From: Patescibacteria group bacterium
GTDB lineage: Bacteria; Patescibacteriota; Doudnabacteria; UBA920; O2-02-FULL-48-8
Assembly: GCA_036394315.1 (NCBI GenBank)
Contig: DASWFI010000007.1
Span: 3,984 to 67,983, forward strand
Direction of reading: 5' to 3'
Length of the DNA stretch: 64,000 bases
This document shows, one piece after another, positions 1 through 64,000 of the stretch; within the stretch, counting starts at the first letter, position 1; the number at the start of each line of letters is the position of its first letter. Below the pieces are notes generated by a model. The model did no database searches. It saw only the letters and a list, made by a program, of their open reading frames with translations, and was not told the DNA's origin. The position numbers were made by a program, and so were the translations under genes.

Positions 1-702
1 TTTGCCCTGTATAGATTTAAACCAAATTTTTCCACCTGAAGCCTCAATGAAAGCTTTGGCAATAAACAACCCCAGGCCAGTGCCTACAGATTCTACTTTA
101 TAAACATTGCTGCCTCGAAAAAATTTATTAAACACTTGCGCTTGTTGATTCTTGGGAATACCCATGCCTGTGTCAGTGATCGCGCACTCTAAAGTTTTAA
201 GGTCATTTTCCTTGACCCGAAGATCGATCGTGACTTTGCCGTGTTGCGGAGTGTAGGCCAAGGCATTGTTAATGAGATTATTAAACGCCTGCTTGATCTT
301 ACTCGCTTCCGTGCGGACCACCGGAAAAGGCTCGTGTTCGACAGTGAAGGACACTTGCAACCCTTTTCTTTGGATTTCTTTTTCTTTCTCTTTAAGGAGG
401 CTACGGATAATCACGGTAAGATCAGTGGGCTGTAGATAGAGTTTGGTTTCCCCTTTTTCCACACGCGAAACTTCCAGCAAGTCATTCACCAGTGCAATTA
501 AGCGTTCGTTAAAAAAAACTGTTTTTTCTATATATTCTTTTTGTTTCTTGCTCAGGGGACCGGAGCTTGGCCGCTGGAGCAATTCCAGCATCCATTTCAT
601 GCCTGATAGCGGTGTTCGCAGTTGATGCGAAGCCAAGTTGGCGAAATCCGACGCAAAGTCGCCTTCTTTTTCTTTTTTTAACTTTGATCTTTTGCCTGCC
701 AT
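1..702 (-). CDS. Sensor histidine kinase lacking a sensor domain (HisKA + HATPase_c only); C-terminus truncated by the window edge
   Basis: Reverse-strand translation from ATG at 700-702: MAGKRSKLKK...HQLRTPLSGM (H-box)...NALAYTP (N-box)...DTGMGIP...GTGLGL (G-boxes). No TM or sensor domain before the H-box. The six-frame track missed it because no stop lies inside the window. Confidence 0.8.
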   Translation of the reverse strand, partial: MAGKRSKLKKEKEGDFASDFANLASHQLRTPLSGMKWMLELLQRPSSGPLSKKQKEYIEKTVFFNERLIALVNDLLEVSRVEKGETKLYLQPTDLTVIIRSLLKEKEKEIQRKGLQVSFTVEHEPFPVVRTEASKIKQAFNNLINNALAYTPQHGKVTIDLRVKENDLKTLECAITDTGMGIPKNQQAQVFNKFFRGSNVYKVESVGTGLGLFIAKAFIEASGGKIWFKSIQGK

Positions 703-711
703 TTTTTAAAT

Positions 712-2448
712 TTATTTACTGACTATAGGTAAATGCGCCAAAAAAGTCGAGCCCTTCCCGGCCTGCGAGAATGCTTCCACTTTACCGCCGTGCGCTTCCG
801 CAATCCCTTTGGCGATAACTAACCCTAAGCCCGTGCCTTTTTTTTCCGACATAACACCTTGTTCCAACTGAGTAAATTTATTAAATAATTTGTGCAAATG
901 CTCTTCCGGAATACCAACCCCTGTGTCTGTGACGGCCAAAACGAGCTGGTCAGAATCAAAAGATATTTCCTTAATTCCTGGCCAGATCATACCCAAACTG
1001 CTTACTTTTTTAAGCAGGCTCTCCCCGTCCTTCATAAAGAAGACGGATGTTGTGATTTTACCTTGTTGCGTGAATTTGATCGCATTTGATAAAAAATTAT
1101 TCAAAACCTGAGAAATTTTATTTTCATCCAAAGAAAAACTGGCTGGTAATTCTGGATCTATTTTGGTTTCCAAAATGACATGATTTTCGGCCGCCAAGGA
1201 TGCGAATGATTGAGTACGATTTTTTACGACATCAGCGATGTTGGTGTCTCTTCGCAGCAATTGAAATTTCCCTGCCTCAAGTTTGGCCACATCCAACAGA
1301 TCATTGACCAAGTCGAGCATGGACGCGGCATTAGAGACGATCAGCTCGATAAACTCCTGATATTTCTTTTGTTCGTTTTTAATTTTATCTTCTTTCAATA
1401 AGTTGGCTATGGATCGGATGCCAGTGAGCGGGCTTCGGAGTTCGTGGACCATCATAGAAGTAAAATCATCGCGCATTTTTTCTACCGCTTTTTCCTTGGT
1501 GATGTCGTGAAATAAAACTACGACACCCAAAGGCTCGTTTTGTGTATCTTTCACCGGACTTATAAGCACGCGCAAAACTTTATCCGAGAGCTTCAGTTGT
1601 TCCTCCACAATCAGTTTGTCATTGCGCATGCTTTCTTCCATCTTCGTCCGCAAATCCATTTTGGAGGAAAGCTTGTCCAAAATATCCAGAATTGTCGGCT
1701 GGGATTTCGAAATGGAAAGCATTTGCTTGGCCGTGGGATTGATAACCAACAATCGGTTTCTGGTGTCCACCATGAGTACGCCATCAGCCATGGATTCGAC
1801 CATAGCATTGAGTTTGCCTTTTTCCTGGTTTAAAATATTTTCCAGTTTGGAAACCGCTGTCGAAGCCTGGTGCATGATGGTATAAAGGATCATCATTTCC
1901 TCTTCTTTGTATAATCCTACTTTAGTGGAAGAAACATTAAGCAACCCCACCGGCTGATCATTGATTACGACTGGCACGTTAAATAAAGATTTTATGGTAT
2001 GTTTGTTGGATTCGTCAGTGATGGTGCCGGAGATGCTTTCATCCACGTTTTCCAATTTGATTTCCCGGGCAGTAAGGGCAGTCAGCGATGCGATCATCCG
2101 GTTTTCTACATCATCAATAAATTTTTTGTTCACCGATTCTTCGACTATGCAGTGGAAAATTACCCGGCCTTCTTCGCCTAAAATAAGATAAGACACTGTG
2201 GAGTAATCCATTAGTTTTCGCAGAGAACTGGTCACCACGTCCACAATTTTTTGTACGTTTAAAGAATAACCGATGCGATCCCCCAATTCTTTCAAGATGG
2301 AGACTTCATACATCCGCCTTTGCATTTCGAATTCCTTGCTCTTCAAATTGTTGCGTATGCGGGCATTTTCTATCCAAACAAAAACAAAGACAATCACTGT
2401 GTAAATTGCCAGCACTATAAAAAATTGTCCTGATTCAAATCCCGCCAT
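712..2448 (-). CDS. Membrane sensor histidine kinase (N-terminal TM, GAF/PAS-like region, HisKA, HATPase_c)
   Basis: 578 aa ORF: hydrophobic N-terminus, HELRSPLTGI H-box, NAIKFT N-box, DTGVGIP and GTGLGL G-boxes. Confidence 0.85.
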   Translation of the reverse strand: MAGFESGQFFIVLAIYTVIVFVFVWIENARIRNNLKSKEFEMQRRMYEVSILKELGDRIGYSLNVQKIVDVVTSSLRKLMDYSTVSYLILGEEGRVIFHCIVEESVNKKFIDDVENRMIASLTALTAREIKLENVDESISGTITDESNKHTIKSLFNVPVVINDQPVGLLNVSSTKVGLYKEEEMMILYTIMHQASTAVSKLENILNQEKGKLNAMVESMADGVLMVDTRNRLLVINPTAKQMLSISKSQPTILDILDKLSSKMDLRTKMEESMRNDKLIVEEQLKLSDKVLRVLISPVKDTQNEPLGVVVLFHDITKEKAVEKMRDDFTSMMVHELRSPLTGIRSIANLLKEDKIKNEQKKYQEFIELIVSNAASMLDLVNDLLDVAKLEAGKFQLLRRDTNIADVVKNRTQSFASLAAENHVILETKIDPELPASFSLDENKISQVLNNFLSNAIKFTQQGKITTSVFFMKDGESLLKKVSSLGMIWPGIKEISFDSDQLVLAVTDTGVGIPEEHLHKLFNKFTQLEQGVMSEKKGTGLGLVIAKGIAEAHGGKVEAFSQAGKGSTFLAHLPIVSK

Positions 2449-2476
2449 TATTTTTTGTTTCTCGTGAACGTGGTAG

Positions 2477-2782
2477 CTAAACTTTGGTACCCGATGCTAA
2501 TTTGGAAAATCCCAATCCCAAAAAAACCAACCCTATCAAACTCATGATGTCCTGAAGAATTGCAGACTGTAAAGTTGGCTTTATAATCGAAAAATTGACC
2601 AATGCGTGCTCAATCGCTGAGAGAGAGAAAAATATAATCCCAATACCCAAGAGCCGAATAGCCTTGCCCACTATTCCACCATATGCCTTAGTAGTGATCA
2701 TAAAATTATAAAAGACCCCAATCAGGACAACGGCTATACAGCCTTGTATAAACAAATTAGTAGTAGATTCAAATTGAAACAT
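2477..2782 (-). CDS. Small integral membrane protein (hypothetical)
   Basis: 101 aa with about three hydrophobic helices, between the HK and RR genes. Confidence 0.5.
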   Translation of the reverse strand: MFQFESTTNLFIQGCIAVVLIGVFYNFMITTKAYGGIVGKAIRLLGIGIIFFSLSAIEHALVNFSIIKPTLQSAILQDIMSLIGLVFLGLGFSKLASGTKV

Positions 2783-2804
2783 TTTGGTTTTTACCTCGCT
2801 ATAT

Positions 2805-3077
2805 TTAATTAATGTTAATTTTTATTTCAGGGTATTTGGCCAGAACAGGGTTAAGAACATTTTTCACGATCTGGCCTGAGAGAGCGATGTATTCATCGAT
2901 CAGGTTTTGTAGGACAGTTTGCGGATCCCCTTCGATATTCTCCACCATGCCATCCTTAGCCAAAGTTAATCCTGGGACACTACGGGCTTTGAGTAAAACA
3001 ATATCAGATCCTAAAATTATTGTTTGTTTGACAATAATATCATTAATTAGTTTTTTATAATCTTCTAATTGTGCCAT
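2805..3077 (-). CDS. Hypothetical protein, same operon as the response regulator
   Basis: 90 aa ORF packed tightly between neighbouring genes on the same strand. Confidence 0.45.
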   Translation of the reverse strand: MAQLEDYKKLINDIIVKQTIILGSDIVLLKARSVPGLTLAKDGMVENIEGDPQTVLQNLIDEYIALSGQIVKNVLNPVLAKYPEIKININ

Positions 3078-3081
3078 GGGT

Positions 3082-3480
3082 TTATTTAGGCAGTTCGCCG
3101 CGTCGCTTCATCACGGTTTTAATTTTAGCCACCAATTCTTCCAAACGATAATTCGCCTTTACCAGGTAATCCATAGCTCCCAACGACAAAGCCTCTGAAA
3201 CTTTATCATAATCCGAGAGGTTGGTCAGAATCACCACCTGAATATCTTTTGTCTCCGGGTTTTCTTTCATCTGCTTGAGTGCACCTATCCCATCGAGTCG
3301 GGGCATGACTAAATCCAGCAGGATCAGATCGGGTTTTTCCGAAACGGCTTTTTCCACTCCTTCCATTCCATCCTTGGCGCCCACGACCTCAAAACCCTCT
3401 TGTTTCAGCTCCTCGCAAAGCGCGGTAAGCAAGATTTCCTCGTCCTCGACGATCAAAACCTTAATTTTTTTATCTACCAT
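3082..3480 (-). CDS. Stand-alone response regulator receiver domain (CheY-like)
   Basis: KVLIVEDE...LILLDLVMP...phospho-acceptor Asp context...ILTNLSD...K; 132 aa with no output domain. Confidence 0.85.
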   Translation of the reverse strand: MVDKKIKVLIVEDEEILLTALCEELKQEGFEVVGAKDGMEGVEKAVSEKPDLILLDLVMPRLDGIGALKQMKENPETKDIQVVILTNLSDYDKVSEALSLGAMDYLVKANYRLEELVAKIKTVMKRRGELPK

Positions 3481-3604
3481 ATTTTTGTGTCTTTTCTTGT
3501 TAAATTGACTGTAATATTATAGCATATACTGACTAAAAAGAAAAAACCCAGCTAATCTATCCCACGAACGACGAACCACCCCCTTATTAAAACCTACTAT
3601 CCAA

Positions 3605-3640
3605 AGAAAAAAGTCTTTGACTTCTATCAAAGACTTTTTT
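3605..3640. terminator. Bidirectional rho-independent terminator
   Basis: aaaaaAGTCTTTGActtctatCAAAGACTtttttt: a 9-10 bp stem flanked by an A-tract and a T-tract, directly 3' of the tRNA-Tyr 3' end. Confidence 0.7.
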
Positions 3641-3641
3641 C

Positions 3642-3912
3642 TGGTGGGGAGTGAAGGATTTGCACCTTCGAAGGCTAAAGCCAGCTGATTTCATTTTTTC
3701 CTAAGGTTTCCCAAAGGCATGGACTATATCATCACCATTTCAGGTGTTCCAGTATCTAGTCTCTACGGGCTCTCTTTTGGAGATTCCCACGGTATTGGCT
3801 TGGCTTTCGCTTTAGCGTTCACCGTTATCCTGGAATGTTCATCTTGAAGTTTCCCCCAAGAGCTGCAATTGTTCTCACAGTCAGCCCCGTTTGACTACTT
3901 CGGTAACTCCCC
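3642..3912 (-). tRNA. tRNA-Tyr(GUA) precursor interrupted by a group I intron; exon 1 at 3877-3912, intron at 3692-3876, exon 2 at 3642-3691, CCA encoded
   Basis: Exons fold as a type II tRNA. Acceptor GGGGAGU pairs with ACUCCCC, A73, then CCA. Anticodon stem GCUGA/UCAGC and loop CUGU|AAA, giving anticodon GUA. T-arm is GAAGG-UGCAAAU-CCUUC, the same T-stem as E. coli tRNA-Tyr, and the variable arm is long. The intron sits between nt 35 and 36 of the anticodon loop. Confidence 0.72.
3692..3876 (-). ncRNA. Group I intron (~185 nt) inside the tRNA-Tyr anticodon loop
   Basis: The 5' exon ends in U and the intron ends in G (omega-G). P1 can form between exon CUGU and internal guide GCAG with U.G at the splice site. 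R-like element GUAGAGACUAGA and S-like element GAUAUAGUCC form P7 (GACUA/UAGUC). A P-like element AAUUGCAGC..GGGAAAC is present. Confidence 0.68.
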
Positions 3913-3936
3913 ATATCTTTTAACCAACTATCTTTC

Positions 3937-4010
3937 TGGAGCCCCCGGGTAGAATCGAACTACCGCCTACAGTTTACAAAACTGTTGTTCTGCCACTGAA
4001 CTAAGGGGGC
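3937..4010 (-). tRNA. tRNA-Thr(UGU), CCA encoded
   Basis: Reverse complement GCCCCCUUAGUUCAGUGGCAGAACAACAGUUUUGUAAACUGUAGGCGGUAGUUCGAUUCUACCCGGGGGCUCCA. Anticodon loop UUUGUAA, T-loop UUCGAUU, discriminator U73, one U-C mismatch at 7:66. Confidence 0.85.
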
Positions 4011-4036
4011 AAAAATTGCTAACAACTAATTTTATC

Positions 4037-4888
4037 TTAAATCTTAAGCCTCATCAACTTTTCACGGGCGGTTTTATTGCCCGGTTCAAGCGCCAGGATT
4101 TGTTCCAGGACTTCCTCTGCACGCACGTAATTTTCCAATTTCACATAAGCATCTGCCAGCAAGCTGAGGTAATTAACATTTAATTTATCCAGCTGGACCG
4201 CGGAAGAAAGGGCTTTTACAGCTTTGGTATAATCCTCCAGTGCTTCAAAGCACAGCCCCAAATTTACCCACCGCGTGGGTATTTTGCTGTTAATGCTCAG
4301 GGCTTTCTCGTATGCCTCTTTCGCCTTTTGGTATTCCTTCAGCGAATAATGCGACATTCCCAAATTGCTGTAATAAATATCTCTGGTCGGATCAAGTTTG
4401 ACCAGATATTCATAAGTCTGTACTGCATCAGCGTAATTTTTATTTTGCAGATACAATCTGCCCAGCGCCTCATAAGCTTCTCGATCGTGGGGATTTTTTT
4501 TAATCGCCGCCAGATAAAGATCTTCGGGGGTTTGGTTCGCGGAAGGCTTAATGCTCAACTCAGCCGCCTCAGGCAGCCACTGCGGATCGGCTGTAGAAGA
4601 TCTGATACGGATCCGAAAAGCGCTTTTCACTTTTTCGTATTGACTCTCAAAAGTTTTCGTGGCGGCGGGTTTCAAATCCTTCGCTTCCAAAATAAAACGC
4701 CAAAGCTTGTGAGCCACGATTCCCAACTTCTGCTTGATGTAAGGCCAAAGATCGTAATGATGAGTTGTCGTTGGTGTAATTCGCAATCGAATCTGCGGCC
4801 GGCTGTTAAGCTGGCCGAGTTTGAATAAAAACAAACTCACAGCAACCAAAACCGCGACTGCTAAAACAACAACTAAGGAGATAATCAT
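4037..4888 (-). CDS. Membrane-anchored TPR-repeat protein
   Basis: N-terminal hydrophobic helix, then repeated Y/A/L-rich 34-residue TPR-like units (AYEALGRLYLQNKNYADAVQTYEYLVKLDP...). Confidence 0.6.
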   Translation of the reverse strand: MIISLVVVLAVAVLVAVSLFLFKLGQLNSRPQIRLRITPTTTHHYDLWPYIKQKLGIVAHKLWRFILEAKDLKPAATKTFESQYEKVKSAFRIRIRSSTADPQWLPEAAELSIKPSANQTPEDLYLAAIKKNPHDREAYEALGRLYLQNKNYADAVQTYEYLVKLDPTRDIYYSNLGMSHYSLKEYQKAKEAYEKALSINSKIPTRWVNLGLCFEALEDYTKAVKALSSAVQLDKLNVNYLSLLADAYVKLENYVRAEEVLEQILALEPGNKTAREKLMRLKI

Positions 4889-4889
4889 C

Positions 4890-5477
4890 TTACTCCGCTC
4901 CGACTACGAACCGTGAAAATCTACGAACTTGGATGTTTTCGCCCAGTTTCGCCACTCTTTCAGCGATCAAGTCTTTGACTTTTTTCTCCGGCTCGCGCAC
5001 GTAAGGCTGGTCCAGCAGACAAACCTGTTCGTAATATTTTTCTAATTTGCCGGTGAGAATCTGCTCCTGCATATTTGCCGGTTTGCCTTTGATCTGCTCA
5101 GCGTAAATCTGTTTTTCGTTATCTATGGCATTCTGCGGCACTTCCTCGCGCGAGACGTATAAAGGCGAGGCCGCGGCTACGTGCAGAGCAATTTCCTGGG
5201 CCAATGCCTGAAAATCTTCATTTCTGGCCACAAAGTCAGTTTCACAATTAAGCTCCAGCAGTACACCCACTTTGCCGCCGGCGTGAATGTAGGAAGTGAC
5301 GATTCCCTCTTTCGTGGTCCTACTAGATTTTTTGGCAAGTGAAGCATGACCTTTTTTGCGTAAAATGGTTATGGCTTCATGAAAATCCTTTGCTTCTTGC
5401 AAAGCTTTCTTTGCATCCATCATTCCCGCGCCCGTAACATCTCGAAGTTTCTTAATATCTTCTGTTGTAATTTGCAT
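4890..5477 (-). CDS. tsf: Elongation factor Ts
   Basis: MQITTEDIKKLRDVTGAGMMDAKKAL... UBA-like N-terminus typical of EF-Ts, immediately downstream of rpsB. Confidence 0.9.
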   Translation of the reverse strand: MQITTEDIKKLRDVTGAGMMDAKKALQEAKDFHEAITILRKKGHASLAKKSSRTTKEGIVTSYIHAGGKVGVLLELNCETDFVARNEDFQALAQEIALHVAAASPLYVSREEVPQNAIDNEKQIYAEQIKGKPANMQEQILTGKLEKYYEQVCLLDQPYVREPEKKVKDLIAERVAKLGENIQVRRFSRFVVGAE

Positions 5478-5501
5478 TTTGTACTCCTTTTATACTTTAT
5501 A

Positions 5502-6233
5502 CTATTTGGCTACTGCCGCGCCCTCAGTTTGAGCCATGATCGTTTGAGCCATATTATTGCGGCCCTCGTTGATCGCATCCGCCATGACCGAAGTCATGTA
5601 GCTTATCACCTTGATCGCATCATCGTTAGATGGAATCATATAGTCGACGTTGGTCGGATCCGAGTTTGTATCCACGAGACCGATCACTTTGACTTTTGAC
5701 TGGCGGGCTTCTTCCACCGGAATGTGATCATATTTAGTGTCGAGCACGAAAATTGCTTCAGGCAACTTTTTCATATCCTTGATTCCGGAAAAGAAAGTTT
5801 TCATCTTTTCCACTTCACGCGCGATCATCAACTGCTCTTTCTTGGTATATTTTTTGATCTCCCCGCTTTCGATCATCTTTTCCATCTTTTCCATCTTCTT
5901 GATGGTTCTTTGAATGGTACGGAAATTAGTGAAAGTCCCACCCAGCCAGCGTGTGACCACATAAGGCATGTTACAGGACTCGGCAGCTTTGCGCACTTCT
6001 TCTTTTGCCTGTCTTTTGGTTCCGACAAATAAAACCGTTCCGCCTCGAGCAACTGTTTCTTTGGCAAAGTTCAAAGCTTCAGTCAGCTTCTTGCGAGTTT
6101 TTTCCAAATCCAAAATATGGATATTGTTGCGCTGCGTGTATATATAAGATGCCATTTTAGGATTCCACAAGGAAGTCTTGTGGCCAAAATGCACGCCAGC
6201 CTTAAGCATCTCCATCAAATTGATGGTTTTCAT
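5502..6233 (-). CDS. rpsB: 30S ribosomal protein S2
   Basis: MLKAGVHFGHKTSLWNPKMASYIY...; conserved rpsB-tsf gene order. Confidence 0.95.
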   Translation of the reverse strand: MKTINLMEMLKAGVHFGHKTSLWNPKMASYIYTQRNNIHILDLEKTRKKLTEALNFAKETVARGGTVLFVGTKRQAKEEVRKAAESCNMPYVVTRWLGGTFTNFRTIQRTIKKMEKMEKMIESGEIKKYTKKEQLMIAREVEKMKTFFSGIKDMKKLPEAIFVLDTKYDHIPVEEARQSKVKVIGLVDTNSDPTNVDYMIPSNDDAIKVISYMTSVMADAINEGRNNMAQTIMAQTEGAAVAK

Positions 6234-6396
6234 AAATTATTGATCCTTTATACTTCTGCTCCCGTCATCTGTTTTAGGAATCTCGAGGTTCATTGTCTTG
6301 ATCCTCGAAACAAGGCCTAAACACATCAGGTGAGCATGTATGATTAATAGCTCATGGATTCTAGCATATAAAAGTGCTGGTGGCAAGAGCAGGATT

Positions 6397-6452
6397 TGTC
6401 TACATTTAAACGCGACATTTGAAAAATGTTGTCGGAATTTGACGCGAAGGAG
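6397..6452. repeat. Conserved ~56 nt intergenic element, copy A (upstream of the rpsB promoter); copy B is at 10247-10302
   Basis: gtctacatttaaacgcgacatttgaaaaatgttgtcggaatttgacgcgaaggag versus gtcagcagttaccgcgacacttggaaaaatttagtcagaatttgacgcaaacgag. About 80% identity by hand alignment; shared core cgcgaca.ttg.aaaaat.t.gtc.gaatttgacgc.aa.gag. Confidence 0.6.
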
Positions 6453-6552
6453 TAAGCCTGCAGCCCAGGGGAAATTTGCCGCTGTCCGAGCGACTAAAAA
6501 TCGGCTTTGATTTGTCCATGTCGCGAGTCCGGCAAATTTCCGACTTTTTTTG

Positions 6553-6580
6553 CGCTACTTTTCTTCTAGAAGAAAAGTAG
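6553..6580. promoter_or_regulatory. Perfect 13 bp inverted repeat GCTACTTTTCTTC-tag-GAAGAAAAGTAGC; a homologous hairpin sits at 10405-10432
   Basis: Perfect palindrome. The same GCTACTTTT...AAAAGTAGC-type hairpin recurs in the other r-protein upstream region with one mismatch. Confidence 0.5.
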
Positions 6581-6615
6581 CAAATAAAAAAGCCTTGCCG
6601 GTTTGCCCGGAAAGG
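6581..6615 (-). terminator. Rho-independent terminator of the upstream minus-strand gene
   Basis: On the minus strand: GCCTTTCCGGGcaaaCCGGCAAGGC followed by TTTTTTATTT. Confidence 0.65.
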
Positions 6616-6619
6616 CTTA

Positions 6620-7089
6620 TTACTGAATCCCGCCGTAGCCAAAGAAGAGTTTTCGCACATCCGGCGGTAGCCGTTTGGCGGGTTCGATACAGTTCCTCAC
6701 GAAGATATTCGGATGTGATTTCTGTCCCTCGAGAGGAGGTATAAACATTCCATTTTTCATCTTCTTCTCACTAAAAACGTGTGGAGACTGACGTCTTCCA
6801 TTGATGTAGATGACAGTATTGGAACTGGTATCACCACGCTGTTCCGATGCGTTCAGTTGAAGGCCTTTGCGATCTTTCAGAACGAACACACTGCAGCCTG
6901 GAATTGAGTAGTACGGTCTTTCAAAGATCTTGAGTAATTCTTCACTCCTCAGATCCTCGACTTTCCACTCCTGTGCCTGTGTTTCGACCACGCGCACGTT
7001 TGTCGGCGCCCTCGGAGGATTCGGCTTCCGCGTCTGCTCACCGGTCAGGGCCAGAACTGCCACGAGAACGATCAACACATGAGTCATGA
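6620..7089 (-). CDS. Small secreted hypothetical protein with a signal peptide (start chosen at MTHVLIV..)
   Basis: The track ORF is 6620-7129. The ATG at 7087-7089 is preceded by GAGGTG and followed by a hydrophobic signal sequence MTHVLIVLVAVLALTG. Confidence 0.5.
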
Positions 7090-7225
7090 TTTCACCTCTT
7101 TTTGCGAAGCTGGTTTCGTCGGATGACAAGGATGCGTCGGATGATCAACGATAGAAAAACAATTGCAATGGCTACGATTTGCACACATCCTCCTTCCCTT
7201 TGCTAACAACCAATAATATCCTGTC

Positions 7226-7254
7226 TTGACTTATATGTCAATCTACGCTATAAT
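7226..7254 (+). promoter_or_regulatory. Consensus sigma-70 promoter for rpmE
   Basis: TTGACT (7226-7231), 17 nt spacer, TATAAT (7249-7254), about 10 nt upstream of the rpmE ATG. Confidence 0.65.
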
Positions 7255-7263
7255 CCCATAGCT

Positions 7264-7512
7264 ATGAAAATAAATTTACACCCACAATATTTTACTAACG
7301 CCAAGGTTGTCTGTGCTTGCGGCAATACCTTTACCACGGGTTCCACTAGACAGGAACTCCATGTTGAAATTTGCTCCAACTGCCATCCATTCTATACTGG
7401 CAAGCAAAACCTCATCGACGCCGCCGGTACGATTGATAAATTCAAAAAACGAACTTCCAAAGCCGCTGAGTTGAAATCCAAACGCATCACGAAGAAACTA
7501 GCCAAAGTTTAG
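7264..7512 (+). CDS. rpmE: 50S ribosomal protein L31
   Basis: [29 protein letters not shown], the L31 CxxC zinc-ribbon signature. Confidence 0.9.
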
Positions 7513-7589
7513 ATACTCAAAAGACGTCATTTAAGATACAATATCTTTGATGGCGTCTTTTTAATTCGTAATTCGCCTTTCGTTAATAT

Positions 7590-8645
7590 ATGGAACTCAA
7601 CTATTTACATCTGCAAAAAGAATACGATCAGATAAACGATAAACTTTCCCAAACGACTGATCGACAGGAATTAGCTAAGCTCGGCAAACGGCAATCCGAG
7701 CTTTTGCCAGTGGTGACTAAAATCAACCGGCTGGAAAAAGTAAAATCAGAGATTGCCGAGCACGAAAAACTGATCGCGGAAGAATCCGAACTTTCTGAAA
7801 TGGCCCAGGCCGAGCTCCCCTCCCTTCAATCCGAGCAGGAAAAGCTTCTGGAAGAAATCCGTGTCTTCATGCTGCCAAAAGATCCTTACGATGAAAAAAA
7901 CATCATTGTGGAAATTCGCGCCGGTGCTGGGGGTGATGAGTCGGCATTATTTGCGGCTGAATTGTTTCGAATGTATAGCAAATATGCGGAAAGGTTAGGC
8001 TATAAAGTGGTCGTGGCTTCATCAAGCCGGAACTCTCTGGGCGGGTTCAAAGAAATAATTTTCGAAGTCTTGGGGCATGGAGCTTATTCCAAATTTAAAT
8101 ACGAATCCGGCGTGCATCGCGTGCAAAGAGTTCCCGAAACTGAAAAATCCGGCCGCGTCCATACTTCAACGGTCACTGTGGCAGTGATGCCGGAAATCGA
8201 AGAGGTAGATTTCAAAATCGATCCGAAAGATTTAAAGATGGAAGCCACCACGGCCTCTGGTCACGGCGGTCAGTCTGTAAACACCACTTACTCTGCCATT
8301 CGGCTGACTCACTTGCCTACGGGGATTACCGTGGTCATGCAGGACGAACGATCGCAGGCTCAAAACCGGGAGAAAGCCTTTGCCATCATGCGCGCCCGAG
8401 TCTTGGCTTTGGAAGAAGAACGTAAAAGGAAAGAATTGAGCGATAAACGAAAATCTCAGATCGGTACAGGTGATCGGTCTGAAAAAATCCGCACTTATAA
8501 TTTCCCCCAGGACAGAATCACAGATCATCGCATCAACCAAAATTGGAACCAGATCAACATGATCATCGACGGTGAACTAGGACAAATCACAGAGGCCATG
8601 ATTGCTGAAGATCAAAAAAGACAATTGGAAGCCGCGAACAAATGA
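7590..8645 (+). CDS. prfA: Peptide chain release factor 1
   Basis: GGQ motif ([11 protein letters not shown]) and an RF1-type P-x-T tripeptide (PET); followed by prmC as in canonical prfA-prmC operons. Confidence 0.9.
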
Positions 8646-9538
8646 CCATTCACGATCTCATAAATCTTGGGATAAAAAAACTCACAATCAGCGCCTCCAG
8701 AGCTTTAGATGCCGAGGTGCTTTTGTCTTTTGTCTTGAATAAACCCAAGGAATTTTTACTGGCCAACCCGCGCCAAAAAATTGATCCAAAACTGGAAAAA
8801 AAATTCCTCATGCTTATCAATCGCCGCCTTTTAGGGTGGCCAGTAGCATATCTTACGAAAAGCAAAGAATTTTACAAACTAAAGCTTTATGTCGACAAAA
8901 ATGTTTTGATCCCCAGACCTGAGACAGAAGGCTTAGTCGAACTCGCAATGGAAGAGATTAAAGGTTTAAGGTTAAAGTTTAAAGATAAAAAACCTTTGAG
9001 AATTCTCGACGTTGGTACTGGTTCTGGAAACATTATCATCAGCCTGGGAAAACAACTCCGTACTCTGTCCCCTGTACCCCATACTCAGCTATTCGCTTCT
9101 GATATTTCTCCCAAAACTATCGTTGTGGCCAGAAAAAATGCGAAACTTCACAAGGTGAAAATAAAATTTGCGGATGGTCACCTGCTGGAACCCTGGGGCA
9201 AACAGCGCTTCGATGTAATCATTGCCAATCTTCCATATTTAGCCAAGCTCGTGGATCCCTCTACCAAACATGAACCAATCGGGGCCTTAGTTGCGGCCAA
9301 AAAAGGCCTGAAGTTGTACCAGGAGCTTTTTAAACAACTCCGTACTCTGTCCCCCATCCCTTGTACCCTGTTTATAGAAATCGGCAGGGATCAGGGACTT
9401 CCAATCAAAAAGCTGGCAAAGAAACTTCTGCCAGCTTTTAAAACCAAAATTTATAAAGATTTATCCGGTCGCGATCGGTATGCTGTTATTTCTTCTCTTC
9501 CTTTTTCTCTTTTTTCTGATCATCCGTTGGAGCAGTAG
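8642..9538 (+). CDS. prmC: Release factor glutamine N5-methyltransferase (HemK/PrmC)
   Basis: SAM-binding DVGTGSGNI and an NPPY-like IIANLPYL motif; start overlaps the prfA stop by 4 nt. Confidence 0.85.
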
Positions 9539-10214
9539 TAGCTGTAGCAGTCTCTTCAGGTTTGACCACGCCTTCCACAGCAGCCACATCTTCTTTGATT
9601 TCAGCATTTAGCGCGTTAATTTCTTCTTCTGATCGAGGGGCAGCCACAGTGACCATAACTTCATCAGCTGGAGTCAAAATTACCACCTTGTCGTCATGAG
9701 GAAGACTAGAAACGCGGATCGCATCTTCGAAAGTATTAAGCAGAGAAATATCAATTTCATAGCTTGGCGGGATATCTCCTGGCAAACATTCCACTTCAAC
9801 TTCAGATAAATTTTTAACTAAAGTGCCGCCCAAAGCTTTCACAGCCTGTGATTCTCCGACGAAATGAACCGGCACATGGACCTTTAATTTCTCAGTCATG
9901 TTCACGGCATAAAAATCCACATGGATAGGACGGCCATGAAGGTAATGATGCTGAACTTCGTGAATCAGTACCTGTTGGGTTTTACCGTCTACAACGAGAT
10001 TGATCAGGGTGCTTTCGCCAGCGCTCTTAAATGCCTTGGCAAAATCCCGTTCTGAAATCTCGATCTGCTTATTTTCTACGTTGTGTCCATACAAAACAGC
10101 CGGCAGTTTACCTGCGGTTCGTAAGGATTTGACTCGTTTGCCCAAAACTTCTCGTTTTGTTCCTGTAATTGCAATTTTTTCCATAGCCGACATATAGTAG
10201 CACTTTTCAGCCAA
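9486..10214 (-). CDS. rplY: 50S ribosomal protein L25 / general stress protein Ctc; true start probably the MEKIAITG codon near 10184
   Basis: MEKIAITGTKREVLGKRVKSLRTAGKLPAVLYG, then a Ctc-type C-terminal extension rich in E/K/T/A. A TTGACC-17-TACTAT promoter lies directly upstream. Confidence 0.85.
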   Translation of the reverse strand: MAEKCYYMSAMEKIAITGTKREVLGKRVKSLRTAGKLPAVLYGHNVENKQIEISERDFAKAFKSAGESTLINLVVDGKTQQVLIHEVQHHYLHGRPIHVDFYAVNMTEKLKVHVPVHFVGESQAVKALGGTLVKNLSEVEVECLPGDIPPSYEIDISLLNTFEDAIRVSSLPHDDKVVILTPADEVMVTVAAPRSEEEINALNAEIKEDVAAVEGVVKPEETATATTAPTDDQKKEKKEEKK

Positions 10215-10246
10215 CCGGTCAACTTGCTTGATTTACTTAAGGGTTA

Positions 10247-10302
10247 GTCAGCAGTTACCGCGACACTTGGAAAAATTTAGTCAGAATTTGACGCAAACGA
10301 GG
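10247..10302. repeat. Conserved ~56 nt intergenic element, copy B (upstream of the rplY promoter)
   Basis: See copy A at 6397-6452. Confidence 0.6.
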
Positions 10303-10314
10303 CATAAGGGTAAA

Positions 10315-10350
10315 CAAAAATCGCGCCGTCGATTAGGCGTCGCGATTTTT
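10315..10350. terminator. Bidirectional rho-independent terminator
   Basis: aaaaATCGCGCCGTCGattagGCGTCGCGATttttt: a GC-rich stem flanked by A and T tracts. Confidence 0.65.
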
Positions 10351-10436
10351 GGTACCGAGTGAGCTATAAATTCTGGTAAATTTTCCCGTGTCGCCAGTTT
10401 TTGACGCTACTTTTTTGCTGTCAAAAAAATAGCAAA

Positions 10437-10796
10437 TTATTTCTTAAGTGCTTGTTTAAAGTCTCCGTCAAAGCTTCGCAGAAACTCGTGAGTAGCCAAG
10501 ACTTCGTCAGAAGTAATGGGGCTGCTGTTTTTAAATTTATTCGTATCCTGCGAGGTAAGATCTGTAACCATGCCAATCGAAAAAATTTCCGGACCATCTA
10601 TGGCAATCGAGAACACTACTGAGCTCTTGCATCGCTCGCAATCAGTGTGCACCAGCAAACTCCGACCATTCAGAGGTTTGTCCTCACCGGAATCGATAAT
10701 TTTGGTCTGCTCAGCACTATATTTTTGTCCACAAACAGGACACTTCAGTATATAGGCCAACCATTGAATTATTTTGTTAAAATCAAATTTTGGCAT
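10437..10796 (-). CDS. Hypothetical Cys-rich protein (possible zinc ribbon CPVC...C..C)
   Basis: 119 aa with CPVCGQ...DCERC; no family recognised. Confidence 0.45.
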   Translation of the reverse strand: MPKFDFNKIIQWLAYILKCPVCGQKYSAEQTKIIDSGEDKPLNGRSLLVHTDCERCKSSVVFSIAIDGPEIFSIGMVTDLTSQDTNKFKNSSPITSDEVLATHEFLRSFDGDFKQALKK

Positions 10797-10842
10797 ATTG
10801 TCTGGTTGATTTAATTGTAGAATGTTTATATTTTCACGTCAA

Positions 10843-11946
10843 TCAATTGCCAAACCTCAGGGCTTTCTGACGAGCTACTATGCTCTGTACCAGGCCCAAA
10901 GCCAGCATGGTGGTAATAAGCGAGCTGCCGCCATAACTTAAGAAAGGCAAAGGAATGCCGGTTACGGGGAGTAGTCCGGTGTTCATTCCGATATTAATAA
11001 CCACCTGAACTAAAAACATAAAAAATATTCCCAGGGCCAGGTACATCCCGAAGTTGTCGCGTGCATGCCTGGTAGCTTTGATCAATCTGAAAAAAATTAC
11101 GCCGAACAATCCAATGATAAATGTACTGCCGAATAATCCCAGTTCTTCAGCCGTCGAAGCAAAAATAAAGTCAGTTTGTCTTTCCGGCAAAAACTTAAGC
11201 TGAGATTGCAAGCCTCGGCCCACGCCTCTGCCCGTAATGCTGCCTGAGCCGACTGCTATAATCGATTGCAAGACGTTATATCCGGCTCCTTTCGGATCAT
11301 AGCTGGGATTTATAAAAGTATAAATACGGGTTTTCTGATAGTCTTTAATCACAAAAAACCAGCTAAAGGAAGAAAGCACCAATCCGACCAAAAGCAATCC
11401 AGCCAAATGCTTTTTATTTATTTTCGAAAACAGCAGCATGGCAAACCACGTGAAAAAAATCACCAGCGCTGAACCAAGATCCGGTTCGATCAAAACCAAA
11501 CCGGCCGGGATAGCCACATACAACACGCACAAAATAACATACCGGATATCTTTTAATTTCTCCCCGCTTTGATCGAAAAACTTAGCCATGATAATGACGA
11601 TTACTAATTTCGCAAACTCAGCTGGCTGGATCCGAAAAATTCCCAAATCAATCCAGCGCGAAGAGCCGCGAATTTGTAATCCCACAAACCAGACGAATAC
11701 TAACGCTGCGACAATCACCACATACAGAATCGGGGTTAGGCTTTTTAATTTACGGTAATCAAAAAAAGCCAAAGCAAACATGCAAAAAAACCCGAGAATG
11801 GCGTAGACCAATTGGCGCGTCAGCAAATTCACAGGACTTTCAAGCGTGGTGGAATAAATCATCAGCAAACCTAAAACGAGCAGCAGAAGACTGCTGCCGA
11901 ATATATAAATATCAAAGTAACGAAAGTTATTTAACCAATTGCGCAT
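10843..11946 (-). CDS. SEDS-family peptidoglycan glycosyltransferase (FtsW/RodA)
   Basis: About 10 TM helices and a conserved C-terminal region ...RQTDFIFASTAEELGLFG...LPFLSYGGSS. Confidence 0.85.
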   Translation of the reverse strand: MRNWLNNFRYFDIYIFGSSLLLLVLGLLMIYSTTLESPVNLLTRQLVYAILGFFCMFALAFFDYRKLKSLTPILYVVIVAALVFVWFVGLQIRGSSRWIDLGIFRIQPAEFAKLVIVIIMAKFFDQSGEKLKDIRYVILCVLYVAIPAGLVLIEPDLGSALVIFFTWFAMLLFSKINKKHLAGLLLVGLVLSSFSWFFVIKDYQKTRIYTFINPSYDPKGAGYNVLQSIIAVGSGSITGRGVGRGLQSQLKFLPERQTDFIFASTAEELGLFGSTFIIGLFGVIFFRLIKATRHARDNFGMYLALGIFFMFLVQVVINIGMNTGLLPVTGIPLPFLSYGGSSLITTMLALGLVQSIVARQKALRFGN

Positions 11947-11949
11947 AGA

Positions 11950-12807
11950 TCAGAATGATGATCCTCCCGGGCCTACCTGAAATATATTACGGTCAAAAAT
12001 ATTTACCTCAGGTGCAATTTCCGCTCTTACCGCTCCCGCCACTGCTCTAGGCCAAGTGTATTGAAATGTCCTGGTTTCTCCGGATAATAAATCGTCGATG
12101 TAGGTAAAATTCACGGCCACCAATTCATTTCGGGAATTGAGCACGGCCACGGGCAAATTTACATGCGTTATAGTAAAAGGAGTCGTGTTTTTAATTCCAG
12201 CTGAAACTACCAAACCTGATGAATTATTATTGACGTTCAACCTCTCTATCTCATAGTTGAAATTGCGCTGCGGCCGGTGGGTGAACTTTGTGGCTCCCAA
12301 AGTAAATATCATTTGTTCAGGTTTTTGGGCTGCTTTGAACCGGGAAAACACTACTAGCTTTTCCCCCACCGGCAGGACGAAGGTGGAGCTTGCAACTTTC
12401 GTGATGCTGGTCCCACCCAAAGTTTTGAATTCAGCCGTATAATCCTGAATTGGAACTCCCCAGTCGTATTCGATATTTTTTATTTTTACGTACGCCGAAT
12501 AATTATTATCGCCCAAATCAAAAATTCCTTTGCCTATGATTTCAAGAGGCTGTTTGACCGCAGTCGTGTGAATTATCCTGGGAGCTTGATAATTAAGCAT
12601 GGTCAATTTCACAAAACCCGCCTTGGCTGCGTAATATAACGGAGTAGTCGCAATTATAGTAATCAAAAGCCCGTACCACCATTTTTTATCTACAAGTGAT
12701 AATTTATCGCCTGCTACGAGTACAAACTCCTGCAGTCTTTCATTCTCATCTAAAGCCATGAAATTTGTTCTGATAAGGATTGAAAATCTATATGGAGCTA
12801 GCTCCAT
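11950..12807 (-). CDS. Hypothetical membrane-anchored protein co-operonic with the FtsW/RodA gene
   Basis: 285 aa with one predicted TM near the N-terminus; start overlaps the neighbour. Confidence 0.4.
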   Translation of the reverse strand: MELAPYRFSILIRTNFMALDENERLQEFVLVAGDKLSLVDKKWWYGLLITIIATTPLYYAAKAGFVKLTMLNYQAPRIIHTTAVKQPLEIIGKGIFDLGDNNYSAYVKIKNIEYDWGVPIQDYTAEFKTLGGTSITKVASSTFVLPVGEKLVVFSRFKAAQKPEQMIFTLGATKFTHRPQRNFNYEIERLNVNNNSSGLVVSAGIKNTTPFTITHVNLPVAVLNSRNELVAVNFTYIDDLLSGETRTFQYTWPRAVAGAVRAEIAPEVNIFDRNIFQVGPGGSSF

Positions 12808-12859
12808 ATAGTCATCACGCGCTCACATTGGATCAAGAAAAATTTCTTGATCAGTTCGC

Positions 12860-15800
12860 TTGATCGACTATAAAAATTATACCATAATGAAACCAGTTAT
12901 GGGGAAATTCACACATTTACACGTTCACTCGCATTATTCCCTACTTGACGGCCTTTCCAAAGTCGACGAGCTGGTTAGCCGTGTCAAAGAATTAGGCATG
13001 GAGTCCCTGGCACTGACTGACCATGGGGTAATGTATGGCACAATCCAATTTTATAACGCCTGCTGGGACGCCGGGATCAAACCGATTATCGGAGTGGAGG
13101 CTTACATCGCTCCCCGCGGCCTGCATAATAAAGACGGAAAAGTGGATGCTGATTATCATCACTTAACCCTACTGGCTGCCGATAATCAGGGCTATAAAAA
13201 TTTACTGAAGCTGACTACCATCGCTCATATCGATGGTTTCTACTATAAGCCTAGAATTGACCTGGAAGTTTTAAAACAACTTTCGCAGGGACTAATCTGT
13301 CTGTCAGGTTGCATGCGCGGCGAGCTTTCCCGCGCCGTTGCCCATAAATCCGATTCTGAAGTTCAGGCTGTCCTTGAAAAATATCTGGATATTTTTGGCC
13401 GGGACAATTTTTATATTGAAATCCAGCGCAATGGCAAAGGAATCGGTTCTCCAGAGGAAATTGAAAAAGAATCTCAGACAAAAAAATTAATCGCATTGGC
13501 AAAAAAAGAAAATCTTAAACTGGTCGCGACTGCCGATTGCCATTATATCCATCCCGAGGACGCTGAAGCCCAGGATGTATTGGTATGCATAGGCACTGCT
13601 CGAACCGTAAACGACACCGACCGCCTGGACATGCGAGGTTGGGATTTGTCACTCAAATCAGAAGAACAAATGCTGGAGCGATTCAAAGACATTCCTGAAG
13701 CCGTTTATAATACTGCAGAAATTGCAGGCAAATGCAATCTTAAAATTGAAACTAACCAACGATACTTTCCGAAAGTCGAAGTGCCGGCCGGAAAAACTAC
13801 TGCTGAATATCTGCGCGACTTAACTTACGAACGCGCCCTTCCTTTATACGGCAAAAACGGAGTCATTCCCGAAGAAACTCAAAAGAGAATTGATTACGAA
13901 CTTTCCGTCATTATTAAAACCGGGTTCGATACTTATTTTCTGATGGTCGCCGACGTCGTGGAAGGCGCGCACAAAATCGGGGCGATTACTAATACCAGAG
14001 GCAGTGCGGCTGGATCAATCGTCGGTCGCATCTTAGGTATCACCAACGTTGACCCTCTTTATTATGAATTGCCATTTGAGCGGTTCTTGACCGAATTCCG
14101 CCCCGCTCCCCCTGATATTGATTTGGATATCGCTGACAACCGCCGAGATGAAGCGATCGCGTATATCACCCAACGATACGGACAGGAAAAAGTCGCTCAA
14201 ATCATTACATTCGGAACTATGAAGGCTAGAGCTGCGCTGCGCGATGTCGGTCGCGCCCTGGGAGTCCCTTACAGCAAATGCGATCTGATCGCGAAAATGA
14301 TTCCTTTTGGCAAACAAGGGTTTGACATGAATATAGATAAAGCTATAGAAATCAGCTCTGAACTGAAATCAGTTTACGAAAGAGATCCGGAAACCAAAAA
14401 AATTATTGATATCGCGAAAAAACTGGAAGGCGGCGCCAGACACGCTTCTGTGCATGCGGCGGGTATCGTGATCACGCCCACAGAGTTGACGGACTACATG
14501 CCGCTGCAGCATGAACCTGACGGTGAGCGCGTAATTACTCAGTTTGATATGTACGCACTAGACGTTAACGCCAATAGCAAGGCTATTGGTGTCGTGAAGC
14601 TGGATCTTTTAGGCATTCGCAACTTATCGATTTTGGAAGCTGCGGTAAAAATCGTGCAGAAGCGTCGCGATGTAGAAATCGATATTTACAATCTGCCACA
14701 ACCAGACCGCAAAACATTTAAACTTTTATCCGAAGGTTATACTTTCGGCGTCTTCCAAATGGGATCTTCGGGCATGACTCGCTATCTTATGGATCTGCGA
14801 CCAAACAGCATTTTTGACATCATGGCCATGATCGCCCTGTATCGCCCGGGTCCGATGCAATTCATTCCTGATTACATCAAGCGCAAACACAATCCCCGGC
14901 TCGTAACTTACATGGATCCGGCTTTGGAAAAAATCCTTAAACGAACTTATGGCATTTTGGTTTACCAGGATGATCTTCTGACCATCGCTCACGACTTAGC
15001 GGGATACACGTGGGAAGAAGTCGACAAATTCCGCAAAGCCGTGGGTAAAAAAATTCCGGCTGAAATGGCCAAACAAAAAGAAAAATTCATCAAAGGCTGC
15101 ATGCAGACTTCCGGCTGGAGCAAGGAAAAAGCCAGCGAGATCTGGGCGTGGATCGAGCCTTTCGCCGCTTACGGCTTTAACAAGTCCCATTCCGCTTCAT
15201 ACTGCATCGTCAGCTATCAGACAGCATACATGAAAGCCAACTATACTGTGGAATTTATGGCGGCCCTGATGACCGCTGAAGCCGGAGATATGCCCACTAT
15301 CGCCGAAGCTGTGGAAGAATGCAAAAAAATGAATATCCAGGTCCTGCCTCCCGATGTCAACGAAAGTCTGGCCAACTTTACGGTGGTCGATGAAAATAAT
15401 ATTCGGTTCGGCCTTACTGCCATTAAAAATCTCGGATCCGATGTGGTGGATATTATTATCCAGCAACGAAAAAACGACGGGAAATTTTCTTCAATACATG
15501 ATTTCGTCAAACGCGTCCAAACTAAAAATTTCAACAAAAAATCCTGGGAAGCGCTGGCAAAATCAGGCGCCCTTGATTCTTTGGGTGAACGAAACCAATT
15601 TTTGGCCAATACGGAAGCTGTTCTGGAATTTGCGCGAAACCAAAATAAAACCACTGATCAGGTAAGCTTGTTCAGCACGGAATTGATGCCGCAAACCAAA
15701 CTACAACTCAGAGAAGTCGAGCCGGCCACCAAACGCGAACGGCTGGCTTGGGAAAAAGAATTACTCGGTCTCTATGTCAGTTCTCATCCTCTGGAGGAAT

Positions 15801-16318
15801 ACGCCGAGAAACTTAAAAAAATTACCCAATCTATCAAACCGGTGATCGAAAATAAGATCGGCAATCCGACATTGGGCGGCATTATTACCCGGGTTCAAAA
15901 AATTCTTACTAAAAAAGGCGAACAAATGGCCTTTGTGGATTTGGAAGACACCACCGGCACGATTGAAGTTATAGTCTTCCCTGCCCTGTTCAATAAATAT
16001 AAAGATTTAATCATGGAGGGAAAAATTCTTTTGGTCACAGGCAAACTTTCTGACAAAGATGGCGAGGCGAAATTTCTGGCAGATGAAATCCGGGAATTCG
16101 GTCAATCAACTCTGCCTGCGGAGCCGACTTCCGTTACGATCAAAATCCCAGAAGCGGCCACCGAGGAATTTTTCGGCCAGCTCAAACAGCTTTTCGAATC
16201 CGCTCCCGGGGAGATGAGTGTCAATCTCATGATCAAAGAGCAAAAAGTCCGAACACCTTTTCGAATCAATTTAAATGAAGATTTAAAACTAAAAATAAAA
16301 CAACTCCTTGGCAATTAA
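12860..16318 (+). CDS. dnaE: DNA polymerase III alpha subunit
   Basis: PHP domain HLHVHSHYSLLDG, polymerase core, and a C-terminal OB/tau-binding region; 1152 aa. Confidence 0.95.
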   Translation: MIDYKNYTIMKPVMGKFTHLHVHSHYSLLDGLSKVDELVSRVKELGMESLALTDHGVMYGTIQFYNACWDAGIKPIIGVEAYIAPRGLHNKDGKVDADYHHLTLLAADNQGYKNLLKLTTIAHIDGFYYKPRIDLEVLKQLSQGLICLSGCMRGELSRAVAHKSDSEVQAVLEKYLDIFGRDNFYIEIQRNGKGIGSPEEIEKESQTKKLIALAKKENLKLVATADCHYIHPEDAEAQDVLVCIGTARTVNDTDRLDMRGWDLSLKSEEQMLERFKDIPEAVYNTAEIAGKCNLKIETNQRYFPKVEVPAGKTTAEYLRDLTYERALPLYGKNGVIPEETQKRIDYELSVIIKTGFDTYFLMVADVVEGAHKIGAITNTRGSAAGSIVGRILGITNVDPLYYELPFERFLTEFRPAPPDIDLDIADNRRDEAIAYITQRYGQEKVAQIITFGTMKARAALRDVGRALGVPYSKCDLIAKMIPFGKQGFDMNIDKAIEISSELKSVYERDPETKKIIDIAKKLEGGARHASVHAAGIVITPTELTDYMPLQHEPDGERVITQFDMYALDVNANSKAIGVVKLDLLGIRNLSILEAAVKIVQKRRDVEIDIYNLPQPDRKTFKLLSEGYTFGVFQMGSSGMTRYLMDLRPNSIFDIMAMIALYRPGPMQFIPDYIKRKHNPRLVTYMDPALEKILKRTYGILVYQDDLLTIAHDLAGYTWEEVDKFRKAVGKKIPAEMAKQKEKFIKGCMQTSGWSKEKASEIWAWIEPFAAYGFNKSHSASYCIVSYQTAYMKANYTVEFMAALMTAEAGDMPTIAEAVEECKKMNIQVLPPDVNESLANFTVVDENNIRFGLTAIKNLGSDVVDIIIQQRKNDGKFSSIHDFVKRVQTKNFNKKSWEALAKSGALDSLGERNQFLANTEAVLEFARNQNKTTDQVSLFSTELMPQTKLQLREVEPATKRERLAWEKELLGLYVSSHPLEEYAEKLKKITQSIKPVIENKIGNPTLGGIITRVQKILTKKGEQMAFVDLEDTTGTIEVIVFPALFNKYKDLIMEGKILLVTGKLSDKDGEAKFLADEIREFGQSTLPAEPTSVTIKIPEAATEEFFGQLKQLFESAPGEMSVNLMIKEQKVRTPFRINLNEDLKLKIKQLLGN

Positions 16319-16389
16319 CCGAGGAGGATAATCCAGATGAACGTATACGCTTTTTTGACGGATTTGTCAATAGAGACTATAATTTTGAT

Positions 16390-16632
16390 ATGGCTGAATT
16401 AACTAAAGAATATCTAGATCAAAACCTCCAAAACCTTGCGACCAAGGAAGACCTTAAAAACCTTGCGACCAAGGAAGACCTTAAAGATGCCGGTGAAGAA
16501 TTAGCACGCCTTGTTAACGACGGATTTCAAGCACAACAAGAATTCTTAATTGAAAAACTTGACGTACGAGATCGTATGGCTGAACTTGAAAAAGACATGG
16601 TTCGTATCAAAGAAGCTTTGCATATCAAATAA
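16390..16632 (+). CDS. Small coiled-coil hypothetical protein containing a perfect 27 nt tandem duplication (LATKEDLKN x2)
   Basis: 80 aa heptad-like sequence. Repeat units at 16432-16458 and 16459-16485 are identical. A 22-codon micro-ORF (16337-16402) with a perfect GAGGAGG SD overlaps its start. Confidence 0.4.
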   Translation: MAELTKEYLDQNLQNLATKEDLKNLATKEDLKDAGEELARLVNDGFQAQQEFLIEKLDVRDRMAELEKDMVRIKEALHIK

Positions 16633-16635
16633 TCT

Positions 16636-16762
16636 TTAAGAGTAATAACGCGACTACCAATCGCCGAGCCCTTACGCTAAACTCTTGCGTTAAAGAGTAA
16701 ACGAAGCAAGATTTGGGTGGAACCATCCGCGAGGATCCCAAGCCGTAGTGCTTGGTTTTTTT
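16636..16762 (+). promoter_or_regulatory. Candidate short-stem-I T-box riboswitch leader of thrS (Thr specifier ACC/ACU; T-box UGGA bulge; terminator)
   Basis: Stem AAGAGU...ACUCUU encloses a loop containing ACUACCA. The T-box-like sequence UUUGGGUGGAACC..CGCG matches the consensus GGGUGGNACCGCG. An antiterminator UUGGG/CCCAA competes with the terminator CCCAAGCcguagugCUUGG + U7. The UGGA bulge complements the U73-CCA of the tRNA-Thr in this window. Confidence 0.55.
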
Positions 16763-16777
16763 ATTAACTTAAAAACT

Positions 16778-18589
16778 ATGAAAAACGATTCAGAAAAACT
16801 ACACAATCTCCGCCACTCGCTCGCTCATATATTAGCCAGTGCTGTTTTGGAAATGTTTCCGAAAGCGCAGCTAGGTGTGGGGCCCGTGATTGAAAATGGT
16901 TTCTTTTACGATTTCCTCCTCCCCCGCCCGCTTACTCCTGAAGATCTGGCAAAAATTGAAAAAAGAATGAGGGCTTTAGTAAAAGAAGGATTGCCATTTG
17001 AACGGCAGGAAATGTCGATCCACGAAGCCAAAACGTATTTTAACCACGCGGTTCAACCATTCAAAGTTGAGCTGATCAAAGATATAGAAAAATTTGGGAC
17101 CACGGAGATGGATAAAATTCTTAACACTGATGAATCACTCAAAGACGAACAAAAAGTCAGCAAATCAGAACAACTCACTGTCTCGCTTTATAAAACCGGA
17201 AAATTCACGGATCTTTGTCGCGGGGGACACGTGAAAAATACTTCGGAGATTGATCCGCAAAGCTTTAAGCTGAATAAAATGTCCGGCGCTTACTGGCGCG
17301 GCGATCAGGCCAATCCTCAAATGCAGCGCGTCTACGGTCTGGCTTTTGAGAGTAAAAAAGAGTTGGATGAATATATAAAACTTCAGGAAGAAGCTGAGAA
17401 ACGCGATCACAAAAAACTTGGGCCGAAATTGGGTTTGTTCATGTTCCATCACACTGCCCCAGGCATGCCCTACTGGCTGCCGAAAGGTGTGGCGTTATAC
17501 AATGAGCTGGTGAACTTTTGGCGCACCGAACATAATAAGAGAAACTATCACGAAATTGTCTCCCCGCTTTTGAATAAAAAAGAACTTTATCAGACTTCCG
17601 GCCACTACGAACATTATTGGCAAGATATGTTTGTCGTGCAGACCAAAGACAAGGAAGAATATGGCGTAAAAGCCATGAACTGCCCCAATGCCATGATTGT
17701 TTTTGGTTCGCAATTGCGCAGCTACAAAGATCTGCCCCTGCGTTTGTCTGATACGGATACGCTGCATCGCAACGAAATTTCCGGCGCACTCAATGGATTG
17801 CTGCGGGTACGTGAATTCCGCCAAGACGACGCGCATTGCTTTGTCACAGAAGATCAAATCGGCGAAGAATACGAAGAAATTTTTGAAATCGTGGAAAAAT
17901 TTTATTCGATCTTTGGATTAGAATACTCTTTCCGTTTAGGAACCAGACCCGAAAGTTTTATGGGGGAAATTAAAACTTGGGATAAGGCCGAAAAAACCCT
18001 CAAGGATATTCTCGCCAAAAGCAAAAAGAAATTTACTATCGCGGAAAAAGACGGCGCGTTTTATGGACCCAAGGTGGATATTCTTATGAAAGATATTTTG
18101 GGACGAGAATGGCAGATGGGTACCATCCAGCTTGATTTCCAGCAACCATTGCGGTTCAAACTTGAATACACAGCCCCTGACGGAAGCAAAAAAACACCAG
18201 TAGCCATCCACCGCGTGGTATATGGATCGCTGGAAAGATTTATCGGCATTCTTATCGAACACTACGCCGGCGCGTTTCCGGTTTGGATCTCCCCTGTTCA
18301 GGCTAAGATTCTTCCGATTTCCGAGAAACAAAATAAATATGCCAAGGAAGTTTATGAGGCTCTCAAAGAAAGTGGTATCCGTGTGGAGTTTGACGATCGC
18401 GACGAGTCCGTCGGCAAAAAAATCCGCGAAGCGGAAATGGAAAAAGTACCCTACATGTTGATTGTCGGCGAAAAAGAGCAGAAAGCCAAATCTGTAGCCG
18501 TCCGTGGCCGCAATCAGAAAGACTTGGGAGTTATGAAATTGAATAAATTCGTAAAGCAAATTTCCGAAGAGATCCAAGATCGAGCATAA
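16778..18589 (+). CDS. thrS: Threonyl-tRNA synthetase (start moved to MKNDSEK, downstream of the leader terminator)
   Basis: N2 domain HSLAHILA, class II catalytic core and anticodon-binding domain. The track ORF start at 16748 would lie inside the terminator hairpin. Confidence 0.93.
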   Translation: MKNDSEKLHNLRHSLAHILASAVLEMFPKAQLGVGPVIENGFFYDFLLPRPLTPEDLAKIEKRMRALVKEGLPFERQEMSIHEAKTYFNHAVQPFKVELIKDIEKFGTTEMDKILNTDESLKDEQKVSKSEQLTVSLYKTGKFTDLCRGGHVKNTSEIDPQSFKLNKMSGAYWRGDQANPQMQRVYGLAFESKKELDEYIKLQEEAEKRDHKKLGPKLGLFMFHHTAPGMPYWLPKGVALYNELVNFWRTEHNKRNYHEIVSPLLNKKELYQTSGHYEHYWQDMFVVQTKDKEEYGVKAMNCPNAMIVFGSQLRSYKDLPLRLSDTDTLHRNEISGALNGLLRVREFRQDDAHCFVTEDQIGEEYEEIFEIVEKFYSIFGLEYSFRLGTRPESFMGEIKTWDKAEKTLKDILAKSKKKFTIAEKDGAFYGPKVDILMKDILGREWQMGTIQLDFQQPLRFKLEYTAPDGSKKTPVAIHRVVYGSLERFIGILIEHYAGAFPVWISPVQAKILPISEKQNKYAKEVYEALKESGIRVEFDDRDESVGKKIREAEMEKVPYMLIVGEKEQKAKSVAVRGRNQKDLGVMKLNKFVKQISEEIQDRA

Positions 18590-18623
18590 AAAAAGAACGC
18601 CGGCCGAGTTAGGCAGACGTGAG

Positions 18624-18992
18624 TTACTTTGGTTCAGAAGAAAGGCCCCGAATCGGTTTGAGCTCGGCTAGTTCCGCAGCTAAGTAATTATCCGCATCCG
18701 AGTAATCGATTTGTATGTTATGACCACGGACCGGATCAGGATGAGGGTACTTCTGGGCAGCTGCTATAGCTTGCTCACAGAGTAGCCGATATCGGGAAGC
18801 AATGAGCTGATGCGTCTCATCGCAGTAGATATTTCGACCTTCTTCGACTCCTCCTTCCTCGATTGAACGACTGCAACAATCGCAACGACGGACCCCCGCG
18901 TCGCTCCAGGGCAACCCGGGATAACACTTGATTACCTGAACCTTGCCAGCTTTCTTGCCAGCTTTCGCCGGTATTATCCGGGTTTTTCTCAT
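18624..18992 (-). CDS. Cys-rich hypothetical protein on a GC-rich (~52-55%) islet with a strong GGAGG SD
   Basis: 122 aa with CDCCSRS...YCDETH. The local GC is well above the ~40% background; GGAGG lies 5 nt upstream of the ATG. Confidence 0.5.
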   Translation of the reverse strand: MRKTRIIPAKAGKKAGKVQVIKCYPGLPWSDAGVRRCDCCSRSIEEGGVEEGRNIYCDETHQLIASRYRLLCEQAIAAAQKYPHPDPVRGHNIQIDYSDADNYLAAELAELKPIRGLSSEPK

Positions 18993-19209
18993 CCCCCCTC
19001 CAGGACATCATCATAGCAAATTAAAACTTGTGGATATTATGCCGAAAAAAACTGAACACAATCTAAAAGCTGAACGACGGGAAATCAAAAAACGTCCCCG
19101 CATGAAAATTTCCGGGGCGTCTTTGAAGCACCCCTCCAAATTCGCCGGACTCAAGATTGTAAAGAAAAAATAACATGTCTAGGCACAAAGGTGGCTAAAA
19201 AATAATACT

Positions 19210-20094
19210 ATGAATAAACTTATTGTCATCTTGGGTCCCACATCATCTGGCAAATCGTCGCTTGCCATCAAACTCGCCAAAAAATTCAAGGGCGAGATTA
19301 TTTCTGCCGACTCCCGCCAGGTTTACCAAGGCATGAACATCGGCACTGGCAAAGTGACTAGAGTCGAACAAAAAATGGTCCCCCATCACCTGCTGGATAT
19401 TGCCAACCCGAAAAAACAATTTTCAGTCGCGGAATTTAAACCATACGCGAATTTGGCGATAAGTAAAATTACGTCGAAAGACAAAGTTCCTTTTTTAGTC
19501 GGCGGCACGCCGTTTTGGATTTATGCTGTAATAGATGATTTACAAATTCCCGAAGTCGCACCGAATTTGAAACTTCGCAAACAGCTGGAAAAAAAATCCA
19601 CTTCTGAACTTTTTGCCATGCTCAAAAAACTGGATCCGAGGCGCGCAAAAAATATTGACGCGAAAAATCCACGCCGATTGATTCGCGCAATTGAGATTGT
19701 CAAAACTACAGGTAAGCCAGTCCCGGTTTCCGAACGGGTATTGCGTAAGGAATCTCTTTTAATTGGCCTTAAAAAAAATCAGAATAAATTATATAAACTA
19801 ATCGACGAGCGGCTTGAGACAAGGCTTAAACAAGGTATGATTGCAGAAGTTAAAAAGCTCTTAAAACAAAAAGTCAGCCATAAGCGGCTGCAGGAAATGG
19901 GACTAGAATATCGTTTTGTTTCATTGCATTTGCAAGGACATTTAACTTACGAGGAAATGGTGGTCCAGCTTAAAAATGCGATTCACAAATTCTCCAAACG
20001 CCAAATGAACTGGTTTAAGACCGACTCCCGCATCAAATGGATTACCACCGAAAAACAAGCCGAGAAACTAATTAACAAGTATTTAGACAGATAA
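19210..20094 (+). CDS. miaA: tRNA dimethylallyltransferase
   Basis: P-loop ILGPTSSGKS and ADSRQVYQGMNIGTGK. Confidence 0.9.
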   Translation: MNKLIVILGPTSSGKSSLAIKLAKKFKGEIISADSRQVYQGMNIGTGKVTRVEQKMVPHHLLDIANPKKQFSVAEFKPYANLAISKITSKDKVPFLVGGTPFWIYAVIDDLQIPEVAPNLKLRKQLEKKSTSELFAMLKKLDPRRAKNIDAKNPRRLIRAIEIVKTTGKPVPVSERVLRKESLLIGLKKNQNKLYKLIDERLETRLKQGMIAEVKKLLKQKVSHKRLQEMGLEYRFVSLHLQGHLTYEEMVVQLKNAIHKFSKRQMNWFKTDSRIKWITTEKQAEKLINKYLDR

Positions 20095-20122
20095 AACCGC
20101 CGTATTAGCGGCGGTTTTATCT
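20095..20122 (+). terminator. Rho-independent terminator after miaA
   Basis: AAACCGCCGtattaGCGGCGGTTTTATCT. Confidence 0.7.
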
Positions 20123-20437
20123 GGAAAACATTCTTTCGTATTTTTTAACAAGATTTTTCTGTTCATCATTAGCAGCTCTAACAGCTGCGCCAACAACTTT
20201 TTTACGTTCTTCCGAAGAGGCTTCAGTAAAAAAGGAATATACGCTTCTGTGCTTAGGTTTATTACCAAATATAATTCTAATTAGTTCTTTCATGTTATTA
20301 TTTTAACATATTTCCAAGCTATTGGTAGTTGAACAGTATAGTTAACGCCAGTTGCCGAGCCTATATATTTAGAAATTAATTCTTTCTTATGACTCCGAAC
20401 ATATGCCAACGCTTCATCAGAAGCTTTCTTTTCTTCA

Positions 20438-21898
20438 TCATTCATTAGAATTTTTCAATTCTTTCTTAAGTAACTCATTTATTTTTTGTGGATTCCCTTT
20501 GCCTTTCAGCTCTTTCATAGTCTGGCCGACGAGAAAGCCAAAAGACTTTTCGCCTTTTGTTTTTGCATCCTCGACTCCCTTAGGATTTGCAGCTATTACT
20601 TTCTTCACCGCTTCTAAAATTACACTTTCGTCCGAAACCTGATGCAAACCAAGCTCGTCCAAAATATTGGATGGATCTTCTCCAGTCACAAACATTTTCG
20701 CAAACACGTCTTTGGCCGCTAAGTTAGAAACTTTCCCCTCCCCGATCAGTTTGATCAGCTCGGCGAAACTCTCAGCGGTAACTTTTGATTGTTCGGGCAA
20801 TAAATTTTTCTCATTGATCGCGGCCAGAAACGGACCCAAAATCCAGCCTGCGACCATGGAACCTCGTTTTTGATCTGATTTAGTCCATTCCGCCAATTCA
20901 CTCATAACCTGCTCAAAATAGACTGAAAGCTCTTTGTAAGACACCAAGGTCTGCGATTCTTTTTCGTTCAACCCATATTCGTCCATGAACCGCGCCTTTC
21001 GTACTTTTGGCAATTCCGGCAATTGTTTTCGCAATTCCTCCAGCCATCCTTTCGTAAAATGCATGACGGGCAGATCCGGTTCCGGGAAATATCGGTAATC
21101 CTGGGATTCTTCTTTTGATCGCTGCGAGACGGTGATTGATTTATCATCGACCCAGCCCCGGGTTTCTTTGTCAGGAATTTTTCCTTCGTCCAAAAGTTCG
21201 GACTGGCGCGTAATTTCAAACTCGATCGCATTCGCCACGGCTCGAAAAGAATTCATATTTTTAACCTCCACCTTGTATGGTGGGAATCCTGTTTCGCCTT
21301 TTTTGCGCAAACTGATGTTCGCATCACAGCGCAAATGACCTTTTTCCATATCCGCATCTGACACGCCTAAATAGCGCATAATATTCTGTAATTCTTGTAG
21401 ATACTGCTTCGCTTCTTCCGAAGATCTGATGTCCGGTTCACTGACAATTTCCAGTAATGGCGTGCCGGCGCGATTCAGATCAACCAAACTAAAACCCTTC
21501 GCGTGAACCAACTTGCCCGCGTCTTCTTCCAGATGTGCCCTTGTAATTCCGATTTTTCTCACTTCACCGCCGATCACGACTTCCATCACCCCTTTGCCGT
21601 TGATGGGGTGGTCGAACTGCGAGATCTGATAGCCTTTCGGCAAATCGGGATAAAAATAATTTTTCCGGTCAAATTTCGAATATTCGGCAATTTCGCAATT
21701 CAATGCCAAACCAACCATGACGGATTTAAGCACTGCTTCGCGATTGATCACAGGCAAGGTTCCTGGCTGGCCAGTGCAGACCTCGCAAATATGCACGTTT
21801 GGCACCTGGCTTTCGGCATTTTTGCTCGAGCAAAACATTTTGCTCTGAGTTTTTAGCTGGACATGGACTTCAAGTCCTATAACTGGTTCGTAGGTCAT
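20438..21898 (-). CDS. gatB: Asp/Glu-tRNA(Asn/Gln) amidotransferase subunit B
   Basis: MTYEPVIGLEVHVQL... GatB/GatE N-terminus and a C-terminal GatB-YqeY domain. Confidence 0.95.
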   Translation of the reverse strand: MTYEPVIGLEVHVQLKTQSKMFCSSKNAESQVPNVHICEVCTGQPGTLPVINREAVLKSVMVGLALNCEIAEYSKFDRKNYFYPDLPKGYQISQFDHPINGKGVMEVVIGGEVRKIGITRAHLEEDAGKLVHAKGFSLVDLNRAGTPLLEIVSEPDIRSSEEAKQYLQELQNIMRYLGVSDADMEKGHLRCDANISLRKKGETGFPPYKVEVKNMNSFRAVANAIEFEITRQSELLDEGKIPDKETRGWVDDKSITVSQRSKEESQDYRYFPEPDLPVMHFTKGWLEELRKQLPELPKVRKARFMDEYGLNEKESQTLVSYKELSVYFEQVMSELAEWTKSDQKRGSMVAGWILGPFLAAINEKNLLPEQSKVTAESFAELIKLIGEGKVSNLAAKDVFAKMFVTGEDPSNILDELGLHQVSDESVILEAVKKVIAANPKGVEDAKTKGEKSFGFLVGQTMKELKGKGNPQKINELLKKELKNSNE

Positions 21899-22320
21899 GG
21901 ATTTGTGCTACGGATCCTGCTCGGCGATGTGGTTTGAGGAGAACTGTTTATTCCCTCTAAGGATTTAAGATTAAAATTTACTAAATCAGGATTAATCTCG
22001 TTTAAAAGCAAATAAGCACAGAAGAGAATCACAACTCCGATCAAGGCGCCTGTGATATATTCTTTTCCTTTGGTAGCTTGTTCTGCATTGCCAGCCGCAG
22101 TCATAAGATAATATCCACCCAACACCATCATCAGAAGAGCGAGCAATACTGCAACACCTAGCGACCAGACATAAATTTGGTTAATGCATCGCGGCAAAGC
22201 GCTGGCTTTATCTGCACTCCCCTGCACTGCGGACACGGTGCACGGATTAGTTTGAGCTATTGCTAACAGAGGAGCAAAGGCCATAGTAAAAATAAAAATA
22301 AATAATATTAATTTTTTCAT
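21895..22320 (-). CDS. Small secreted or membrane protein (signal peptide plus 2 TM; TrbC/VirB2-like topology) inserted between gatA and gatB
   Basis: MKKLILFIFIFTMAFAPLLAIAQ signal sequence, then two hydrophobic helices; 141 aa. Confidence 0.45.
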   Translation of the reverse strand: MKKLILFIFIFTMAFAPLLAIAQTNPCTVSAVQGSADKASALPRCINQIYVWSLGVAVLLALLMMVLGGYYLMTAAGNAEQATKGKEYITGALIGVVILFCAYLLLNEINPDLVNFNLKSLEGINSSPQTTSPSRIRSTNP

Positions 22321-23768
22321 AGTTTTGGTTTTAATTTCAGATTTAAAGCTTTTTCCAAAGCATGGCCTGCGTGGAATAATTTTTCTTCCGCAAAATGATT
22401 CGCGATCAACTGAATTCCCACTGGTAAACCTTCTTTCGTTACTCCAGCCGGAACGGACATGCCAGGCACGCCAGCGATATTTAAACCGACTGTAAAAATA
22501 TCCGCCAGATACATGGACAGCGGATCTGATTTTTCGCCAAACTTAAACGCTGGCGTGGGAGTGGTCGGGGTCACGATCAAATCAAATTTTTTGAATGCAT
22601 CAATGAAATCCTTGCGGATAAGCTGTTGCGCGGCACGGGCTTTTTTGTAATAAGCGTCGAAGTAGCCGGCCGAGGATGCGTATGTCCCGATCATGATTCG
22701 CCGCTTGGGCTCCGGGCCAAAGCCCTGAGATCTCGTATTATAATAAACTTCTTCCAGCGTCTGGCCTGGGATCGACAGCGGATAACGGATGCCATCGTAG
22801 CGGGAAAGATTGGCAGAAATTTCCACTGGCAAAATAATGTAATAACAAGCCAAGGCCAGCGAAAAATGCGGCAAGCTCATTTCAGAAACTGTTCCTCCCA
22901 TTTCTTCCATTTTCTTGATCGCTGACTGGATCACGGCTTTAACCTCTGGGTCTATGCCCTCACCAAAACATTCTTTAGGCACGCCGATTTTCATGCCCTT
23001 CAAATCTTCTTTCAGAAATTGCGAATAATCAGGAACTGGTTTGAGTAAAGCGGTCGAATCATGGACATCGCTACCTGCCATGAGTTGGAGCACGGCGGCG
23101 GCATCTTCCACGGTTTTGGCCAAAACCCCGGGCTGGTCCAAAGACGAACCCAATGCTATCAGTCCATATCTGGAACAGCGGCCATATGTGGGCTTAAATC
23201 CCACAATGCCACAGAAAGACGCGGGCTGACGTACCGAACCCCCCGTGTCAGTCCCTAAGGCAAACAAAACCTGGCCTGACGCCACAGCCACAGCCGAACC
23301 CCCGGATGAGCCTCCGGGGACGCGCGAAGTATCAAAAGGATTTCGAGATGGACCGAACGCCGAATTTTCCGTGGATGATCCCATGGCAAACTCATCAAGG
23401 TTGGTCTTGCCCATGAGTACCGGTGATTCTTCGTTCAATTTTTTTACAATTGTCGCGTCATAAGTGGCTTTATAGCCTTCCAAAATTTTGGATGCTGCCG
23501 TGGCCTGCATGCCTTTATATAAAATGTTATCCTTAAGCGCGTATGGAATTCCGGTCAACGAAAAGTTTTCTCCCTCCGCAATCACCATCTCGTCCACGTT
23601 CTGGGCCTGCACCAGTGATTCTTTTTCAGCCACATACAAAAAAGCGTGCAGTTTGTCATCCACTTCCTTGATTCGTTTCAGCGACATCTCGGCCAATTCC
23701 TTGGCGGAGACTTTCTTGTGCGCGATCAGCTCAGCCGCGGACTTGATTGTAAGATCTGTAAAGTCCAT
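22317..23768 (-). CDS. gatA: Glutamyl-tRNA(Gln) amidotransferase subunit A
   Basis: Amidase signature GGSSGGSAVAVASG. Confidence 0.95.
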   Translation of the reverse strand: MDFTDLTIKSAAELIAHKKVSAKELAEMSLKRIKEVDDKLHAFLYVAEKESLVQAQNVDEMVIAEGENFSLTGIPYALKDNILYKGMQATAASKILEGYKATYDATIVKKLNEESPVLMGKTNLDEFAMGSSTENSAFGPSRNPFDTSRVPGGSSGGSAVAVASGQVLFALGTDTGGSVRQPASFCGIVGFKPTYGRCSRYGLIALGSSLDQPGVLAKTVEDAAAVLQLMAGSDVHDSTALLKPVPDYSQFLKEDLKGMKIGVPKECFGEGIDPEVKAVIQSAIKKMEEMGGTVSEMSLPHFSLALACYYIILPVEISANLSRYDGIRYPLSIPGQTLEEVYYNTRSQGFGPEPKRRIMIGTYASSAGYFDAYYKKARAAQQLIRKDFIDAFKKFDLIVTPTTPTPAFKFGEKSDPLSMYLADIFTVGLNIAGVPGMSVPAGVTKEGLPVGIQLIANHFAEEKLFHAGHALEKALNLKLKPKL

Positions 23769-24053
23769 TTATTCCAGGATGCTCTTAACTTTAATAAATT
23801 TCCCTTCTCTTGCCGGTGCTTGTGCCAAGAAAATTTCCGGATCAGTCATTTCTTCCGCCACATCATCCCGCATTAGATTTAAAGCGTCCGCGTCATAGGT
23901 TTCTGTCTCTACTTTATCACCCACGGCTTTGAGCTGGTCCACATAATTCAAAATCTCCGACAGCTCGTGCTGTAATTTTTGTTTCTCTTCATCAGAAAAA
24001 GAAAGCCTCGCGAGCTTTGCAATTCTGTTGACTTCATCCAGGGAAATTGCCAT
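23769..24053 (-). CDS. gatC: Glutamyl-tRNA(Gln) amidotransferase subunit C
   Basis: About 94 aa, MAISLDEVNRIAKLARLSFSDEEK, directly upstream of gatA. Confidence 0.85.
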   Translation of the reverse strand: MAISLDEVNRIAKLARLSFSDEEKQKLQHELSEILNYVDQLKAVGDKVETETYDADALNLMRDDVAEEMTDPEIFLAQAPAREGKFIKVKSILE

Positions 24054-24104
24054 ATTTGATAATTAATTATACCACATTTATAATGAGCTTAGAAAGGACT
24101 AATT

Positions 24105-24680
24105 ATGTTATATTTTTGGATAATATTGATATTGCTGGTGTTAGGGCTGATCGGCATCTATAACAGCCTCATCCAGTCCCGTAATCGGGTGGATGAAGCG
24201 TGGTCAGACATCGAAGTTCAGCTCAAACGCCGCTACGATCTGATCCCCAATCTGGTCAATACGGTAAAGGGCTATGCGGCTCATGAGCAAGGGACTTTGG
24301 ATAAAGTTACGGAGGCAAGGGCCCACGCCACGAGTATTACCATGGATCCGACTAAACTCGATGCCGCACAGATGGCCAAATTCCAGGCTGCACAGGGCGA
24401 ATTGAGTTCTGCCTTAGGGCGACTGCTCGCGGTGGCGGAACAATACCCGGATCTAAAGGCCAATCAAAATTTCCTGAATCTGCAATCCAATCTTACGGAC
24501 ACGGAAGACAAGATCCAGGCAGCCAGACGATTCTACAATGGCAACGTCCGCGACTACAATACTAAACTCCAAGTGTTCCCAACCAACATGATTGCCGGCT
24601 TGTTCCATTTCACTACCCGTACTTTCTTCGACATCGATGACAAAGGACCGGAAAGCCAGCCAGTGAACGTACAATTTTAA
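24105..24680 (+). CDS. lemA: LemA family membrane protein
   Basis: N-terminal TM, then ...RNRVDEAWSDIEVQLKRRYDLIPNLV..., a LemA signature; paired with htpX. Confidence 0.8.
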   Translation: MLYFWIILILLVLGLIGIYNSLIQSRNRVDEAWSDIEVQLKRRYDLIPNLVNTVKGYAAHEQGTLDKVTEARAHATSITMDPTKLDAAQMAKFQAAQGELSSALGRLLAVAEQYPDLKANQNFLNLQSNLTDTEDKIQAARRFYNGNVRDYNTKLQVFPTNMIAGLFHFTTRTFFDIDDKGPESQPVNVQF

Positions 24681-24757
24681 AAAAGGGACAAAATAAAAAG
24701 TATTTAGTATCAAAGAGGCGATGCCCTTTATACTTTATACTACCCTTTAAACTTTCC

Positions 24758-25669
24758 ATGATTTACTCCGAAATTTCTTCTAACAAACGAAAGACTGCTT
24801 TATTGATCACATTTTTCCTGGTGCTGATCATCGCGTTAGGATACGTCTTTTCGCTTTATGCGAATCAACCGCTGCTTCTCCCGATCGCTGTGGGCATCTC
24901 CGTGGCCATGAGTTTTTTCAGTTATTTCTTTTCAGATAAAATTGTATTGGCCATGTCCCAGGCGCACGAAATCCAACGTGCGGATGATGAAGAGCTTTAT
25001 CGCACCGTAGAAAATCTGGCCATTGCCGCAGGCTTGCCTACTCCTAAAATTTATCTGATCGACGATACGGCACCCAACGCTTTTGCCACAGGCAGGGATC
25101 CGCAGCATGCGGTGGTTGCGATTACCACGGGTCTTCGCCAAAAATTGACCAAACCGGAATTGGAAGGGGTTATGGCGCACGAGCTATCCCACATCGGTAA
25201 TTATGACATTCGGCTTAGCACCATTATTGTAGTTTTGGTAGGCGTGGTTACGCTCCTTGCGGATTGGATGCTGCGGATGTCATTCTATGGCCGGCGGAGA
25301 TCCGACTCCAGTGAAGGTGGCCAGGTAGGAGCGATTATTATGATTGTGGGGGTCGTGCTGGCTCTGCTCTCCCCCATCGCCGCAACTTTGATTCAGCTTG
25401 CCATCTCCAGAAAACGAGAATATTTAGCCGACGCTTCCGGCGCGCTGCTAACTAGATATCCGGAAGGACTGGCTTCAGCGCTTAAAAAAATCGCTGAGGA
25501 TAGCGAACCATTGGAAGCGGCAAATAAAGCCACGGCGCACCTATACATAGTCAACCCGCTCAAAGAACATAGTGGCAGCAGTAATGGAGTTAGTTGGTTT
25601 GCGAACCTCTTCCAAACCCACCCCCCGATCCAGGAACGAATTGAAAGATTGGAAGAGATGGAAAAATAA
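24758..25669 (+). CDS. htpX: M48-family zinc metalloprotease HtpX
   Basis: HELSHIGNYD (HExxH) and multiple TM helices; a terminator hairpin follows at about 25690-25725. Confidence 0.85.
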   Translation: MIYSEISSNKRKTALLITFFLVLIIALGYVFSLYANQPLLLPIAVGISVAMSFFSYFFSDKIVLAMSQAHEIQRADDEELYRTVENLAIAAGLPTPKIYLIDDTAPNAFATGRDPQHAVVAITTGLRQKLTKPELEGVMAHELSHIGNYDIRLSTIIVVLVGVVTLLADWMLRMSFYGRRRSDSSEGGQVGAIIMIVGVVLALLSPIAATLIQLAISRKREYLADASGALLTRYPEGLASALKKIAEDSEPLEAANKATAHLYIVNPLKEHSGSSNGVSWFANLFQTHPPIQERIERLEEMEK

Positions 25670-25823
25670 TTCTTGGCGAGTGAAATAGAGCCTTCAAAAA
25701 GGCTCTATTTTGTTTTGAAGACCCTAGCGCGGCCAGCCTTTTCTCATTCTCGCAGCCCATCTTAATCTTCTCGCCTCTTTAATTCTTGCGCTTTACGCCC
25801 GGTCGAGAATATTTTGCAATATC

Positions 25824-26252
25824 TCATTTCTGCCTATTCGAAATTATTTTACTTATTATTTCTGAACGAAAACCTTTGCGTTGCAATTTCTGGGCGAGTT
25901 TTAATTTATCTGTTTCTTTTTCTCGCTCAACCACTCGCATTGCTATCTGCAATTCGTCCTCGACGGACAAATTTTCTTTTAACAAAATTTCTGCTTCATT
26001 GCTTGCAATCCCCCGCTGCATTAGTTTAGCCTTAAGCATATAGAAACCAAAAGTTTTATTTCGTAGCAATTCATCCAGATACATTTGGGCAAAGTTCTCA
26101 TTGTCAAACAGCTTTTCATGGGCTAATTTTTGGATAACAGCCGCTACAACGTCACGATCAAAGCCTCGCATAAGAAGCTTTTTGGTCAGCTCTGCCGAAT
26201 GATGTGGCCTGATTTTCAGCAACTTTATGGCTTTTTCATAAGCTTTTTCCAT
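25824..26252 (-). CDS. recX: RecX-like regulatory protein
   Basis: 142 aa alpha-helical repeat protein with RecX-like repeats ...SAELTKKLLMRGFDRDVVAAVIQKL..; no recA in the window. Confidence 0.65.
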   Translation of the reverse strand: MEKAYEKAIKLLKIRPHHSAELTKKLLMRGFDRDVVAAVIQKLAHEKLFDNENFAQMYLDELLRNKTFGFYMLKAKLMQRGIASNEAEILLKENLSVEDELQIAMRVVEREKETDKLKLAQKLQRKGFRSEIISKIISNRQK

Positions 26253-26320
26253 GATACTTGACCTTTATATACTAAGGACTTGACTTATCTGGTATAATAT
26301 AAGTATAGTATATCTCAAAT

Positions 26321-28843
<2,523 letters not shown>

Positions 28844-28932
28844 ATTAGTGTTCAGAAAATCTAAAAAAACTAGGCAGGGAATTCCTTGACCTAGTTTTTC
28901 ATATTTCTTGCCTTGTTTGCAACAAAGAAATC

Positions 28933-29833
28933 TTATTTGTGTGAAAGTTGCCAACTGTCCCCGACTAACCGGGAAGAGTCAGTGCTATCTAAATTATATG
29001 CGCTCACGAAGATGAGCCACTTACCAGCACGAGCAGTATATTCCGGATATTCTCCAACTTTTCGCTCTGCAAATAGCCAATAAACGTCTTTTACGTGTGA
29101 GGGCTTGATTTCTTCTGTCATATTTATAGAATACAGACAATTTGACTCTGCTATTGACAAAGCCTCAAAACCAGCTATAATGTAATCAAACATCAGCTGA
29201 ACACCGACCTTCCGGCGGGTCTCTCGCAAGAGATAGGCTGTTCCACCTAACCATGGTGGTTTTTTAATTGGTCTGGATTTTTTGTAGAATACCTTTCTGA
29301 AACACCCACTCAAATTCTTTTGTGTATTTCTGGCCTTCCAAATAATCCCTGACAAATCCAGCAATAGCGTCAGCAAGACGAAGCAAGGGATCGCTTTCGT
29401 CTCTCATGCCTCGGACTTTGCGAACATTAATGCGAAGATGTCTTAAACTTGCGGCAAATTGCATGGCTTCGGGATATCTCAATCCATCAACCACAATTGT
29501 CGCTTTATAATCAGCTTCACCAGCTTTCATTAAGATAGCACGAGCAGTTGCTAAAATCGTAAGGTCAAGATAGGCACTAGTATGCTCGTAGCTAGCGAAA
29601 AATAATGAATTGATAAATAGAGGCGAGGAAAAAATAGCTTTAATGTATTCAATCTTTCGAGAAAAAACTGCACGCCGCCACTTCTTTAAGCTTTTACCGG
29701 TTTCTTTCTCAATCCGTTCAGCTTCAGTAGTAAGTTTATCACGCTCGTCATCTGTCACGACCAAGGCAACCAAAAATAACTCACCCTTGGTATCCTGACC
29801 TGTTTCGTCTACATAACAATAGAGCTTTTGCAT
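28933..29833 (-). pseudogene. DUF3800-like gene apparently disrupted by a frameshift at an A-run (two overlapping ORFs, 29264-29833 and 28933-29376)
   Basis: N-terminal YCYVDETG motif typical of DUF3800. The two reading frames overlap across caaaaaatc / ttaaaaaacc homopolymers around 29264-29376. Adjacent to tRNA-Ser. Confidence 0.45.
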
Positions 29834-29918
29834 TTTTTAACTGCTTTTTTTCATTTGCCAAGAAAATCTATTATCCAACATTTTAGGTACTCGAGTCTTG
29901 TTCGATAACAGGTTCTCT

Positions 29919-30009
29919 TGGCGGAGAGAGTGGGATTCGAACCCACGGGACGGCTATTAACCGTCGCAGGTTAGCAACCTGCTGCCTTAAGCCACTCGGC
30001 CATCTCTCC
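29919..30009 (-). tRNA. tRNA-Ser(GCU), type II, CCA encoded
   Basis: GGAGAGAUGGCCGAGUGG...GCAGG-UUGCUAA-CCUGC...long variable arm...GUGGGUUCGAAUCCCAC-UCUCUCC-G-CCA. Confidence 0.9.
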
Positions 30010-30107
30010 ACGATACAGCTAATTTTAGCCCAAATTTGAGGCTTAAGTCAATTATGCTACACTAAATTTGACTTTGTAACAAATTTTCAGGATAATCGTC
30101 TTAGTTT

Positions 30108-30653
30108 ATGACGGAAGAACAGTTAAAACAAATATTCAAGGAAGCTCAAAATGGCGATACAGCGGCCTTTGCCTTGATTTACGACCATTTTTCTGCCAAG
30201 ATTTATAAATTTATATTCTTCCGCGTCGGCCACAAAGAAGTTGCCGAAGACGTTCTTTCCGATACTTTCGTTAAGGGTTGGCAGAAAATCAATCAAGTAA
30301 ACTCCCCTAGCGCTCTCTCCGCCTGGCTCTATCAGATCGCGAAAAATAACATCATTGACTATTATCGCCTAAAGAAAGAAACTGTGGCGCTGGAAGATGT
30401 TCAGGATTTTCTCGAAGATGAAGTTAATCCCATCGATCTGACCAGCCTGAATATCCAACAGAAAAAAATCCTCGATGTTCTGCATGAATTACCGGCTGAG
30501 CAGCAAGAAGTGATTAAATATAAATATTTTGAAGATTTATCAAACGAAGAAATAGCCTACATTCTCGGCAAAAATGAAGGTACCATACGAGTAATCCAGC
30601 ATAGGGCCTTAGCCAAGCTTAAAGAAATACTTCAGCAAAAATATGGAAACTAA
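30108..30653 (+). CDS. ECF-type sigma-70 family RNA polymerase sigma factor
   Basis: Region 2 (..FALIYDHFSAKIYKF..) and region 4 HTH (..EVIKYKYFEDLSNEEIAYILGKNEGTIRVIQHRALAKL). A TTGACT-17-GATAAT promoter lies upstream. Confidence 0.8.
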   Translation: MTEEQLKQIFKEAQNGDTAAFALIYDHFSAKIYKFIFFRVGHKEVAEDVLSDTFVKGWQKINQVNSPSALSAWLYQIAKNNIIDYYRLKKETVALEDVQDFLEDEVNPIDLTSLNIQQKKILDVLHELPAEQQEVIKYKYFEDLSNEEIAYILGKNEGTIRVIQHRALAKLKEILQQKYGN

Positions 30654-31587
30654 GGACGAATTAATTGAAAAGCTTTTGAAAAGCGTGTCGCGGACCCAAG
30701 TCCCCGCTTTTGACTTTGCCCGCGTCCGCAATCAAATTCTGGATCGAATATCAGTCCCGCAAATGGCCAAGTCCGGCGTGCTCGCCAGACTCAATGCCTT
30801 CGTTCCTTATTTGCGCATGGGCGGGGGTGTCTTGGCTTCCCTACTCATAGTCACAAGCTTAACATTGGCCACTTCTGTAGCAGCGCTGCAGAGTGCTCCA
30901 GGCTCAATGATTTATCCTTTGAAAAAAATTGTGGAGAACATCCAATTACGATTAGCTCCGGCAGACCAACGGACGAATCTCCAGCTGAAATTTGCCGACA
31001 ACCGCGCCGATGAATTACAGCAAGTTTTGGATCAAAATCAGCAAGGCAAAATTTCTAATCAAGAAGCAGAAACCATCGTGGCTAACACTGTTAAGGAATT
31101 ACAAAATACCACTGCCGCTGCGATTACTGCCAACAAAACCAAGCCGAAATCCAATTCTATAGTCAATAAACTGGCGAATATCAGTAACAAATTACTGGCT
31201 GCTTCCGTTCAAAGTGAAGGACAGCTCAAAATCGAATTGGAAAAGGCTTTCGAATCCACAAAAATCACACAGGAAGAAGCTATCAAAAACCTCGAACAAG
31301 CAGGCCTCAAGGTAGAAAACGCTCCTATAACTATAGATGACTTCGTCAAAGCCTCGGGCAAATTAACCGCGGTCACTACCGATTCTGTAAGCATTGGCAC
31401 AGCCAAATTCCTTTTAACCAAAGATACTAAATTCACGGGTTTGGAGGCTAAAGATTTGAAAGCGGGAGTATTAGTTGACATAAATGGTCAAATCAAAGAT
31501 AATAAATCGTACGCGGTCCAAATAACCAAACTCTCTGAAATCAAGACAGAAACCACTGCTCCTGCTACCACGACTGTAACTCAGTAA
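30643..31587 (+). CDS. Putative anti-sigma factor / membrane protein coupled to the ECF sigma
   Basis: Overlaps the sigma gene stop by 11 nt; a single TM at about aa 65-85 and a long extracytoplasmic region. Confidence 0.45.
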   Translation: METKDELIEKLLKSVSRTQVPAFDFARVRNQILDRISVPQMAKSGVLARLNAFVPYLRMGGGVLASLLIVTSLTLATSVAALQSAPGSMIYPLKKIVENIQLRLAPADQRTNLQLKFADNRADELQQVLDQNQQGKISNQEAETIVANTVKELQNTTAAAITANKTKPKSNSIVNKLANISNKLLAASVQSEGQLKIELEKAFESTKITQEEAIKNLEQAGLKVENAPITIDDFVKASGKLTAVTTDSVSIGTAKFLLTKDTKFTGLEAKDLKAGVLVDINGQIKDNKSYAVQITKLSEIKTETTAPATTTVTQ

Positions 31588-31791
31588 GCTTTATTACTTT
31601 TCTAATTATGGATTAAAACCATAATTATTTATCCGCGGAAGCTTTTAAAGCGAAAGCGGAATCTCAGCCGCTGAAATAAAACCCCAAAAGGGGGGCTGAA
31701 ACTCATATGAAGACGAGTCCACAGGTAAAACTGTGGGCTTTTCTTATCCTGAAAAAAAAGGTAAAATTAAGCAGTATCCCATTGGTACCAA

Positions 31792-31881
31792 GGTGGGGTC
31801 GCATAGTGGTTTAGTGCACCGGTCTTGAAAACCGGAGTCGGTTAACGCCGACCGAGAGTTCGAATCTCTCCCCCACCGCCA
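31792..31881 (+). tRNA. tRNA-Ser(UGA), type II, CCA encoded
   Basis: GGUGGGG...CCGGU-CUUGAAA-ACCGG...long variable arm...GAGAG-UUCGAAU-CUCUC-CCCCACC-G-CCA. Confidence 0.88.
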
Positions 31882-31893
31882 GAAAGACAAAAT

Positions 31894-32373
31894 ATGCAAA
31901 ATCAAAAAATACCTGAAACTTTAACATGGAAAGCGCCGAGTCATATTAAACACCAACGTTCTTCTGCTTGGTATTTAATATTCTCCCTGTGTGGATTAGC
32001 ACTTCTCGCATTCGCTTTTTATATTCGAAGCATAACTGCGGGTTTAACTTTTTTTCTAATTGTAGTTGTATTGCTCATAATCTCAACCCAGTCCAGCCGC
32101 GAAGTCACTTATAAGGTCACGAAAACCGGAATTGCAGCCGGAAACATGATCTATCCTTTTAAGATCATTAAAAGATTTTGGATTATCTACAACCCGCCGG
32201 AAGTGAAAACATTGCATTTCGAAACCACGGCTTACTTAAACAGTCAGGTCACGCTACAGCTGGGACCACAGGATCCAGTAGAGCTCAAATTAGTGCTTGG
32301 GGGCTACTTACCGGAAGATATAGAGATGGAAGAGTCTATTACCGAGAGCCTGGCCAGAAGGCTGAAGATTTGA
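31894..32373 (+). CDS. Hypothetical membrane protein between two tRNA genes
   Basis: 159 aa with two N-terminal TM helices. Confidence 0.45.
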   Translation: MQNQKIPETLTWKAPSHIKHQRSSAWYLIFSLCGLALLAFAFYIRSITAGLTFFLIVVVLLIISTQSSREVTYKVTKTGIAAGNMIYPFKIIKRFWIIYNPPEVKTLHFETTAYLNSQVTLQLGPQDPVELKLVLGGYLPEDIEMEESITESLARRLKI

Positions 32374-32394
32374 TAGTATTTACAAGTTAAACAA

Positions 32395-32469
32395 GCGCTC
32401 GTCGTTCAACGGATAGGACTCAAGCTTGCGGAGCTTGTAATCGAGGTTCGATTCCTCGCGAGCGCACCA
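32395..32469 (+). tRNA. tRNA-Arg (anticodon reads GCG), CCA encoded
   Basis: GCGCUCG...CAAGC-UUGCGGA-GCUUG...CGAGG-UUCGAUU-CCUCG-CGAGCGC-A-CCA; the acceptor stem is perfect. Confidence 0.85.
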
Positions 32470-32505
32470 GAAAAATGATATTATACTTTTAAGAGCGGCA
32501 TACAT

Positions 32506-34575
32506 TTGCTGTTTTTTTGTTATAATGAACCCATGTCATTTGACCTTTCCATCCCAATAGAACAACTTTACTTAGTAGGTCCTGCGCGGGCCAAGCTTTT
32601 GAAAAATCTTGGCATTGAAACGCTGAACGATCTGCTTTTTTATTTTCCTCGGGCCCACCACGACCTTTCGAAATTTACATCAATCATAGACCTGAAAGCC
32701 GGCGAAAACGCCAATATCAAGGGCCGAATTTTGGAAGTCAAAAGCTTTCGAACCAAAGTCCGCCGATTCAGCCTGACACAAGCATTGGTGGAAGATGGGA
32801 CGGGAAGCATTATTTGCGTTTGGTTCAATCAGCCTTTTTTGGCCAAAGTTATAAAACCGCATGAAGAATTCGTTTTCTCCGGCAAAGTAACAATTGCCAA
32901 AAATAAACTACAATTGCAAAATCCAGTTTACGAACCAGTGCGAGCCGAACAAATTCATACCTCGCGATTAGTCCCGCTCTACTCCCTCACTGCCAGCCTG
33001 ACTCAAAAACAACTTCGTTATATTATTAAAACTTACCTGGACAAGGTTATTCTGCCGGAATATTTACCAGCTGATATTTTGCGCAAGGAAAAACTGTTTA
33101 GTCAGGATAACGCAGTCAAGACTTTTCATTTCCCCCAAGATTATGCTTCGCTGAAACTTGCGCAAAGCAGACTGGCTTTTGACGAAATTTTTCAAACACA
33201 ACTGCGCGTCATGCGCTATAAAAAACAACGCGAATATCGCTCAAGCGTGAAAATTGATACCAGCATCGACCTCTCCCAAAAAATCAAACAACTCCCTTTC
33301 GAGCTGACCGATGGACAAAAAGTCGCTTTGAGTGAAATCATTTCAGATTTCAAAAAACCTTTTCCTGCCAACCGTTTGCTCGAAGGCGACGTGGGCAGCG
33401 GCAAAACGATCATTGCGGCTCTGGCTATGTGGCTTGTGGCTCAAAACAACCTCCAAACAGCTCTGCTTTCGCCTACCGAGGTTTTGGCCACCCAGCACTA
33501 CAACAATCTGGTTAATTTTTTCTCAGCGGATAATATCGACGTTGCCCTGCTAACTTCCACCCAATCAAAACTAAATGGTAATCCGGTTTCCAAGGCTACA
33601 GTGTTGGCACAGATCAAATCAGGACAAGTAAAAATTGCCATCGGCACTCATGCTTTGCTGGAAAAACAGGTAGATTTTAAAAATTTAAGCTTGATAATTA
33701 TTGATGAGCAGCATCGATTTGGAGTGGAGCAACGATCAGCATTAAAGCAAAACAGCAATGCTCATTTGTTGACTATGAGCGCCACTCCTATCCCCCGCAC
33801 CTTGGCATTAACCCTGTACGGGGATCTGGACTTATCCATATTGAAAGAGTCGCCCGCAGGACGGCAAAAAATCGTTACCAGGATCGTTTCCGAAGAAAAT
33901 CGAGCGAAGGCTTATGAATTTATCGCCCAACAGATCCAATTAGGCCGCCAAGTATTCGTTATTTGTCCGTTAGTCGAAGAGTCAGATAAACTTGGAGTAA
34001 AATCCGCCACAGCTGAGTACAAAAAACTTTCTACAGAAATTTTCCCGCAATTCAAAGTCGGGTTACTACATGGACGGCTAAAACCTGCGCAAAAAGAAAA
34101 AGTCATGGCAGAATTTAAAGACAATCAACTGCAGATTTTAGTTTCAACTTCCGTCATCGAGGTTGGAGTCGATGTGCCTAATGCCACGGTCATGATGATC
34201 GAAGGCGCAGAACGATTTGGTTTGGCTCAGTTACATCAATTCCGCGGTCGCGTTGGCCGCGGCGAACACAAATCTTATTGTTTTCTTTTTTCCGACGATC
34301 CGCAGTCTCTGACCAATCCCCGACTTCAGGCGATCACAGAAAGCATCAATGGCTTTGAACTGGCGGAAAAAGATTTGGAAATTCGAGGTGCTGGCGATTT
34401 ATACGGCACCCAGCAAAGCGGTTATAACTTCAAAGTTGCCACTTTAAACAATTTGGATTTGGTTCAGCGATCACGGGACTATGCTGAAGCTTTACTTGAC
34501 TCTGATATGGAATTAAAAAAATATCCCCTCCTGAAACAAAAAATCGAAGCCCAACCAATGGTGCATCTGGAGTAA
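32506..34575 (+). CDS. recG: ATP-dependent DNA helicase RecG
   Basis: Wedge/OB N-terminus; helicase motifs I (GDVGSGKT), II (DEQH) and VI (QLHQFRGRVGRG). Confidence 0.9.
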   Translation: MLFFCYNEPMSFDLSIPIEQLYLVGPARAKLLKNLGIETLNDLLFYFPRAHHDLSKFTSIIDLKAGENANIKGRILEVKSFRTKVRRFSLTQALVEDGTGSIICVWFNQPFLAKVIKPHEEFVFSGKVTIAKNKLQLQNPVYEPVRAEQIHTSRLVPLYSLTASLTQKQLRYIIKTYLDKVILPEYLPADILRKEKLFSQDNAVKTFHFPQDYASLKLAQSRLAFDEIFQTQLRVMRYKKQREYRSSVKIDTSIDLSQKIKQLPFELTDGQKVALSEIISDFKKPFPANRLLEGDVGSGKTIIAALAMWLVAQNNLQTALLSPTEVLATQHYNNLVNFFSADNIDVALLTSTQSKLNGNPVSKATVLAQIKSGQVKIAIGTHALLEKQVDFKNLSLIIIDEQHRFGVEQRSALKQNSNAHLLTMSATPIPRTLALTLYGDLDLSILKESPAGRQKIVTRIVSEENRAKAYEFIAQQIQLGRQVFVICPLVEESDKLGVKSATAEYKKLSTEIFPQFKVGLLHGRLKPAQKEKVMAEFKDNQLQILVSTSVIEVGVDVPNATVMMIEGAERFGLAQLHQFRGRVGRGEHKSYCFLFSDDPQSLTNPRLQAITESINGFELAEKDLEIRGAGDLYGTQQSGYNFKVATLNNLDLVQRSRDYAEALLDSDMELKKYPLLKQKIEAQPMVHLE

Positions 34576-34665
34576 TGGATCGCCCTGCTTGACTTGCGTA
34601 TTTTTATAGCGTAAAATTATCCTATTGTTCGTTATATGGTCACCATATCTGACAGGAGGTCACTT

Positions 34666-34863
34666 ATGCCCCAGCCGGAACTCAGCCGCAAGCAGCGCAA
34701 GCAACTGGCCAACTTCAAGAGCGAGATGGCTCACCAGGGCGTGCACAACCGTGTGCAGTTCGATGCCTTCGTTAAGAAGATGAAGCCGGAGGAATACACG
34801 CGCATTGCGGGGCTGATTCCACACGCATTCCCATCTCCGCAATCGGCGGCTCGCGCATCGTAA
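34666..34863 (+). CDS. Small hypothetical protein on a GC-rich (~55%) islet with a perfect AGGAGG SD
   Basis: ATG at 34666 lies 8 nt after AGGAGG. The islet's GC is far above the window background. Confidence 0.45.
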   Translation: MPQPELSRKQRKQLANFKSEMAHQGVHNRVQFDAFVKKMKPEEYTRIAGLIPHAFPSPQSAARAS

Positions 34864-34947
34864 GATCAACGTCGGAGGAGTCGTGGACATTCGCCCACCC
34901 TGACTAACACTACTGTAACCCACTCCAACATCAATTCCGACCACAGT

Positions 34948-35241
34948 ATGGAGACAGTAGTGGATACATTCGAACTTCGTCCTTCCGTCAAAGCGGTCGT
35001 TCAGAACGACCTTCTCTCCCAGAACCTCAAACAAGGAACAGAGGTGACGCTCGGTCGAGCCAGTCTCAGCGGCGCGCTTGCGAAAATCGAAGGCAGCAAC
35101 AAGTACGACGTGATTGCTGAATTCGATGCCGAAGCCGTCGAGGAAATAAAGAAGCAGGCAAAGGAAGCGCGCAAGATGGCCGCTATGTACTGCAGCGAGC
35201 CTGTGGTCCGTCGTCGTCCGAACATGCAACGCGTCTGGTAG
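34948..35241 (+). CDS. Small hypothetical protein on the same GC-rich islet
   Basis: 97 aa, protein-like composition; the antisense ORF 34660-35229 looks like low-complexity noise. Confidence 0.4.
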   Translation: METVVDTFELRPSVKAVVQNDLLSQNLKQGTEVTLGRASLSGALAKIEGSNKYDVIAEFDAEAVEEIKKQAKEARKMAAMYCSEPVVRRRPNMQRVW

Positions 35242-35534
35242 TCTACGCCGACCTTTAAAAGCCTGAGAGACAGATCCGGGGAAGGAACTGTCATTCTGCC
35301 TTTTAGACTTTTAACGGTGTTGCTCTAGGGTGAGAGAACGACCTTGCCTACCGGATCCAGACAGTTCCGGTAAGGAATCGACTCAGTACCCGCGGGGCAG
35401 CCTGGGTGCTCTTTCCCAGAGAGTCACCCAGCATTTTCACGCCAGTGGATCGCATCGATCCCTGGCTCTTTTTTTTGAGAATTATTTAGTAGTTACAGCA
35501 ATTCCGCCCTTTTGTCTGCACAATGGTGGCAAAA

Positions 35535-36548
35535 TCATTTACTAATCATGTATAACTTATTGTCTCGGCTGTCGGTGTAATAAATCGTATTACCGATAAG
35601 CATTACATTTTTTGATTGCACTTCGGAAGTTGGTTCAAAATAACTTTCAGATTTACCATTGCTCAAATTCAATTTTATGAACGTATCTCCGGATTTATCA
35701 GACTTGGGCACGGCGGCATAAAAAATTTTTCCAGATGCATCGGCCGTGATTTTATCTAGAGCCGTGTTTAAATTCAAATCAATAGCCAACTTATTTAAAA
35801 CATCAAATAAATAGATCTTGGAATTTTGAGCGTACAGAAACATATTCCCTACGGGAAGCCATAATACGCCGGTGTTCTTCCCAGTGTCTACCAAGGTGCT
35901 CATGGCACCGGAGTCCAGATTGGTCGCGTAAATTTTATTGGTATCACCCTCAATTTTGGAGCGATACATTAAGATAGTTTTACCGTCGGGCGAAGCTTTT
36001 AGGATCAAATCCGGCCAGAATAATGGTGCGATAATTTTGTATCCGGAGCCGTCAGCATTGGCCCTCACCAGCTGTTGAGATTTTTTGTCCGAGGCTTGCC
36101 AGACGTAAACCACCCGTTTGCCATCAGGGAGCCACTCTATCCACTGCACATTGTCCGCTAAGTTGATAAAAAACTTGTTGGCACTGTCGAAATAATCTTT
36201 ATAAAATTTATTGCCATCAACGGCAAAAGATATGAAATCGGATCCTTGCTTGGGCCAAATAACACTCCGTAGCTTGCCATTCGGCAATGGTGGCAGTGGA
36301 AATTCTGAAATATTAGTGCCGTCGGTATTGACCTTAAACAGACGCCCATCAGCATTAAAATACCAAATGGAGTTATTATCAAAAGCCCCGACTGGAGAAA
36401 TTACGGCTTCATCCAAAATTTTCTTTATGGAAGGAGGGCTCTGGGTATAAGTATTTGTTTTCTGTGACTGTTTTTTCGCATAAAATAAAACCCCGCCGAT
36501 TATCAGCAATATTATCACCCCTATGATTATAAGATTTCGTTTATTCAT
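35535..36548 (-). CDS. Membrane-anchored beta-rich hypothetical protein (possible beta-propeller), last gene of the T4SS-like operon
   Basis: N-terminal TM (IIGVIILLIIGGVLFY) followed by repetitive beta-strand-like segments. Confidence 0.45.
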   Translation of the reverse strand: MNKRNLIIIGVIILLIIGGVLFYAKKQSQKTNTYTQSPPSIKKILDEAVISPVGAFDNNSIWYFNADGRLFKVNTDGTNISEFPLPPLPNGKLRSVIWPKQGSDFISFAVDGNKFYKDYFDSANKFFINLADNVQWIEWLPDGKRVVYVWQASDKKSQQLVRANADGSGYKIIAPLFWPDLILKASPDGKTILMYRSKIEGDTNKIYATNLDSGAMSTLVDTGKNTGVLWLPVGNMFLYAQNSKIYLFDVLNKLAIDLNLNTALDKITADASGKIFYAAVPKSDKSGDTFIKLNLSNGKSESYFEPTSEVQSKNVMLIGNTIYYTDSRDNKLYMISK

Positions 36549-36551
36549 ATT

Positions 36552-37844
36552 TTAATAAGGCATATAATATTCACTGGGATTTGTAAACGCTTGAAGTTCT
36601 CCTTGTCTGCCTACACAATTCGGATCACTGGATAATCCCATATGCACATGGGCTCCGCTGGCTCGATCTGACGGCCGCCTGTATTCATCCTGGATGTATC
36701 CAAAGCCAGCTGAGCGTCCAAGAGATACCAGGGCGTCAATCCGAGCTGCATCGGCGGGCGAAGGATTTCTAGGGTCACCCACCGGAGGAATAAGCACAAA
36801 GTCGGTTGCCTCTCCTAGCATATGACAGCTATAAGCATAATTATGCGGGGCAGCGCAGTTTGGCTGCCGTAGGGCACTGGTGACCACAAAATTAATACCA
36901 GCACTGCTCTTGTTTGCAAAAACCTTATTTACTAAATCCAATTGCGCTTGTTTTACTCTTGGAAAATCACAGATCGATACTCCAAAATTATAGGAACTAA
37001 TATATGCTTGAGGGATATCAGCTAATAAACTATAACCTCCTGATGTTCCTCCGCCCCCGCTCCTGCTGGGGACTTGGGTATCAGCCGCTGAACAAAAATC
37101 TCCCCGGATCGCTGTTATAGTCGTACCAATATTAAAAGGTAAGAAATGAGCAGCTATTGCGGCTTTACCACTAGCATCGCCACAAGCAGCCCAATACCCT
37201 GAATAAATTATAACAATGAACACCAGGGGGATGATTGCGACTATAAGATTTGCAAAAAGCAAAGCTATCTGCTGGAACAGGTTCATCCGGCCAAAGATCT
37301 TGGAGCCAAATTTGGACATTATCCAATGAAAATCCAGATAGAGAAGAGCTATGGCCGCAGGGATTAACGAAACAATAGTTGGCGAAAGGATAATATCGAG
37401 TGTTAAAAAGCCAAAAGCGAACCAAAGAATAAAAGTGCTCCACGCACTTTTTGCAACTCCGCCTACGCCTTCTCCACGTAATGCCCCGGCCACAGCACCA
37501 GCAAGAGCCGCTTCTGACCCTGCTCCAAGGCTTGCTGCCTTTTCGGCGAACTTACCAGCGCTCTGACCAGCAGCTGCCTGCTTCGCAGCTCTGACTTTAG
37601 CAGAATTTATAGCATACCCAGCAAATTTTTTACCATACTTATCAGCTGCATCGGTATTAGCCAGTCCGCCACTACCTGCGAGATTGCCTCCTTCATTTAA
37701 TAAACCTGCAAATTCTTCATTACCAGATTTCTTAGCAAAATTTTCACCTAATCTAGCAGCTTTTTGGAGTCTTTGTCTTCTTTGCTGCTGCTTTAAACTG
37801 GCGAGTTCCTCTGCATTTTCCAGTTCCTCATCCAATGTTGGCAT
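36552..37844 (-). CDS. Membrane protein with a C-terminal peptidase M15 (VanY/D-Ala-D-Ala carboxypeptidase-like) cell-wall hydrolase domain
   Basis: Ala/Gly-rich N-terminus, about 4 TM helices, and a C-terminal H-x6-D (SCHMLGEATDF) plus HVHMG zinc-ligand pattern of M15 peptidases. Confidence 0.6.
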   Translation of the reverse strand: MPTLDEELENAEELASLKQQQRRQRLQKAARLGENFAKKSGNEEFAGLLNEGGNLAGSGGLANTDAADKYGKKFAGYAINSAKVRAAKQAAAGQSAGKFAEKAASLGAGSEAALAGAVAGALRGEGVGGVAKSAWSTFILWFAFGFLTLDIILSPTIVSLIPAAIALLYLDFHWIMSKFGSKIFGRMNLFQQIALLFANLIVAIIPLVFIVIIYSGYWAACGDASGKAAIAAHFLPFNIGTTITAIRGDFCSAADTQVPSRSGGGGTSGGYSLLADIPQAYISSYNFGVSICDFPRVKQAQLDLVNKVFANKSSAGINFVVTSALRQPNCAAPHNYAYSCHMLGEATDFVLIPPVGDPRNPSPADAARIDALVSLGRSAGFGYIQDEYRRPSDRASGAHVHMGLSSDPNCVGRQGELQAFTNPSEYYMPY

Positions 37845-37846
37845 AA

Positions 37847-39676
37847 CTATTCGTTGTTATTACGTTGCGCCTGCAGTTGTTTTTTTGCTTCCTCGATTTC
37901 CAGAGCGCGTTTGGGGTCAGTGGTAATAATCTGATCTTCCATATATGAAGCTATAATCTTGATCGCGACATGCTTGAGTCCAGCGAAGAAAATTCCTTCA
38001 CCCACATCAGATTCCAGGAGCAGATACTTCTCCCCTTCGGTGAGGTGGAAGGTTTCGGTGATTAGATCAATCGAAGTTGGCGACTGCTTGAGCAACATTT
38101 GAATCGAAGAATTATTTACGATCGGCGCCCCGTACGGCGATTTCAAAAAATCACCGACATCCTGAGTAATTGTAGTTACCCCCAGATAATATTTTCTCGC
38201 ACGTTTGGCGATATTCGATAAGAATAAAGCTGAGTCGTCGCGCTGCATCATCCACCAAGCTTCATCGATCACTAAAATCCGCTTCTTCAGAGACGAGCGT
38301 ACCACGTTCCAGATGTAACTCAGCGTAACATAGATCGCAATCGGCCTCAGCTGATCTTCCAAATCCCGCACTGAAAATACCACCAACTGGTTATTTAAAT
38401 TAATATTGGTCCGCTGATTAAAAATCCCTGAGAAAGTTCCTTGAGTGTATTTGGTCAGGCGCTGCGCCAGACTCTCGCCACCCACCATCCCTCCTAAAAT
38501 TTCCACCAAATCCTGCATGATTGGCGGTTCGACATTGCTTAAATTGGAATTCGCGGTAATATCTTTTTTAGCGTAAGTTTCCCAGAGTGCCCGATCCATT
38601 ATGGATTCTTCAGTGGGATCCAGCTTACCTAACATCAAATTCATAAGTCCCAAAAGACTGACCACGGCAGCGCGTAAAATATCTTCGTTGGACTCCCCTT
38701 CGATCGCACGTGGCAGATCAAACGGATTGACCCTTGAATCGGAATTCAGCGAGATATTCAGAAAAGTCCCGCCTACAGCGTTGGAGAGATGCTGGTATTC
38801 GTTTTCCGGATCTATAACGATGACATCCGTGCCCAACATAAGAGAACGCAAAATTTCAAGCTTGACCGCATAACTTTTGCCGCTGCCCGATTTGGCAAAC
38901 ACCACGGAGTTGGCATTTTCCATCTGAAACCGGTCAAACAATATCAACCCATTATTGTGGCGGTTGATTCCATAGAGTATGCCGTCGTTGGAAGTAAGCT
39001 CTGAGGAAACAAAAGGAAAAGTCGTGGACAGAGGTTCCGTATTCATATTCGTGGCAATAGCCAGTTCGTCGTTCCCCAAAGGCAATGTGGAATTAAAACC
39101 TTGCTCCATCTGCAGTATGGCAGGCTTGGCCATGATCAGCTTGGAACCCAAAATTGATTCCAAAGTAGCTGAGGTCTGATCCAGTTCTTTTTGTTCGTTG
39201 GCGTAGATCGTGAAATACACTGAAAATCGGAAATATCTTTCAGTGCCCTGCTGCAATCTGTCCCGCAGGCCCTCGATATCCTGCAGGGCGGTCTCCATCA
39301 TCGGATCGCGGACGTTTCCTTTTTCCTGGCCCATGCGCATGGAAGATTCGACTTGTCCGACTTTATTTCGCAGTTTTTTCATTATCTCCTCAGTATCCAT
39401 TGGGTATATAAACATCGACATGTCCATGGGTACATCGAGACTAATGATCGGAGCCAGCCAGTCCACGGAAATAAACCGCGGATAAGAAAGGACGAAAAAT
39501 GTCCGGGCCAGTTTACCCGAAACTTCCACGGAATTTTGAGTAACGCGAAAAGCTGAAGGCGCGATCAAATCACGCAGAGTGTTCAATCCTTTTTTGTACT
39601 CACGCTCTTTTTCTACCAGCTGCCTTTGCAGCTCGCGTTGAGGATCCAATTGTTGATTTACCTTAAATAATGCCAT
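37847..39676 (-). CDS. VirB4/TrbE/TraC-family type IV secretion ATPase
   Basis: Walker A VVFAKSGSGKSY and Walker B RILVIDEAWWMM; size and motif spacing fit the VirB4 C-terminal ATPase domain. Confidence 0.8.
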   Translation of the reverse strand: MALFKVNQQLDPQRELQRQLVEKEREYKKGLNTLRDLIAPSAFRVTQNSVEVSGKLARTFFVLSYPRFISVDWLAPIISLDVPMDMSMFIYPMDTEEIMKKLRNKVGQVESSMRMGQEKGNVRDPMMETALQDIEGLRDRLQQGTERYFRFSVYFTIYANEQKELDQTSATLESILGSKLIMAKPAILQMEQGFNSTLPLGNDELAIATNMNTEPLSTTFPFVSSELTSNDGILYGINRHNNGLILFDRFQMENANSVVFAKSGSGKSYAVKLEILRSLMLGTDVIVIDPENEYQHLSNAVGGTFLNISLNSDSRVNPFDLPRAIEGESNEDILRAAVVSLLGLMNLMLGKLDPTEESIMDRALWETYAKKDITANSNLSNVEPPIMQDLVEILGGMVGGESLAQRLTKYTQGTFSGIFNQRTNINLNNQLVVFSVRDLEDQLRPIAIYVTLSYIWNVVRSSLKKRILVIDEAWWMMQRDDSALFLSNIAKRARKYYLGVTTITQDVGDFLKSPYGAPIVNNSSIQMLLKQSPTSIDLITETFHLTEGEKYLLLESDVGEGIFFAGLKHVAIKIIASYMEDQIITTDPKRALEIEEAKKQLQAQRNNNE

Positions 39677-39683
39677 AGCAATA

Positions 39684-40379
39684 TTATTCTCTAGCTATAT
39701 CGAGCTCGTCTATACTTTTAATTTTTATCGGAGATGCTGTATCCAGGTTGTAGCTGTTGTAAACTAGTTCTATCAATTCTTCGGTGTTAAGCGCGATAGT
39801 TTTTAATCCCATTTGAGCCAAGCCGGTGGTTACTTGATTGACTCTCTTAAGTAATTCTTCGCGCGCTTTTTCGAAATCCCGGTTTTTGATAGATATTTCC
39901 TTAGCGGGATTAAACAAATTGGTAAACTTTTCAAAAAATCCTTTTTTAACAGCGCCCGTGCCTAGAGGAATAATAACGTAAAAAGTTTTATTCATAATAC
40001 TGGCAAACTCAATCAGCTTCTCTATGTACTCGACATATTCCTGGGTCTGCATCCGGAGCAGTTCATTTGTCTGCTGCTGCATCACTCCCCGCAATTTATC
40101 CAAATAAGAATTAATATCTAGCTTCCTTGATTGCATTAAAATCTGAATGGAAAATTCCAGAGCATTCAGAAAATTTTGATAAGATCCGATGAGAGCATTT
40201 TGCTCCTCCGCGCTTTTAAGAGAAAAGTTGGTAGATGATACTGCCAACACCGCACGCAACGAACCATCTCGCAGGACCATCGTGGCTTCTTTGATCTCTT
40301 GAATATCCAAATACGCCTGCGTGGACGCAGTGGGTTTGTTGCCAGACATGGAGTTAGATTGCATTTCTTGCTTTGCCAT
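39684..40379 (-). CDS. Hypothetical protein immediately upstream of VirB4 (possibly a separately encoded VirB4 N-terminal domain)
   Basis: 231 aa soluble protein, 8 nt from the VirB4 start. VirB4 here is about 200 aa shorter than typical. Confidence 0.4.
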   Translation of the reverse strand: MAKQEMQSNSMSGNKPTASTQAYLDIQEIKEATMVLRDGSLRAVLAVSSTNFSLKSAEEQNALIGSYQNFLNALEFSIQILMQSRKLDINSYLDKLRGVMQQQTNELLRMQTQEYVEYIEKLIEFASIMNKTFYVIIPLGTGAVKKGFFEKFTNLFNPAKEISIKNRDFEKAREELLKRVNQVTTGLAQMGLKTIALNTEELIELVYNSYNLDTASPIKIKSIDELDIARE

Positions 40380-40822
40380 TATGATTTTTGTTCTAACAGC
40401 TTTTTTTCCTCTTCCGTTTTCTGGTCCAGGAGATAAGCCAGTTTTTTCAAACGGCTTTCGTTCGGTTCATCTAATTTATTCTTGGCCAAAACTATAGTTT
40501 CTGCTTTTTTTTCTGTCTTAAAAGACATGTTCACGCTGACATCCTCCCGCTTAAAAATCCTCACTTGGGGTCTTGATGTAAAAGCCACAAACACTCCAAT
40601 ATAACTGAAGAGTGGTCGGCCGTTAAATTTACCAAACGTAAGTCCTAACCCTAATAAGGAAGTAGGGATTGCAAAAAAGTAAAAGAAGATGGACAGCTTA
40701 AGCAGGGAGTAAAAAAACATGACTATGCCGCCGGTTGCTAGAATAATCAAAAACTGCTTTAAAGTCAGAGGGCCAATCAGTTTATCTTCGACTTCTGTGA
40801 ATTGTGGTACAGCGTATTGCAT
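40379..40822 (-). CDS. Small 2-TM membrane protein (VirB3/PrgI-like position and topology)
   Basis: 147 aa with two adjacent hydrophobic helices; translationally coupled to its neighbour. Confidence 0.45.
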   Translation of the reverse strand: MQYAVPQFTEVEDKLIGPLTLKQFLIILATGGIVMFFYSLLKLSIFFYFFAIPTSLLGLGLTFGKFNGRPLFSYIGVFVAFTSRPQVRIFKREDVSVNMSFKTEKKAETIVLAKNKLDEPNESRLKKLAYLLDQKTEEEKKLLEQKS

Positions 40823-40966
40823 TTGTTTTGAGGGTGATTTTGTTTCAAAAACTGTCTAAAACTTCTCAAACATTATACCACAAAAGATCAATCTAATCAA
40901 AAAAATCCTTACGTAGACACCCTAGAACCTTTCAAAGTCGGTCGGGAATGGGATACTCCGTATAAT

Positions 40967-41410
40967 CTAACGCACAAAGTTTCTCAGCCATTTAGCCCAC
41001 CCCTCTCCTTCATCCTCATAAATGCTCCAAAATTCAGCAGGCCGGACAATCTTAACGCCCTTGTATTTTTCTATCTTCAAAAGATGCCTATCAGAAGTGA
41101 TTAGATAATCAGCAAAGCTGGCCACAGCCGATTCCAAAATTTTATTATCTTCATTGTCTTCTTCCACCACACTCAGGCGTTGCGAATTGTTTACGGGTTT
41201 GATGGTATCGAAAAAGTACTCCAGTTTTTTTAAATATCCTTCATCAGAAATTTTTTTATTCGCCAAAAACTTATTTTCTCTCAATGTTGCTGTGTTGGCG
41301 TAAGCTTCTATTTGCCCGCCAATAACCAGATCAACTATCCGATTACTGTAATTATAAAAATCGGATGAGCCGTCAATAAGAAGATTTGTATCTATTACAA
41401 TTTTATACAT
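40967..41410 (-). CDS. PIN-domain nuclease (VapC-like) embedded in the T4SS-like operon
   Basis: MYKIVIDTNLLID...D...SDR: the acidic residues of the PIN fold are present; 147 aa. Confidence 0.65.
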   Translation of the reverse strand: MYKIVIDTNLLIDGSSDFYNYSNRIVDLVIGGQIEAYANTATLRENKFLANKKISDEGYLKKLEYFFDTIKPVNNSQRLSVVEEDNEDNKILESAVASFADYLITSDRHLLKIEKYKGVKIVRPAEFWSIYEDEGEGWAKWLRNFVR

Positions 41411-41512
41411 AAATGACTAATTACAAATTTCCAGGGACAAATAAATAATGCCCAATTTTCAACTTGGACATTATATCATTTTATTTGAAACTTGTAATTT
41501 GATATTCAATGC

Positions 41513-43111
41513 TTACAATCTTTGTATTTCTTTTCTCAAATCTGCTATGGCTTCAAATTCTTGTTTAGTCAAATCATTATTTGTTTCCACTCCTGAAAAT
41601 ATCGCTTGGCCGTGAGCCATATAGGATCGGAACAGCGGACTTTCTTCAAAAGCAGTCAAAGCATAATAAGGTATAACTCTATTTGAAAGCGCCAGATCCA
41701 CAATTTTTGTTTTCAAACGCTGAATTTGCTGATCCAATGGGCCTCGTCTCAAATGACTCAACATGATCTTTTTCAAATCATCCATATTTTTTATGTCTGA
41801 AAAGGTCGCCTCAAAAGTGGAAACCGGCCTGGTTATTTTCTCTGGTCCGATAGATGTCGAGTCGGATGACCGGACAGATGATGGAGCAATACTGGCCGGA
41901 GTTACTACTGGCATAGGTGTTTGGAGTATTATTGGTATAGCTGGAGCTACAGTTGCCACTGGGGCCGGTGGTTTAACTACGGGTGCAGACGGTGCAGTTA
42001 TAGCCTTAGGTGCCACATACCGAACTTGTTTCGGGATCTCTGTGTGGGGCGGCAATTCAGGCGTTGAAACCTCTCTCTTGATCTCAGAATTTATTTTATT
42101 CAAATCAGGGTTATTCTTAACCACGGGAGGGGGTATTGGCTTTACTTGCGCTTCCATTCGATGCTTCAAAACTTCTAAATCAGCTCCGTGCCCGGCCGGT
42201 GGAGGAGCAGAAACTTCAGCTAGTTTTTTCTCAAAGGCAGTAATTTCTTTAACCGCTTGCGGGGCGGAGGGTATGAGTGGTTTAGCCATTACAGATGTTG
42301 TAGGCTTAAATGTTGGCACTGAGGATAAAACTGGTTGTGGCTCAGGCCTTAGTGGTTTTGGAACTGGTGGTCGAGTAACGGAAACTGGCTTAGGTACTGG
42401 AATAGGTGCGGGTTGTAATGCTTCTTCCTTTTCTATTACGGGGACATAATTTGGATATTTTAACAAATTATAAATACCTAACACTGAAGACAACAATTGT
42501 TTATCGCCAGGACTCAATGTCTTAACATTTGGACTTGAATAAAAATATTGAGTCATTTGATAGCTGACCCCGCTTAAAGATTTGGGATCAATATAACCCA
42601 AGTAATCTTTAATCCAATTACCAAGGGTATTACGAACGCTCTCTCCGGTTTTTAAACTTACCTGTTGGGTACCGATAGTTTCCTCATTTTGTGCCAGAGC
42701 ACGGATGAGCTTTTGCCTTTCCTCAAAATCCGGCTCTGCTCCGAACTCAAATAGCCGCAAGTACTTCTGAAGGTAATCGATAACACTCGTATTGTTCTTC
42801 ATAGAAACCACTATAATTTCAGAAAGGGTCTGTTCCCGAAATTTATTACCCAACATCTGAAACGCTTGCCAGCCGAGTTTCATTTGAATTTTCTTAAGCC
42901 TGGTATAAATCTCTGTCCCGTTAATCACGCCGGCATATTTATCGACTAATGCACCCAAAGTTTCGTAAAGTTCCGCTCCCTGACCCGGCTCGTAATCATA
43001 CATCGGATCCGATGCCAGTTTTTCAATCAAACCCAAAACTTTCGGATCTTTTAATTGATCCGCTGTCAATCCATTCAAGCTCTCAACTGATAAATTATTC
43101 AGATCTGTCAT
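41513..43111 (-). CDS. Pro-rich hypothetical protein (two globular domains joined by a ~200 aa P/V/K-rich linker)
   Basis: 532 aa; the antisense Gly-rich ORF 41763-42449 is an artefact of the Pro codons. Confidence 0.5.
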   Translation of the reverse strand: MTDLNNLSVESLNGLTADQLKDPKVLGLIEKLASDPMYDYEPGQGAELYETLGALVDKYAGVINGTEIYTRLKKIQMKLGWQAFQMLGNKFREQTLSEIIVVSMKNNTSVIDYLQKYLRLFEFGAEPDFEERQKLIRALAQNEETIGTQQVSLKTGESVRNTLGNWIKDYLGYIDPKSLSGVSYQMTQYFYSSPNVKTLSPGDKQLLSSVLGIYNLLKYPNYVPVIEKEEALQPAPIPVPKPVSVTRPPVPKPLRPEPQPVLSSVPTFKPTTSVMAKPLIPSAPQAVKEITAFEKKLAEVSAPPPAGHGADLEVLKHRMEAQVKPIPPPVVKNNPDLNKINSEIKREVSTPELPPHTEIPKQVRYVAPKAITAPSAPVVKPPAPVATVAPAIPIILQTPMPVVTPASIAPSSVRSSDSTSIGPEKITRPVSTFEATFSDIKNMDDLKKIMLSHLRRGPLDQQIQRLKTKIVDLALSNRVIPYYALTAFEESPLFRSYMAHGQAIFSGVETNNDLTKQEFEAIADLRKEIQRL

Positions 43112-43114
43112 GTT

Positions 43115-45826
43115 TTAAATGGGATTACCTCTATCATCTGTAAGTATAACGCGAGGTGTTTCTGGTTCTGGAGCTCTACTCCTACCCCCTTCTCCACCGT
43201 CGCCTCCTCCACCTGAACGCGAACTTCTAACAGCCGCTTTAATTACTGTTTTATCTCCACTTGGATCAATATACTCAGTTGTATTGTCATAAGTCACGTT
43301 CCCAATTGTAATTTTAGGTCCTGTATATTTGATTCTGACATTTGTTAATTTATTTCGGAACTTTGTATCCATATTCAATTTTTCAGCATACATGGCTCGA
43401 ACCCCATCAGGTTTGACTTCCCAAGCTTCTTTGATTTTCCTCAATTCAAATGGGTCCCTAATTATCACTGCGCCGAAGTCATTACTGCTTTCGTCATCAA
43501 CCATTTCAGAAGTCAAAATACGATCTTTGGTTCTAATTTGAACATTTTGCATACGATTAATAACTTGATCTTCACTAAACTGATCATTAATCTTATGATA
43601 GTGTGCTTGCGAAGCTTTTGTAATATTCATAGGACCCCAAATAATTGACTGGATTTCCTTTTCTCCCGTGACTGGACTTCCATCCTTAGCGTAGCTAGTA
43701 ATAATCTTTCCAGTCTTTTTATCCACTCTCGCCAGTTGTGGTCGCAAAGCATGCGGTGCCGTAGCGATTATATCATTTGCTTTCTTTTTCTCCCATTCAC
43801 CCGCAGCATAGGATGCTTGATGAGTATTTTCCAGTTCATCAATGTTTTCTCCCAGCGCATTCTTAACTTTGTTACCCGTCTTTTTCATGCCCCACTCCCA
43901 TTTATTATTGTTTATATCAAAATAAGAATGTCCAAGATATTCAGCATGACCAGTATTCTTCCCTGCTTCTTCCATATCTTCTCCTACAAATCTCATAGCT
44001 TGTTCGCTATTACCCAAGAAACCTTTTAAGAATCTCTGAATTGAATCCGGACTACTTAAAAGGACAGCATCGTCTCCATTCTCATCTTTTACAACTTCAC
44101 CGTATTTGGCAGCAAAATGCTCCATTCTCAACACATCGTCCTGAAAACCATTTGACAGAGCAGCTTTCATAGCGGCAAGTCTGGTAGTTTCGCCTTCATG
44201 GCCGCCTATCTTCTCAGCCTCAACTAAATAGTTCATTAACTGTTCTTTCTTCATATCGATCAAATATTTCAACTTTTCGTTTTCAGCTCTTCTTTCAGCA
44301 AACTGCGCTCGAGGCAAATTAGTACCCGTAAATACTTTTTCTGCAACTTCTTGTCCTCTTGCTTCTGCAACTTCCTGCGCATGATGGGATAGTTCGTGAG
44401 ATCTTTTTTGAGCTCCTTTAAACGCTGCAACTGGATTGAGCACAGCAAATGCTGCTCTTCGGGTCCATCCAGGTTGCCCGCCATCATGCGGTTGCATTAT
44501 ATGCGAAGTTGCTTCATTCCACTTACGTCCTGCATATCCTCCAGCCATATGTGCTACGCCATGGCTAAACTTTTCTGCAGCTTGCACTACTGCTTTTCCA
44601 CCAACCATACCCGCGTGTTCGGCGACAATTACTGCTCCCCAAATAAATCCCATTAAGATAACATAATTAAAAGCTGAATCCGACGCTGTAAAAGATTTAT
44701 CTTTAGCTACCAACACAGCTAACTGCAACATAAACAAAGCTACCGGTGGCCAGATCAAATATTTGATAAAGTACTGCCACCATTCATGAGCATAATGTTT
44801 CGTAGCGGGTAATACATGCAGAGCATAAGCCAGTGGCGAAAAAATAACCAAAACGTACACGCCCACGATTCGTATAACAAATAATCCAGCTAATGCTAAA
44901 AAACTCGCCAGAGCAACAAAGGTGAAAACGATTTTGGTTATACCTTGGAATAATCCAGCCATCCAGCCGTTTGGCAGCGAACCCAAATCGCTAAAATTAA
45001 CATACCGATAAACAAAAGCCCATATTTCACCGTGATTGGTGCGGAAAACACTAGTCAAGACATTCACCGTATCAAGCAAGGTAGTAGCAATGACCATGCT
45101 AAAATTGACCAATAATGCCATCATTACAGTTTCTGCTAAAAGATGCCGATAATCATAACTTTCAATCCTAAGAATTGCCGCAAGGCCGATGACGATCAGA
45201 ATTAAAATAAAGAACATATTGCTAATATCACGCACAATTGTCCATCCTACAGCCACAAAGGCTGGCATAGTACCTGCTAAAATCCAGTTAACTGCAGTCG
45301 TGAAAATATCTCCGGCTAAAGCCGTCATCCATAAAAGAAAAGCATTCACTGCTGATAATACAAAATTTAAACTCCAACCAATTAACTTACTCGGCCATGC
45401 CGCTGCATTTTGAGCATTCATATCATCCAGATATGCTTTATAAATATCTTTAGATGAAAGTCCGCTTCCCTGCTCTATTCTATTTTGGAGATCATATGAA
45501 CCTGGCGGCTGCTCTACTCGGCCGGCTGAAGTTGCTGAGTATCCAAGATTCTGAGGAAGTATGGTACATCTGGTAATGTTGCCAGTTCGAGTAGGAGTAA
45601 TAACATATAAAGTAGTAAACCTTTTCCCAGTCGCATCTTCAATTTCTTTTCTAAGAGTACCTTCACAAATTGTCTGAGTTTTGTGTGCCTCACCCATTTT
45701 CTTGGCATCTATCTTTATGTCCTGACCTGGTGCTGCCGGCGCAGGCTGTTGGGCAAAAGCAAAATTAACCAGCAACAGGTTTGAGAGGACGAAAATTACG
45801 ATTAATTTTGTAAAATTTATTTTCAT
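43115..45826 (-). CDS. Large polytopic membrane protein with a signal peptide (VirB6/TrbL-like core) plus a ~480 aa C-terminal soluble domain
   Basis: 903 aa; cleavable N-terminal signal, about 6-7 TM helices at aa 130-400, and a C-terminal domain containing an HELSH (HExxH) motif. Confidence 0.55.
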   Translation of the reverse strand: MKINFTKLIVIFVLSNLLLVNFAFAQQPAPAAPGQDIKIDAKKMGEAHKTQTICEGTLRKEIEDATGKRFTTLYVITPTRTGNITRCTILPQNLGYSATSAGRVEQPPGSYDLQNRIEQGSGLSSKDIYKAYLDDMNAQNAAAWPSKLIGWSLNFVLSAVNAFLLWMTALAGDIFTTAVNWILAGTMPAFVAVGWTIVRDISNMFFILILIVIGLAAILRIESYDYRHLLAETVMMALLVNFSMVIATTLLDTVNVLTSVFRTNHGEIWAFVYRYVNFSDLGSLPNGWMAGLFQGITKIVFTFVALASFLALAGLFVIRIVGVYVLVIFSPLAYALHVLPATKHYAHEWWQYFIKYLIWPPVALFMLQLAVLVAKDKSFTASDSAFNYVILMGFIWGAVIVAEHAGMVGGKAVVQAAEKFSHGVAHMAGGYAGRKWNEATSHIMQPHDGGQPGWTRRAAFAVLNPVAAFKGAQKRSHELSHHAQEVAEARGQEVAEKVFTGTNLPRAQFAERRAENEKLKYLIDMKKEQLMNYLVEAEKIGGHEGETTRLAAMKAALSNGFQDDVLRMEHFAAKYGEVVKDENGDDAVLLSSPDSIQRFLKGFLGNSEQAMRFVGEDMEEAGKNTGHAEYLGHSYFDINNNKWEWGMKKTGNKVKNALGENIDELENTHQASYAAGEWEKKKANDIIATAPHALRPQLARVDKKTGKIITSYAKDGSPVTGEKEIQSIIWGPMNITKASQAHYHKINDQFSEDQVINRMQNVQIRTKDRILTSEMVDDESSNDFGAVIIRDPFELRKIKEAWEVKPDGVRAMYAEKLNMDTKFRNKLTNVRIKYTGPKITIGNVTYDNTTEYIDPSGDKTVIKAAVRSSRSGGGGDGGEGGRSRAPEPETPRVILTDDRGNPI

Positions 45827-45859
45827 GTGAGCTTAAAGTCTACTAATTTATTGCAATGT

Positions 45860-47245
45860 CTATGGTGATCCCGGTGGTTGAGGTGGCGGGAATCCCGAAG
45901 GAGGTGGACCAGCAGGAGGGAGGGTGCCTCCGCTATTTAGAATAGTGGCTGACCCAATACAATTATTGGGAGGAGTACCACCGAAGATACAATGATCAAT
46001 AATGCCAGTGCCGGAATAACTTACAGCGTCCGCGATACCATCGCCATCAATATCAATATCACCTGGGGACAATTGACCTGGGGCGGGCGTCGTCGCATTC
46101 GGATCACCATAGTCAGTACCAGCATAAACATTAGGGCTGTCTGTCAAAACCCCACCAGTTTTATCTAACCCCAGTTGATTCCAAATAAATTTTCCGAAAG
46201 ATTTGCCGACTTGTGTCCAAAAATCCGTAGAAGGATTATATAAATTGTTGAAATGCTGGCTGATAGCAGCATCCAAATTCTTTTCAATAAATGCAGTTGG
46301 ATTATCGATAAATGACCTGGCTTGATCCACCAGTGAAGCTTGCCATTCCCCTCCTCCGGCCTTGCATGCTGCAGGAGACGTATTAGGGTCAGCTACCGCT
46401 TGCGCCGAAGCAACTTTGATAATACCTAGTTTGTTTAATATGGAGGCTAAAGGGCTCAGCATATTTGGATTATAAGCTCCGCCGGGAGGTGTTGGAAGAG
46501 GCACAACAGTGCCAGGCAATTGTCCTGGTGGAATACCCGGAGTAACTTGATTTGATGGAATTCCTCCTTTACAGCTTCCGCCGATAATTCTTCCGTTCTT
46601 AATCCCCTTGCCCGCCAAAATTTCCAACTGTGAGGCGGAGGTGGCAGAGGATTGGAAAGCGCCGAATTCGCCTTGCAGATTTTGTTCCGTAAAGCTTGGC
46701 GGATTGGAGAAGTAAGCTTGGGCTGCTGCAAAGTATTCCCGATCAGAATTGAAGCTGGATGGATTATAAATTTTCTGCGGATCAATCCCGCCTCTATTAG
46801 TGTATGCCTTATTGATGGCTTTATTTAATCTCGGAATCAATGCTTTGCTCGGATTAATCCCCCCAGTAGTGCCTGTGGGTTGTCCCGTTATAGCAGCCCG
46901 CTCCATTAAAGAATAAACATCTCTTAAATCCGGATCAGTAATATTATCAGCGATATATCGATTCAAATAATAATCCGTCAGTACCCTATCGTAATAAAGG
47001 TAGTTACGGATTTTATACTTATCTACCAATTTATTGGTAAATCGTGTAAGAAATTGTTCTGTGAATCTTTCCAAAACGCCGCGAGCAATACCAATCCCAA
47101 TACGCTCCGCAACCCAACGTATATCAATAGTTGGAAACACTGCCTGCGCTGTTTTTGGAGCAATCAATATACCACCCGTAACTTGAGTGGCTATCAGGAT
47201 TGCGAGAATCGCTCCGGTAATTAATTTAGAAAGTTTGGCTTTCAT
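45860..47245 (-). CDS. Secreted Gly/Pro-rich hypothetical protein
   Basis: Signal peptide MKAKLSKLITGAILAILIATQVTGG and a C-terminal PPAGPPPSGFPPPQPPGSP tail. Confidence 0.5.
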   Translation of the reverse strand: MKAKLSKLITGAILAILIATQVTGGILIAPKTAQAVFPTIDIRWVAERIGIGIARGVLERFTEQFLTRFTNKLVDKYKIRNYLYYDRVLTDYYLNRYIADNITDPDLRDVYSLMERAAITGQPTGTTGGINPSKALIPRLNKAINKAYTNRGGIDPQKIYNPSSFNSDREYFAAAQAYFSNPPSFTEQNLQGEFGAFQSSATSASQLEILAGKGIKNGRIIGGSCKGGIPSNQVTPGIPPGQLPGTVVPLPTPPGGAYNPNMLSPLASILNKLGIIKVASAQAVADPNTSPAACKAGGGEWQASLVDQARSFIDNPTAFIEKNLDAAISQHFNNLYNPSTDFWTQVGKSFGKFIWNQLGLDKTGGVLTDSPNVYAGTDYGDPNATTPAPGQLSPGDIDIDGDGIADAVSYSGTGIIDHCIFGGTPPNNCIGSATILNSGGTLPPAGPPPSGFPPPQPPGSP

Positions 47246-47246
47246 T

Positions 47247-48179
47247 TTAGTTCAATCGTTTGATTTTTTCTTTTTCAATAGCGATTTTTTGAAGTAAGAC
47301 AAAATACGCCTGCGCGTCATCGTACCAAAGATTATTCGCACTGGTGTCAGTTCCCAAAGAAGCCGCGTCCGGCATGCTCACGACTTTCGGAATCAACTGC
47401 ACCAAGCCGATGAAATATTTATGAAGCTGTGCCGTGCTTGGTGGTGTGGGCAAAGCCTTTAGATCAATAGATAATTTCAGAGCGCGGATTTTAATCTCGT
47501 CGATCTGATCTATGTTTCCAGTCTTTGCGGCAGATTTGAGAGTTTGCTCAACGTCGAAATTAAAATATTTTTGCGCAGCCAGATTTAATTTATTAAGGTA
47601 ATCCGTCCGCGCTTCCTTCGAATCGTCTTTCGATACGATGATCTCCTCGGTTTTGACTTCCGGCAATTTTATTTTTGATGAATCAGTCATGTCGTTGATC
47701 AGCTGCTTGACCGAACTATCAAAAACCAAACTCTCTCCCAGTATACTTTCGTCGGTAACGACCTGATCAAAAGGGACTTTTCCTGGTTTACTCGGATCCA
47801 AATTATTTGCCACCATCTGGCCGTCGGTCATGCCATTGTTATTTGAGTCTGGGTTGAGCGGATCCGTATGATAAAAATATTCCTGGGCATTGGTAAGCCC
47901 ATCGTGATCAGGATCGGCATCCGGCCTGCAGTTATCCTGATTACAGACGCTTGTGCCAAAATATTTTTGCAGCCACCACCCTGGAAGTTCTGAATTCGAA
48001 ACAGCCGTCGTGGTACTACTGACAGTCGTTTTATTTTTTGGCTTTATACTCAAATATACGCTAGTGGCAAGAATAAAAATAAGTAAAGCAAATACAAAAT
48101 TTTTCTTTCTGAAAAAATTGTTTTTTCGCTTTACTTCAAAACTTCCGGACTCTTTTTTTTTGTTTTTGTTTCTAAACAT
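47247..48179 (-). CDS. Membrane-anchored protein with thrombospondin type 3-like Ca-binding repeats (DPDHDGLTNAQE..DPLNPDSNNNGMTDGQ); first gene of the operon
   Basis: Lys-rich N-terminus, one TM helix, and a DxDxDG-type motif. Confidence 0.5.
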   Translation of the reverse strand: MFRNKNKKKESGSFEVKRKNNFFRKKNFVFALLIFILATSVYLSIKPKNKTTVSSTTTAVSNSELPGWWLQKYFGTSVCNQDNCRPDADPDHDGLTNAQEYFYHTDPLNPDSNNNGMTDGQMVANNLDPSKPGKVPFDQVVTDESILGESLVFDSSVKQLINDMTDSSKIKLPEVKTEEIIVSKDDSKEARTDYLNKLNLAAQKYFNFDVEQTLKSAAKTGNIDQIDEIKIRALKLSIDLKALPTPPSTAQLHKYFIGLVQLIPKVVSMPDAASLGTDTSANNLWYDDAQAYFVLLQKIAIEKEKIKRLN

Positions 48180-48221
48180 CGGATTTAATTAGCCAAGGCT
48201 CGGGCCCAAGATTAAAACGGC

Positions 48222-48241
48222 CACCATATAACCATATGGTG
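48222..48241. promoter_or_regulatory. Perfect inverted repeat CACCATAT-aacc-ATATGGTG in the leader of the T4SS-like operon (candidate operator)
   Basis: 8 bp arms and a 4 nt spacer, between the predicted TSS (~48384) and the first ATG (48179). Confidence 0.5.
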
Positions 48242-48390
48242 AACAAAGTGATTGGTCGCTTTATGTATTCTCTCAAACATACCGGATTGATTGGCCATAA
48301 AGAAAAACAGGTCTGCCCTCTTCCCTCATTGGCCTTTATTTCTCTCGTTAATTTTTATTTTTTGTTTCTAAAACCACTTAACTTAAATAT

Positions 48391-48419
48391 ATTATAGCAC
48401 AAAACTCCAACCTTTGCAA
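48391..48419 (-). promoter_or_regulatory. Consensus sigma-70 promoter driving the T4SS-like operon
   Basis: Minus strand reads TTGCAA-aggttggagttttgtgc(17)-TATAAT. Confidence 0.6.
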
Positions 48420-48487
48420 GGGCTGGAGTAAATTTCTAATTACTATTCGACCAAATTTCTAAATAATCTTACAATCGTAATCCAAGT

Positions 48488-49318
48488 TTAGTTATCGAAG
48501 GTTTTATAAAGACTAATCCAGTCTTGAATTGCTAAATCTTGTGGGCGGAGGTTGGGGTTAATATTTGCTTTTTCGAGCCACGATAAAACTTTGTTTCTTT
48601 CCATCTTAAATCCGTGTGCCAGAGTATTCTGGATCATCTTTCGTTTTCCGGCGAAAGCGATTTTGATAATGCGAAAAAATAATTTCCGGTCCCGGATTCC
48701 CGGATGTTTGTTTTTCGGCGTAATTTTCAAAACTACTGAGTCAACTTTTGGCACCGGCCAAAAACTATTTTTAGAAACTGAAGCTGCGATTTCCACGTCC
48801 GCATAAACCTGCACGGAAATTCCGAGTATAGACAAATTCCCCTCGCTCGCCACGACTCTCTCCCCCACTTCCTTCTGGATCATCAGGACCATCAACTTTG
48901 GCGGCTGTGGTTGTTCCAAAAAAAACTGCAAAAGTTTCGAAGTTAAATAATACGGAATATTCGCAACCACTTTATACTCGGATAAAATATTTCTGCTGAC
49001 ATGAAAGCGCAAGATATCCTCATTGATAATTTTTAATTTTTTTTCGCCAGCAAATTCAATTTTAAGCATGGCGGCAAGTTTGGGATCCTTTTCAACTGCC
49101 CAAACTTCTTTTACTACAGCCACCAGCTCCCCTGTCAGAATTCCCAAACCGGGACCGACTTCTAAAACCACATCCGAAGATTTCAATTCCGATACGCTTA
49201 TGATTTTTGAAAGCACATCTTCATCAATCAAAAAATTCTGCCCCATGTAATCGCGGGGTTTAAAATTACGTGCCCTAAGATAATTTTTGAGTTGATCAAC
49301 GTCTGTGAGTTTATTCAT
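48488..49318 (-). CDS. rsmA: 16S rRNA (adenine1518/1519-N6)-dimethyltransferase
   Basis: GQNFLIDEDVLSKI..LEVGPGLGILT, the KsgA SAM-binding motif. Confidence 0.9.
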   Translation of the reverse strand: MNKLTDVDQLKNYLRARNFKPRDYMGQNFLIDEDVLSKIISVSELKSSDVVLEVGPGLGILTGELVAVVKEVWAVEKDPKLAAMLKIEFAGEKKLKIINEDILRFHVSRNILSEYKVVANIPYYLTSKLLQFFLEQPQPPKLMVLMIQKEVGERVVASEGNLSILGISVQVYADVEIAASVSKNSFWPVPKVDSVVLKITPKNKHPGIRDRKLFFRIIKIAFAGKRKMIQNTLAHGFKMERNKVLSWLEKANINPNLRPQDLAIQDWISLYKTFDN

Positions 49319-49382
49319 TAAAGTAATTATAGTAATTTGCTTCGCGTAATTAATAATAATTTTTGTAACGACTTAATTACAA

Positions 49383-51377
49383 TTAATTACCATCAGATAT
49401 ATCCAATAATTCTTTGGGGATTGCTTTTAGAAACCGGGAAGGTATGGAAACGTTTCTGGATCCGAATTGCTTTCGGGTTTGGGCGCATAACATATATAAT
49501 CTTTTTTTTGCGCGCGTCACTCCGACGTAAGCGAGCCGAACTTCTTCCGCGATGTCCTTCGGATCCATCAGGGAACGCGCATGAGGCAAAATCCCCTCTT
49601 CTAATCCTACCAGAAATACCGTATCGAATTCCAGTCCTTTGGCCTGGTGCAAAGTCATAAGCGTCACTTTCGGAGAATTCAGATCCAATTCATCTACTGA
49701 CGTCATGAGTGCCACTTCTTCCAAAAATTTAGTCAAACCTTCTTTCCAATTCATTTTACTGAAACTTGCAGCCACGTTGAAAAGTTCCTGAATGTTTTCC
49801 CATCGCCCTTCCCCTTCAGGTGATCCATCGCGCAAAAAAGCTTCATAACCAGAAAGTTTTAAAACTTGTTTGAGCACATCCAACAAGCCGGCGTTTTCTT
49901 CGATGTTGTTCAGAAGATTCAACATCTCAAAAAAATGTTTGATCGGAGGCTTGGTTTCCAAAACCTTGGCCAGTGCTTGCTCATCTTTTTCTATCAAAGC
50001 TTCTTTAAGAAAATCGAAGGTCTTGGGCCCTATGCCGCGCGGAGGCACGTTGATCACTCTTTTAAGACTGACTAAATCATTCGGATTAACCAGCAATCGG
50101 AGATAACTTAAAATATCCTTAATTTCTTTTCGTTCATAAAACTTCAATCCCCCGATGATCTGATAAGGAATGGAGGATTCTATCATAACCTCTTCCAATA
50201 CGCGGGATTGGGCATGGGTGCGGTAAAGCACGGCGATATTGTTTAAACCATTGCGATTTTTAAGTTTGGACAATATTTTCGAGCGGGCATTGCGCATTAT
50301 CCGGCCCAAGATAGTGTCATCTTCTTCGGATTCGTACGAAAGTTCCTTGGATTTTGTCGAGCCATCTTGAATTTCTAAAATCTTGGAAGCGACGAAGTAG
50401 GCTTCACCAAGCTCATCCTGGGCGGAAAAAAAAACTGGCATCTGACCTATCAAATTTTCTGTCCACAATGTTTTTCGGTGTTGAAGCGGATTTAAATCAA
50501 TGACTTTTTGGGCAATCGAGAGGATCGGTGCGGTGGAACGATAGTTTTGTTCCAGCCGAACAACTTTTGCCTCTGGATAGTCGCTCTCAAAATCCAGAAT
50601 GTTTTGTAGATTCGCGCCTCTAAATCCATAAATAGCCTGGGCGTCGTCGCCGACGACAAAAATATTTTTATGAGCGGCTGCCAAAAGCTTGCTGAATTTA
50701 TACTGAACAGCGTTGGTATCCTGGTATTCATCAACTAAAATATACTGCCAAAGCTTTTGGTATTTTTGCAAAACTTCGGGATGCTCCTCAAATATACGAA
50801 CCGGCAAAACCAATAAGTCGCCGAAGTCCACGGCATTATTTTTTTTCATCTCTTCTTCGTAAGTTTCAAAAACTCTTTTGGCAGTTTTATCGAAGGTATT
50901 TTCCTGGGGCAGATCAGCGGGTCCTTCCATATTATTTTTTGCCCGGTCAATAATATGTGCAAACAACGAAGGTTTGTATTTGGTCGGATCAATTCTCAAT
51001 CGAAGCAAAATATCTTTCAATAGGCTTTCCTGATCGGAATTATCATAAATAACAAAATTTTGATCCAAGCCCGTATACTTATATTCAATCCGCAGCAATC
51101 TTACTCCGATCGAATGGAAAGTGCCCATGGTCGGAAGATGCTCAATATCTTTTCCCAAAAGTTTAGTGATTCTTTCCTTCATCTCCCCTGCTGCCTTGTT
51201 TGTAAAAGTCACAGCGAGTATGTTTCTGGGGTGAATATTCATCTTTTTTATAAGGTAAACAATCCGCATGGTTAAAGCGCGGGTCTTGCCGCTGCCCGCT
51301 CCAGCCAATATTAAAACAGGTCCCAAAGGAGCCTTTACTGCTTCTAATTGTGCTTCATTTAAACCTAGTTCTGCCAT
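49383..51377 (-). CDS. pcrA: ATP-dependent DNA helicase PcrA/UvrD
   Basis: LNEAQLEAV...ILAGAGSGKTRALT (motif I), DEYQDTN (motif II), and ...VGVTRAKKRL (motif VI region). Confidence 0.9.
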   Translation of the reverse strand: MAELGLNEAQLEAVKAPLGPVLILAGAGSGKTRALTMRIVYLIKKMNIHPRNILAVTFTNKAAGEMKERITKLLGKDIEHLPTMGTFHSIGVRLLRIEYKYTGLDQNFVIYDNSDQESLLKDILLRLRIDPTKYKPSLFAHIIDRAKNNMEGPADLPQENTFDKTAKRVFETYEEEMKKNNAVDFGDLLVLPVRIFEEHPEVLQKYQKLWQYILVDEYQDTNAVQYKFSKLLAAAHKNIFVVGDDAQAIYGFRGANLQNILDFESDYPEAKVVRLEQNYRSTAPILSIAQKVIDLNPLQHRKTLWTENLIGQMPVFFSAQDELGEAYFVASKILEIQDGSTKSKELSYESEEDDTILGRIMRNARSKILSKLKNRNGLNNIAVLYRTHAQSRVLEEVMIESSIPYQIIGGLKFYERKEIKDILSYLRLLVNPNDLVSLKRVINVPPRGIGPKTFDFLKEALIEKDEQALAKVLETKPPIKHFFEMLNLLNNIEENAGLLDVLKQVLKLSGYEAFLRDGSPEGEGRWENIQELFNVAASFSKMNWKEGLTKFLEEVALMTSVDELDLNSPKVTLMTLHQAKGLEFDTVFLVGLEEGILPHARSLMDPKDIAEEVRLAYVGVTRAKKRLYMLCAQTRKQFGSRNVSIPSRFLKAIPKELLDISDGN

Positions 51378-51836
51378 AACCTATGCATTATAGAGAATAA
51401 TGAATAACGAATAAAGAATTAGGATAAAACTGCCCATAATTCATGATTCTTAATTCTTTTTTTCTTTGTGGTTCCTTCCTGTGGATATTAACACAATAAA
51501 ACCCCTTTAAATTGTCTAGTTTTTTGAACTTATATACAAAACACCCCCTCTAGAGTGTTGACTCTTAATAGCTATTTTGGTAATATTTGGTCTGTGGTTA
51601 TTGTATTTTGTAAGAACAGTTAGTCCACAAGATCGCTTGCTTTGCTGTTGAAATAGACCCATTATTGCGGTTGCATAAAGTAAGCTTTCTACTGGAATTT
51701 ATAAGGAGTTCTTATTTTCCCCCTCACTCGAAAGGTTGCTCCCCAACCTCTTAAACAAAAGATTATTTCCCGGGTACTCCGAATTTCCCAAACTTGGAAA
51801 TCAAACAGTAAATTCACAATCCATCCGTTTAAGTCT

Positions 51837-53012
51837 TTGCACTCAAAGCATCTCCTTCCCCTTTCCCTGTCGGACTATGTGGCGCGTTTTAGTTTGGAGT
51901 TTGTTGTTTTAGGTATTGCTGTCCTGGCGGTGTATACTAATCTTTCCCTCATCCGTCACGCTAACGTCGTTTCAGCAAATGACCAAAGCGTGATTTTTTC
52001 ATTTCTGAAAAATAATCCAAAACTTAACGACGCACTCTTGACGCAGACGGAGACCACCACGATTTTGGCCAAATCTGATCAGTTGATTTCTAAAGCCCTG
52101 GCTCAATCGACATCGGGTATCCTTTTAACTTCTTCCCAATCTGCCCCCTCTGCAATTAATCACACGACTATCCAAAATGATGTGATTGTGAAAACCAATC
52201 CTGCAGACACTCAAAGCTTTTACCGCCATGGGTTGACCCAATACAAAGTTCAGACAGGAGATACTGTCATCGGCATCGCATCCAGCTTCGGTATTTCTCC
52301 CGCCACCATCATGAAGGAAAACAAGATGGATGAAACTACAACTTTAAAGCCAGGACAAGAATTAACGATTCTGCCCACCACTGGGATTACGTATACTCTC
52401 AAAGAAGGTGATGCGCAAGAATCGCTTTTAAATAAATACAAGATTACAGAAGAGGCCTTCCTGGATGCAAATAATATCGAATCATTCGATGACTTGGCCG
52501 TAGGTGCAGTGGTTGTAATTCCTATGGATAGTGTGAACGTTCCTGCTGTATCCAAACCGGCTTCTAAATTCGTCCGAAGTGACGCAGGCAAGGTTTCTCT
52601 AAAAACAGCCGATTCTCCAGTGGACTTTGTCGGTGGCGCTCTAAGCTTCATTTGGCCCACAGCCGTAAGATCTATCACCCAAGGATTTTCTTCCCGTCAT
52701 ACGGGACTTGATATTTCTGACAGTAAGAAAGAGCCAATCTTTGCCGCTGCCGATGGATTCGTGGAAATCTCCGGTTATCAAGCCAATGGTTATGGTAATA
52801 CAATCGTTATCAACCATGGTAATGGTTTAAAAACCCGCTATGGCCATGCTTCGGAGTTGTATGTTTCAGCTGGCGAGTATGTGAAACAAGGACAAACAAT
52901 TGCCAAACAAGGCAATACGGGACGTGTCAGAGGCACTACTGGCATTCACTTACACTTCGAAGTTATGAAGAACGGTACACGAGTAAATCCCCTAAGCTAC
53001 GTCAGACCATAA
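51837..53012 (+). CDS. LysM-domain M23 family peptidase
   Basis: Two LysM-like repeats (YKVQTGDTVIGIASSFG.. and YTLKEGDAQESLLNKYK..) plus the M23 signature HTGLDIS...GNTGRVRGTTGIHLHFEV. Preceded by a ~460 nt untranslated leader. Confidence 0.85.
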   Translation: MHSKHLLPLSLSDYVARFSLEFVVLGIAVLAVYTNLSLIRHANVVSANDQSVIFSFLKNNPKLNDALLTQTETTTILAKSDQLISKALAQSTSGILLTSSQSAPSAINHTTIQNDVIVKTNPADTQSFYRHGLTQYKVQTGDTVIGIASSFGISPATIMKENKMDETTTLKPGQELTILPTTGITYTLKEGDAQESLLNKYKITEEAFLDANNIESFDDLAVGAVVVIPMDSVNVPAVSKPASKFVRSDAGKVSLKTADSPVDFVGGALSFIWPTAVRSITQGFSSRHTGLDISDSKKEPIFAAADGFVEISGYQANGYGNTIVINHGNGLKTRYGHASELYVSAGEYVKQGQTIAKQGNTGRVRGTTGIHLHFEVMKNGTRVNPLSYVRP

Positions 53013-53090
53013 AAGAGGTTATAGTAAGTAGACTATAGAAATTTAAAACCCAGGAATGTCCTGGGTTTTTTCTACAACCTATAACCTGCT

Positions 53091-54860
53091 TTACTGCACT
53101 GTTGTTCCTTTACTATTCATAACGTCATCCTGGAGATCGGCTACGGTGATGCTCTGAATGTTATCGCTTTTTACTTCCAGATTTGTAAACGCATCGGTTC
53201 CGATTGCTTGGACTTGGGTCAGCAACCCCATGACTTTATTTCTATCTGCTTCCGTGGGAGTAACTTCCAACTGAAAAGTTACTTTTAACGCTGGAGTATA
53301 CCTGCCTACAAACGCAGCGAGGTCGCCGATATTCCAGGTAATCTTTCCCGAATTCGGATCATAGCTCAAACGATTTTTTTCTGTATCAGGAATGATCACG
53401 TTTTTCCAAGCCGAGACGGGCAGAGGCAGAGATGCCACAACTTTTGTATTGGATAAATCATTGCTCAAATTAGACAGAAGAAAAGTGATTGCAAACAGAG
53501 TCGGCTGATTCACCTGCATGGGAGCAGCTCCGGAAACATAATTACCTGTCACACTTAAGTCCACCACTGTTCCCAGCTTCAAACTTACCTCTGGGGTCTT
53601 GGTCGGCTTGGAAATTTCCTGCGAAGAAATCATGGCCGAAGCTTTGATGGTTTGATTTTTAAGATTAGTATTCAGGTTTTGTACCAAGGGAACACTGAAG
53701 CGGATTTCTCCTTTCTGGCTTGGCGAAAGTACGCTTAAACCGGGCGAAGTTGCGGCCTTCCAGGTCAGCGTTCGCCCTTTGATAATGGCATCTGGAGCCG
53801 AGAGCCTGGCAAAATCCAAAGCCGTACCTTCCAGATTTACGACTATAGTCAGATTGTTTAAGCCGATGCGGCCCTGGTTTGAATAATTTATTTTATAATT
53901 AATCGAATTGCCTAATTTAACAACATTATTCTTTACATCGGAAGCAAGCAGGATGGCCAGCGCTGACGGGATCAGCTTGAACGTTGCCGTGGAAGTCAAC
54001 TGCGGGGCAAATATATCATTGATTATTTGACCCAAATCCGCCTTCACTAATTTAGTTTCAGTGTCATTGCCTACAAAGCTACCGGTGATCTCAATACTGG
54101 CCGAGCTATTGCTTCGCAGTTTGGGAAGCAACCAGTAATTATTGTTTTTCGAAACCGCAGGATTGCTGGAAGTAAAGCTAAATCCCTCGGGATAAGCCAC
54201 CTGCAATGCCAAATTGTCGAAATCTTGATTCGTCACATTGGTAAATGTCACGGTATATGTCGTGTCCTGACCATTGACCACATCCACAGGACCATTTACA
54301 TCCATAGTTAGATTCGGCGGCAATATACTAGTCTTGATAGTTTGTTCTACGGCGAATTCAGAATTAAAATTGGACAACCGATAATGAAGCATGGCCTTGA
54401 TTTGTTTATCCTCACCCGTAGAGCCGGCGAGTTTGCCGCGAATCACTACTTCCCCATCTTTTCCTTGCTTCACCACAGGCAAGTTAAAGATATTGCCACC
54501 CGAAGAAATAGATGCGAGAGTTGCGGACTTAAATTTAAAACCAGCCGGATAAAACATTTCTAAAGAAATATTTACCAGGTCAGCATTCTCGCCATTGCGG
54601 TAAACCACGCGGTATTCCGCTTCATTGCCGGACATCAGCTGGTCCGGTCCTTTGATTAGAAGCACGACATTGTTGGAAGTGGGAGCCACCGGCTTTTGAT
54701 TCCCGAAGAAATACCAACCGATGAATACGATTACCACAAAGGCCAGGCTTGAAAAAACTATCGTCTTGTTTTTCAAAACCTGCTTCCATTTTGGTTCCTG
54801 CGGATTGTAGTTCACAGGGATTTCCAATCTTGATTTGTCGTCTAAAATTTGATCATCCAT
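53091..54860 (-). CDS. Large membrane-anchored surface protein with repeated beta-rich domains (hypothetical)
   Basis: 589 aa; N-terminal TM (VFSSLAFVVIVFIGWYFF), then repetitive T/S/N-rich beta segments. Confidence 0.45.
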   Translation of the reverse strand: MDDQILDDKSRLEIPVNYNPQEPKWKQVLKNKTIVFSSLAFVVIVFIGWYFFGNQKPVAPTSNNVVLLIKGPDQLMSGNEAEYRVVYRNGENADLVNISLEMFYPAGFKFKSATLASISSGGNIFNLPVVKQGKDGEVVIRGKLAGSTGEDKQIKAMLHYRLSNFNSEFAVEQTIKTSILPPNLTMDVNGPVDVVNGQDTTYTVTFTNVTNQDFDNLALQVAYPEGFSFTSSNPAVSKNNNYWLLPKLRSNSSASIEITGSFVGNDTETKLVKADLGQIINDIFAPQLTSTATFKLIPSALAILLASDVKNNVVKLGNSINYKINYSNQGRIGLNNLTIVVNLEGTALDFARLSAPDAIIKGRTLTWKAATSPGLSVLSPSQKGEIRFSVPLVQNLNTNLKNQTIKASAMISSQEISKPTKTPEVSLKLGTVVDLSVTGNYVSGAAPMQVNQPTLFAITFLLSNLSNDLSNTKVVASLPLPVSAWKNVIIPDTEKNRLSYDPNSGKITWNIGDLAAFVGRYTPALKVTFQLEVTPTEADRNKVMGLLTQVQAIGTDAFTNLEVKSDNIQSITVADLQDDVMNSKGTTVQ

Positions 54861-55378
54861 ACTGGCCTTTCTAAAACATATTCGATAAATTTATTAATAT
54901 CAGTATGATTGGGATTTGGGTTGTGAGGAAATTTGAATCCCAAAGCGTCCAAAAGATCCAGAGAAAAACTATCCAGCAATCCGTAATCTACGGCAAAGTA
55001 ACTTGGTTTGTCTAAATTGATCAGAAATTCCTTCAGTAATAGAAATACTGTTTCATTTGGATGCTCATCCGCCGTCAATTTCAACATCAGCTCGGCAGCA
55101 TAGAATCCAATTGCGGTTTTCTGCAAATCTTCCCGCAAGCTTCCAAATTGCCGGATGCACTTGGCTCCAATCAAAACCGGCAATTGAGAACCAACAATAT
55201 CTATCTCTGACAACCCCAGATCCTGTACGGCGTAATTCAGCTTGCTTTTGGGCAGCCGGAGAGATTTTGCCAATACTCGCACCTTGCCTGCTTCTTGCGT
55301 CCATACAGTCAATATTTGATCGGCTTCCTTATAATTTTGTTTCTTTAGGATAACTCCGGTGAGTTTCTTATATTTCAT
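54842..55378 (-). CDS. recO: DNA repair protein RecO (short form: OB-fold N-domain plus helical domain)
   Basis: MKYKKLTGVILKKQNYKEADQILTVWTQEAGKVRVLAKSLR matches the RecO N-terminal OB fold. Confidence 0.7.
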   Translation of the reverse strand: MKYKKLTGVILKKQNYKEADQILTVWTQEAGKVRVLAKSLRLPKSKLNYAVQDLGLSEIDIVGSQLPVLIGAKCIRQFGSLREDLQKTAIGFYAAELMLKLTADEHPNETVFLLLKEFLINLDKPSYFAVDYGLLDSFSLDLLDALGFKFPHNPNPNHTDINKFIEYVLERPVWMIKF

Positions 55379-58300
55379 TTAGTCAACGCGATGTCCACAC
55401 TTTTGCCTTCAACTTCAAACTTTTCTCCCCCCGCTTCCTTAGAAATCTTATTGATATAGGTCTTTTTTGTGTCGAAAAGGTCAAAAGCGGCGATTAATTC
55501 GTCATCATCAGTATTATAAGATAAATTGACGATTTCCCCAACTTTTAAGCCGGATTTTTTCCGCAAATCCTGCACAGCGCGTTCCAGCTCCCGAGCCAAG
55601 CCTTCTTTTTTAAGCTCAGATGTTAGATTTAGATCAAATTCCAATTTATCGCCGAATTTCACCGTCTTTACATTCAATTCCTCAGCCAGAATATCAGTAT
55701 AATCTTTGCGAAGTTCGTTCTTGTCATTATATGTTACCGAGGCCAATGGTTGACGTAATTTTATATTCGCGGCTTTTCTAAGCCCATGACCCTGCTCAAC
55801 TAAGTTGCGCACCAATTCCATTTGCTCCAAAACTTCCTTTTGATCTTTGCTCAATTCTTTCTTTTCCGGCCACTTGGCTAAATGAACTGAAAGCACGGCC
55901 GGATTTTTATTCAGATTACTGTAAATTAATTCCGACATATAAGGTATTACCGGAGCTGAAACTTTAGCCATTACCAGAAGTGCATGACGCAAGCTGCCGA
56001 AGAAATGACTGTCCTTTCGTCCGCGACTTCTTCGCAAGTACCAAGTCGATAATTCATTTATATATTCCTCGATCGCTCTGGTGGCACGCACAGTATTGTA
56101 TCCATCCAATTCATCTGTAACGGTATTTACCAACTCCTGCGTCTTAGCAACAATCCAAAGATCCAGGACATTCGTCAAATCCGGTTTGTATCCTGCTGGC
56201 TTGGGTTCCCACCCTGCTTCATTGGCGTACGTGACGAAATAATTATATACGTTCCATAAAATCAAAATATTTTTTCTGTAAATCACACTTAATTCTCTTT
56301 CACTAAAATTCAGATTATCGGCATTCATCACTGGCGAGTTCATTAGATAAAATCTCATAGCATCTACGCCATACTTCCCCATGACTTCCCATGGATCGGG
56401 ATAATTATTTTTTGACTTACTCATCTTAGAACCATCTTCAGCCAAAATTGTTCCGGTGGTCACCACGCTTTGGAATGGTGCTTTGCCGAACAAATTATAT
56501 GATATGACATGCATGACATAAAACCACGCACGCGTTTGAGCGATGTATTCGGCTACGAATTGTGCTGGGAACCGGCTTTCGAAAACCTCTTTCTGGTCAA
56601 ACGGATAATGATATTCGGCAAACGGCATAGAGCCTGCTTCCACCCAAGAATCGAATATTTCTGGGGTTCTATGGGCATCCTTGCCACACTCTTTGCATTT
56701 CAAAACCACATCGTCAATATACGGTCGATGCAAATCTACAATCGAAACATTTATCTCGAAAACTTCCACATATTTCGGGTACGGTCTTTCAGACCCAAAG
56801 TGTCTCATTAAAACCAAAAGCGGATCTCCATGACCCACTACTAAAATCTTCTTACCTTCATATTTCTGATTAACTTCATTCACAAAATCAACCATTCGTT
56901 TTTGAACTTCTGCCCAGGTTTCTCCGCCCTTGGGTGCTTCTGTCCATAGATCGTGCTTATTTGCGAATTCATTCTGCCATTCTTTTTCCGATTTGCCCTC
57001 AAATTCACCGACGTTATATTCCCGCAGTCTCTCATCAGTCTTTATTTCCAACCCTATTTTTTTCGCCAATATTTCTGCCGTATGCCTTGTCCGTAAAAAA
57101 TCAGACGTGAAAATCAAATCTATGCCGAGCTCTTTAATCTGCCTGGCTAAATTTTCCGCTTGTGATAATCCTTCCTTTGACAAACCAAACCGATCTTTCT
57201 CAATGGAATTAGAAATAACATTCAAAACATTTTTTTCTGACTCCGCGTGCCGGACAAAATAAAAAGTATTTTTTTCCAAACCTAAATCTTTAATACTGCC
57301 GGCCACCGTGTTGTGTCCGTCTTCGCACTTCCAAACCGGGATCGGATTGCCCCAGTATCTATTTCGAGAAATATTCCAATCAGGAGCCGCTTCTACACTC
57401 TTTTGATACCGACCGTGCTTCAGATGTTCCGGATACCAGTTGATTTCTTTTTCGTTAGTTTCCAGGAGTCCTGATTTGATCTTTTGAATATTCATAAACC
57501 ATGCAGGAATGGCATTGTAGAAAAGCGTCGTGCCACAACGCCAGCAGTGCGGATACGAATGCTGGTGTTGTTGTTTGGCAAACATCAATCCCCTACTCTC
57601 CAAATCTTTCTTGATCAATTTTTCTGAATCTTTAAAATACATTCCTCGAATCAGCTCCGGAGCTAAGGTATTAAACTTTCCCTTTTCATCCAGCAGCGGA
57701 ACGACAGGCAAACCCACTTTCATTCCCAAATTATAGTCATCTTCTCCGTAGACAACAGCTGTGTGCACAATTCCAGTACCCTCTTCTGTATTTACAAAAT
57801 CTGCAGCGTAAACTTTAAAGGCCTTGTCAGATTGAACAGCTGGCACATCAAATAAAGGTTCATATTCAAGGCCAACCAAGTCGGAACCCTTATACTGCTC
57901 TTTTGTGCGATCGTCAATTTTAGTAGTATCCCCAAAGACAGAATTTACTCTATCTATTGCAATAATATAAAATTCATCGCCGACTTTTATTTTGAGATAG
58001 TGAATATCTTCTCCGACTGCCAAAGCCACGTTGCCTGGCAAAGTCCAGGGAGTGGTGGTCCAAGCTAATAAATAAGTATTTTCTTGGCCTTTGACTTTAA
58101 ACTTAACTGTCACTGCTTCTTCCGTCACTTCCTTATAACTATTATCCATGGCGACTTCAAAGTTGGAAATCGGTGTCTCACAACGCGGACAATACAATAA
58201 TACGCGACGGCCTTCGTAAACAAGTCCCTTGTCGTAAATTTGCTTGAACGCCCACCATACGGATTCCATGTAATCACGATCCATAGTTTTGTAAGAATCG

Positions 58301-58746
58301 TCAAACTCCACCCAGCGCGCAATCCGGCGGATGGTTTTTTTCCACTCATCAGCGAATTGCAAAACCATACTGCGACAAGTTTCATTGAACTTTTTAATTC
58401 CCAATTTTTCAATATCTTTTTTTCCGGAAATTCCAAGCTTGCGCTCGACTAACTCTTCTATCGGCAAGCCGTGGCAATCCCACCCCCAGCGCCGACGCAC
58501 ATAGCGCCCGTGCATAGTTTGATAACGGGGAAATAAATCTTTGACAGTGGAAGCTAAAATATGTCCGTAATGAGGCAAACCTGTGGCAAAGGGCGGGCCA
58601 TCGTAAAAAGTATACGGTTGGCCGTTTTTGGTTTGTTCTAGAGATTTCTCGAAAATCTGATTCTCTTCCCAAAACTTCAAAACCTCTTCCTCAAGTTTCG
58701 GAAAGTCTGGTTTTGGATCAATTGGTTTGAAAGGTTGTTTACTCAT
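55375..58746 (-). CDS. ileS: Isoleucyl-tRNA synthetase carrying an inserted histidine-phosphatase (PGAM-like) domain
   Basis: HIGH-class motif PHYGH, CP1 editing region, KMSKS (DGSKMSKSKNN) and the anticodon-binding region. The insert at aa ~494-668 carries FVRHAESEKN (RHG-type), ...IDLIFTSDFLRTRHTAEIL..., ERLREYNVGEFEG and VVGHGDPLL (GHG-type). Confidence 0.93.
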   Translation of the reverse strand: MSKQPFKPIDPKPDFPKLEEEVLKFWEENQIFEKSLEQTKNGQPYTFYDGPPFATGLPHYGHILASTVKDLFPRYQTMHGRYVRRRWGWDCHGLPIEELVERKLGISGKKDIEKLGIKKFNETCRSMVLQFADEWKKTIRRIARWVEFDDSYKTMDRDYMESVWWAFKQIYDKGLVYEGRRVLLYCPRCETPISNFEVAMDNSYKEVTEEAVTVKFKVKGQENTYLLAWTTTPWTLPGNVALAVGEDIHYLKIKVGDEFYIIAIDRVNSVFGDTTKIDDRTKEQYKGSDLVGLEYEPLFDVPAVQSDKAFKVYAADFVNTEEGTGIVHTAVVYGEDDYNLGMKVGLPVVPLLDEKGKFNTLAPELIRGMYFKDSEKLIKKDLESRGLMFAKQQHQHSYPHCWRCGTTLFYNAIPAWFMNIQKIKSGLLETNEKEINWYPEHLKHGRYQKSVEAAPDWNISRNRYWGNPIPVWKCEDGHNTVAGSIKDLGLEKNTFYFVRHAESEKNVLNVISNSIEKDRFGLSKEGLSQAENLARQIKELGIDLIFTSDFLRTRHTAEILAKKIGLEIKTDERLREYNVGEFEGKSEKEWQNEFANKHDLWTEAPKGGETWAEVQKRMVDFVNEVNQKYEGKKILVVGHGDPLLVLMRHFGSERPYPKYVEVFEINVSIVDLHRPYIDDVVLKCKECGKDAHRTPEIFDSWVEAGSMPFAEYHYPFDQKEVFESRFPAQFVAEYIAQTRAWFYVMHVISYNLFGKAPFQSVVTTGTILAEDGSKMSKSKNNYPDPWEVMGKYGVDAMRFYLMNSPVMNADNLNFSERELSVIYRKNILILWNVYNYFVTYANEAGWEPKPAGYKPDLTNVLDLWIVAKTQELVNTVTDELDGYNTVRATRAIEEYINELSTWYLRRSRGRKDSHFFGSLRHALLVMAKVSAPVIPYMSELIYSNLNKNPAVLSVHLAKWPEKKELSKDQKEVLEQMELVRNLVEQGHGLRKAANIKLRQPLASVTYNDKNELRKDYTDILAEELNVKTVKFGDKLEFDLNLTSELKKEGLARELERAVQDLRKKSGLKVGEIVNLSYNTDDDELIAAFDLFDTKKTYINKISKEAGGEKFEVEGKSVDIALTK
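56745..57270 (-). other. Histidine phosphatase / phosphoglycerate-mutase-like domain inserted within ileS
   Basis: All branch-1 histidine phosphatase motifs are present in order (RH(A/G)ES..N; LS..G..QA; ..SS/TSD.LRT..TA; E.L.E.N.G..EG; GHG). The insert is flanked by the IleRS segments GSIKDLGLEKN and VDLHRPYIDDV, which are normally separated by only ~25 aa. Confidence 0.75.
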
Positions 58747-59381
58747 ATTTTTTTAAATTCCCAAAAACCTGCATGCTTTTTTTCTCCGTGTACCTCCAGG
58801 GCTTTTTTTAATTTAGAAAGTTTAAATATTCGCCATTTTGGAAATCGAGGAGATGGATCAATTAATCGAACTGAATCTTTCCCGACCAACCTATCAATCA
58901 CCGAAACATGCCCATCTCTTTCCGGCAGATCGTTGAGTGTACCAAAATCAAAGCATACAATAACATCTTTATCTTTCTTCACCGCATCAGAAATGTAGTT
59001 CTTAAAACTTGCCACGTTTGGGAACTGATTAATCGGCCTATAAGTCATGCGCAATGGAATTTTTAAACTGGAAAATACTTTGTTCGGGTCCACTTCGCGT
59101 CCACTTAACCTGGTCCCATAACCGGCTCTTGGTTTTTTACCTTTTCTGGCATTCCAAAATAAATACCTAAACTCGGGTGCCACTGTTAAACCCAAATGGT
59201 ATCCTAATAATTCCTGCGCGATTAATGGAATTTTTTGCTTATACATTATCATCCAAATACAAGTCGGGACACAGCTCGATCTTTGCTGCGTAAATGGAAT
59301 ATATCGGCTATCTTTAGGAACGATCTCTTTCATAAAAATAAAAAAGCCGCTGATTTTGCGATCCCTTTCGGGAGGTACCAT
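58743..59381 (-). CDS. Hypothetical protein, possible papain-like (C39/transglutaminase-like) cysteine peptidase
   Basis: Q-x5-C (QQRSSCVPTCIWMI) with a downstream His (DGHVSVID); overlaps the ileS start by 4 nt. Confidence 0.35.
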   Translation of the reverse strand: MVPPERDRKISGFFIFMKEIVPKDSRYIPFTQQRSSCVPTCIWMIMYKQKIPLIAQELLGYHLGLTVAPEFRYLFWNARKGKKPRAGYGTRLSGREVDPNKVFSSLKIPLRMTYRPINQFPNVASFKNYISDAVKKDKDVIVCFDFGTLNDLPERDGHVSVIDRLVGKDSVRLIDPSPRFPKWRIFKLSKLKKALEVHGEKKHAGFWEFKKI

Positions 59382-59514
59382 CGCAATTCCTTTTGGCTCT
59401 TAATTATGCTTTTTACGCTAAGCTTACGTGCAGTTCTAGGCTTTAAAAGCTTTTTCTGCAAAAACTCCCCGCTGATAACGGATCCACGCTTTTATACTTT
59501 GATTATAGCACATT

Positions 59515-61206
59515 TTACATCTCTTCCAAAGCTTCAATCCCTAGTAAATCCAAACCTCGGCTTAGAGCTTTTTTGGCACTAAAAACAAGCGCGATTCGAT
59601 AATTTTTCACTGCTTCATCCGGCTCCTGCGTTACCGGGCTTTCGTGATAAAATCGATTTAGCAAAGTTGCGAAGTTATAAAGATAATTGGCCAACACATT
59701 CGGCAAATAATCTTCAAGGCTATCTGCCACTATTTCGGGAAGGATGGCGGTTTGAAAAAGAATTTGCCTCTCCGTGAGGCTCATGACTATTGTCCCCTGT
59801 AACCTGTCCCCTATAACATGATTTCCCGCCTTCCTAAGAATGCTGGCTAGGCGCGCATGCGTGTACTGCAAATAAGGCCCGCTGTTGCCTTCGAAATCCA
59901 AAGCTTTGTCCCAATCAAACTCAATGTCACTATGACGGTTATGGGAAAGTATGAAATACTTGATAGCTGCCTGGGCCACGGCTGGAATGACATAATCCGC
60001 ATCACTAAGATTGGGATTTTTTTCCGCGATGATCTTCTCCACTTTTTCTTTGGCTTGAGCAATAACGTCTTCAGCTAAAACCATGTTGCCTTTCCTGCTG
60101 GACAAGGCCTCACCTTTAAAACTCATAAAACCATAATCGATGTGCACGGCTTCCTCATCGTGCATGTAGCCAAGCAGTTTTAAGATGGCGAACAATTGTT
60201 TGAACGCGTGTGCTTGCCGCACATCCACCACATAAAGCTGCTTATTGAAGCCAAGTGATTTTCTATAAACAAAAGTTGCAAGGTCGCGCAGCAAATAAGT
60301 AGTGCCTCCGTCGGATTTTACAATCAAGGCAATTCCTAATCCCTGGCTTTCTAAATCTACAATCTGCGCTCCTTGAGATTCCTTCAATAAACCTCTGCCC
60401 TTAAGATCCATGAGGATTGCGGGCATTTTGTCCTGATAAAAACTTTCCGGCCAGTGATGATCGAAAAGTTGAATATTCATCAGCTCGTTAATCTTCAAAT
60501 GTTTTTCGAGACTCCAATCCACAAACTTTTTCCAGATTGCCCTGTTTTCGGAATCACCTTTTTCCAATTTCACAAACTCCTCCTTGGCTTCTTCGTGAAG
60601 CGTTGGATGCTTGGTAATCTCTTCGTTTATCTTTACATAAAGCTTGTTCAGTTCGTTAATCGGATCGGATTCTACGATGCCTTCATTGCCATATTTTTTG
60701 TAAGCTAAAAGCAGCTGGCCAAATTGCGTTCCCCAATCCCCCATGTGAGTATCGGATTCTACTTGGTGACCCAAATATTTTAACTGGCGATAAATAGTAT
60801 CGCCGATGACTGCTGTTTCCAAATGGCCTAAATGCAAAGGCTTGGCCACATTGGGCTGAAAATATTCCACTAGAATTTTTTCAGGCTTTGTTATCTGTTC
60901 ACTGCTATCTATTATCTTACTTACGAGTGCCTCGGGTTTGAGTCTGAAATTAATAAACCCAGGGCCCGCGACTTCTACCTTTTCAAAATCACTGACATTC
61001 ATTTTAGCGATAAGCTGGGTTGCCAGTTCCACTGGCTTCATCTTGGCTTCTTTTGCCAAAATCAAAGCCGCATTCGTCGCATAGTCCCCGATTTTGGCAT
61101 CTGGATATGTGACAGTAATTTTTGATTTCAGTTCATCTGAAATCAAAACACCTGTCGCCTCTGCTGCTTCTATCACTAATTGTTGGATTTCTTTCTTCAT
61201 TAGCAT
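59515..61206 (-). CDS. argS: Arginyl-tRNA synthetase
   Basis: Class I HIGH-like PNVAKPLHLGHL; anticodon-binding DALR domain at the C-terminus. Confidence 0.9.
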   Translation of the reverse strand: MLMKKEIQQLVIEAAEATGVLISDELKSKITVTYPDAKIGDYATNAALILAKEAKMKPVELATQLIAKMNVSDFEKVEVAGPGFINFRLKPEALVSKIIDSSEQITKPEKILVEYFQPNVAKPLHLGHLETAVIGDTIYRQLKYLGHQVESDTHMGDWGTQFGQLLLAYKKYGNEGIVESDPINELNKLYVKINEEITKHPTLHEEAKEEFVKLEKGDSENRAIWKKFVDWSLEKHLKINELMNIQLFDHHWPESFYQDKMPAILMDLKGRGLLKESQGAQIVDLESQGLGIALIVKSDGGTTYLLRDLATFVYRKSLGFNKQLYVVDVRQAHAFKQLFAILKLLGYMHDEEAVHIDYGFMSFKGEALSSRKGNMVLAEDVIAQAKEKVEKIIAEKNPNLSDADYVIPAVAQAAIKYFILSHNRHSDIEFDWDKALDFEGNSGPYLQYTHARLASILRKAGNHVIGDRLQGTIVMSLTERQILFQTAILPEIVADSLEDYLPNVLANYLYNFATLLNRFYHESPVTQEPDEAVKNYRIALVFSAKKALSRGLDLLGIEALEEM

Positions 61207-61532
61207 ATGACTATTTTATCAGATATAATAACCTAGAACAATAAAAAAGAGCAGGGCAAAAAGTCCTACTCGACAACACATTTTCCCCCATGGAATTCAA
61301 CTGTGGTTTGCCCCAAGCGTAGAAGCCCGTTGACATAGAGTACTGGTTTACATCAGCAACCCTTTAAACCAGTAAAGGACTGATGTTTACTCTTGAATGC
61401 TGGCGATCTTGGAGTCCTGTCCCACTGCTAGGATGGTCGAACGATCTACCAATACGTCGCGTGATATCGCAGATATGGCGTTCTCCGCACCACACTCTGG
61501 ACCAAACCACAGTCAGCATATTATAAATAGTT

Positions 61533-61982
61533 ATGACTAGTCTTGCAAATAATCGAAAAGCGCTGCACAACTATTCCATCGAAGATCAGATCGAGGCGGG
61601 TTTGGTATTGGCAGGGCACGAAGTCAAAAGCATCAGAAACGGCCAGGCCAGTTTGGATGGAGCGTACGTCACGATCCGAAACGGCGAGGCTTTCTTGCGC
61701 AACGCTTACATCGGTAAATACAAGCAAGCAGCAAACCTGGAAGGTTACGATGAGTCCAGAGAACGGAAATTGTTATTGCACAAAAATGAACTATTGCGAC
61801 TTCAATCAAAGACCAAAGAAAAAGGTCTAACATTAGTCCCTTTGCAGATCTACACTTCCAAGCGGCGCCTTAAACTCAAAATTGGTCTCGGACGTGGAAA
61901 GAAACAATACGACAAACGCGAATCAATTAAGAAAAAAGAAACAAAAAGAAGTCTGGACAGAACTATCCGAACCAGAGTATAA
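61533..61982 (+). CDS. smpB: SsrA-binding protein
   Basis: ..KALHNYSIEDQIEAGLVLAGHEVKSIRNGQASLDGAYV.., the SmpB signature; tmRNA lies ~460 nt downstream. Confidence 0.9.
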   Translation: MTSLANNRKALHNYSIEDQIEAGLVLAGHEVKSIRNGQASLDGAYVTIRNGEAFLRNAYIGKYKQAANLEGYDESRERKLLLHKNELLRLQSKTKEKGLTLVPLQIYTSKRRLKLKIGLGRGKKQYDKRESIKKKETKRSLDRTIRTRV

Positions 61983-62012
61983 AAAAGAACCGCGACCTCG
62001 ATGGCGGCGGTT

Positions 62013-62339
62013 TTAGTTATGCGGCTTGAAATAGTAGTTCCTCGTATGGTGGTAGAGCAACTCGGTCTTCCAGAGCCAAGCCTCGGCTTCCAGCCAGTCT
62101 TGTTCAGGACTACTCATGATCCCAACGTCACATCTTCTCTCGGAGATGACATGCGCCAGACTCGCAATACTCGCTCTCGATGGAGCCATATCACGCTCCG
62201 CAGCGATCCAGTCCCCTTCGGGCGTGCCCTCGATTTCATGAGCTTCGCGATGGCGCGAATTAGACCAGGCGCGATGCCTGATCACATCCCGACGAACTTC
62301 AGTCAATCTGCGAATCTGTTCCGCGTCCAATGGAAACAT
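62013..62339 (-). CDS. Hypothetical protein on a GC-rich (~55%) islet inserted between smpB and ssrA; strong GGAGG SD
   Basis: 108 aa; GGAGG lies 9 nt upstream of the ATG; composition is anomalous relative to its neighbours. Confidence 0.45.
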   Translation of the reverse strand: MFPLDAEQIRRLTEVRRDVIRHRAWSNSRHREAHEIEGTPEGDWIAAERDMAPSRASIASLAHVISERRCDVGIMSSPEQDWLEAEAWLWKTELLYHHTRNYYFKPHN

Positions 62340-62446
62340 GCCATACCTCCTCGAGATTGTGTGTGCCTATCATACAACATTAACCCTTGCCAAACAAGTC
62401 TTTTTTTGATAGAATTGATTGACCTCAAAAGAGGTCGCAAAAACAC

Positions 62447-62827
62447 GGGGCTGAATTGATTCGACAGGTGTTCCTTCAAAATCACAGCAAGTCCGATTAG
62501 CCTAATCTCTCGGTTAAAAAGAAAAGGTAAATCATAAATGCCAAAAATTTGGTAAGCAGATTCGTGAATGCTTTTGCATTCTCACCTGCTATGGTTGCTG
62601 CTTAATTAAGTAACAACCCATCAGCCTTTCGGTGTTCTTCCGAAAGTACCTGGTGTTATATTAAGAACTTACTTTGATCGGTACTCGACGATCAAAAGGA
62701 CATTTAGAGCAACCTTAAACTGTTTTCGTTTCGCTTCTATAGTTTAAGATAAACAAGCGAAACTAAACTTGTAGAAGTGGCTTTGAAAAACTCTTGGACG
62801 GGAGTTCACTGCTCCCCAGCTCCACCA
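62447..62827 (+). ncRNA. ssrA: tmRNA (SsrA)
   Basis: 5' GGGGCUGAAUUGAUUCGACAGG matches the canonical GGGGCUGAUUCUGGAUUCGACGGG. 3' GGACGGGAGUUCACUGCUCCCCAGCUCCACCA matches E. coli GGACGCGGGUUCAACUCCCGCCAGCUCCACCA. The G3:U70 pair and A73 are present. A tag ORF ends ...SPAMVAA and is followed by UAA. Confidence 0.82.
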
Positions 62828-62886
62828 GTTGACTTTTAGGTCAAAAGTCATTATAATTTGAATGGTTAAAAATTAAAGTAACTACA

Positions 62887-63402
62887 ATAGCACTAAGAAA
62901 CAGGCTCAACAATCAAATACGCGTTCCTGAAGTCCGGGTCATTGATTCTGACGGAAAAATGATTGGAATTATGAAAACAGAAGAAGCCCTGGCTTTGGCA
63001 CGCGAAAAAGAAGTTGATTTGGTGGAAATCTCTCCGCAAGCCAAACCGCCGGTGGTAAAACTGCTCAATTACGACAAGTACCGCTATCAGCAGGAAAAAC
63101 AGGCCCAGGAAGCCAGGAAGAAAGTAAAGAAAGTCACAGTCAAAGGCATCCGCCTCTCGGTCCGTATTGGCGAGCACGATCTTAATTTTAAATCCAAAAA
63201 AACCACGGAATTCATAACCGAAGGCAACAAAGTAAAAGTGGATGTGGTCATGCGCGGCCGTGAACAAGCCCATCCCGAACTGGCATTTGATCTAATCAAA
63301 AAATTCCAAACATTAATCAGCGTCCCCTTTGTAAAAGAAACCGGCCCGACTAAAATGGGCAATACCGTTTCGATCATAGTGGGCCCTCAAGCTAAACAAT
63401 AA
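62887..63402 (+). CDS. infC: Translation initiation factor IF-3, probably starting at a non-AUG codon (AUA at 62887)
   Basis: The in-frame upstream extension encodes the IF3 N-domain motif NNQIRVPEVRVIDSDGKMIG. The first in-frame ATG (62959) would delete it. Confidence 0.8.
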   Translation: MALRNRLNNQIRVPEVRVIDSDGKMIGIMKTEEALALAREKEVDLVEISPQAKPPVVKLLNYDKYRYQQEKQAQEARKKVKKVTVKGIRLSVRIGEHDLNFKSKKTTEFITEGNKVKVDVVMRGREQAHPELAFDLIKKFQTLISVPFVKETGPTKMGNTVSIIVGPQAKQ

Positions 63403-63403
63403 T

Positions 63404-63595
63404 ATGCCTAAGCAGAAGACAAATAAGCGGGTAGCCAAAACTTTCTGGAAAACAGGTTCCGGCAAGCTTATGCGCCGCAAATCCGGTCAAGCTCATTTTA
63501 ACGCCCGTGAATCCGGAAAAACTACGAAGAGCAAACGACGTGATTTAACAATGCATAAAACCAATCTTAAGATCGGTGAATTAATCCGAGGATAA
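63404..63595 (+). CDS. rpmI: 50S ribosomal protein L35
   Basis: MPKQKTNKRVAKTFWKTGSGKLMRRKSG. Confidence 0.9.
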   Translation: MPKQKTNKRVAKTFWKTGSGKLMRRKSGQAHFNARESGKTTKSKRRDLTMHKTNLKIGELIRG

Positions 63596-63598
63596 TTT

Positions 63599-63943
63599 AT
63601 GACGAGAATAAAACGCGGAGTTGCCGCGCACAAACGAAGAAAATACGTTTTAAAAAGAACCAAGGGCTTTACCAACCGCAGAAGCACCAACGCCATAGCG
63701 GCTAAAGAAGCTCTGCTTCACGCGGATTCTTACGCTTACGGCCATCGCCGCCTGCGCAAGCGCGATTTCAAAAAACTCTGGACTATCAGAATTAATGCCG
63801 CGTCCCGAGAACAAGGCGTTAAATTTTCCACACTCATGGGTAATATGCGCAAGCAAAAAATCGGTCTGAACAAGAAAATGCTCGCAGAATTGGCAGTGCG
63901 CAACCCGAAAGCTTTCGAATCAATCGTTGCTTCAGTTAAATAA
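63599..63943 (+). CDS. rplT: 50S ribosomal protein L20
   Basis: MTRIKRGVAAHKRRKYVLKRTKGF...; infC-rpmI-rplT gene order. Confidence 0.95.
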   Translation: MTRIKRGVAAHKRRKYVLKRTKGFTNRRSTNAIAAKEALLHADSYAYGHRRLRKRDFKKLWTIRINAASREQGVKFSTLMGNMRKQKIGLNKKMLAELAVRNPKAFESIVASVK

Positions 63944-64000
63944 ATGCCCGAAAGCAAACTAAGAGCCATTTCACATGGCTCTTTAATTATAGATAAAATT

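Follow-up and report, generated by a model that had tools for sequence, protein, structure and literature searches.

A histidine phosphatase nested in a Patescibacteria isoleucyl-tRNA synthetase belongs to a subfamily that recurs with three class I synthetases

The ileS locus and its nested domain

We analysed a window of 64,000 nucleotides of Patescibacteria DNA, in which one open reading frame of 1123 aa, with no stops or frameshifts, encodes an isoleucyl-tRNA synthetase (IleRS) that contains a histidine phosphatase domain. The features of the locus are the following.

55375..58746, minus strand: ileS, a 1123-aa type-2 (archaeal/eukaryote-like) IleRS with insert (from the reading frame, TIGR00392 and Pfam)
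57283..57348, minus strand: N-terminal half of the CP3 hairpin/zinc knuckle, residues ~467–488, NPIPVWKCEDGH...GSIKDL (from alignment)
~56746..57282, minus strand: inserted histidine phosphatase (His_Phos_1, branch 1), residues ~489–667 (from alignment to solved structures and Pfam)
56641..56745, minus strand: C-terminal half of CP3 past the insert, residues ~668–702, with DLHRPYID, C684xxC687 and EIFDSW (from alignment)
58743..59381, minus strand: an unrelated 212-aa reading frame in the argS–ileS slot, which encodes no phosphatase and whose stop overlaps, as ATGA, with the start of ileS
59515..61206, minus strand: argS (ArgRS), the conserved upstream partner (Pfam Arg_tRNA_synt_N, tRNA-synt_1d and DALR_1; synteny in loci L004–L007 and L013–L015)

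The host enzyme scores 822.8 bits against TIGR00392, above the cutoff of 621.4, in a match that the insert splits into two stretches. It carries the Pfam domains tRNA-synt_1, Anticodon_1 and DUF5915, the last of which (PF19302, E = 2.1e-11) identifies the type-2 C-terminus that replaces the bacterial zinc-binding C-terminus. The class I motifs HYGH (residue 59) and KMSKS (774) are kept together with the CP1 editing motifs TTTPWT (230) and GTGIVH (323, consensus GTGxVH), and these positions are invariant or nearly so over 103 homologs. The closest solved IleRS structures are those of yeast, Candida, T. thermophilus and Priestia IleRS2 (E ~1e-215), compared with 1e-87 for the type 1 enzyme of S. 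aureus. We rejected an assignment to the mupirocin-resistant enzymes, since the scores (MupB 717, MupA 681, against a cutoff of 1900) reflect generic type-2 likeness only. The NCBI pipeline labels such genes merely 'class I tRNA ligase family protein'.

A reading made earlier from the sequence alone had placed a histidine phosphatase block at 56745–57270, which is accurate and corresponds to residues ~493–667, and all the motifs it quoted (among them FVRHAESEKN, an L-S/G-QA helix and VVGHGDPLL) were found. It had named a profile search as the test that could refute the domain; Pfam His_Phos_1 matched strongly over residues 495–651 (E = 1.9e-40; 139.1 bits against a cutoff of 21.7; profile positions 1–159 of 194). 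The structural model that it had proposed as a check was confident for host and insert alike (AF2; mean pLDDT 91.5 and pTM 0.84 for the full protein, pLDDT 88–97 over the blocks of the insert), and the insert has the alpha/beta fold of the superfamily. Its catalytic residues are R499, H500 (the nucleophile), N506, R552, E576 and H639. Among 104 carriers, R499, H500, R552, H639, E609 and R617 are conserved at 100%, E576 at 96% and N506 at 95%, while identity over the insert is only ~46%; in an alignment of 31 insert sequences the catalytic core is invariant except for E576, conserved at 90% or more. The domain inside IleRS is thus a complete and, judged by its residues, apparently active histidine phosphatase.

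The label 'PGAM-like' given to the block stands with respect to the superfamily and falls with respect to mutase function. The insert lies below the equivalog cutoffs for dPGM (dPGM_arch 110.9 against 225), CobC (89.1 against 162.9) and PspA (81.6 against 350), and SixA is absent among the 25 NCBIfam matches listed for the window protein. The nearest solved structures are iPSP1, PhoE, GpgP, CobC and the riboflavin-pathway HFP. No NCBIfam phosphatase or mutase equivalog cutoff was reached, and iPSP1 and PhoE come closest among the structures, so we assign the insert to the phosphatase branch: on profile scores and structural neighbours it is a phosphatase-type member of the superfamily and not a phosphoglycerate mutase. 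In one genome whose ValRS contains the domain, an iPGM gene lies only a few genes away from valS. Identity to PhoE of Geobacillus stearothermophilus (1h2e/1ebb) and iPSP1 of Hydrogenobacter (4ij5) is only 26–31%, and these enzymes are free-standing, whereas the window phosphatase is nested within another enzyme. Beyond PhoE and iPSP1, the insert has a signature, SHGDPLW after the second catalytic His together with D-x-RLRE-x-N-x-G, that is common to it and to the free, ArgRS-fused and ValRS-embedded copies of the candidate phyla radiation (CPR). Metabolic reconstructions of CPR genomes in which His_Phos/PGAM matches are counted as glycolytic mutases may therefore be misleading.

The insert divides CP3, ~22 residues downstream of the CP2–CP3 linker. 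C474 in the N-terminal half is invariant, with a CxxC at this place in relatives, and all 103 aligned sequences share H673, R674, P675, D678, C684, C687 and D699. The alignment to yeast IleRS (8wnd/7d5c) stops at query residue 488 and restarts at 668 with ~7 yeast residues between; Priestia IleRS2 (8c8u) has about five residues in place of the insert. In solved IleRS structures the loop at this site measures 6–8 residues, and the alignment past the insert restarts at residue 668–670. The GSIxxL and DLHRPYID segments had been taken to lie ~25 aa apart without an insert; in insert-less relatives the spacing is shorter, mostly about 4–20 aa. CP3 comprises residues 459–526 in yeast IleRS and 473–534 in Candida IleRS, and the CP2–3 linker forms part of the tRNA CCA/reveromycin pocket (PMC7955072, PMC7191050). 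A zinc motif is present in T. thermophilus CP3, and CP3 topology and zinc content differ among IleRS structures (PMC7191050).

Like the CP1 editing domain, CP2, CP3 and the leucine-specific domain of LeuRS, the phosphatase interrupts the Rossmann-fold catalytic body of its class Ia host. Whereas those known modules belong to the synthetase and handle RNA or amino acids, this insert is a whole enzyme, drawn from an unrelated superfamily and equipped with an active site of its own, that also occurs as a free gene. It is a new form of synthetase domain accretion. In the literature we found no description of a synthetase–histidine-phosphatase architecture; the sole related item is a Sat–histidine-phosphatase fusion in Sulfolobus. 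A curated precedent for an IleRS with an extra catalytic domain from another superfamily is NF040702 (ileS_w_GNAT), which bears a GNAT instead of a His_Phos domain, and for which our literature search found no paper on GNAT-bearing IleRS; the window protein is not a member (274.3 bits against a cutoff of 1999). The bifunctional RNase H/acid phosphatase (NF005567) and mycobacterial MutT1 (Nudix plus histidine phosphatase) are end-to-end fusions with other partners and are not nested, and the window protein falls far below the NF005567 cutoff (326).

Distribution and inheritance of the insert

The same insert occurs at the same site in 104 of the 120 best homologs, which come from independent assemblies and several Patescibacteria lineages. 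Public databases also contain the identical protein, on contigs that reach 80.5 kb. With 104 independent carriers and an identical protein on a ~80-kb contig, an assembly chimera is excluded, and the sequence-only view of a genuine in-frame insertion into an intact IleRS is borne out. Taxonomic breadth here rests on the source names of the homologs, and the related-locus search with the single protein returned four loci, two of them full-length.

Distances among inserts and among synthetase cores co-vary (Mantel r = 0.405, 0 of 999 permutations). The insert differs little from its flanks in GC (0.387 against 0.420) and GC3 (0.369 against 0.425), it is flanked only by short, AT-rich, low-identity repeats at chance level, and no intein or transposase features were found around it. 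Chance-level repeats, host–insert co-variation and the small GC difference rule out a recent mobile or selfish insertion. These comparisons show that the insert has been inherited largely vertically, with several losses. In Doudnabacteria it was lost at least ~4 times without a free copy at the locus, and no stand-alone phosphatase was found adjoining the insert-less Doudnabacteria ileS in loci L001–L003. Since the losses are repeated and leave no free copy at the locus, we consider the insert dispensable for IleRS itself.

Association of the phosphatase with IleRS, ValRS and ArgRS

The pairing of phosphatase and synthetase is much wider than this single gene, with free, ArgRS-fused and ValRS-inserted copies as well. 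We surveyed the 150 nearest representatives of 1.84 billion proteins and examined the long ones. Type-2 IleRS predominate among these; their phosphatase copies occupy three sites or form tandem arrays of two to four. The remainder are four ValRS, one C-terminal ArgRS fusion (P0170) and one fusion to Sat (ATP sulfurylase). The four ValRS inserts lie at sites homologous to IleRS sites A and B, and about 50 of the 120 closest ValRS relatives bear a phosphatase insert. The subfamily, which uses at least three insertion sites in IleRS, thus exists in five forms, described here for the first time: (i) a free gene, (ii) a C-terminal fusion to ArgRS, (iii) inserts in IleRS, (iv) tandem arrays and (v) inserts in ValRS. 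A neighbour-joining tree of the domain copies has long terminal and short internal branches and gives no order of derivation for the ValRS, ArgRS and IleRS site-B and site-C copies.

In four of four long contigs (L004–L007), a free homolog of ~190 aa sits exactly between argS and an insert-less ileS, and at each of these loci, which belong to distant CPR lineages, its ends abut or overlap those of its neighbours. All four insert-bearing loci (the window and L013–L015) are without a free copy in this slot, so that free and embedded forms are mutually exclusive at the eight argS–ileS loci examined. The slot in the window is occupied by the 212-aa reading frame, which has zero Pfam, NCBIfam or PHROG matches and is not conserved across related loci; we rejected it as a diverged phosphatase on these grounds. 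Together, the loci and the survey show a recurrent, mutually exclusive association of the phosphatase with ArgRS, IleRS and ValRS.

Net charge is about +16 for free copies and about −4 for embedded ones. At three of the four loci the free copies reach +10 to +13.5 per 100 aa, similar to SmpB, compared with +0.4 to +6 for ArgRS and IleRS; at the remaining locus the charge of the free copy equals that of its neighbours. The basic charge hints at polyanion binding and is partly an effect of low-GC proteomes.

Synthetases are among the most conserved enzymes, and accessory domains on them usually reveal extra quality control or regulation. Here an unrelated, apparently active enzyme has been recruited repeatedly to three class I synthetases, as operon partner, as terminal fusion and, with varying site and copy number, as nested domain. 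The recruitment recurs in a huge, uncultivated radiation of minimal genomes. We regard the pattern as a strong Rosetta-stone signal that some step connected with tRNA charging has gone unrecognised; tRNA-end repair, product removal and regulation are candidates.

Possible functions of the nested phosphatase

The repeated pairing with the Ile, Val and Arg synthetases suggests that the tRNA-charging machinery has an accessory activity not described so far. Our preferred explanation, to which we give somewhat less than an even chance, is that the insert is a synthetase-dedicated phosphoesterase coupled to aminoacylation, with a tRNA 3′-end phosphate or a nucleotide-type product as candidate substrate. 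The module would be a catalytically competent, non-mutase phosphatase of a Patescibacteria/CPR subfamily dedicated to class I synthetases, deployed according to genome as a small free protein between argS and ileS, as a C-terminal fusion to ArgRS or, as here, nested in IleRS CP3. The nested domain would fold as a separate lobe that leaves the synthetic and editing sites intact, and tethering would place His500-dependent phosphoryl transfer beside the synthetase, with a phosphorylated molecule from the aminoacylation cycle as its target. The first-choice substrate would be a phosphate or pyrophosphate that blocks the 2′/3′ position of the terminal adenosine of tRNA, whose removal would restore a chargeable end; the second choice would be a nucleotide-type product such as PPi or a 3′-phosphoadenosine compound. 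We know of no histidine phosphatase that acts on RNA ends. Damage of the proposed kind does exist, since toxSAS toxins attach pyrophosphate to the CCA end of tRNA and thereby block charging (bioRxiv 10.1101/2021.04.30.441581; PMC11559606).

A bolder version of this explanation, which we regard as quite unlikely, is that class I synthetases across the CPR possess a third catalytic activity besides synthesis and editing, which removes an A76 2′/3′-phosphate or a toxin-installed pyrophosphate before charging. If true, tRNA-end repair or immunity to toxSAS-like toxins would be built into IleRS, ValRS and ArgRS. A link to anti-phage defence was rejected, as a search for defence-system proteins gave no meaningful PADLOC match; a PHROG match (8e-29) is to a family without functional annotation and is uninformative.

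With respect to geometry, the insert lies in CP3 beside the CP2–3 linker of the CCA/reveromycin pocket, a point for coupling. Site C and the ArgRS C-terminus are distant in sequence from site A, and site B precedes a Rossmann strand, which speaks against one CCA target shared by all forms. A free gene that adjoins both argS and ileS could by itself raise the odds of fusion with either, a point against coupling.

The alternative that survives best, unlikely in our estimate although a serious contender, is an independent moonlighting small-molecule phosphatase, acting for example on phosphoserine, a sugar phosphate or a cofactor and unrelated to aminoacylation. The domain would then occupy permissive loops of essential, well-expressed synthetases, its gene having come by chance to lie in the argS–ileS operon of a streamlined genome. 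The closest solved structures, all metabolic phosphatases, agree with this, as do the dispensability of the insert and its several independent losses, the location of the insertion sites in variable surface loops (in CP3, of differing topology between IleRS structures) and a free gene whose adjacency to both partners makes fusion mechanically easy. Chance accounts less well for a domain found in three IleRS loops, in tandems of up to four copies, at homologous CP3 sites in ValRS and fused to ArgRS, all of them class I, when a partner other than a synthetase, Sat, turns up only once among the 150 nearest representatives. Nor does it readily explain operon adjacency with overlapping stops and starts kept in distant CPR lineages, or the mutual exclusion of free and embedded forms at the locus. 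The sequence-only reading had suggested that the domain could process a phosphorylated nucleotide or tRNA end, or moonlight in metabolism; seen in its wider genomic context, a role coupled to the synthetase is more probable than an unrelated moonlighting one.

A built-in pyrophosphatase or nucleotide phosphatase, which would hydrolyse PPi from activation or another nucleotide by-product and thus pull adenylation locally, is distinctly unlikely. It would fit partners (IleRS, ValRS, ArgRS and ATP sulfurylase) that are all HIGH-motif nucleotidyl-transferases using ATP and releasing PPi, and a diffusible substrate would account for the tolerated variety of insertion sites and copy numbers. However, we know of no branch-1 histidine phosphatase that is an inorganic pyrophosphatase, dedicated pyrophosphatases are near-universal and far faster, and the Sat fusion is a single representative whose published counterpart is archaeal and of merely generic similarity.

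Very unlikely is a regulatory protein phosphatase that dephosphorylates the synthetase or one of its partners, perhaps to undo a phosphohistidine signal or the inactivation imposed by a HipA-like kinase: in structure the domain resembles SixA, PGAM5 or Sts less than it does small-molecule phosphatases, the loci examined (including L001–L007 and L013–L015) contain no conserved kinase, and to our knowledge IleRS, ValRS and ArgRS are not targets of regulatory phosphorylation. An artefact or dead passenger, be it a chimera, a recent selfish in-frame insertion or an inert structural spacer, is extremely unlikely, since the slightly low GC of the insert that would suit it is outweighed by 104 independent homologs with the insert at the same codon-level position, host–insert co-variation, flanks without meaningful repeats, intein or transposase features, invariant catalytic residues and a confidently modelled fold.

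The phosphatase lobe within IleRS

The host gene and the insert, the latter delimited by structure alignment, lie at the following positions of the window:

55375-58746, minus strand: ileS (IleRS), a single unbroken ORF of 1123 aa
~56746-57282, minus strand: insert, residues ~489-667

Judged from its sequence, the window protein belongs to the archaeal/eukaryote-like type 2 of isoleucyl-tRNA synthetases; it scores 822.8 bits against TIGR00392 (cutoff 621.4) and matches tRNA-synt_1, Anticodon_1 and DUF5915 (type-2 C-terminal) in Pfam. The continuous frame and intact flanking motifs claimed in the sequence-only reading are borne out, with HYGH at residue 59, KMSKS at residue 774 and the editing-domain motifs all present. 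An identical public copy is named 'class I tRNA ligase family protein [Patescibacteria group bacterium]'. Profile search confirms the proposed histidine-phosphatase block, placing His_Phos_1 at residues 495-651 (E=1.9e-40). In alignments with type-2 IleRS structures (yeast 8wnd/7d5c and Priestia IleRS2 8c8u) the match runs to residue 488-496 and starts anew at 668-670, the structures having only ~6-8 residues of their own in between; because these alignments break off and restart there we set the insert at residues ~489-667. The GSIxxL and DLHRPYID segments, thought in the same reading to be normally ~25 aa apart, are separated by ~4-20 aa in most insert-less relatives. AlphaFold models the whole protein with a mean pLDDT of 91.5 and a pTM of 0.84, and the phosphatase domain by itself with a pLDDT of 94.5; the domain is predicted as a discrete, confidently folded lobe within CP3 (pLDDT 88-97 over the insert stretch).

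Among the top 120 homologs (55-100% identity), 104 carry the insert at the identical position; their source assemblies are many and independent, under the names Doudnabacteria, Liptonbacteria, Jorgensenbacteria, Saccharibacteria and Minisyncoccia, which removes the suspicion of a mis-assembly. Among 98 carriers, insert and host distances co-vary (Mantel r=0.405, 0/999 permutations), the insert diverging ~1.6x as fast as the core. Repeats flanking the insert are short, AT-rich and at chance level, and its GC content is marginally lower than that of the flanks. The 104 carriers, the distance co-variation and the chance-level repeats together rule out an assembly artefact or a recent mobile insertion. 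Residues R499, H500, R552, H639, E609 and R617 are invariant in all 104 carriers, where E576 and N506 are conserved at 96% and 95%; as read from this alignment, the catalytic set of branch-1 histidine phosphatases is intact and strongly constrained over deep divergence. The window copy has RHAE where RHGE is usual, a minor lineage-specific variant of the conserved motif.

CP3 spans residues 459-526 in yeast and 473-534 in Candida IleRS (PMC7955072, PMC7191050). In yeast numbering the insert enters at residues ~488-496, within CP3 and past its beta-hairpin, and splits the zinc knuckle into two halves (C474, invariant and part of CxxC in relatives, and the invariant C684xxC687). The window knuckle reads CEDGH versus CxxCG in relatives, again a minor lineage-specific variant. 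IleRS structures vary in CP3 topology and zinc content (PMC7191050), so that CP3 is a tolerant insertion site. The CP2-CP3 linker (ARDWNVSRNRYWG in yeast, APDWNISRNRYWG in the window IleRS), which helps to form the binding pocket for the tRNA CCA end and reveromycin, ends ~22 residues upstream of the insert.

Recurrent association with class I synthetases

With the insert as query, a full HMMER search returned 22,793 matches among 1.84 billion representatives, and the best 150 of these were mapped. Nine long proteins scanned with Pfam were all type-2 IleRS or IleRS fragments, and local mapping onto the two halves of the window IleRS assigned most remaining long matches to IleRS as well. Within the best 150, the domain occupies three separate IleRS sites (numbering of the window protein):

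Site A, residue 488/668: inside CP3; majority of carriers
Site B, ~residue 725: CP3/Rossmann fold boundary; Peregrinibacteria protein PCI25629.1
Site C, ~residues 845-859: loop from the stem-contact helix to the anticodon-binding domain; homologs P0123, P0128, P0144 and P0156

Some IleRS contain two phosphatase copies and one fragment has four in a row. Two-domain proteins use different sites (A+C, B+C) or a tandem at A. The multi-copy examples are P0123, P0128, P0156, P0197 and P0121, of which P0123, P0128 and P0156 measure 1379-1419 aa and P0197 1468 aa. The best 150 further include four genuine ValRS in which the domain sits at the homologous counterparts of sites A and B, one ArgRS with a C-terminal phosphatase, one sulfate adenylyltransferase (Sat) with an N-terminal phosphatase (P0232), and free single (~190 aa) and tandem (~410 aa) proteins. 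A Sat-histidine-phosphatase fusion similar to P0232 is mentioned for a Sulfolobus genome (PMC11237513). About 50 of the 120 closest ValRS relatives (Magasanikbacteria, Falkowbacteria) carry the domain, some under the JGI label 'valyl-tRNA synthetase/broad specificity phosphatase PhoE'. Free proteins and the embedded subfamily have in common SHGDPLW past the second catalytic His and D-x-RLRE-x-N-x-G. ArgRS, IleRS and ValRS, all class I synthetases, are thus recurrent partners of the phosphatase domain, which takes several forms.

That synthetases gain extra domains is well established. An IleRS bearing a GNAT domain is already a curated NCBIfam family, a precedent for an extra domain in this enzyme, and automated pipelines do pick up the Pfam phosphatase domain. 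Our search of the literature on the architecture and its precedents found no paper that pairs a synthetase with a histidine phosphatase, whether built in or separate; the surprising, testable part is the range of forms in which the phosphatase partners ArgRS, IleRS and ValRS across the CPR.

The argS-ileS locus

Free phosphatase genes come from Patescibacteria/Paceibacterota. On each of the four long contigs examined (L004-L007), the free gene (hp, at 6001-~6585) occupies precisely the interval from argS to an ileS that lacks the insert (939-976 aa), in the order smpB, argS, hp, ileS, recO with abutting or overlapping ends. The window is the mirror image of this block (smpB, tmRNA, argS, ileS, recO, DUF11 protein), with the phosphatase within ileS:

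61533-61982, plus strand: smpB
62447-62827, plus strand: tmRNA gene, after smpB; tag AKNLVSRFVNAFAFSPAMVAA
58743-59381, minus strand: 212-aa ORF in the argS-ileS slot, unrelated to the phosphatase

An overlapping ORF between smpB and tmRNA (62001-62459) matches no family and is likely spurious. No Pfam, NCBIfam or PHROG family matches the 212-aa ORF, and related loci do not conserve it; its stop codon, TGA, shares bases with the ATG of ileS (ATGA), which suggests that the two genes are translationally coupled. Three distant insert-bearing loci keep smpB-argS-ileS and lack the free copy. With four of four free-copy loci set against four of four insert-bearing ones (the window and these three), free and embedded phosphatase are mutually exclusive at the argS-ileS locus. 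The ArgRS fusion would be the expected product of read-through across the argS-hp junction.

In a neighbour-joining tree of the IleRS core, computed without support values, insert-less Doudnabacteria occupy at least 4-5 separate positions among carriers, which implies several precise losses of the insert. Their ileS loci are syntenic, and no free copy was found nearby. In locus L008, pgk, eno and a cofactor-independent PGM (iPGM), the last called as two adjacent genes (split or frameshifted), stand just upstream of an insert-bearing valS, and tyrS-argS is two genes away from this valS.

Candidate functions and other features of the window

We infer that the phosphatase works together with the synthetase. 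Its substrate, we speculate, is at the tRNA acceptor end, where the enzyme would remove a charging-blocking 2'/3'-phosphate or pyrophosphate from A76. We prefer this substrate because the partners have tRNA-end binding in common, because site A, to which the adjacency applies, adjoins the CCA-pocket linker, and because the free proteins are polycationic, which would suit binding of tRNA or synthetase. Net charge is ~+16 in free proteins versus ~-4 in embedded copies, a contrast that is partly a low-GC proteome effect; in three of the four free-copy loci the free protein reaches +10 to +13.5 per 100 aa, on a par with SmpB, whereas ArgRS and IleRS of the same genome are far less positive. We know of no histidine phosphatase that acts on RNA ends, and found no link between the phosphatase and known defence systems. 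Damage of the kind envisaged does exist, which also favours the acceptor end: toxSAS toxins pyrophosphorylate the tRNA CCA end (10.1101/2021.04.30.441581; PMC11559606).

An unrelated metabolic phosphatase that became fused with its operon neighbours would agree with the domain's structural neighbours and with its repeated loss, but accounts poorly for its parallel insertion into ValRS, its use of several sites and its amplification. As a local pyrophosphatase or nucleotide phosphatase the domain would draw on the PPi released by every partner and, with a diffusible substrate, would tolerate any site, yet such an activity is without known precedent in this histidine-phosphatase branch. A third alternative is a protein phosphatase with the synthetase as its target. 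A glycolytic mutase is unlikely, since all dPGM equivalogs fall below their own cutoffs for the window protein and an iPGM lies close to the insert-bearing valS.

Elsewhere, the window encodes the following:

32395-32469, plus strand: tRNA-Arg, anticodon GCG
37847-39676, minus strand: TraG/TraC/VirB4-like ATPase
41513-43111, 43115-45826 (903 aa) and 45860-47245, minus strand: three large ORFs next to the ATPase, without Pfam match

Most bacteria use ACG modified to ICG in place of GCG, and the tRNA-Arg may allow TadA-independent decoding of CGY codons. The minus-strand genes at 37847-47245 may form a type IV secretion or pilus-like cluster.

Follow-up and report, generated by a model that had tools for sequence, protein, structure and literature searches.

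A 401-nt single-gene insert between smpB and ssrA in a Doudnabacteria genome, probably of foreign, higher-GC origin, encodes a divergent tandem-DUF2934 protein

What is a small, GC-rich gene of opposite orientation doing between smpB and ssrA, two functionally coupled genes of trans-translation, and how did it come to be there? The locus lies towards the right-hand end of the 64,000-nt stretch of Doudnabacteria DNA that was analysed (hereafter, the window), and we think it likely that the gene is a foreign one, acquired by this lineage alone from a source of higher GC content. We call it ORF108, after its 108 codons; it is recorded at NCBI as hypothetical protein VF974_00565 (HEX9502800.1), on the same 80.5-kb contig as SmpB (HEX9502799.1), and a longer ORF of 152 aa overlaps it antisense. 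A sequence-only reading of the window had described a GC-rich 108-aa ORF on the strand opposite to smpB and the tmRNA gene, and its account is right in all essentials, since smpB, ORF108 (at 62013-62339 on the minus strand), the tmRNA, the GGAGG and a hairpin all lie where it had put them. The features of the locus are as follows.

59515-61206, minus strand: argS
61533-61982, plus strand: smpB, 149 aa, native (Pfam SmpB, 181.5 bits, E 1.1e-53)
61980-61982, plus strand: smpB stop codon TAA, left junction of the insert
61983-62383, no strand: inserted segment, 401 nt, GC 0.531 (blastn and alignment against the relatives L165, L001 and L082)
61987-62013, no strand: GC-rich hairpin AACCGCG...CGCGGTT, flanked by an A-run and, at its opposite edge, a T-run (fold computation)
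62013-62339, minus strand: ORF108, 108 codons, within the insert
62346-62350, minus strand: Shine-Dalgarno sequence GGAGG of ORF108, 6 nt before the ATG (read from the sequence)
62369-62374, minus strand: candidate -10 box of ORF108, TATGAT, inside the insert (read from the sequence)
62387-62415, plus strand: native ssrA promoter, TTGCCA-17-TAGAAT (promoter scan, 10/12 matches, upstream TG)
62421-62436, plus strand: 5' leader hairpin of the pre-tmRNA, GACCTC-AAAA-GAGGTC (alignment and sequence)
62447-62827, plus strand: tmRNA gene ssrA, intact (ARAGORN; Rfam RF00023, 120.9 bits, model positions 1-374)
directly after ssrA, plus strand: infC, rpmI and rplT

ARAGORN and Rfam agree with the earlier reading that the tmRNA begins at 62447; the molecule is full length by Rfam, and its tag peptide is AKNLVSRFVNAFAFSPAMVAA. 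The GGAGG said to stand 9 nt upstream of the ATG is indeed there (62350-62346), the distance being approximate: the gap is 6 nt, and the first G lies 11 nt from the A of the ATG. Similarly, the spacer of some 100 nt that had been counted as part of the islet is found (107 nt from the start codon of ORF108 to the tmRNA), but its rightmost 63 nt are the native promoter and leader of ssrA.

Exactly where does the insert begin and end? SmpB of the window is 73-94% identical to that of its Doudnabacteria relatives, whose smpB loci we retrieved and refer to by L-labels (11 relatives came with DNA), and the reference for the breakpoints is L165, the closest relative with the same ssrA orientation, at 90.6% identity for both the SmpB protein and the tmRNA DNA. 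L165 has no insert: its smpB stop codon runs straight into CCCTTGCCA, that is, into the ssrA promoter; the junction reads CCAGAGTATAA / CCCTTGCCAAAT, after which come TTGCCA-17-TAGAAT, a short leader hairpin and the tmRNA. The left junction in the window is CCAGAGTATAA / AAAAGAACCGCG and the right one ACATTAA / CCCTTGCCAAAC, with TAA at both (61980-61982 and 62381-62383). These junction sequences, and the resumption of the blastn match at 62381, set the insert at 61983-62383. An islet between smpB and ssrA is therefore borne out to the base in the comparison with L165, but its limits move from the 61990-62446 first proposed. Both junctions are clean against L165, and the smpB frame, the ssrA promoter, the leader and the tmRNA are intact, the promoter beginning 4 nt to the right of the insert at a position that is kept in L165 (L001 has TTTACA-17-TAATAT). 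The 3-nt TAA repeat is compatible with microhomology-mediated joining, but by itself it is not significant. The leader hairpin recurs between the -10 box and the mature 5' end in L165 (about 5487-5503) and L001 (about 4492-4506), and its arms differ between the window (GACCTC/GAGGTC) and L165 (ACCCT/AGGGT), with changes on both arms.

That ORF108 is an addition, and not a gene shared with its relatives, agrees with a tblastn search in which none of the 11 relatives with DNA returned a homologue, not even the two closest in SmpB (94% and 90.6%). The DNA beside smpB and ssrA differs in every relative compared, as the following list, with SmpB identities to the window in brackets, makes plain.

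L165, L001 and L082 (91%, 78% and 79%): ssrA on the plus strand, 15-64 nt after smpB
L161/L162 and L081 (84% and 80%): ssrA immediately after smpB, inverted
L163 (86%): ssrA inverted and separated from smpB by guaA and a 242-aa gene, which adjoin its 3' end
L169 (87%): ssrA inverted and lying beyond a pilin-like gene; 26 nt of the tmRNA 3' end exactly duplicated
L166 (94%): smpB adjoined by a large gene for a LamG/Ig surface protein
L083 (78%): three genes on the minus strand; ssrA absent from the nearest 3.2 kb
JGI 3300071358 contig, 195 kb (89%): three small ORFs, including an 89-aa minus-strand ORF at the position of ORF108

The adjacency of smpB and tmRNA, taken at the outset as the normal state, thus holds in L165, L001, L082, L161/L162 and L081, where ssrA stands 15-64 nt from smpB and which we take to show the ancestral arrangement, but is not universal in the clade. 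Because the neighbouring content differs in each relative, we regard smpB/ssrA as a hotspot, and the 401-nt insert is, as far as the sequences of all the relatives sampled tell us, unique to the lineage of the window. A profile search returned no 89-aa protein from a 195-kb contig.

Several observations on these relatives deserve mention in their own right. The tmRNA gene, of about 0.4 kb, is inverted with respect to smpB and infC in L161/L162 (2767-3152), L163 (5458-5840), L081 (about 905-1180) and L169 (4940-5079), and is co-oriented with smpB in the window, L165, L001 and L082; this orientation does not track SmpB similarity, and a search for inverted repeats flanking ssrA that might mediate its flip found none. 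The 26-nt duplicate in L169 (4781-4806 and 4940-4965) adjoins the pilin-like gene (N_methyl) and is 134 nt away from the inverted ssrA, past its 3' end; such an att-like repeat suggests that an integrase once inserted DNA at ssrA in this clade. L165 carries about 2.1 kb (5898-8046) between the 3' end of ssrA and infC, with an 80-aa GIY-YIG gene and a 461-aa gene that has no Pfam match, and a 17-nt inverted repeat (5893-5909 and 5943-5959) begins at its tmRNA 3' end. We compared the 461-aa gene with the 464-aa neighbour of a DUF2934 homologue (L164), and the two are unrelated. Within the window, 13 nt at the 3' coding end of smpB (61919-61931, CGAATCAATTAAG) are 92% complementary to the 5' acceptor-stem region of the tmRNA (62451-62463, CTGAATTGATTCG), probably by chance.

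Does the composition of the insert point to a foreign source? GC content is 0.431 over the window, 0.531 over the insert and 0.538 over ORF108, a value that only 1.25% of 327-nt windows reach. Set beside 51 ORFs of the window that do not overlap and measure 100 aa or more, ORF108 comes out on top both for GC (mean 0.434, sd 0.034, maximum 0.51) and, at 0.596, for GC3 (mean 0.449, sd 0.060, maximum 0.589); the GC maximum of 0.51 belongs to the 152-aa ORF antisense to ORF108, and the highest native ORF stands at 0.498. However, the native genes gatA, lemA and htpX contain 327-nt stretches with GC of 0.54-0.575, equally GC-rich, so that GC alone is suggestive and no proof of foreign origin. Amino-acid usage adds to it: host proteins are lysine-rich and ORF108 is arginine-rich, with 13 Arg and 2 Lys, giving R/(R+K) of 0.87, where 10 native genes of the window span 0.18-0.56. 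Taken together, the deviant GC and arginine usage argue for a higher-GC source and limited amelioration.

What kind of protein is this? ORF108 is a real gene and a divergent new member of a rare tandem-DUF2934 subfamily. Its product, of 12.8 kDa, is hydrophilic (GRAVY -0.81, pI 6.1) and contains two DUF2934 repeats, G38-T-P-E-G-D-W-I-A-A-E and S76-S-P-E-Q-D-W-L-E-A-E, so that the signature helix-loop-helix with G-x-P-x-x-D-W-x-x-A-E is present twice, its signature residues all intact. Pfam DUF2934 (PF11154) gives ORF108 13.7 bits (E 0.05), below the gathering threshold of 22 bits and with residues 78-89 aligned only. An exhaustive phmmer search of 1.84 billion representative proteins leads to tandem-DUF2934 proteins 85-99 aa long, whose alignments span residues 17-104 with E values of 1e-4 to 9e-4, and, ORF108 itself apart, to no homologue above about 40% identity. 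Ten of the 11 aligned members of the tandem family match PF11154, and P0126 (37.7 bits) and P0130 (41 bits) pass its threshold. To avoid circularity, a family profile was built from eight tandem members with ORF108 left out, and this independent profile gives ORF108 67.6 bits over both repeats (E 2.4e-19, in a small target set), where the best of 5000 shuffles of ORF108 reaches 11.6 bits and the antisense 152-aa ORF gets no score. Identity to the aligned members is about 26-31% over the whole alignment and 30-40% in local BLASTP; G38, E41, D43, W44 and A47 are invariant and T39 is nearly so, within a wider set of conserved positions comprising A24, R31, G38, T39, E41, D43, W44, A47 and their counterparts in repeat 2 (RAY/W...R...GTPExDWxxAE).

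AlphaFold2, run on a shallow alignment, predicts helices at 6-33, 40-51, 55-71 and 78-103 (pLDDT 89.5, pTM 0.72), and the model found no informative structural match among solved structures. We infer that the conserved residues, which have the look of helix caps and of a tryptophan packing into a hairpin core rather than of a catalytic site, are structural, and since they include no catalytic-looking motif, the product would be a binding or adaptor protein, a small cytoplasmic one of four predicted helices, rather than an enzyme. The literature searched holds no characterised DUF2934 member, and the family appears there in gene lists only: a DUF2934 gene is induced along with stress genes in Sinorhizobium (PMC9100948), another lies near quorum-sensing loci in Rhizobium (PMC13133039), and a DUF2934 protein occurs in the vesicle proteome of Chlorobaculum (PMC12132484). 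Only one homologue cluster (P0126/P0132/P0162) has a readable context, and its chromosomal setting is conserved, with a 189-aa gene, DUF2934x2, MatE, ABC-F, glyoxalase, DUF975 and PspC/PadR, in genomes of about 41% GC that do not look like those of Patescibacteria.

The insert also seems to have brought expression signals of its own. The hairpin at 61987-62013 overlaps the stop codon of ORF108 and lies between the convergent smpB and ORF108; it folds with -18.5 kcal/mol (z -3.1) on the plus strand and -12.3 kcal/mol (z -1.9) on the minus strand, its stem has internal loops, the adjoining run reads TTCTTTTTT on the minus and GTTTT on the plus strand, and a consensus scan calls no terminator. 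This is the hairpin that had been described as the smpB terminator, at 61986-62020. The structure is there, but its assignment shifts: no such hairpin is conserved after smpB in the relatives, so that it belongs to the insert, and it is probably best read as the terminator of ORF108, bidirectional and now also facing smpB. At the other end, ORF108 would be transcribed divergently from ssrA through a weak candidate promoter with TATGAT as its -10 box, for which the sole candidate -35 is TTGTTT (62397-62392, minus strand), weak and overlapping the ssrA -35; the consensus promoter scan reported no minus-strand promoter near 62369-62374.

How might all this have come about? Most likely, illegitimate recombination at the level of microhomology, namely the TAA that the two junctions share, placed a 401-nt segment immediately behind the smpB stop codon, 4 nt short of the ssrA -35 box, at a recombination-prone locus. 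Along with an intact gene, this segment would have brought a Shine-Dalgarno sequence for it, a plausible -10 box and the GC-rich hairpin, which now probably terminates both smpB and ORF108. L165 has no terminator between smpB and ssrA; in the window, then, the hairpin would insulate smpB from ssrA, and at most read-through from smpB into ssrA would now be blocked. With smpB, the ssrA promoter, the leader and the tmRNA intact, trans-translation should be unaffected. That this was a gain rather than a loss appears from parsimony and composition, not from a rooted tree, and from one MAG contig.

Searches for the signatures of known mobile DNA came back empty, each within its own scope. The 401 nt hold only ORF108, with no integrase or recombinase; the 28-nt 3' end of the tmRNA occurs once in the window, even with 3 mismatches; no terminal inverted repeats of at least 9 nt bound the insert, with only the TAA repeated at its junctions; and no second copy of it exists in the window or in the set of relatives' loci searched for one. 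The attC cores RYYYAAC/GTTRRRY are absent from the 3' hairpin of the insert, judged by reading the sequence. Readings of the insert as an integron attC, a MITE or an IS were dropped, as the repeats that define them are absent. ORF108 had no match among viral contigs (IMG/VR), plasmids and phages, only chance-level matches in PADLOC and PHROGs, and only itself in a word-indexed protein search; exact look-ups of ORF108 and of the window's SmpB in a contig index found nothing, and neither the insert nor the 300 additional nt before smpB contains an RNA family known to Rfam.

We consider a lineage-specific insertion of a single gene, foreign and from a higher-GC source, to be the probable explanation, although the same pattern would be left if the L165 lineage had undergone a precise deletion between two TAA triplets, ORF108 has no convincing -35 box, and its terminator is not called by the scan. 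It is unlikely that the insert is instead what is left of a larger mobile element or island that integrated next to ssrA and decayed to one gene. The relatives do lend this some colour, with the GIY-YIG and 461-aa genes right after the 3' end of ssrA in L165, guaA and the 242-aa gene at the 3' end of the inverted ssrA in L163, and the pilin-like gene with its 26-nt att-like tmRNA duplicate in L169, and tmRNA genes are frequent targets of islands (PMC11915505, PMC3146451). In the window, however, the insert stands on the 5' (promoter) side of ssrA, there is no tmRNA 3'-end repeat with 3 mismatches allowed, no integrase and no terminal repeat, and the clean junctions against L165 leave nothing over beyond a compact gene with its own signals. 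There is also a slim chance that ORF108 is an old native gene that the relatives have lost and that its composition merely follows from its amino-acid content: the gatA, lemA and htpX stretches are as GC-rich, the two TAA triplets could mediate a precise deletion, and the JGI relative (SmpB 89%) has its 89-aa minus-strand ORF at the same place. Speaking against it are the absence of the gene from all 11 relatives with DNA, those with SmpB at 94% and 90.6% included, the want of any homologue above about 40% identity among the 1.84 billion representatives, an R:K of 13:2 that is far outside native usage, and a GC3 that is the highest of the window's ORFs.

Might the gene not be real at all? It is very improbable that GC-rich non-coding DNA merely happens to leave a frame of this length open, or that the MAG is chimeric here: a single contig carries ORF108, the longer antisense ORF overlaps it, and misjoins do occur in MAG contigs, but the family profile matches strongly and specifically over both repeats with the signature residues intact, the structure prediction is confident, and a chimeric assembly would have to be misjoined twice, at points 401 nt from each other, and still end up perfectly colinear with the relatives on both sides. 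We find it hardly credible, finally, that ORF108 is an accessory of trans-translation, a modulator of SmpB, tmRNA or ssrA transcription whose position is no accident. ORF108 is divergent with ssrA, any promoter that it has must overlap the ssrA -35 region, and smpB also has an unusual 300-nt insertion upstream; yet the gene is absent from all the relatives, its homologues live in unrelated contexts with no smpB, ssrA or tRNA nearby, and the protein resembles neither known trans-translation factors nor solved structures. The suspicion that the islet ORF has nothing to do with trans-translation has thus held up, homologue contexts and similarity searches having found no tie to SmpB or tmRNA.

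Other parts of the window have their own oddities. On the other side of smpB there is a second insertion (61230-61531), some 300 extra nt before the smpB ATG. In the relatives the argS-smpB gap is only 23-35 nt and a TTAGCA-18-TATAAT promoter ends 6 nt before the ATG, so that their smpB mRNA is apparently leaderless; this promoter survives in the window (61200-61229), and behind it stands a degenerate start-region copy. The extra DNA is flanked by diverged direct copies of the promoter and start region (TATGACTA at 61206 and 61532), has 16-nt terminal inverted repeats (61300-61315 and 61498-61513, 88% complementary) and a moderate fold (z about -1.9 on both strands), and it looks like a MITE, with no second copy in the window and no Rfam match. 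Further away, between recG and a 337-aa gene, a GC-rich stretch (34600-35480, 0.533 over 881 nt) is probably one of the other islets of the sequence-only reading; it has no Rfam match and contains the following.

34666-34863: 65-aa ORF, AGGAGG upstream, no Pfam match
34948-35241: 97-aa ORF, sub-threshold NYN_YacP match only
near 35440-35475: hairpin and T-run

It would be a long shot, if an attractive one, to see these GC- and Arg-rich mini-islets (that of ORF108 and at least 34600-35480) as single-gene captures from a higher-GC donor, possibly the organism that carries this episymbiont-type bacterium, with smpB-ssrA as a dedicated hotspot of capture and rearrangement and tandem DUF2934 kept for a role in host interaction or stress. 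The dedicated hotspot would fit, since ssrA is flipped in several relatives and there are insertions on both sides of smpB. Should the GC-rich islets of the contig share a donor, they could provide a clue to the partner organism of this candidate-phylum bacterium.

Why should any of this matter? As one more lineage-specific acquired orphan gene, ORF108 is fairly ordinary and on its own matters little. It does extend an uncharacterised family, DUF2934, in its rare tandem form to a Patescibacteria genome, and the locus is a worked example of how quickly the smpB-ssrA-infC neighbourhood of small genomes can turn over with the trans-translation genes intact, by insertions on either side of ssrA, by inversion of ssrA and with att-like repeats.

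How, then, does the insert compare with systems that are already known? Within the tandem DUF2934 subfamily (P0126-P0133, 85-99 aa), ORF108 has the same two-repeat order and repeat length, and differs in that it alone has a His/Tyr-rich C-terminal tail of about 18 residues and in being an insert in a Patescibacteria genome, whereas its homologues sit in a stable chromosomal context. Islands and prophages at ssrA, such as the vcr islands of Dehalococcoides (PMC3146451), are alike in adjoining ssrA, and the relatives of the window have island-like content and, in L169, the att-like 26-nt repeat. Unlike such islands, the insert of the window stands on the promoter side of ssrA and not at its 3' end, measures only 401 nt, and has neither an integrase nor a tmRNA 3'-end duplication, so that it resembles tmRNA-associated islands by address only and fails their defining features.

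A better likeness is found elsewhere. Strain-specific "islets" of orphan genes arise by illegitimate recombination in intergenic regions, and the insert is like them in being one compact gene with its own ribosome-binding site and candidate terminator, in its deviant GC and amino-acid usage, in having no mobility genes and in showing only a 3-nt microhomology at its junctions. It differs from them only in its address, between two functionally coupled genes, and in its host, a member of a candidate phylum.
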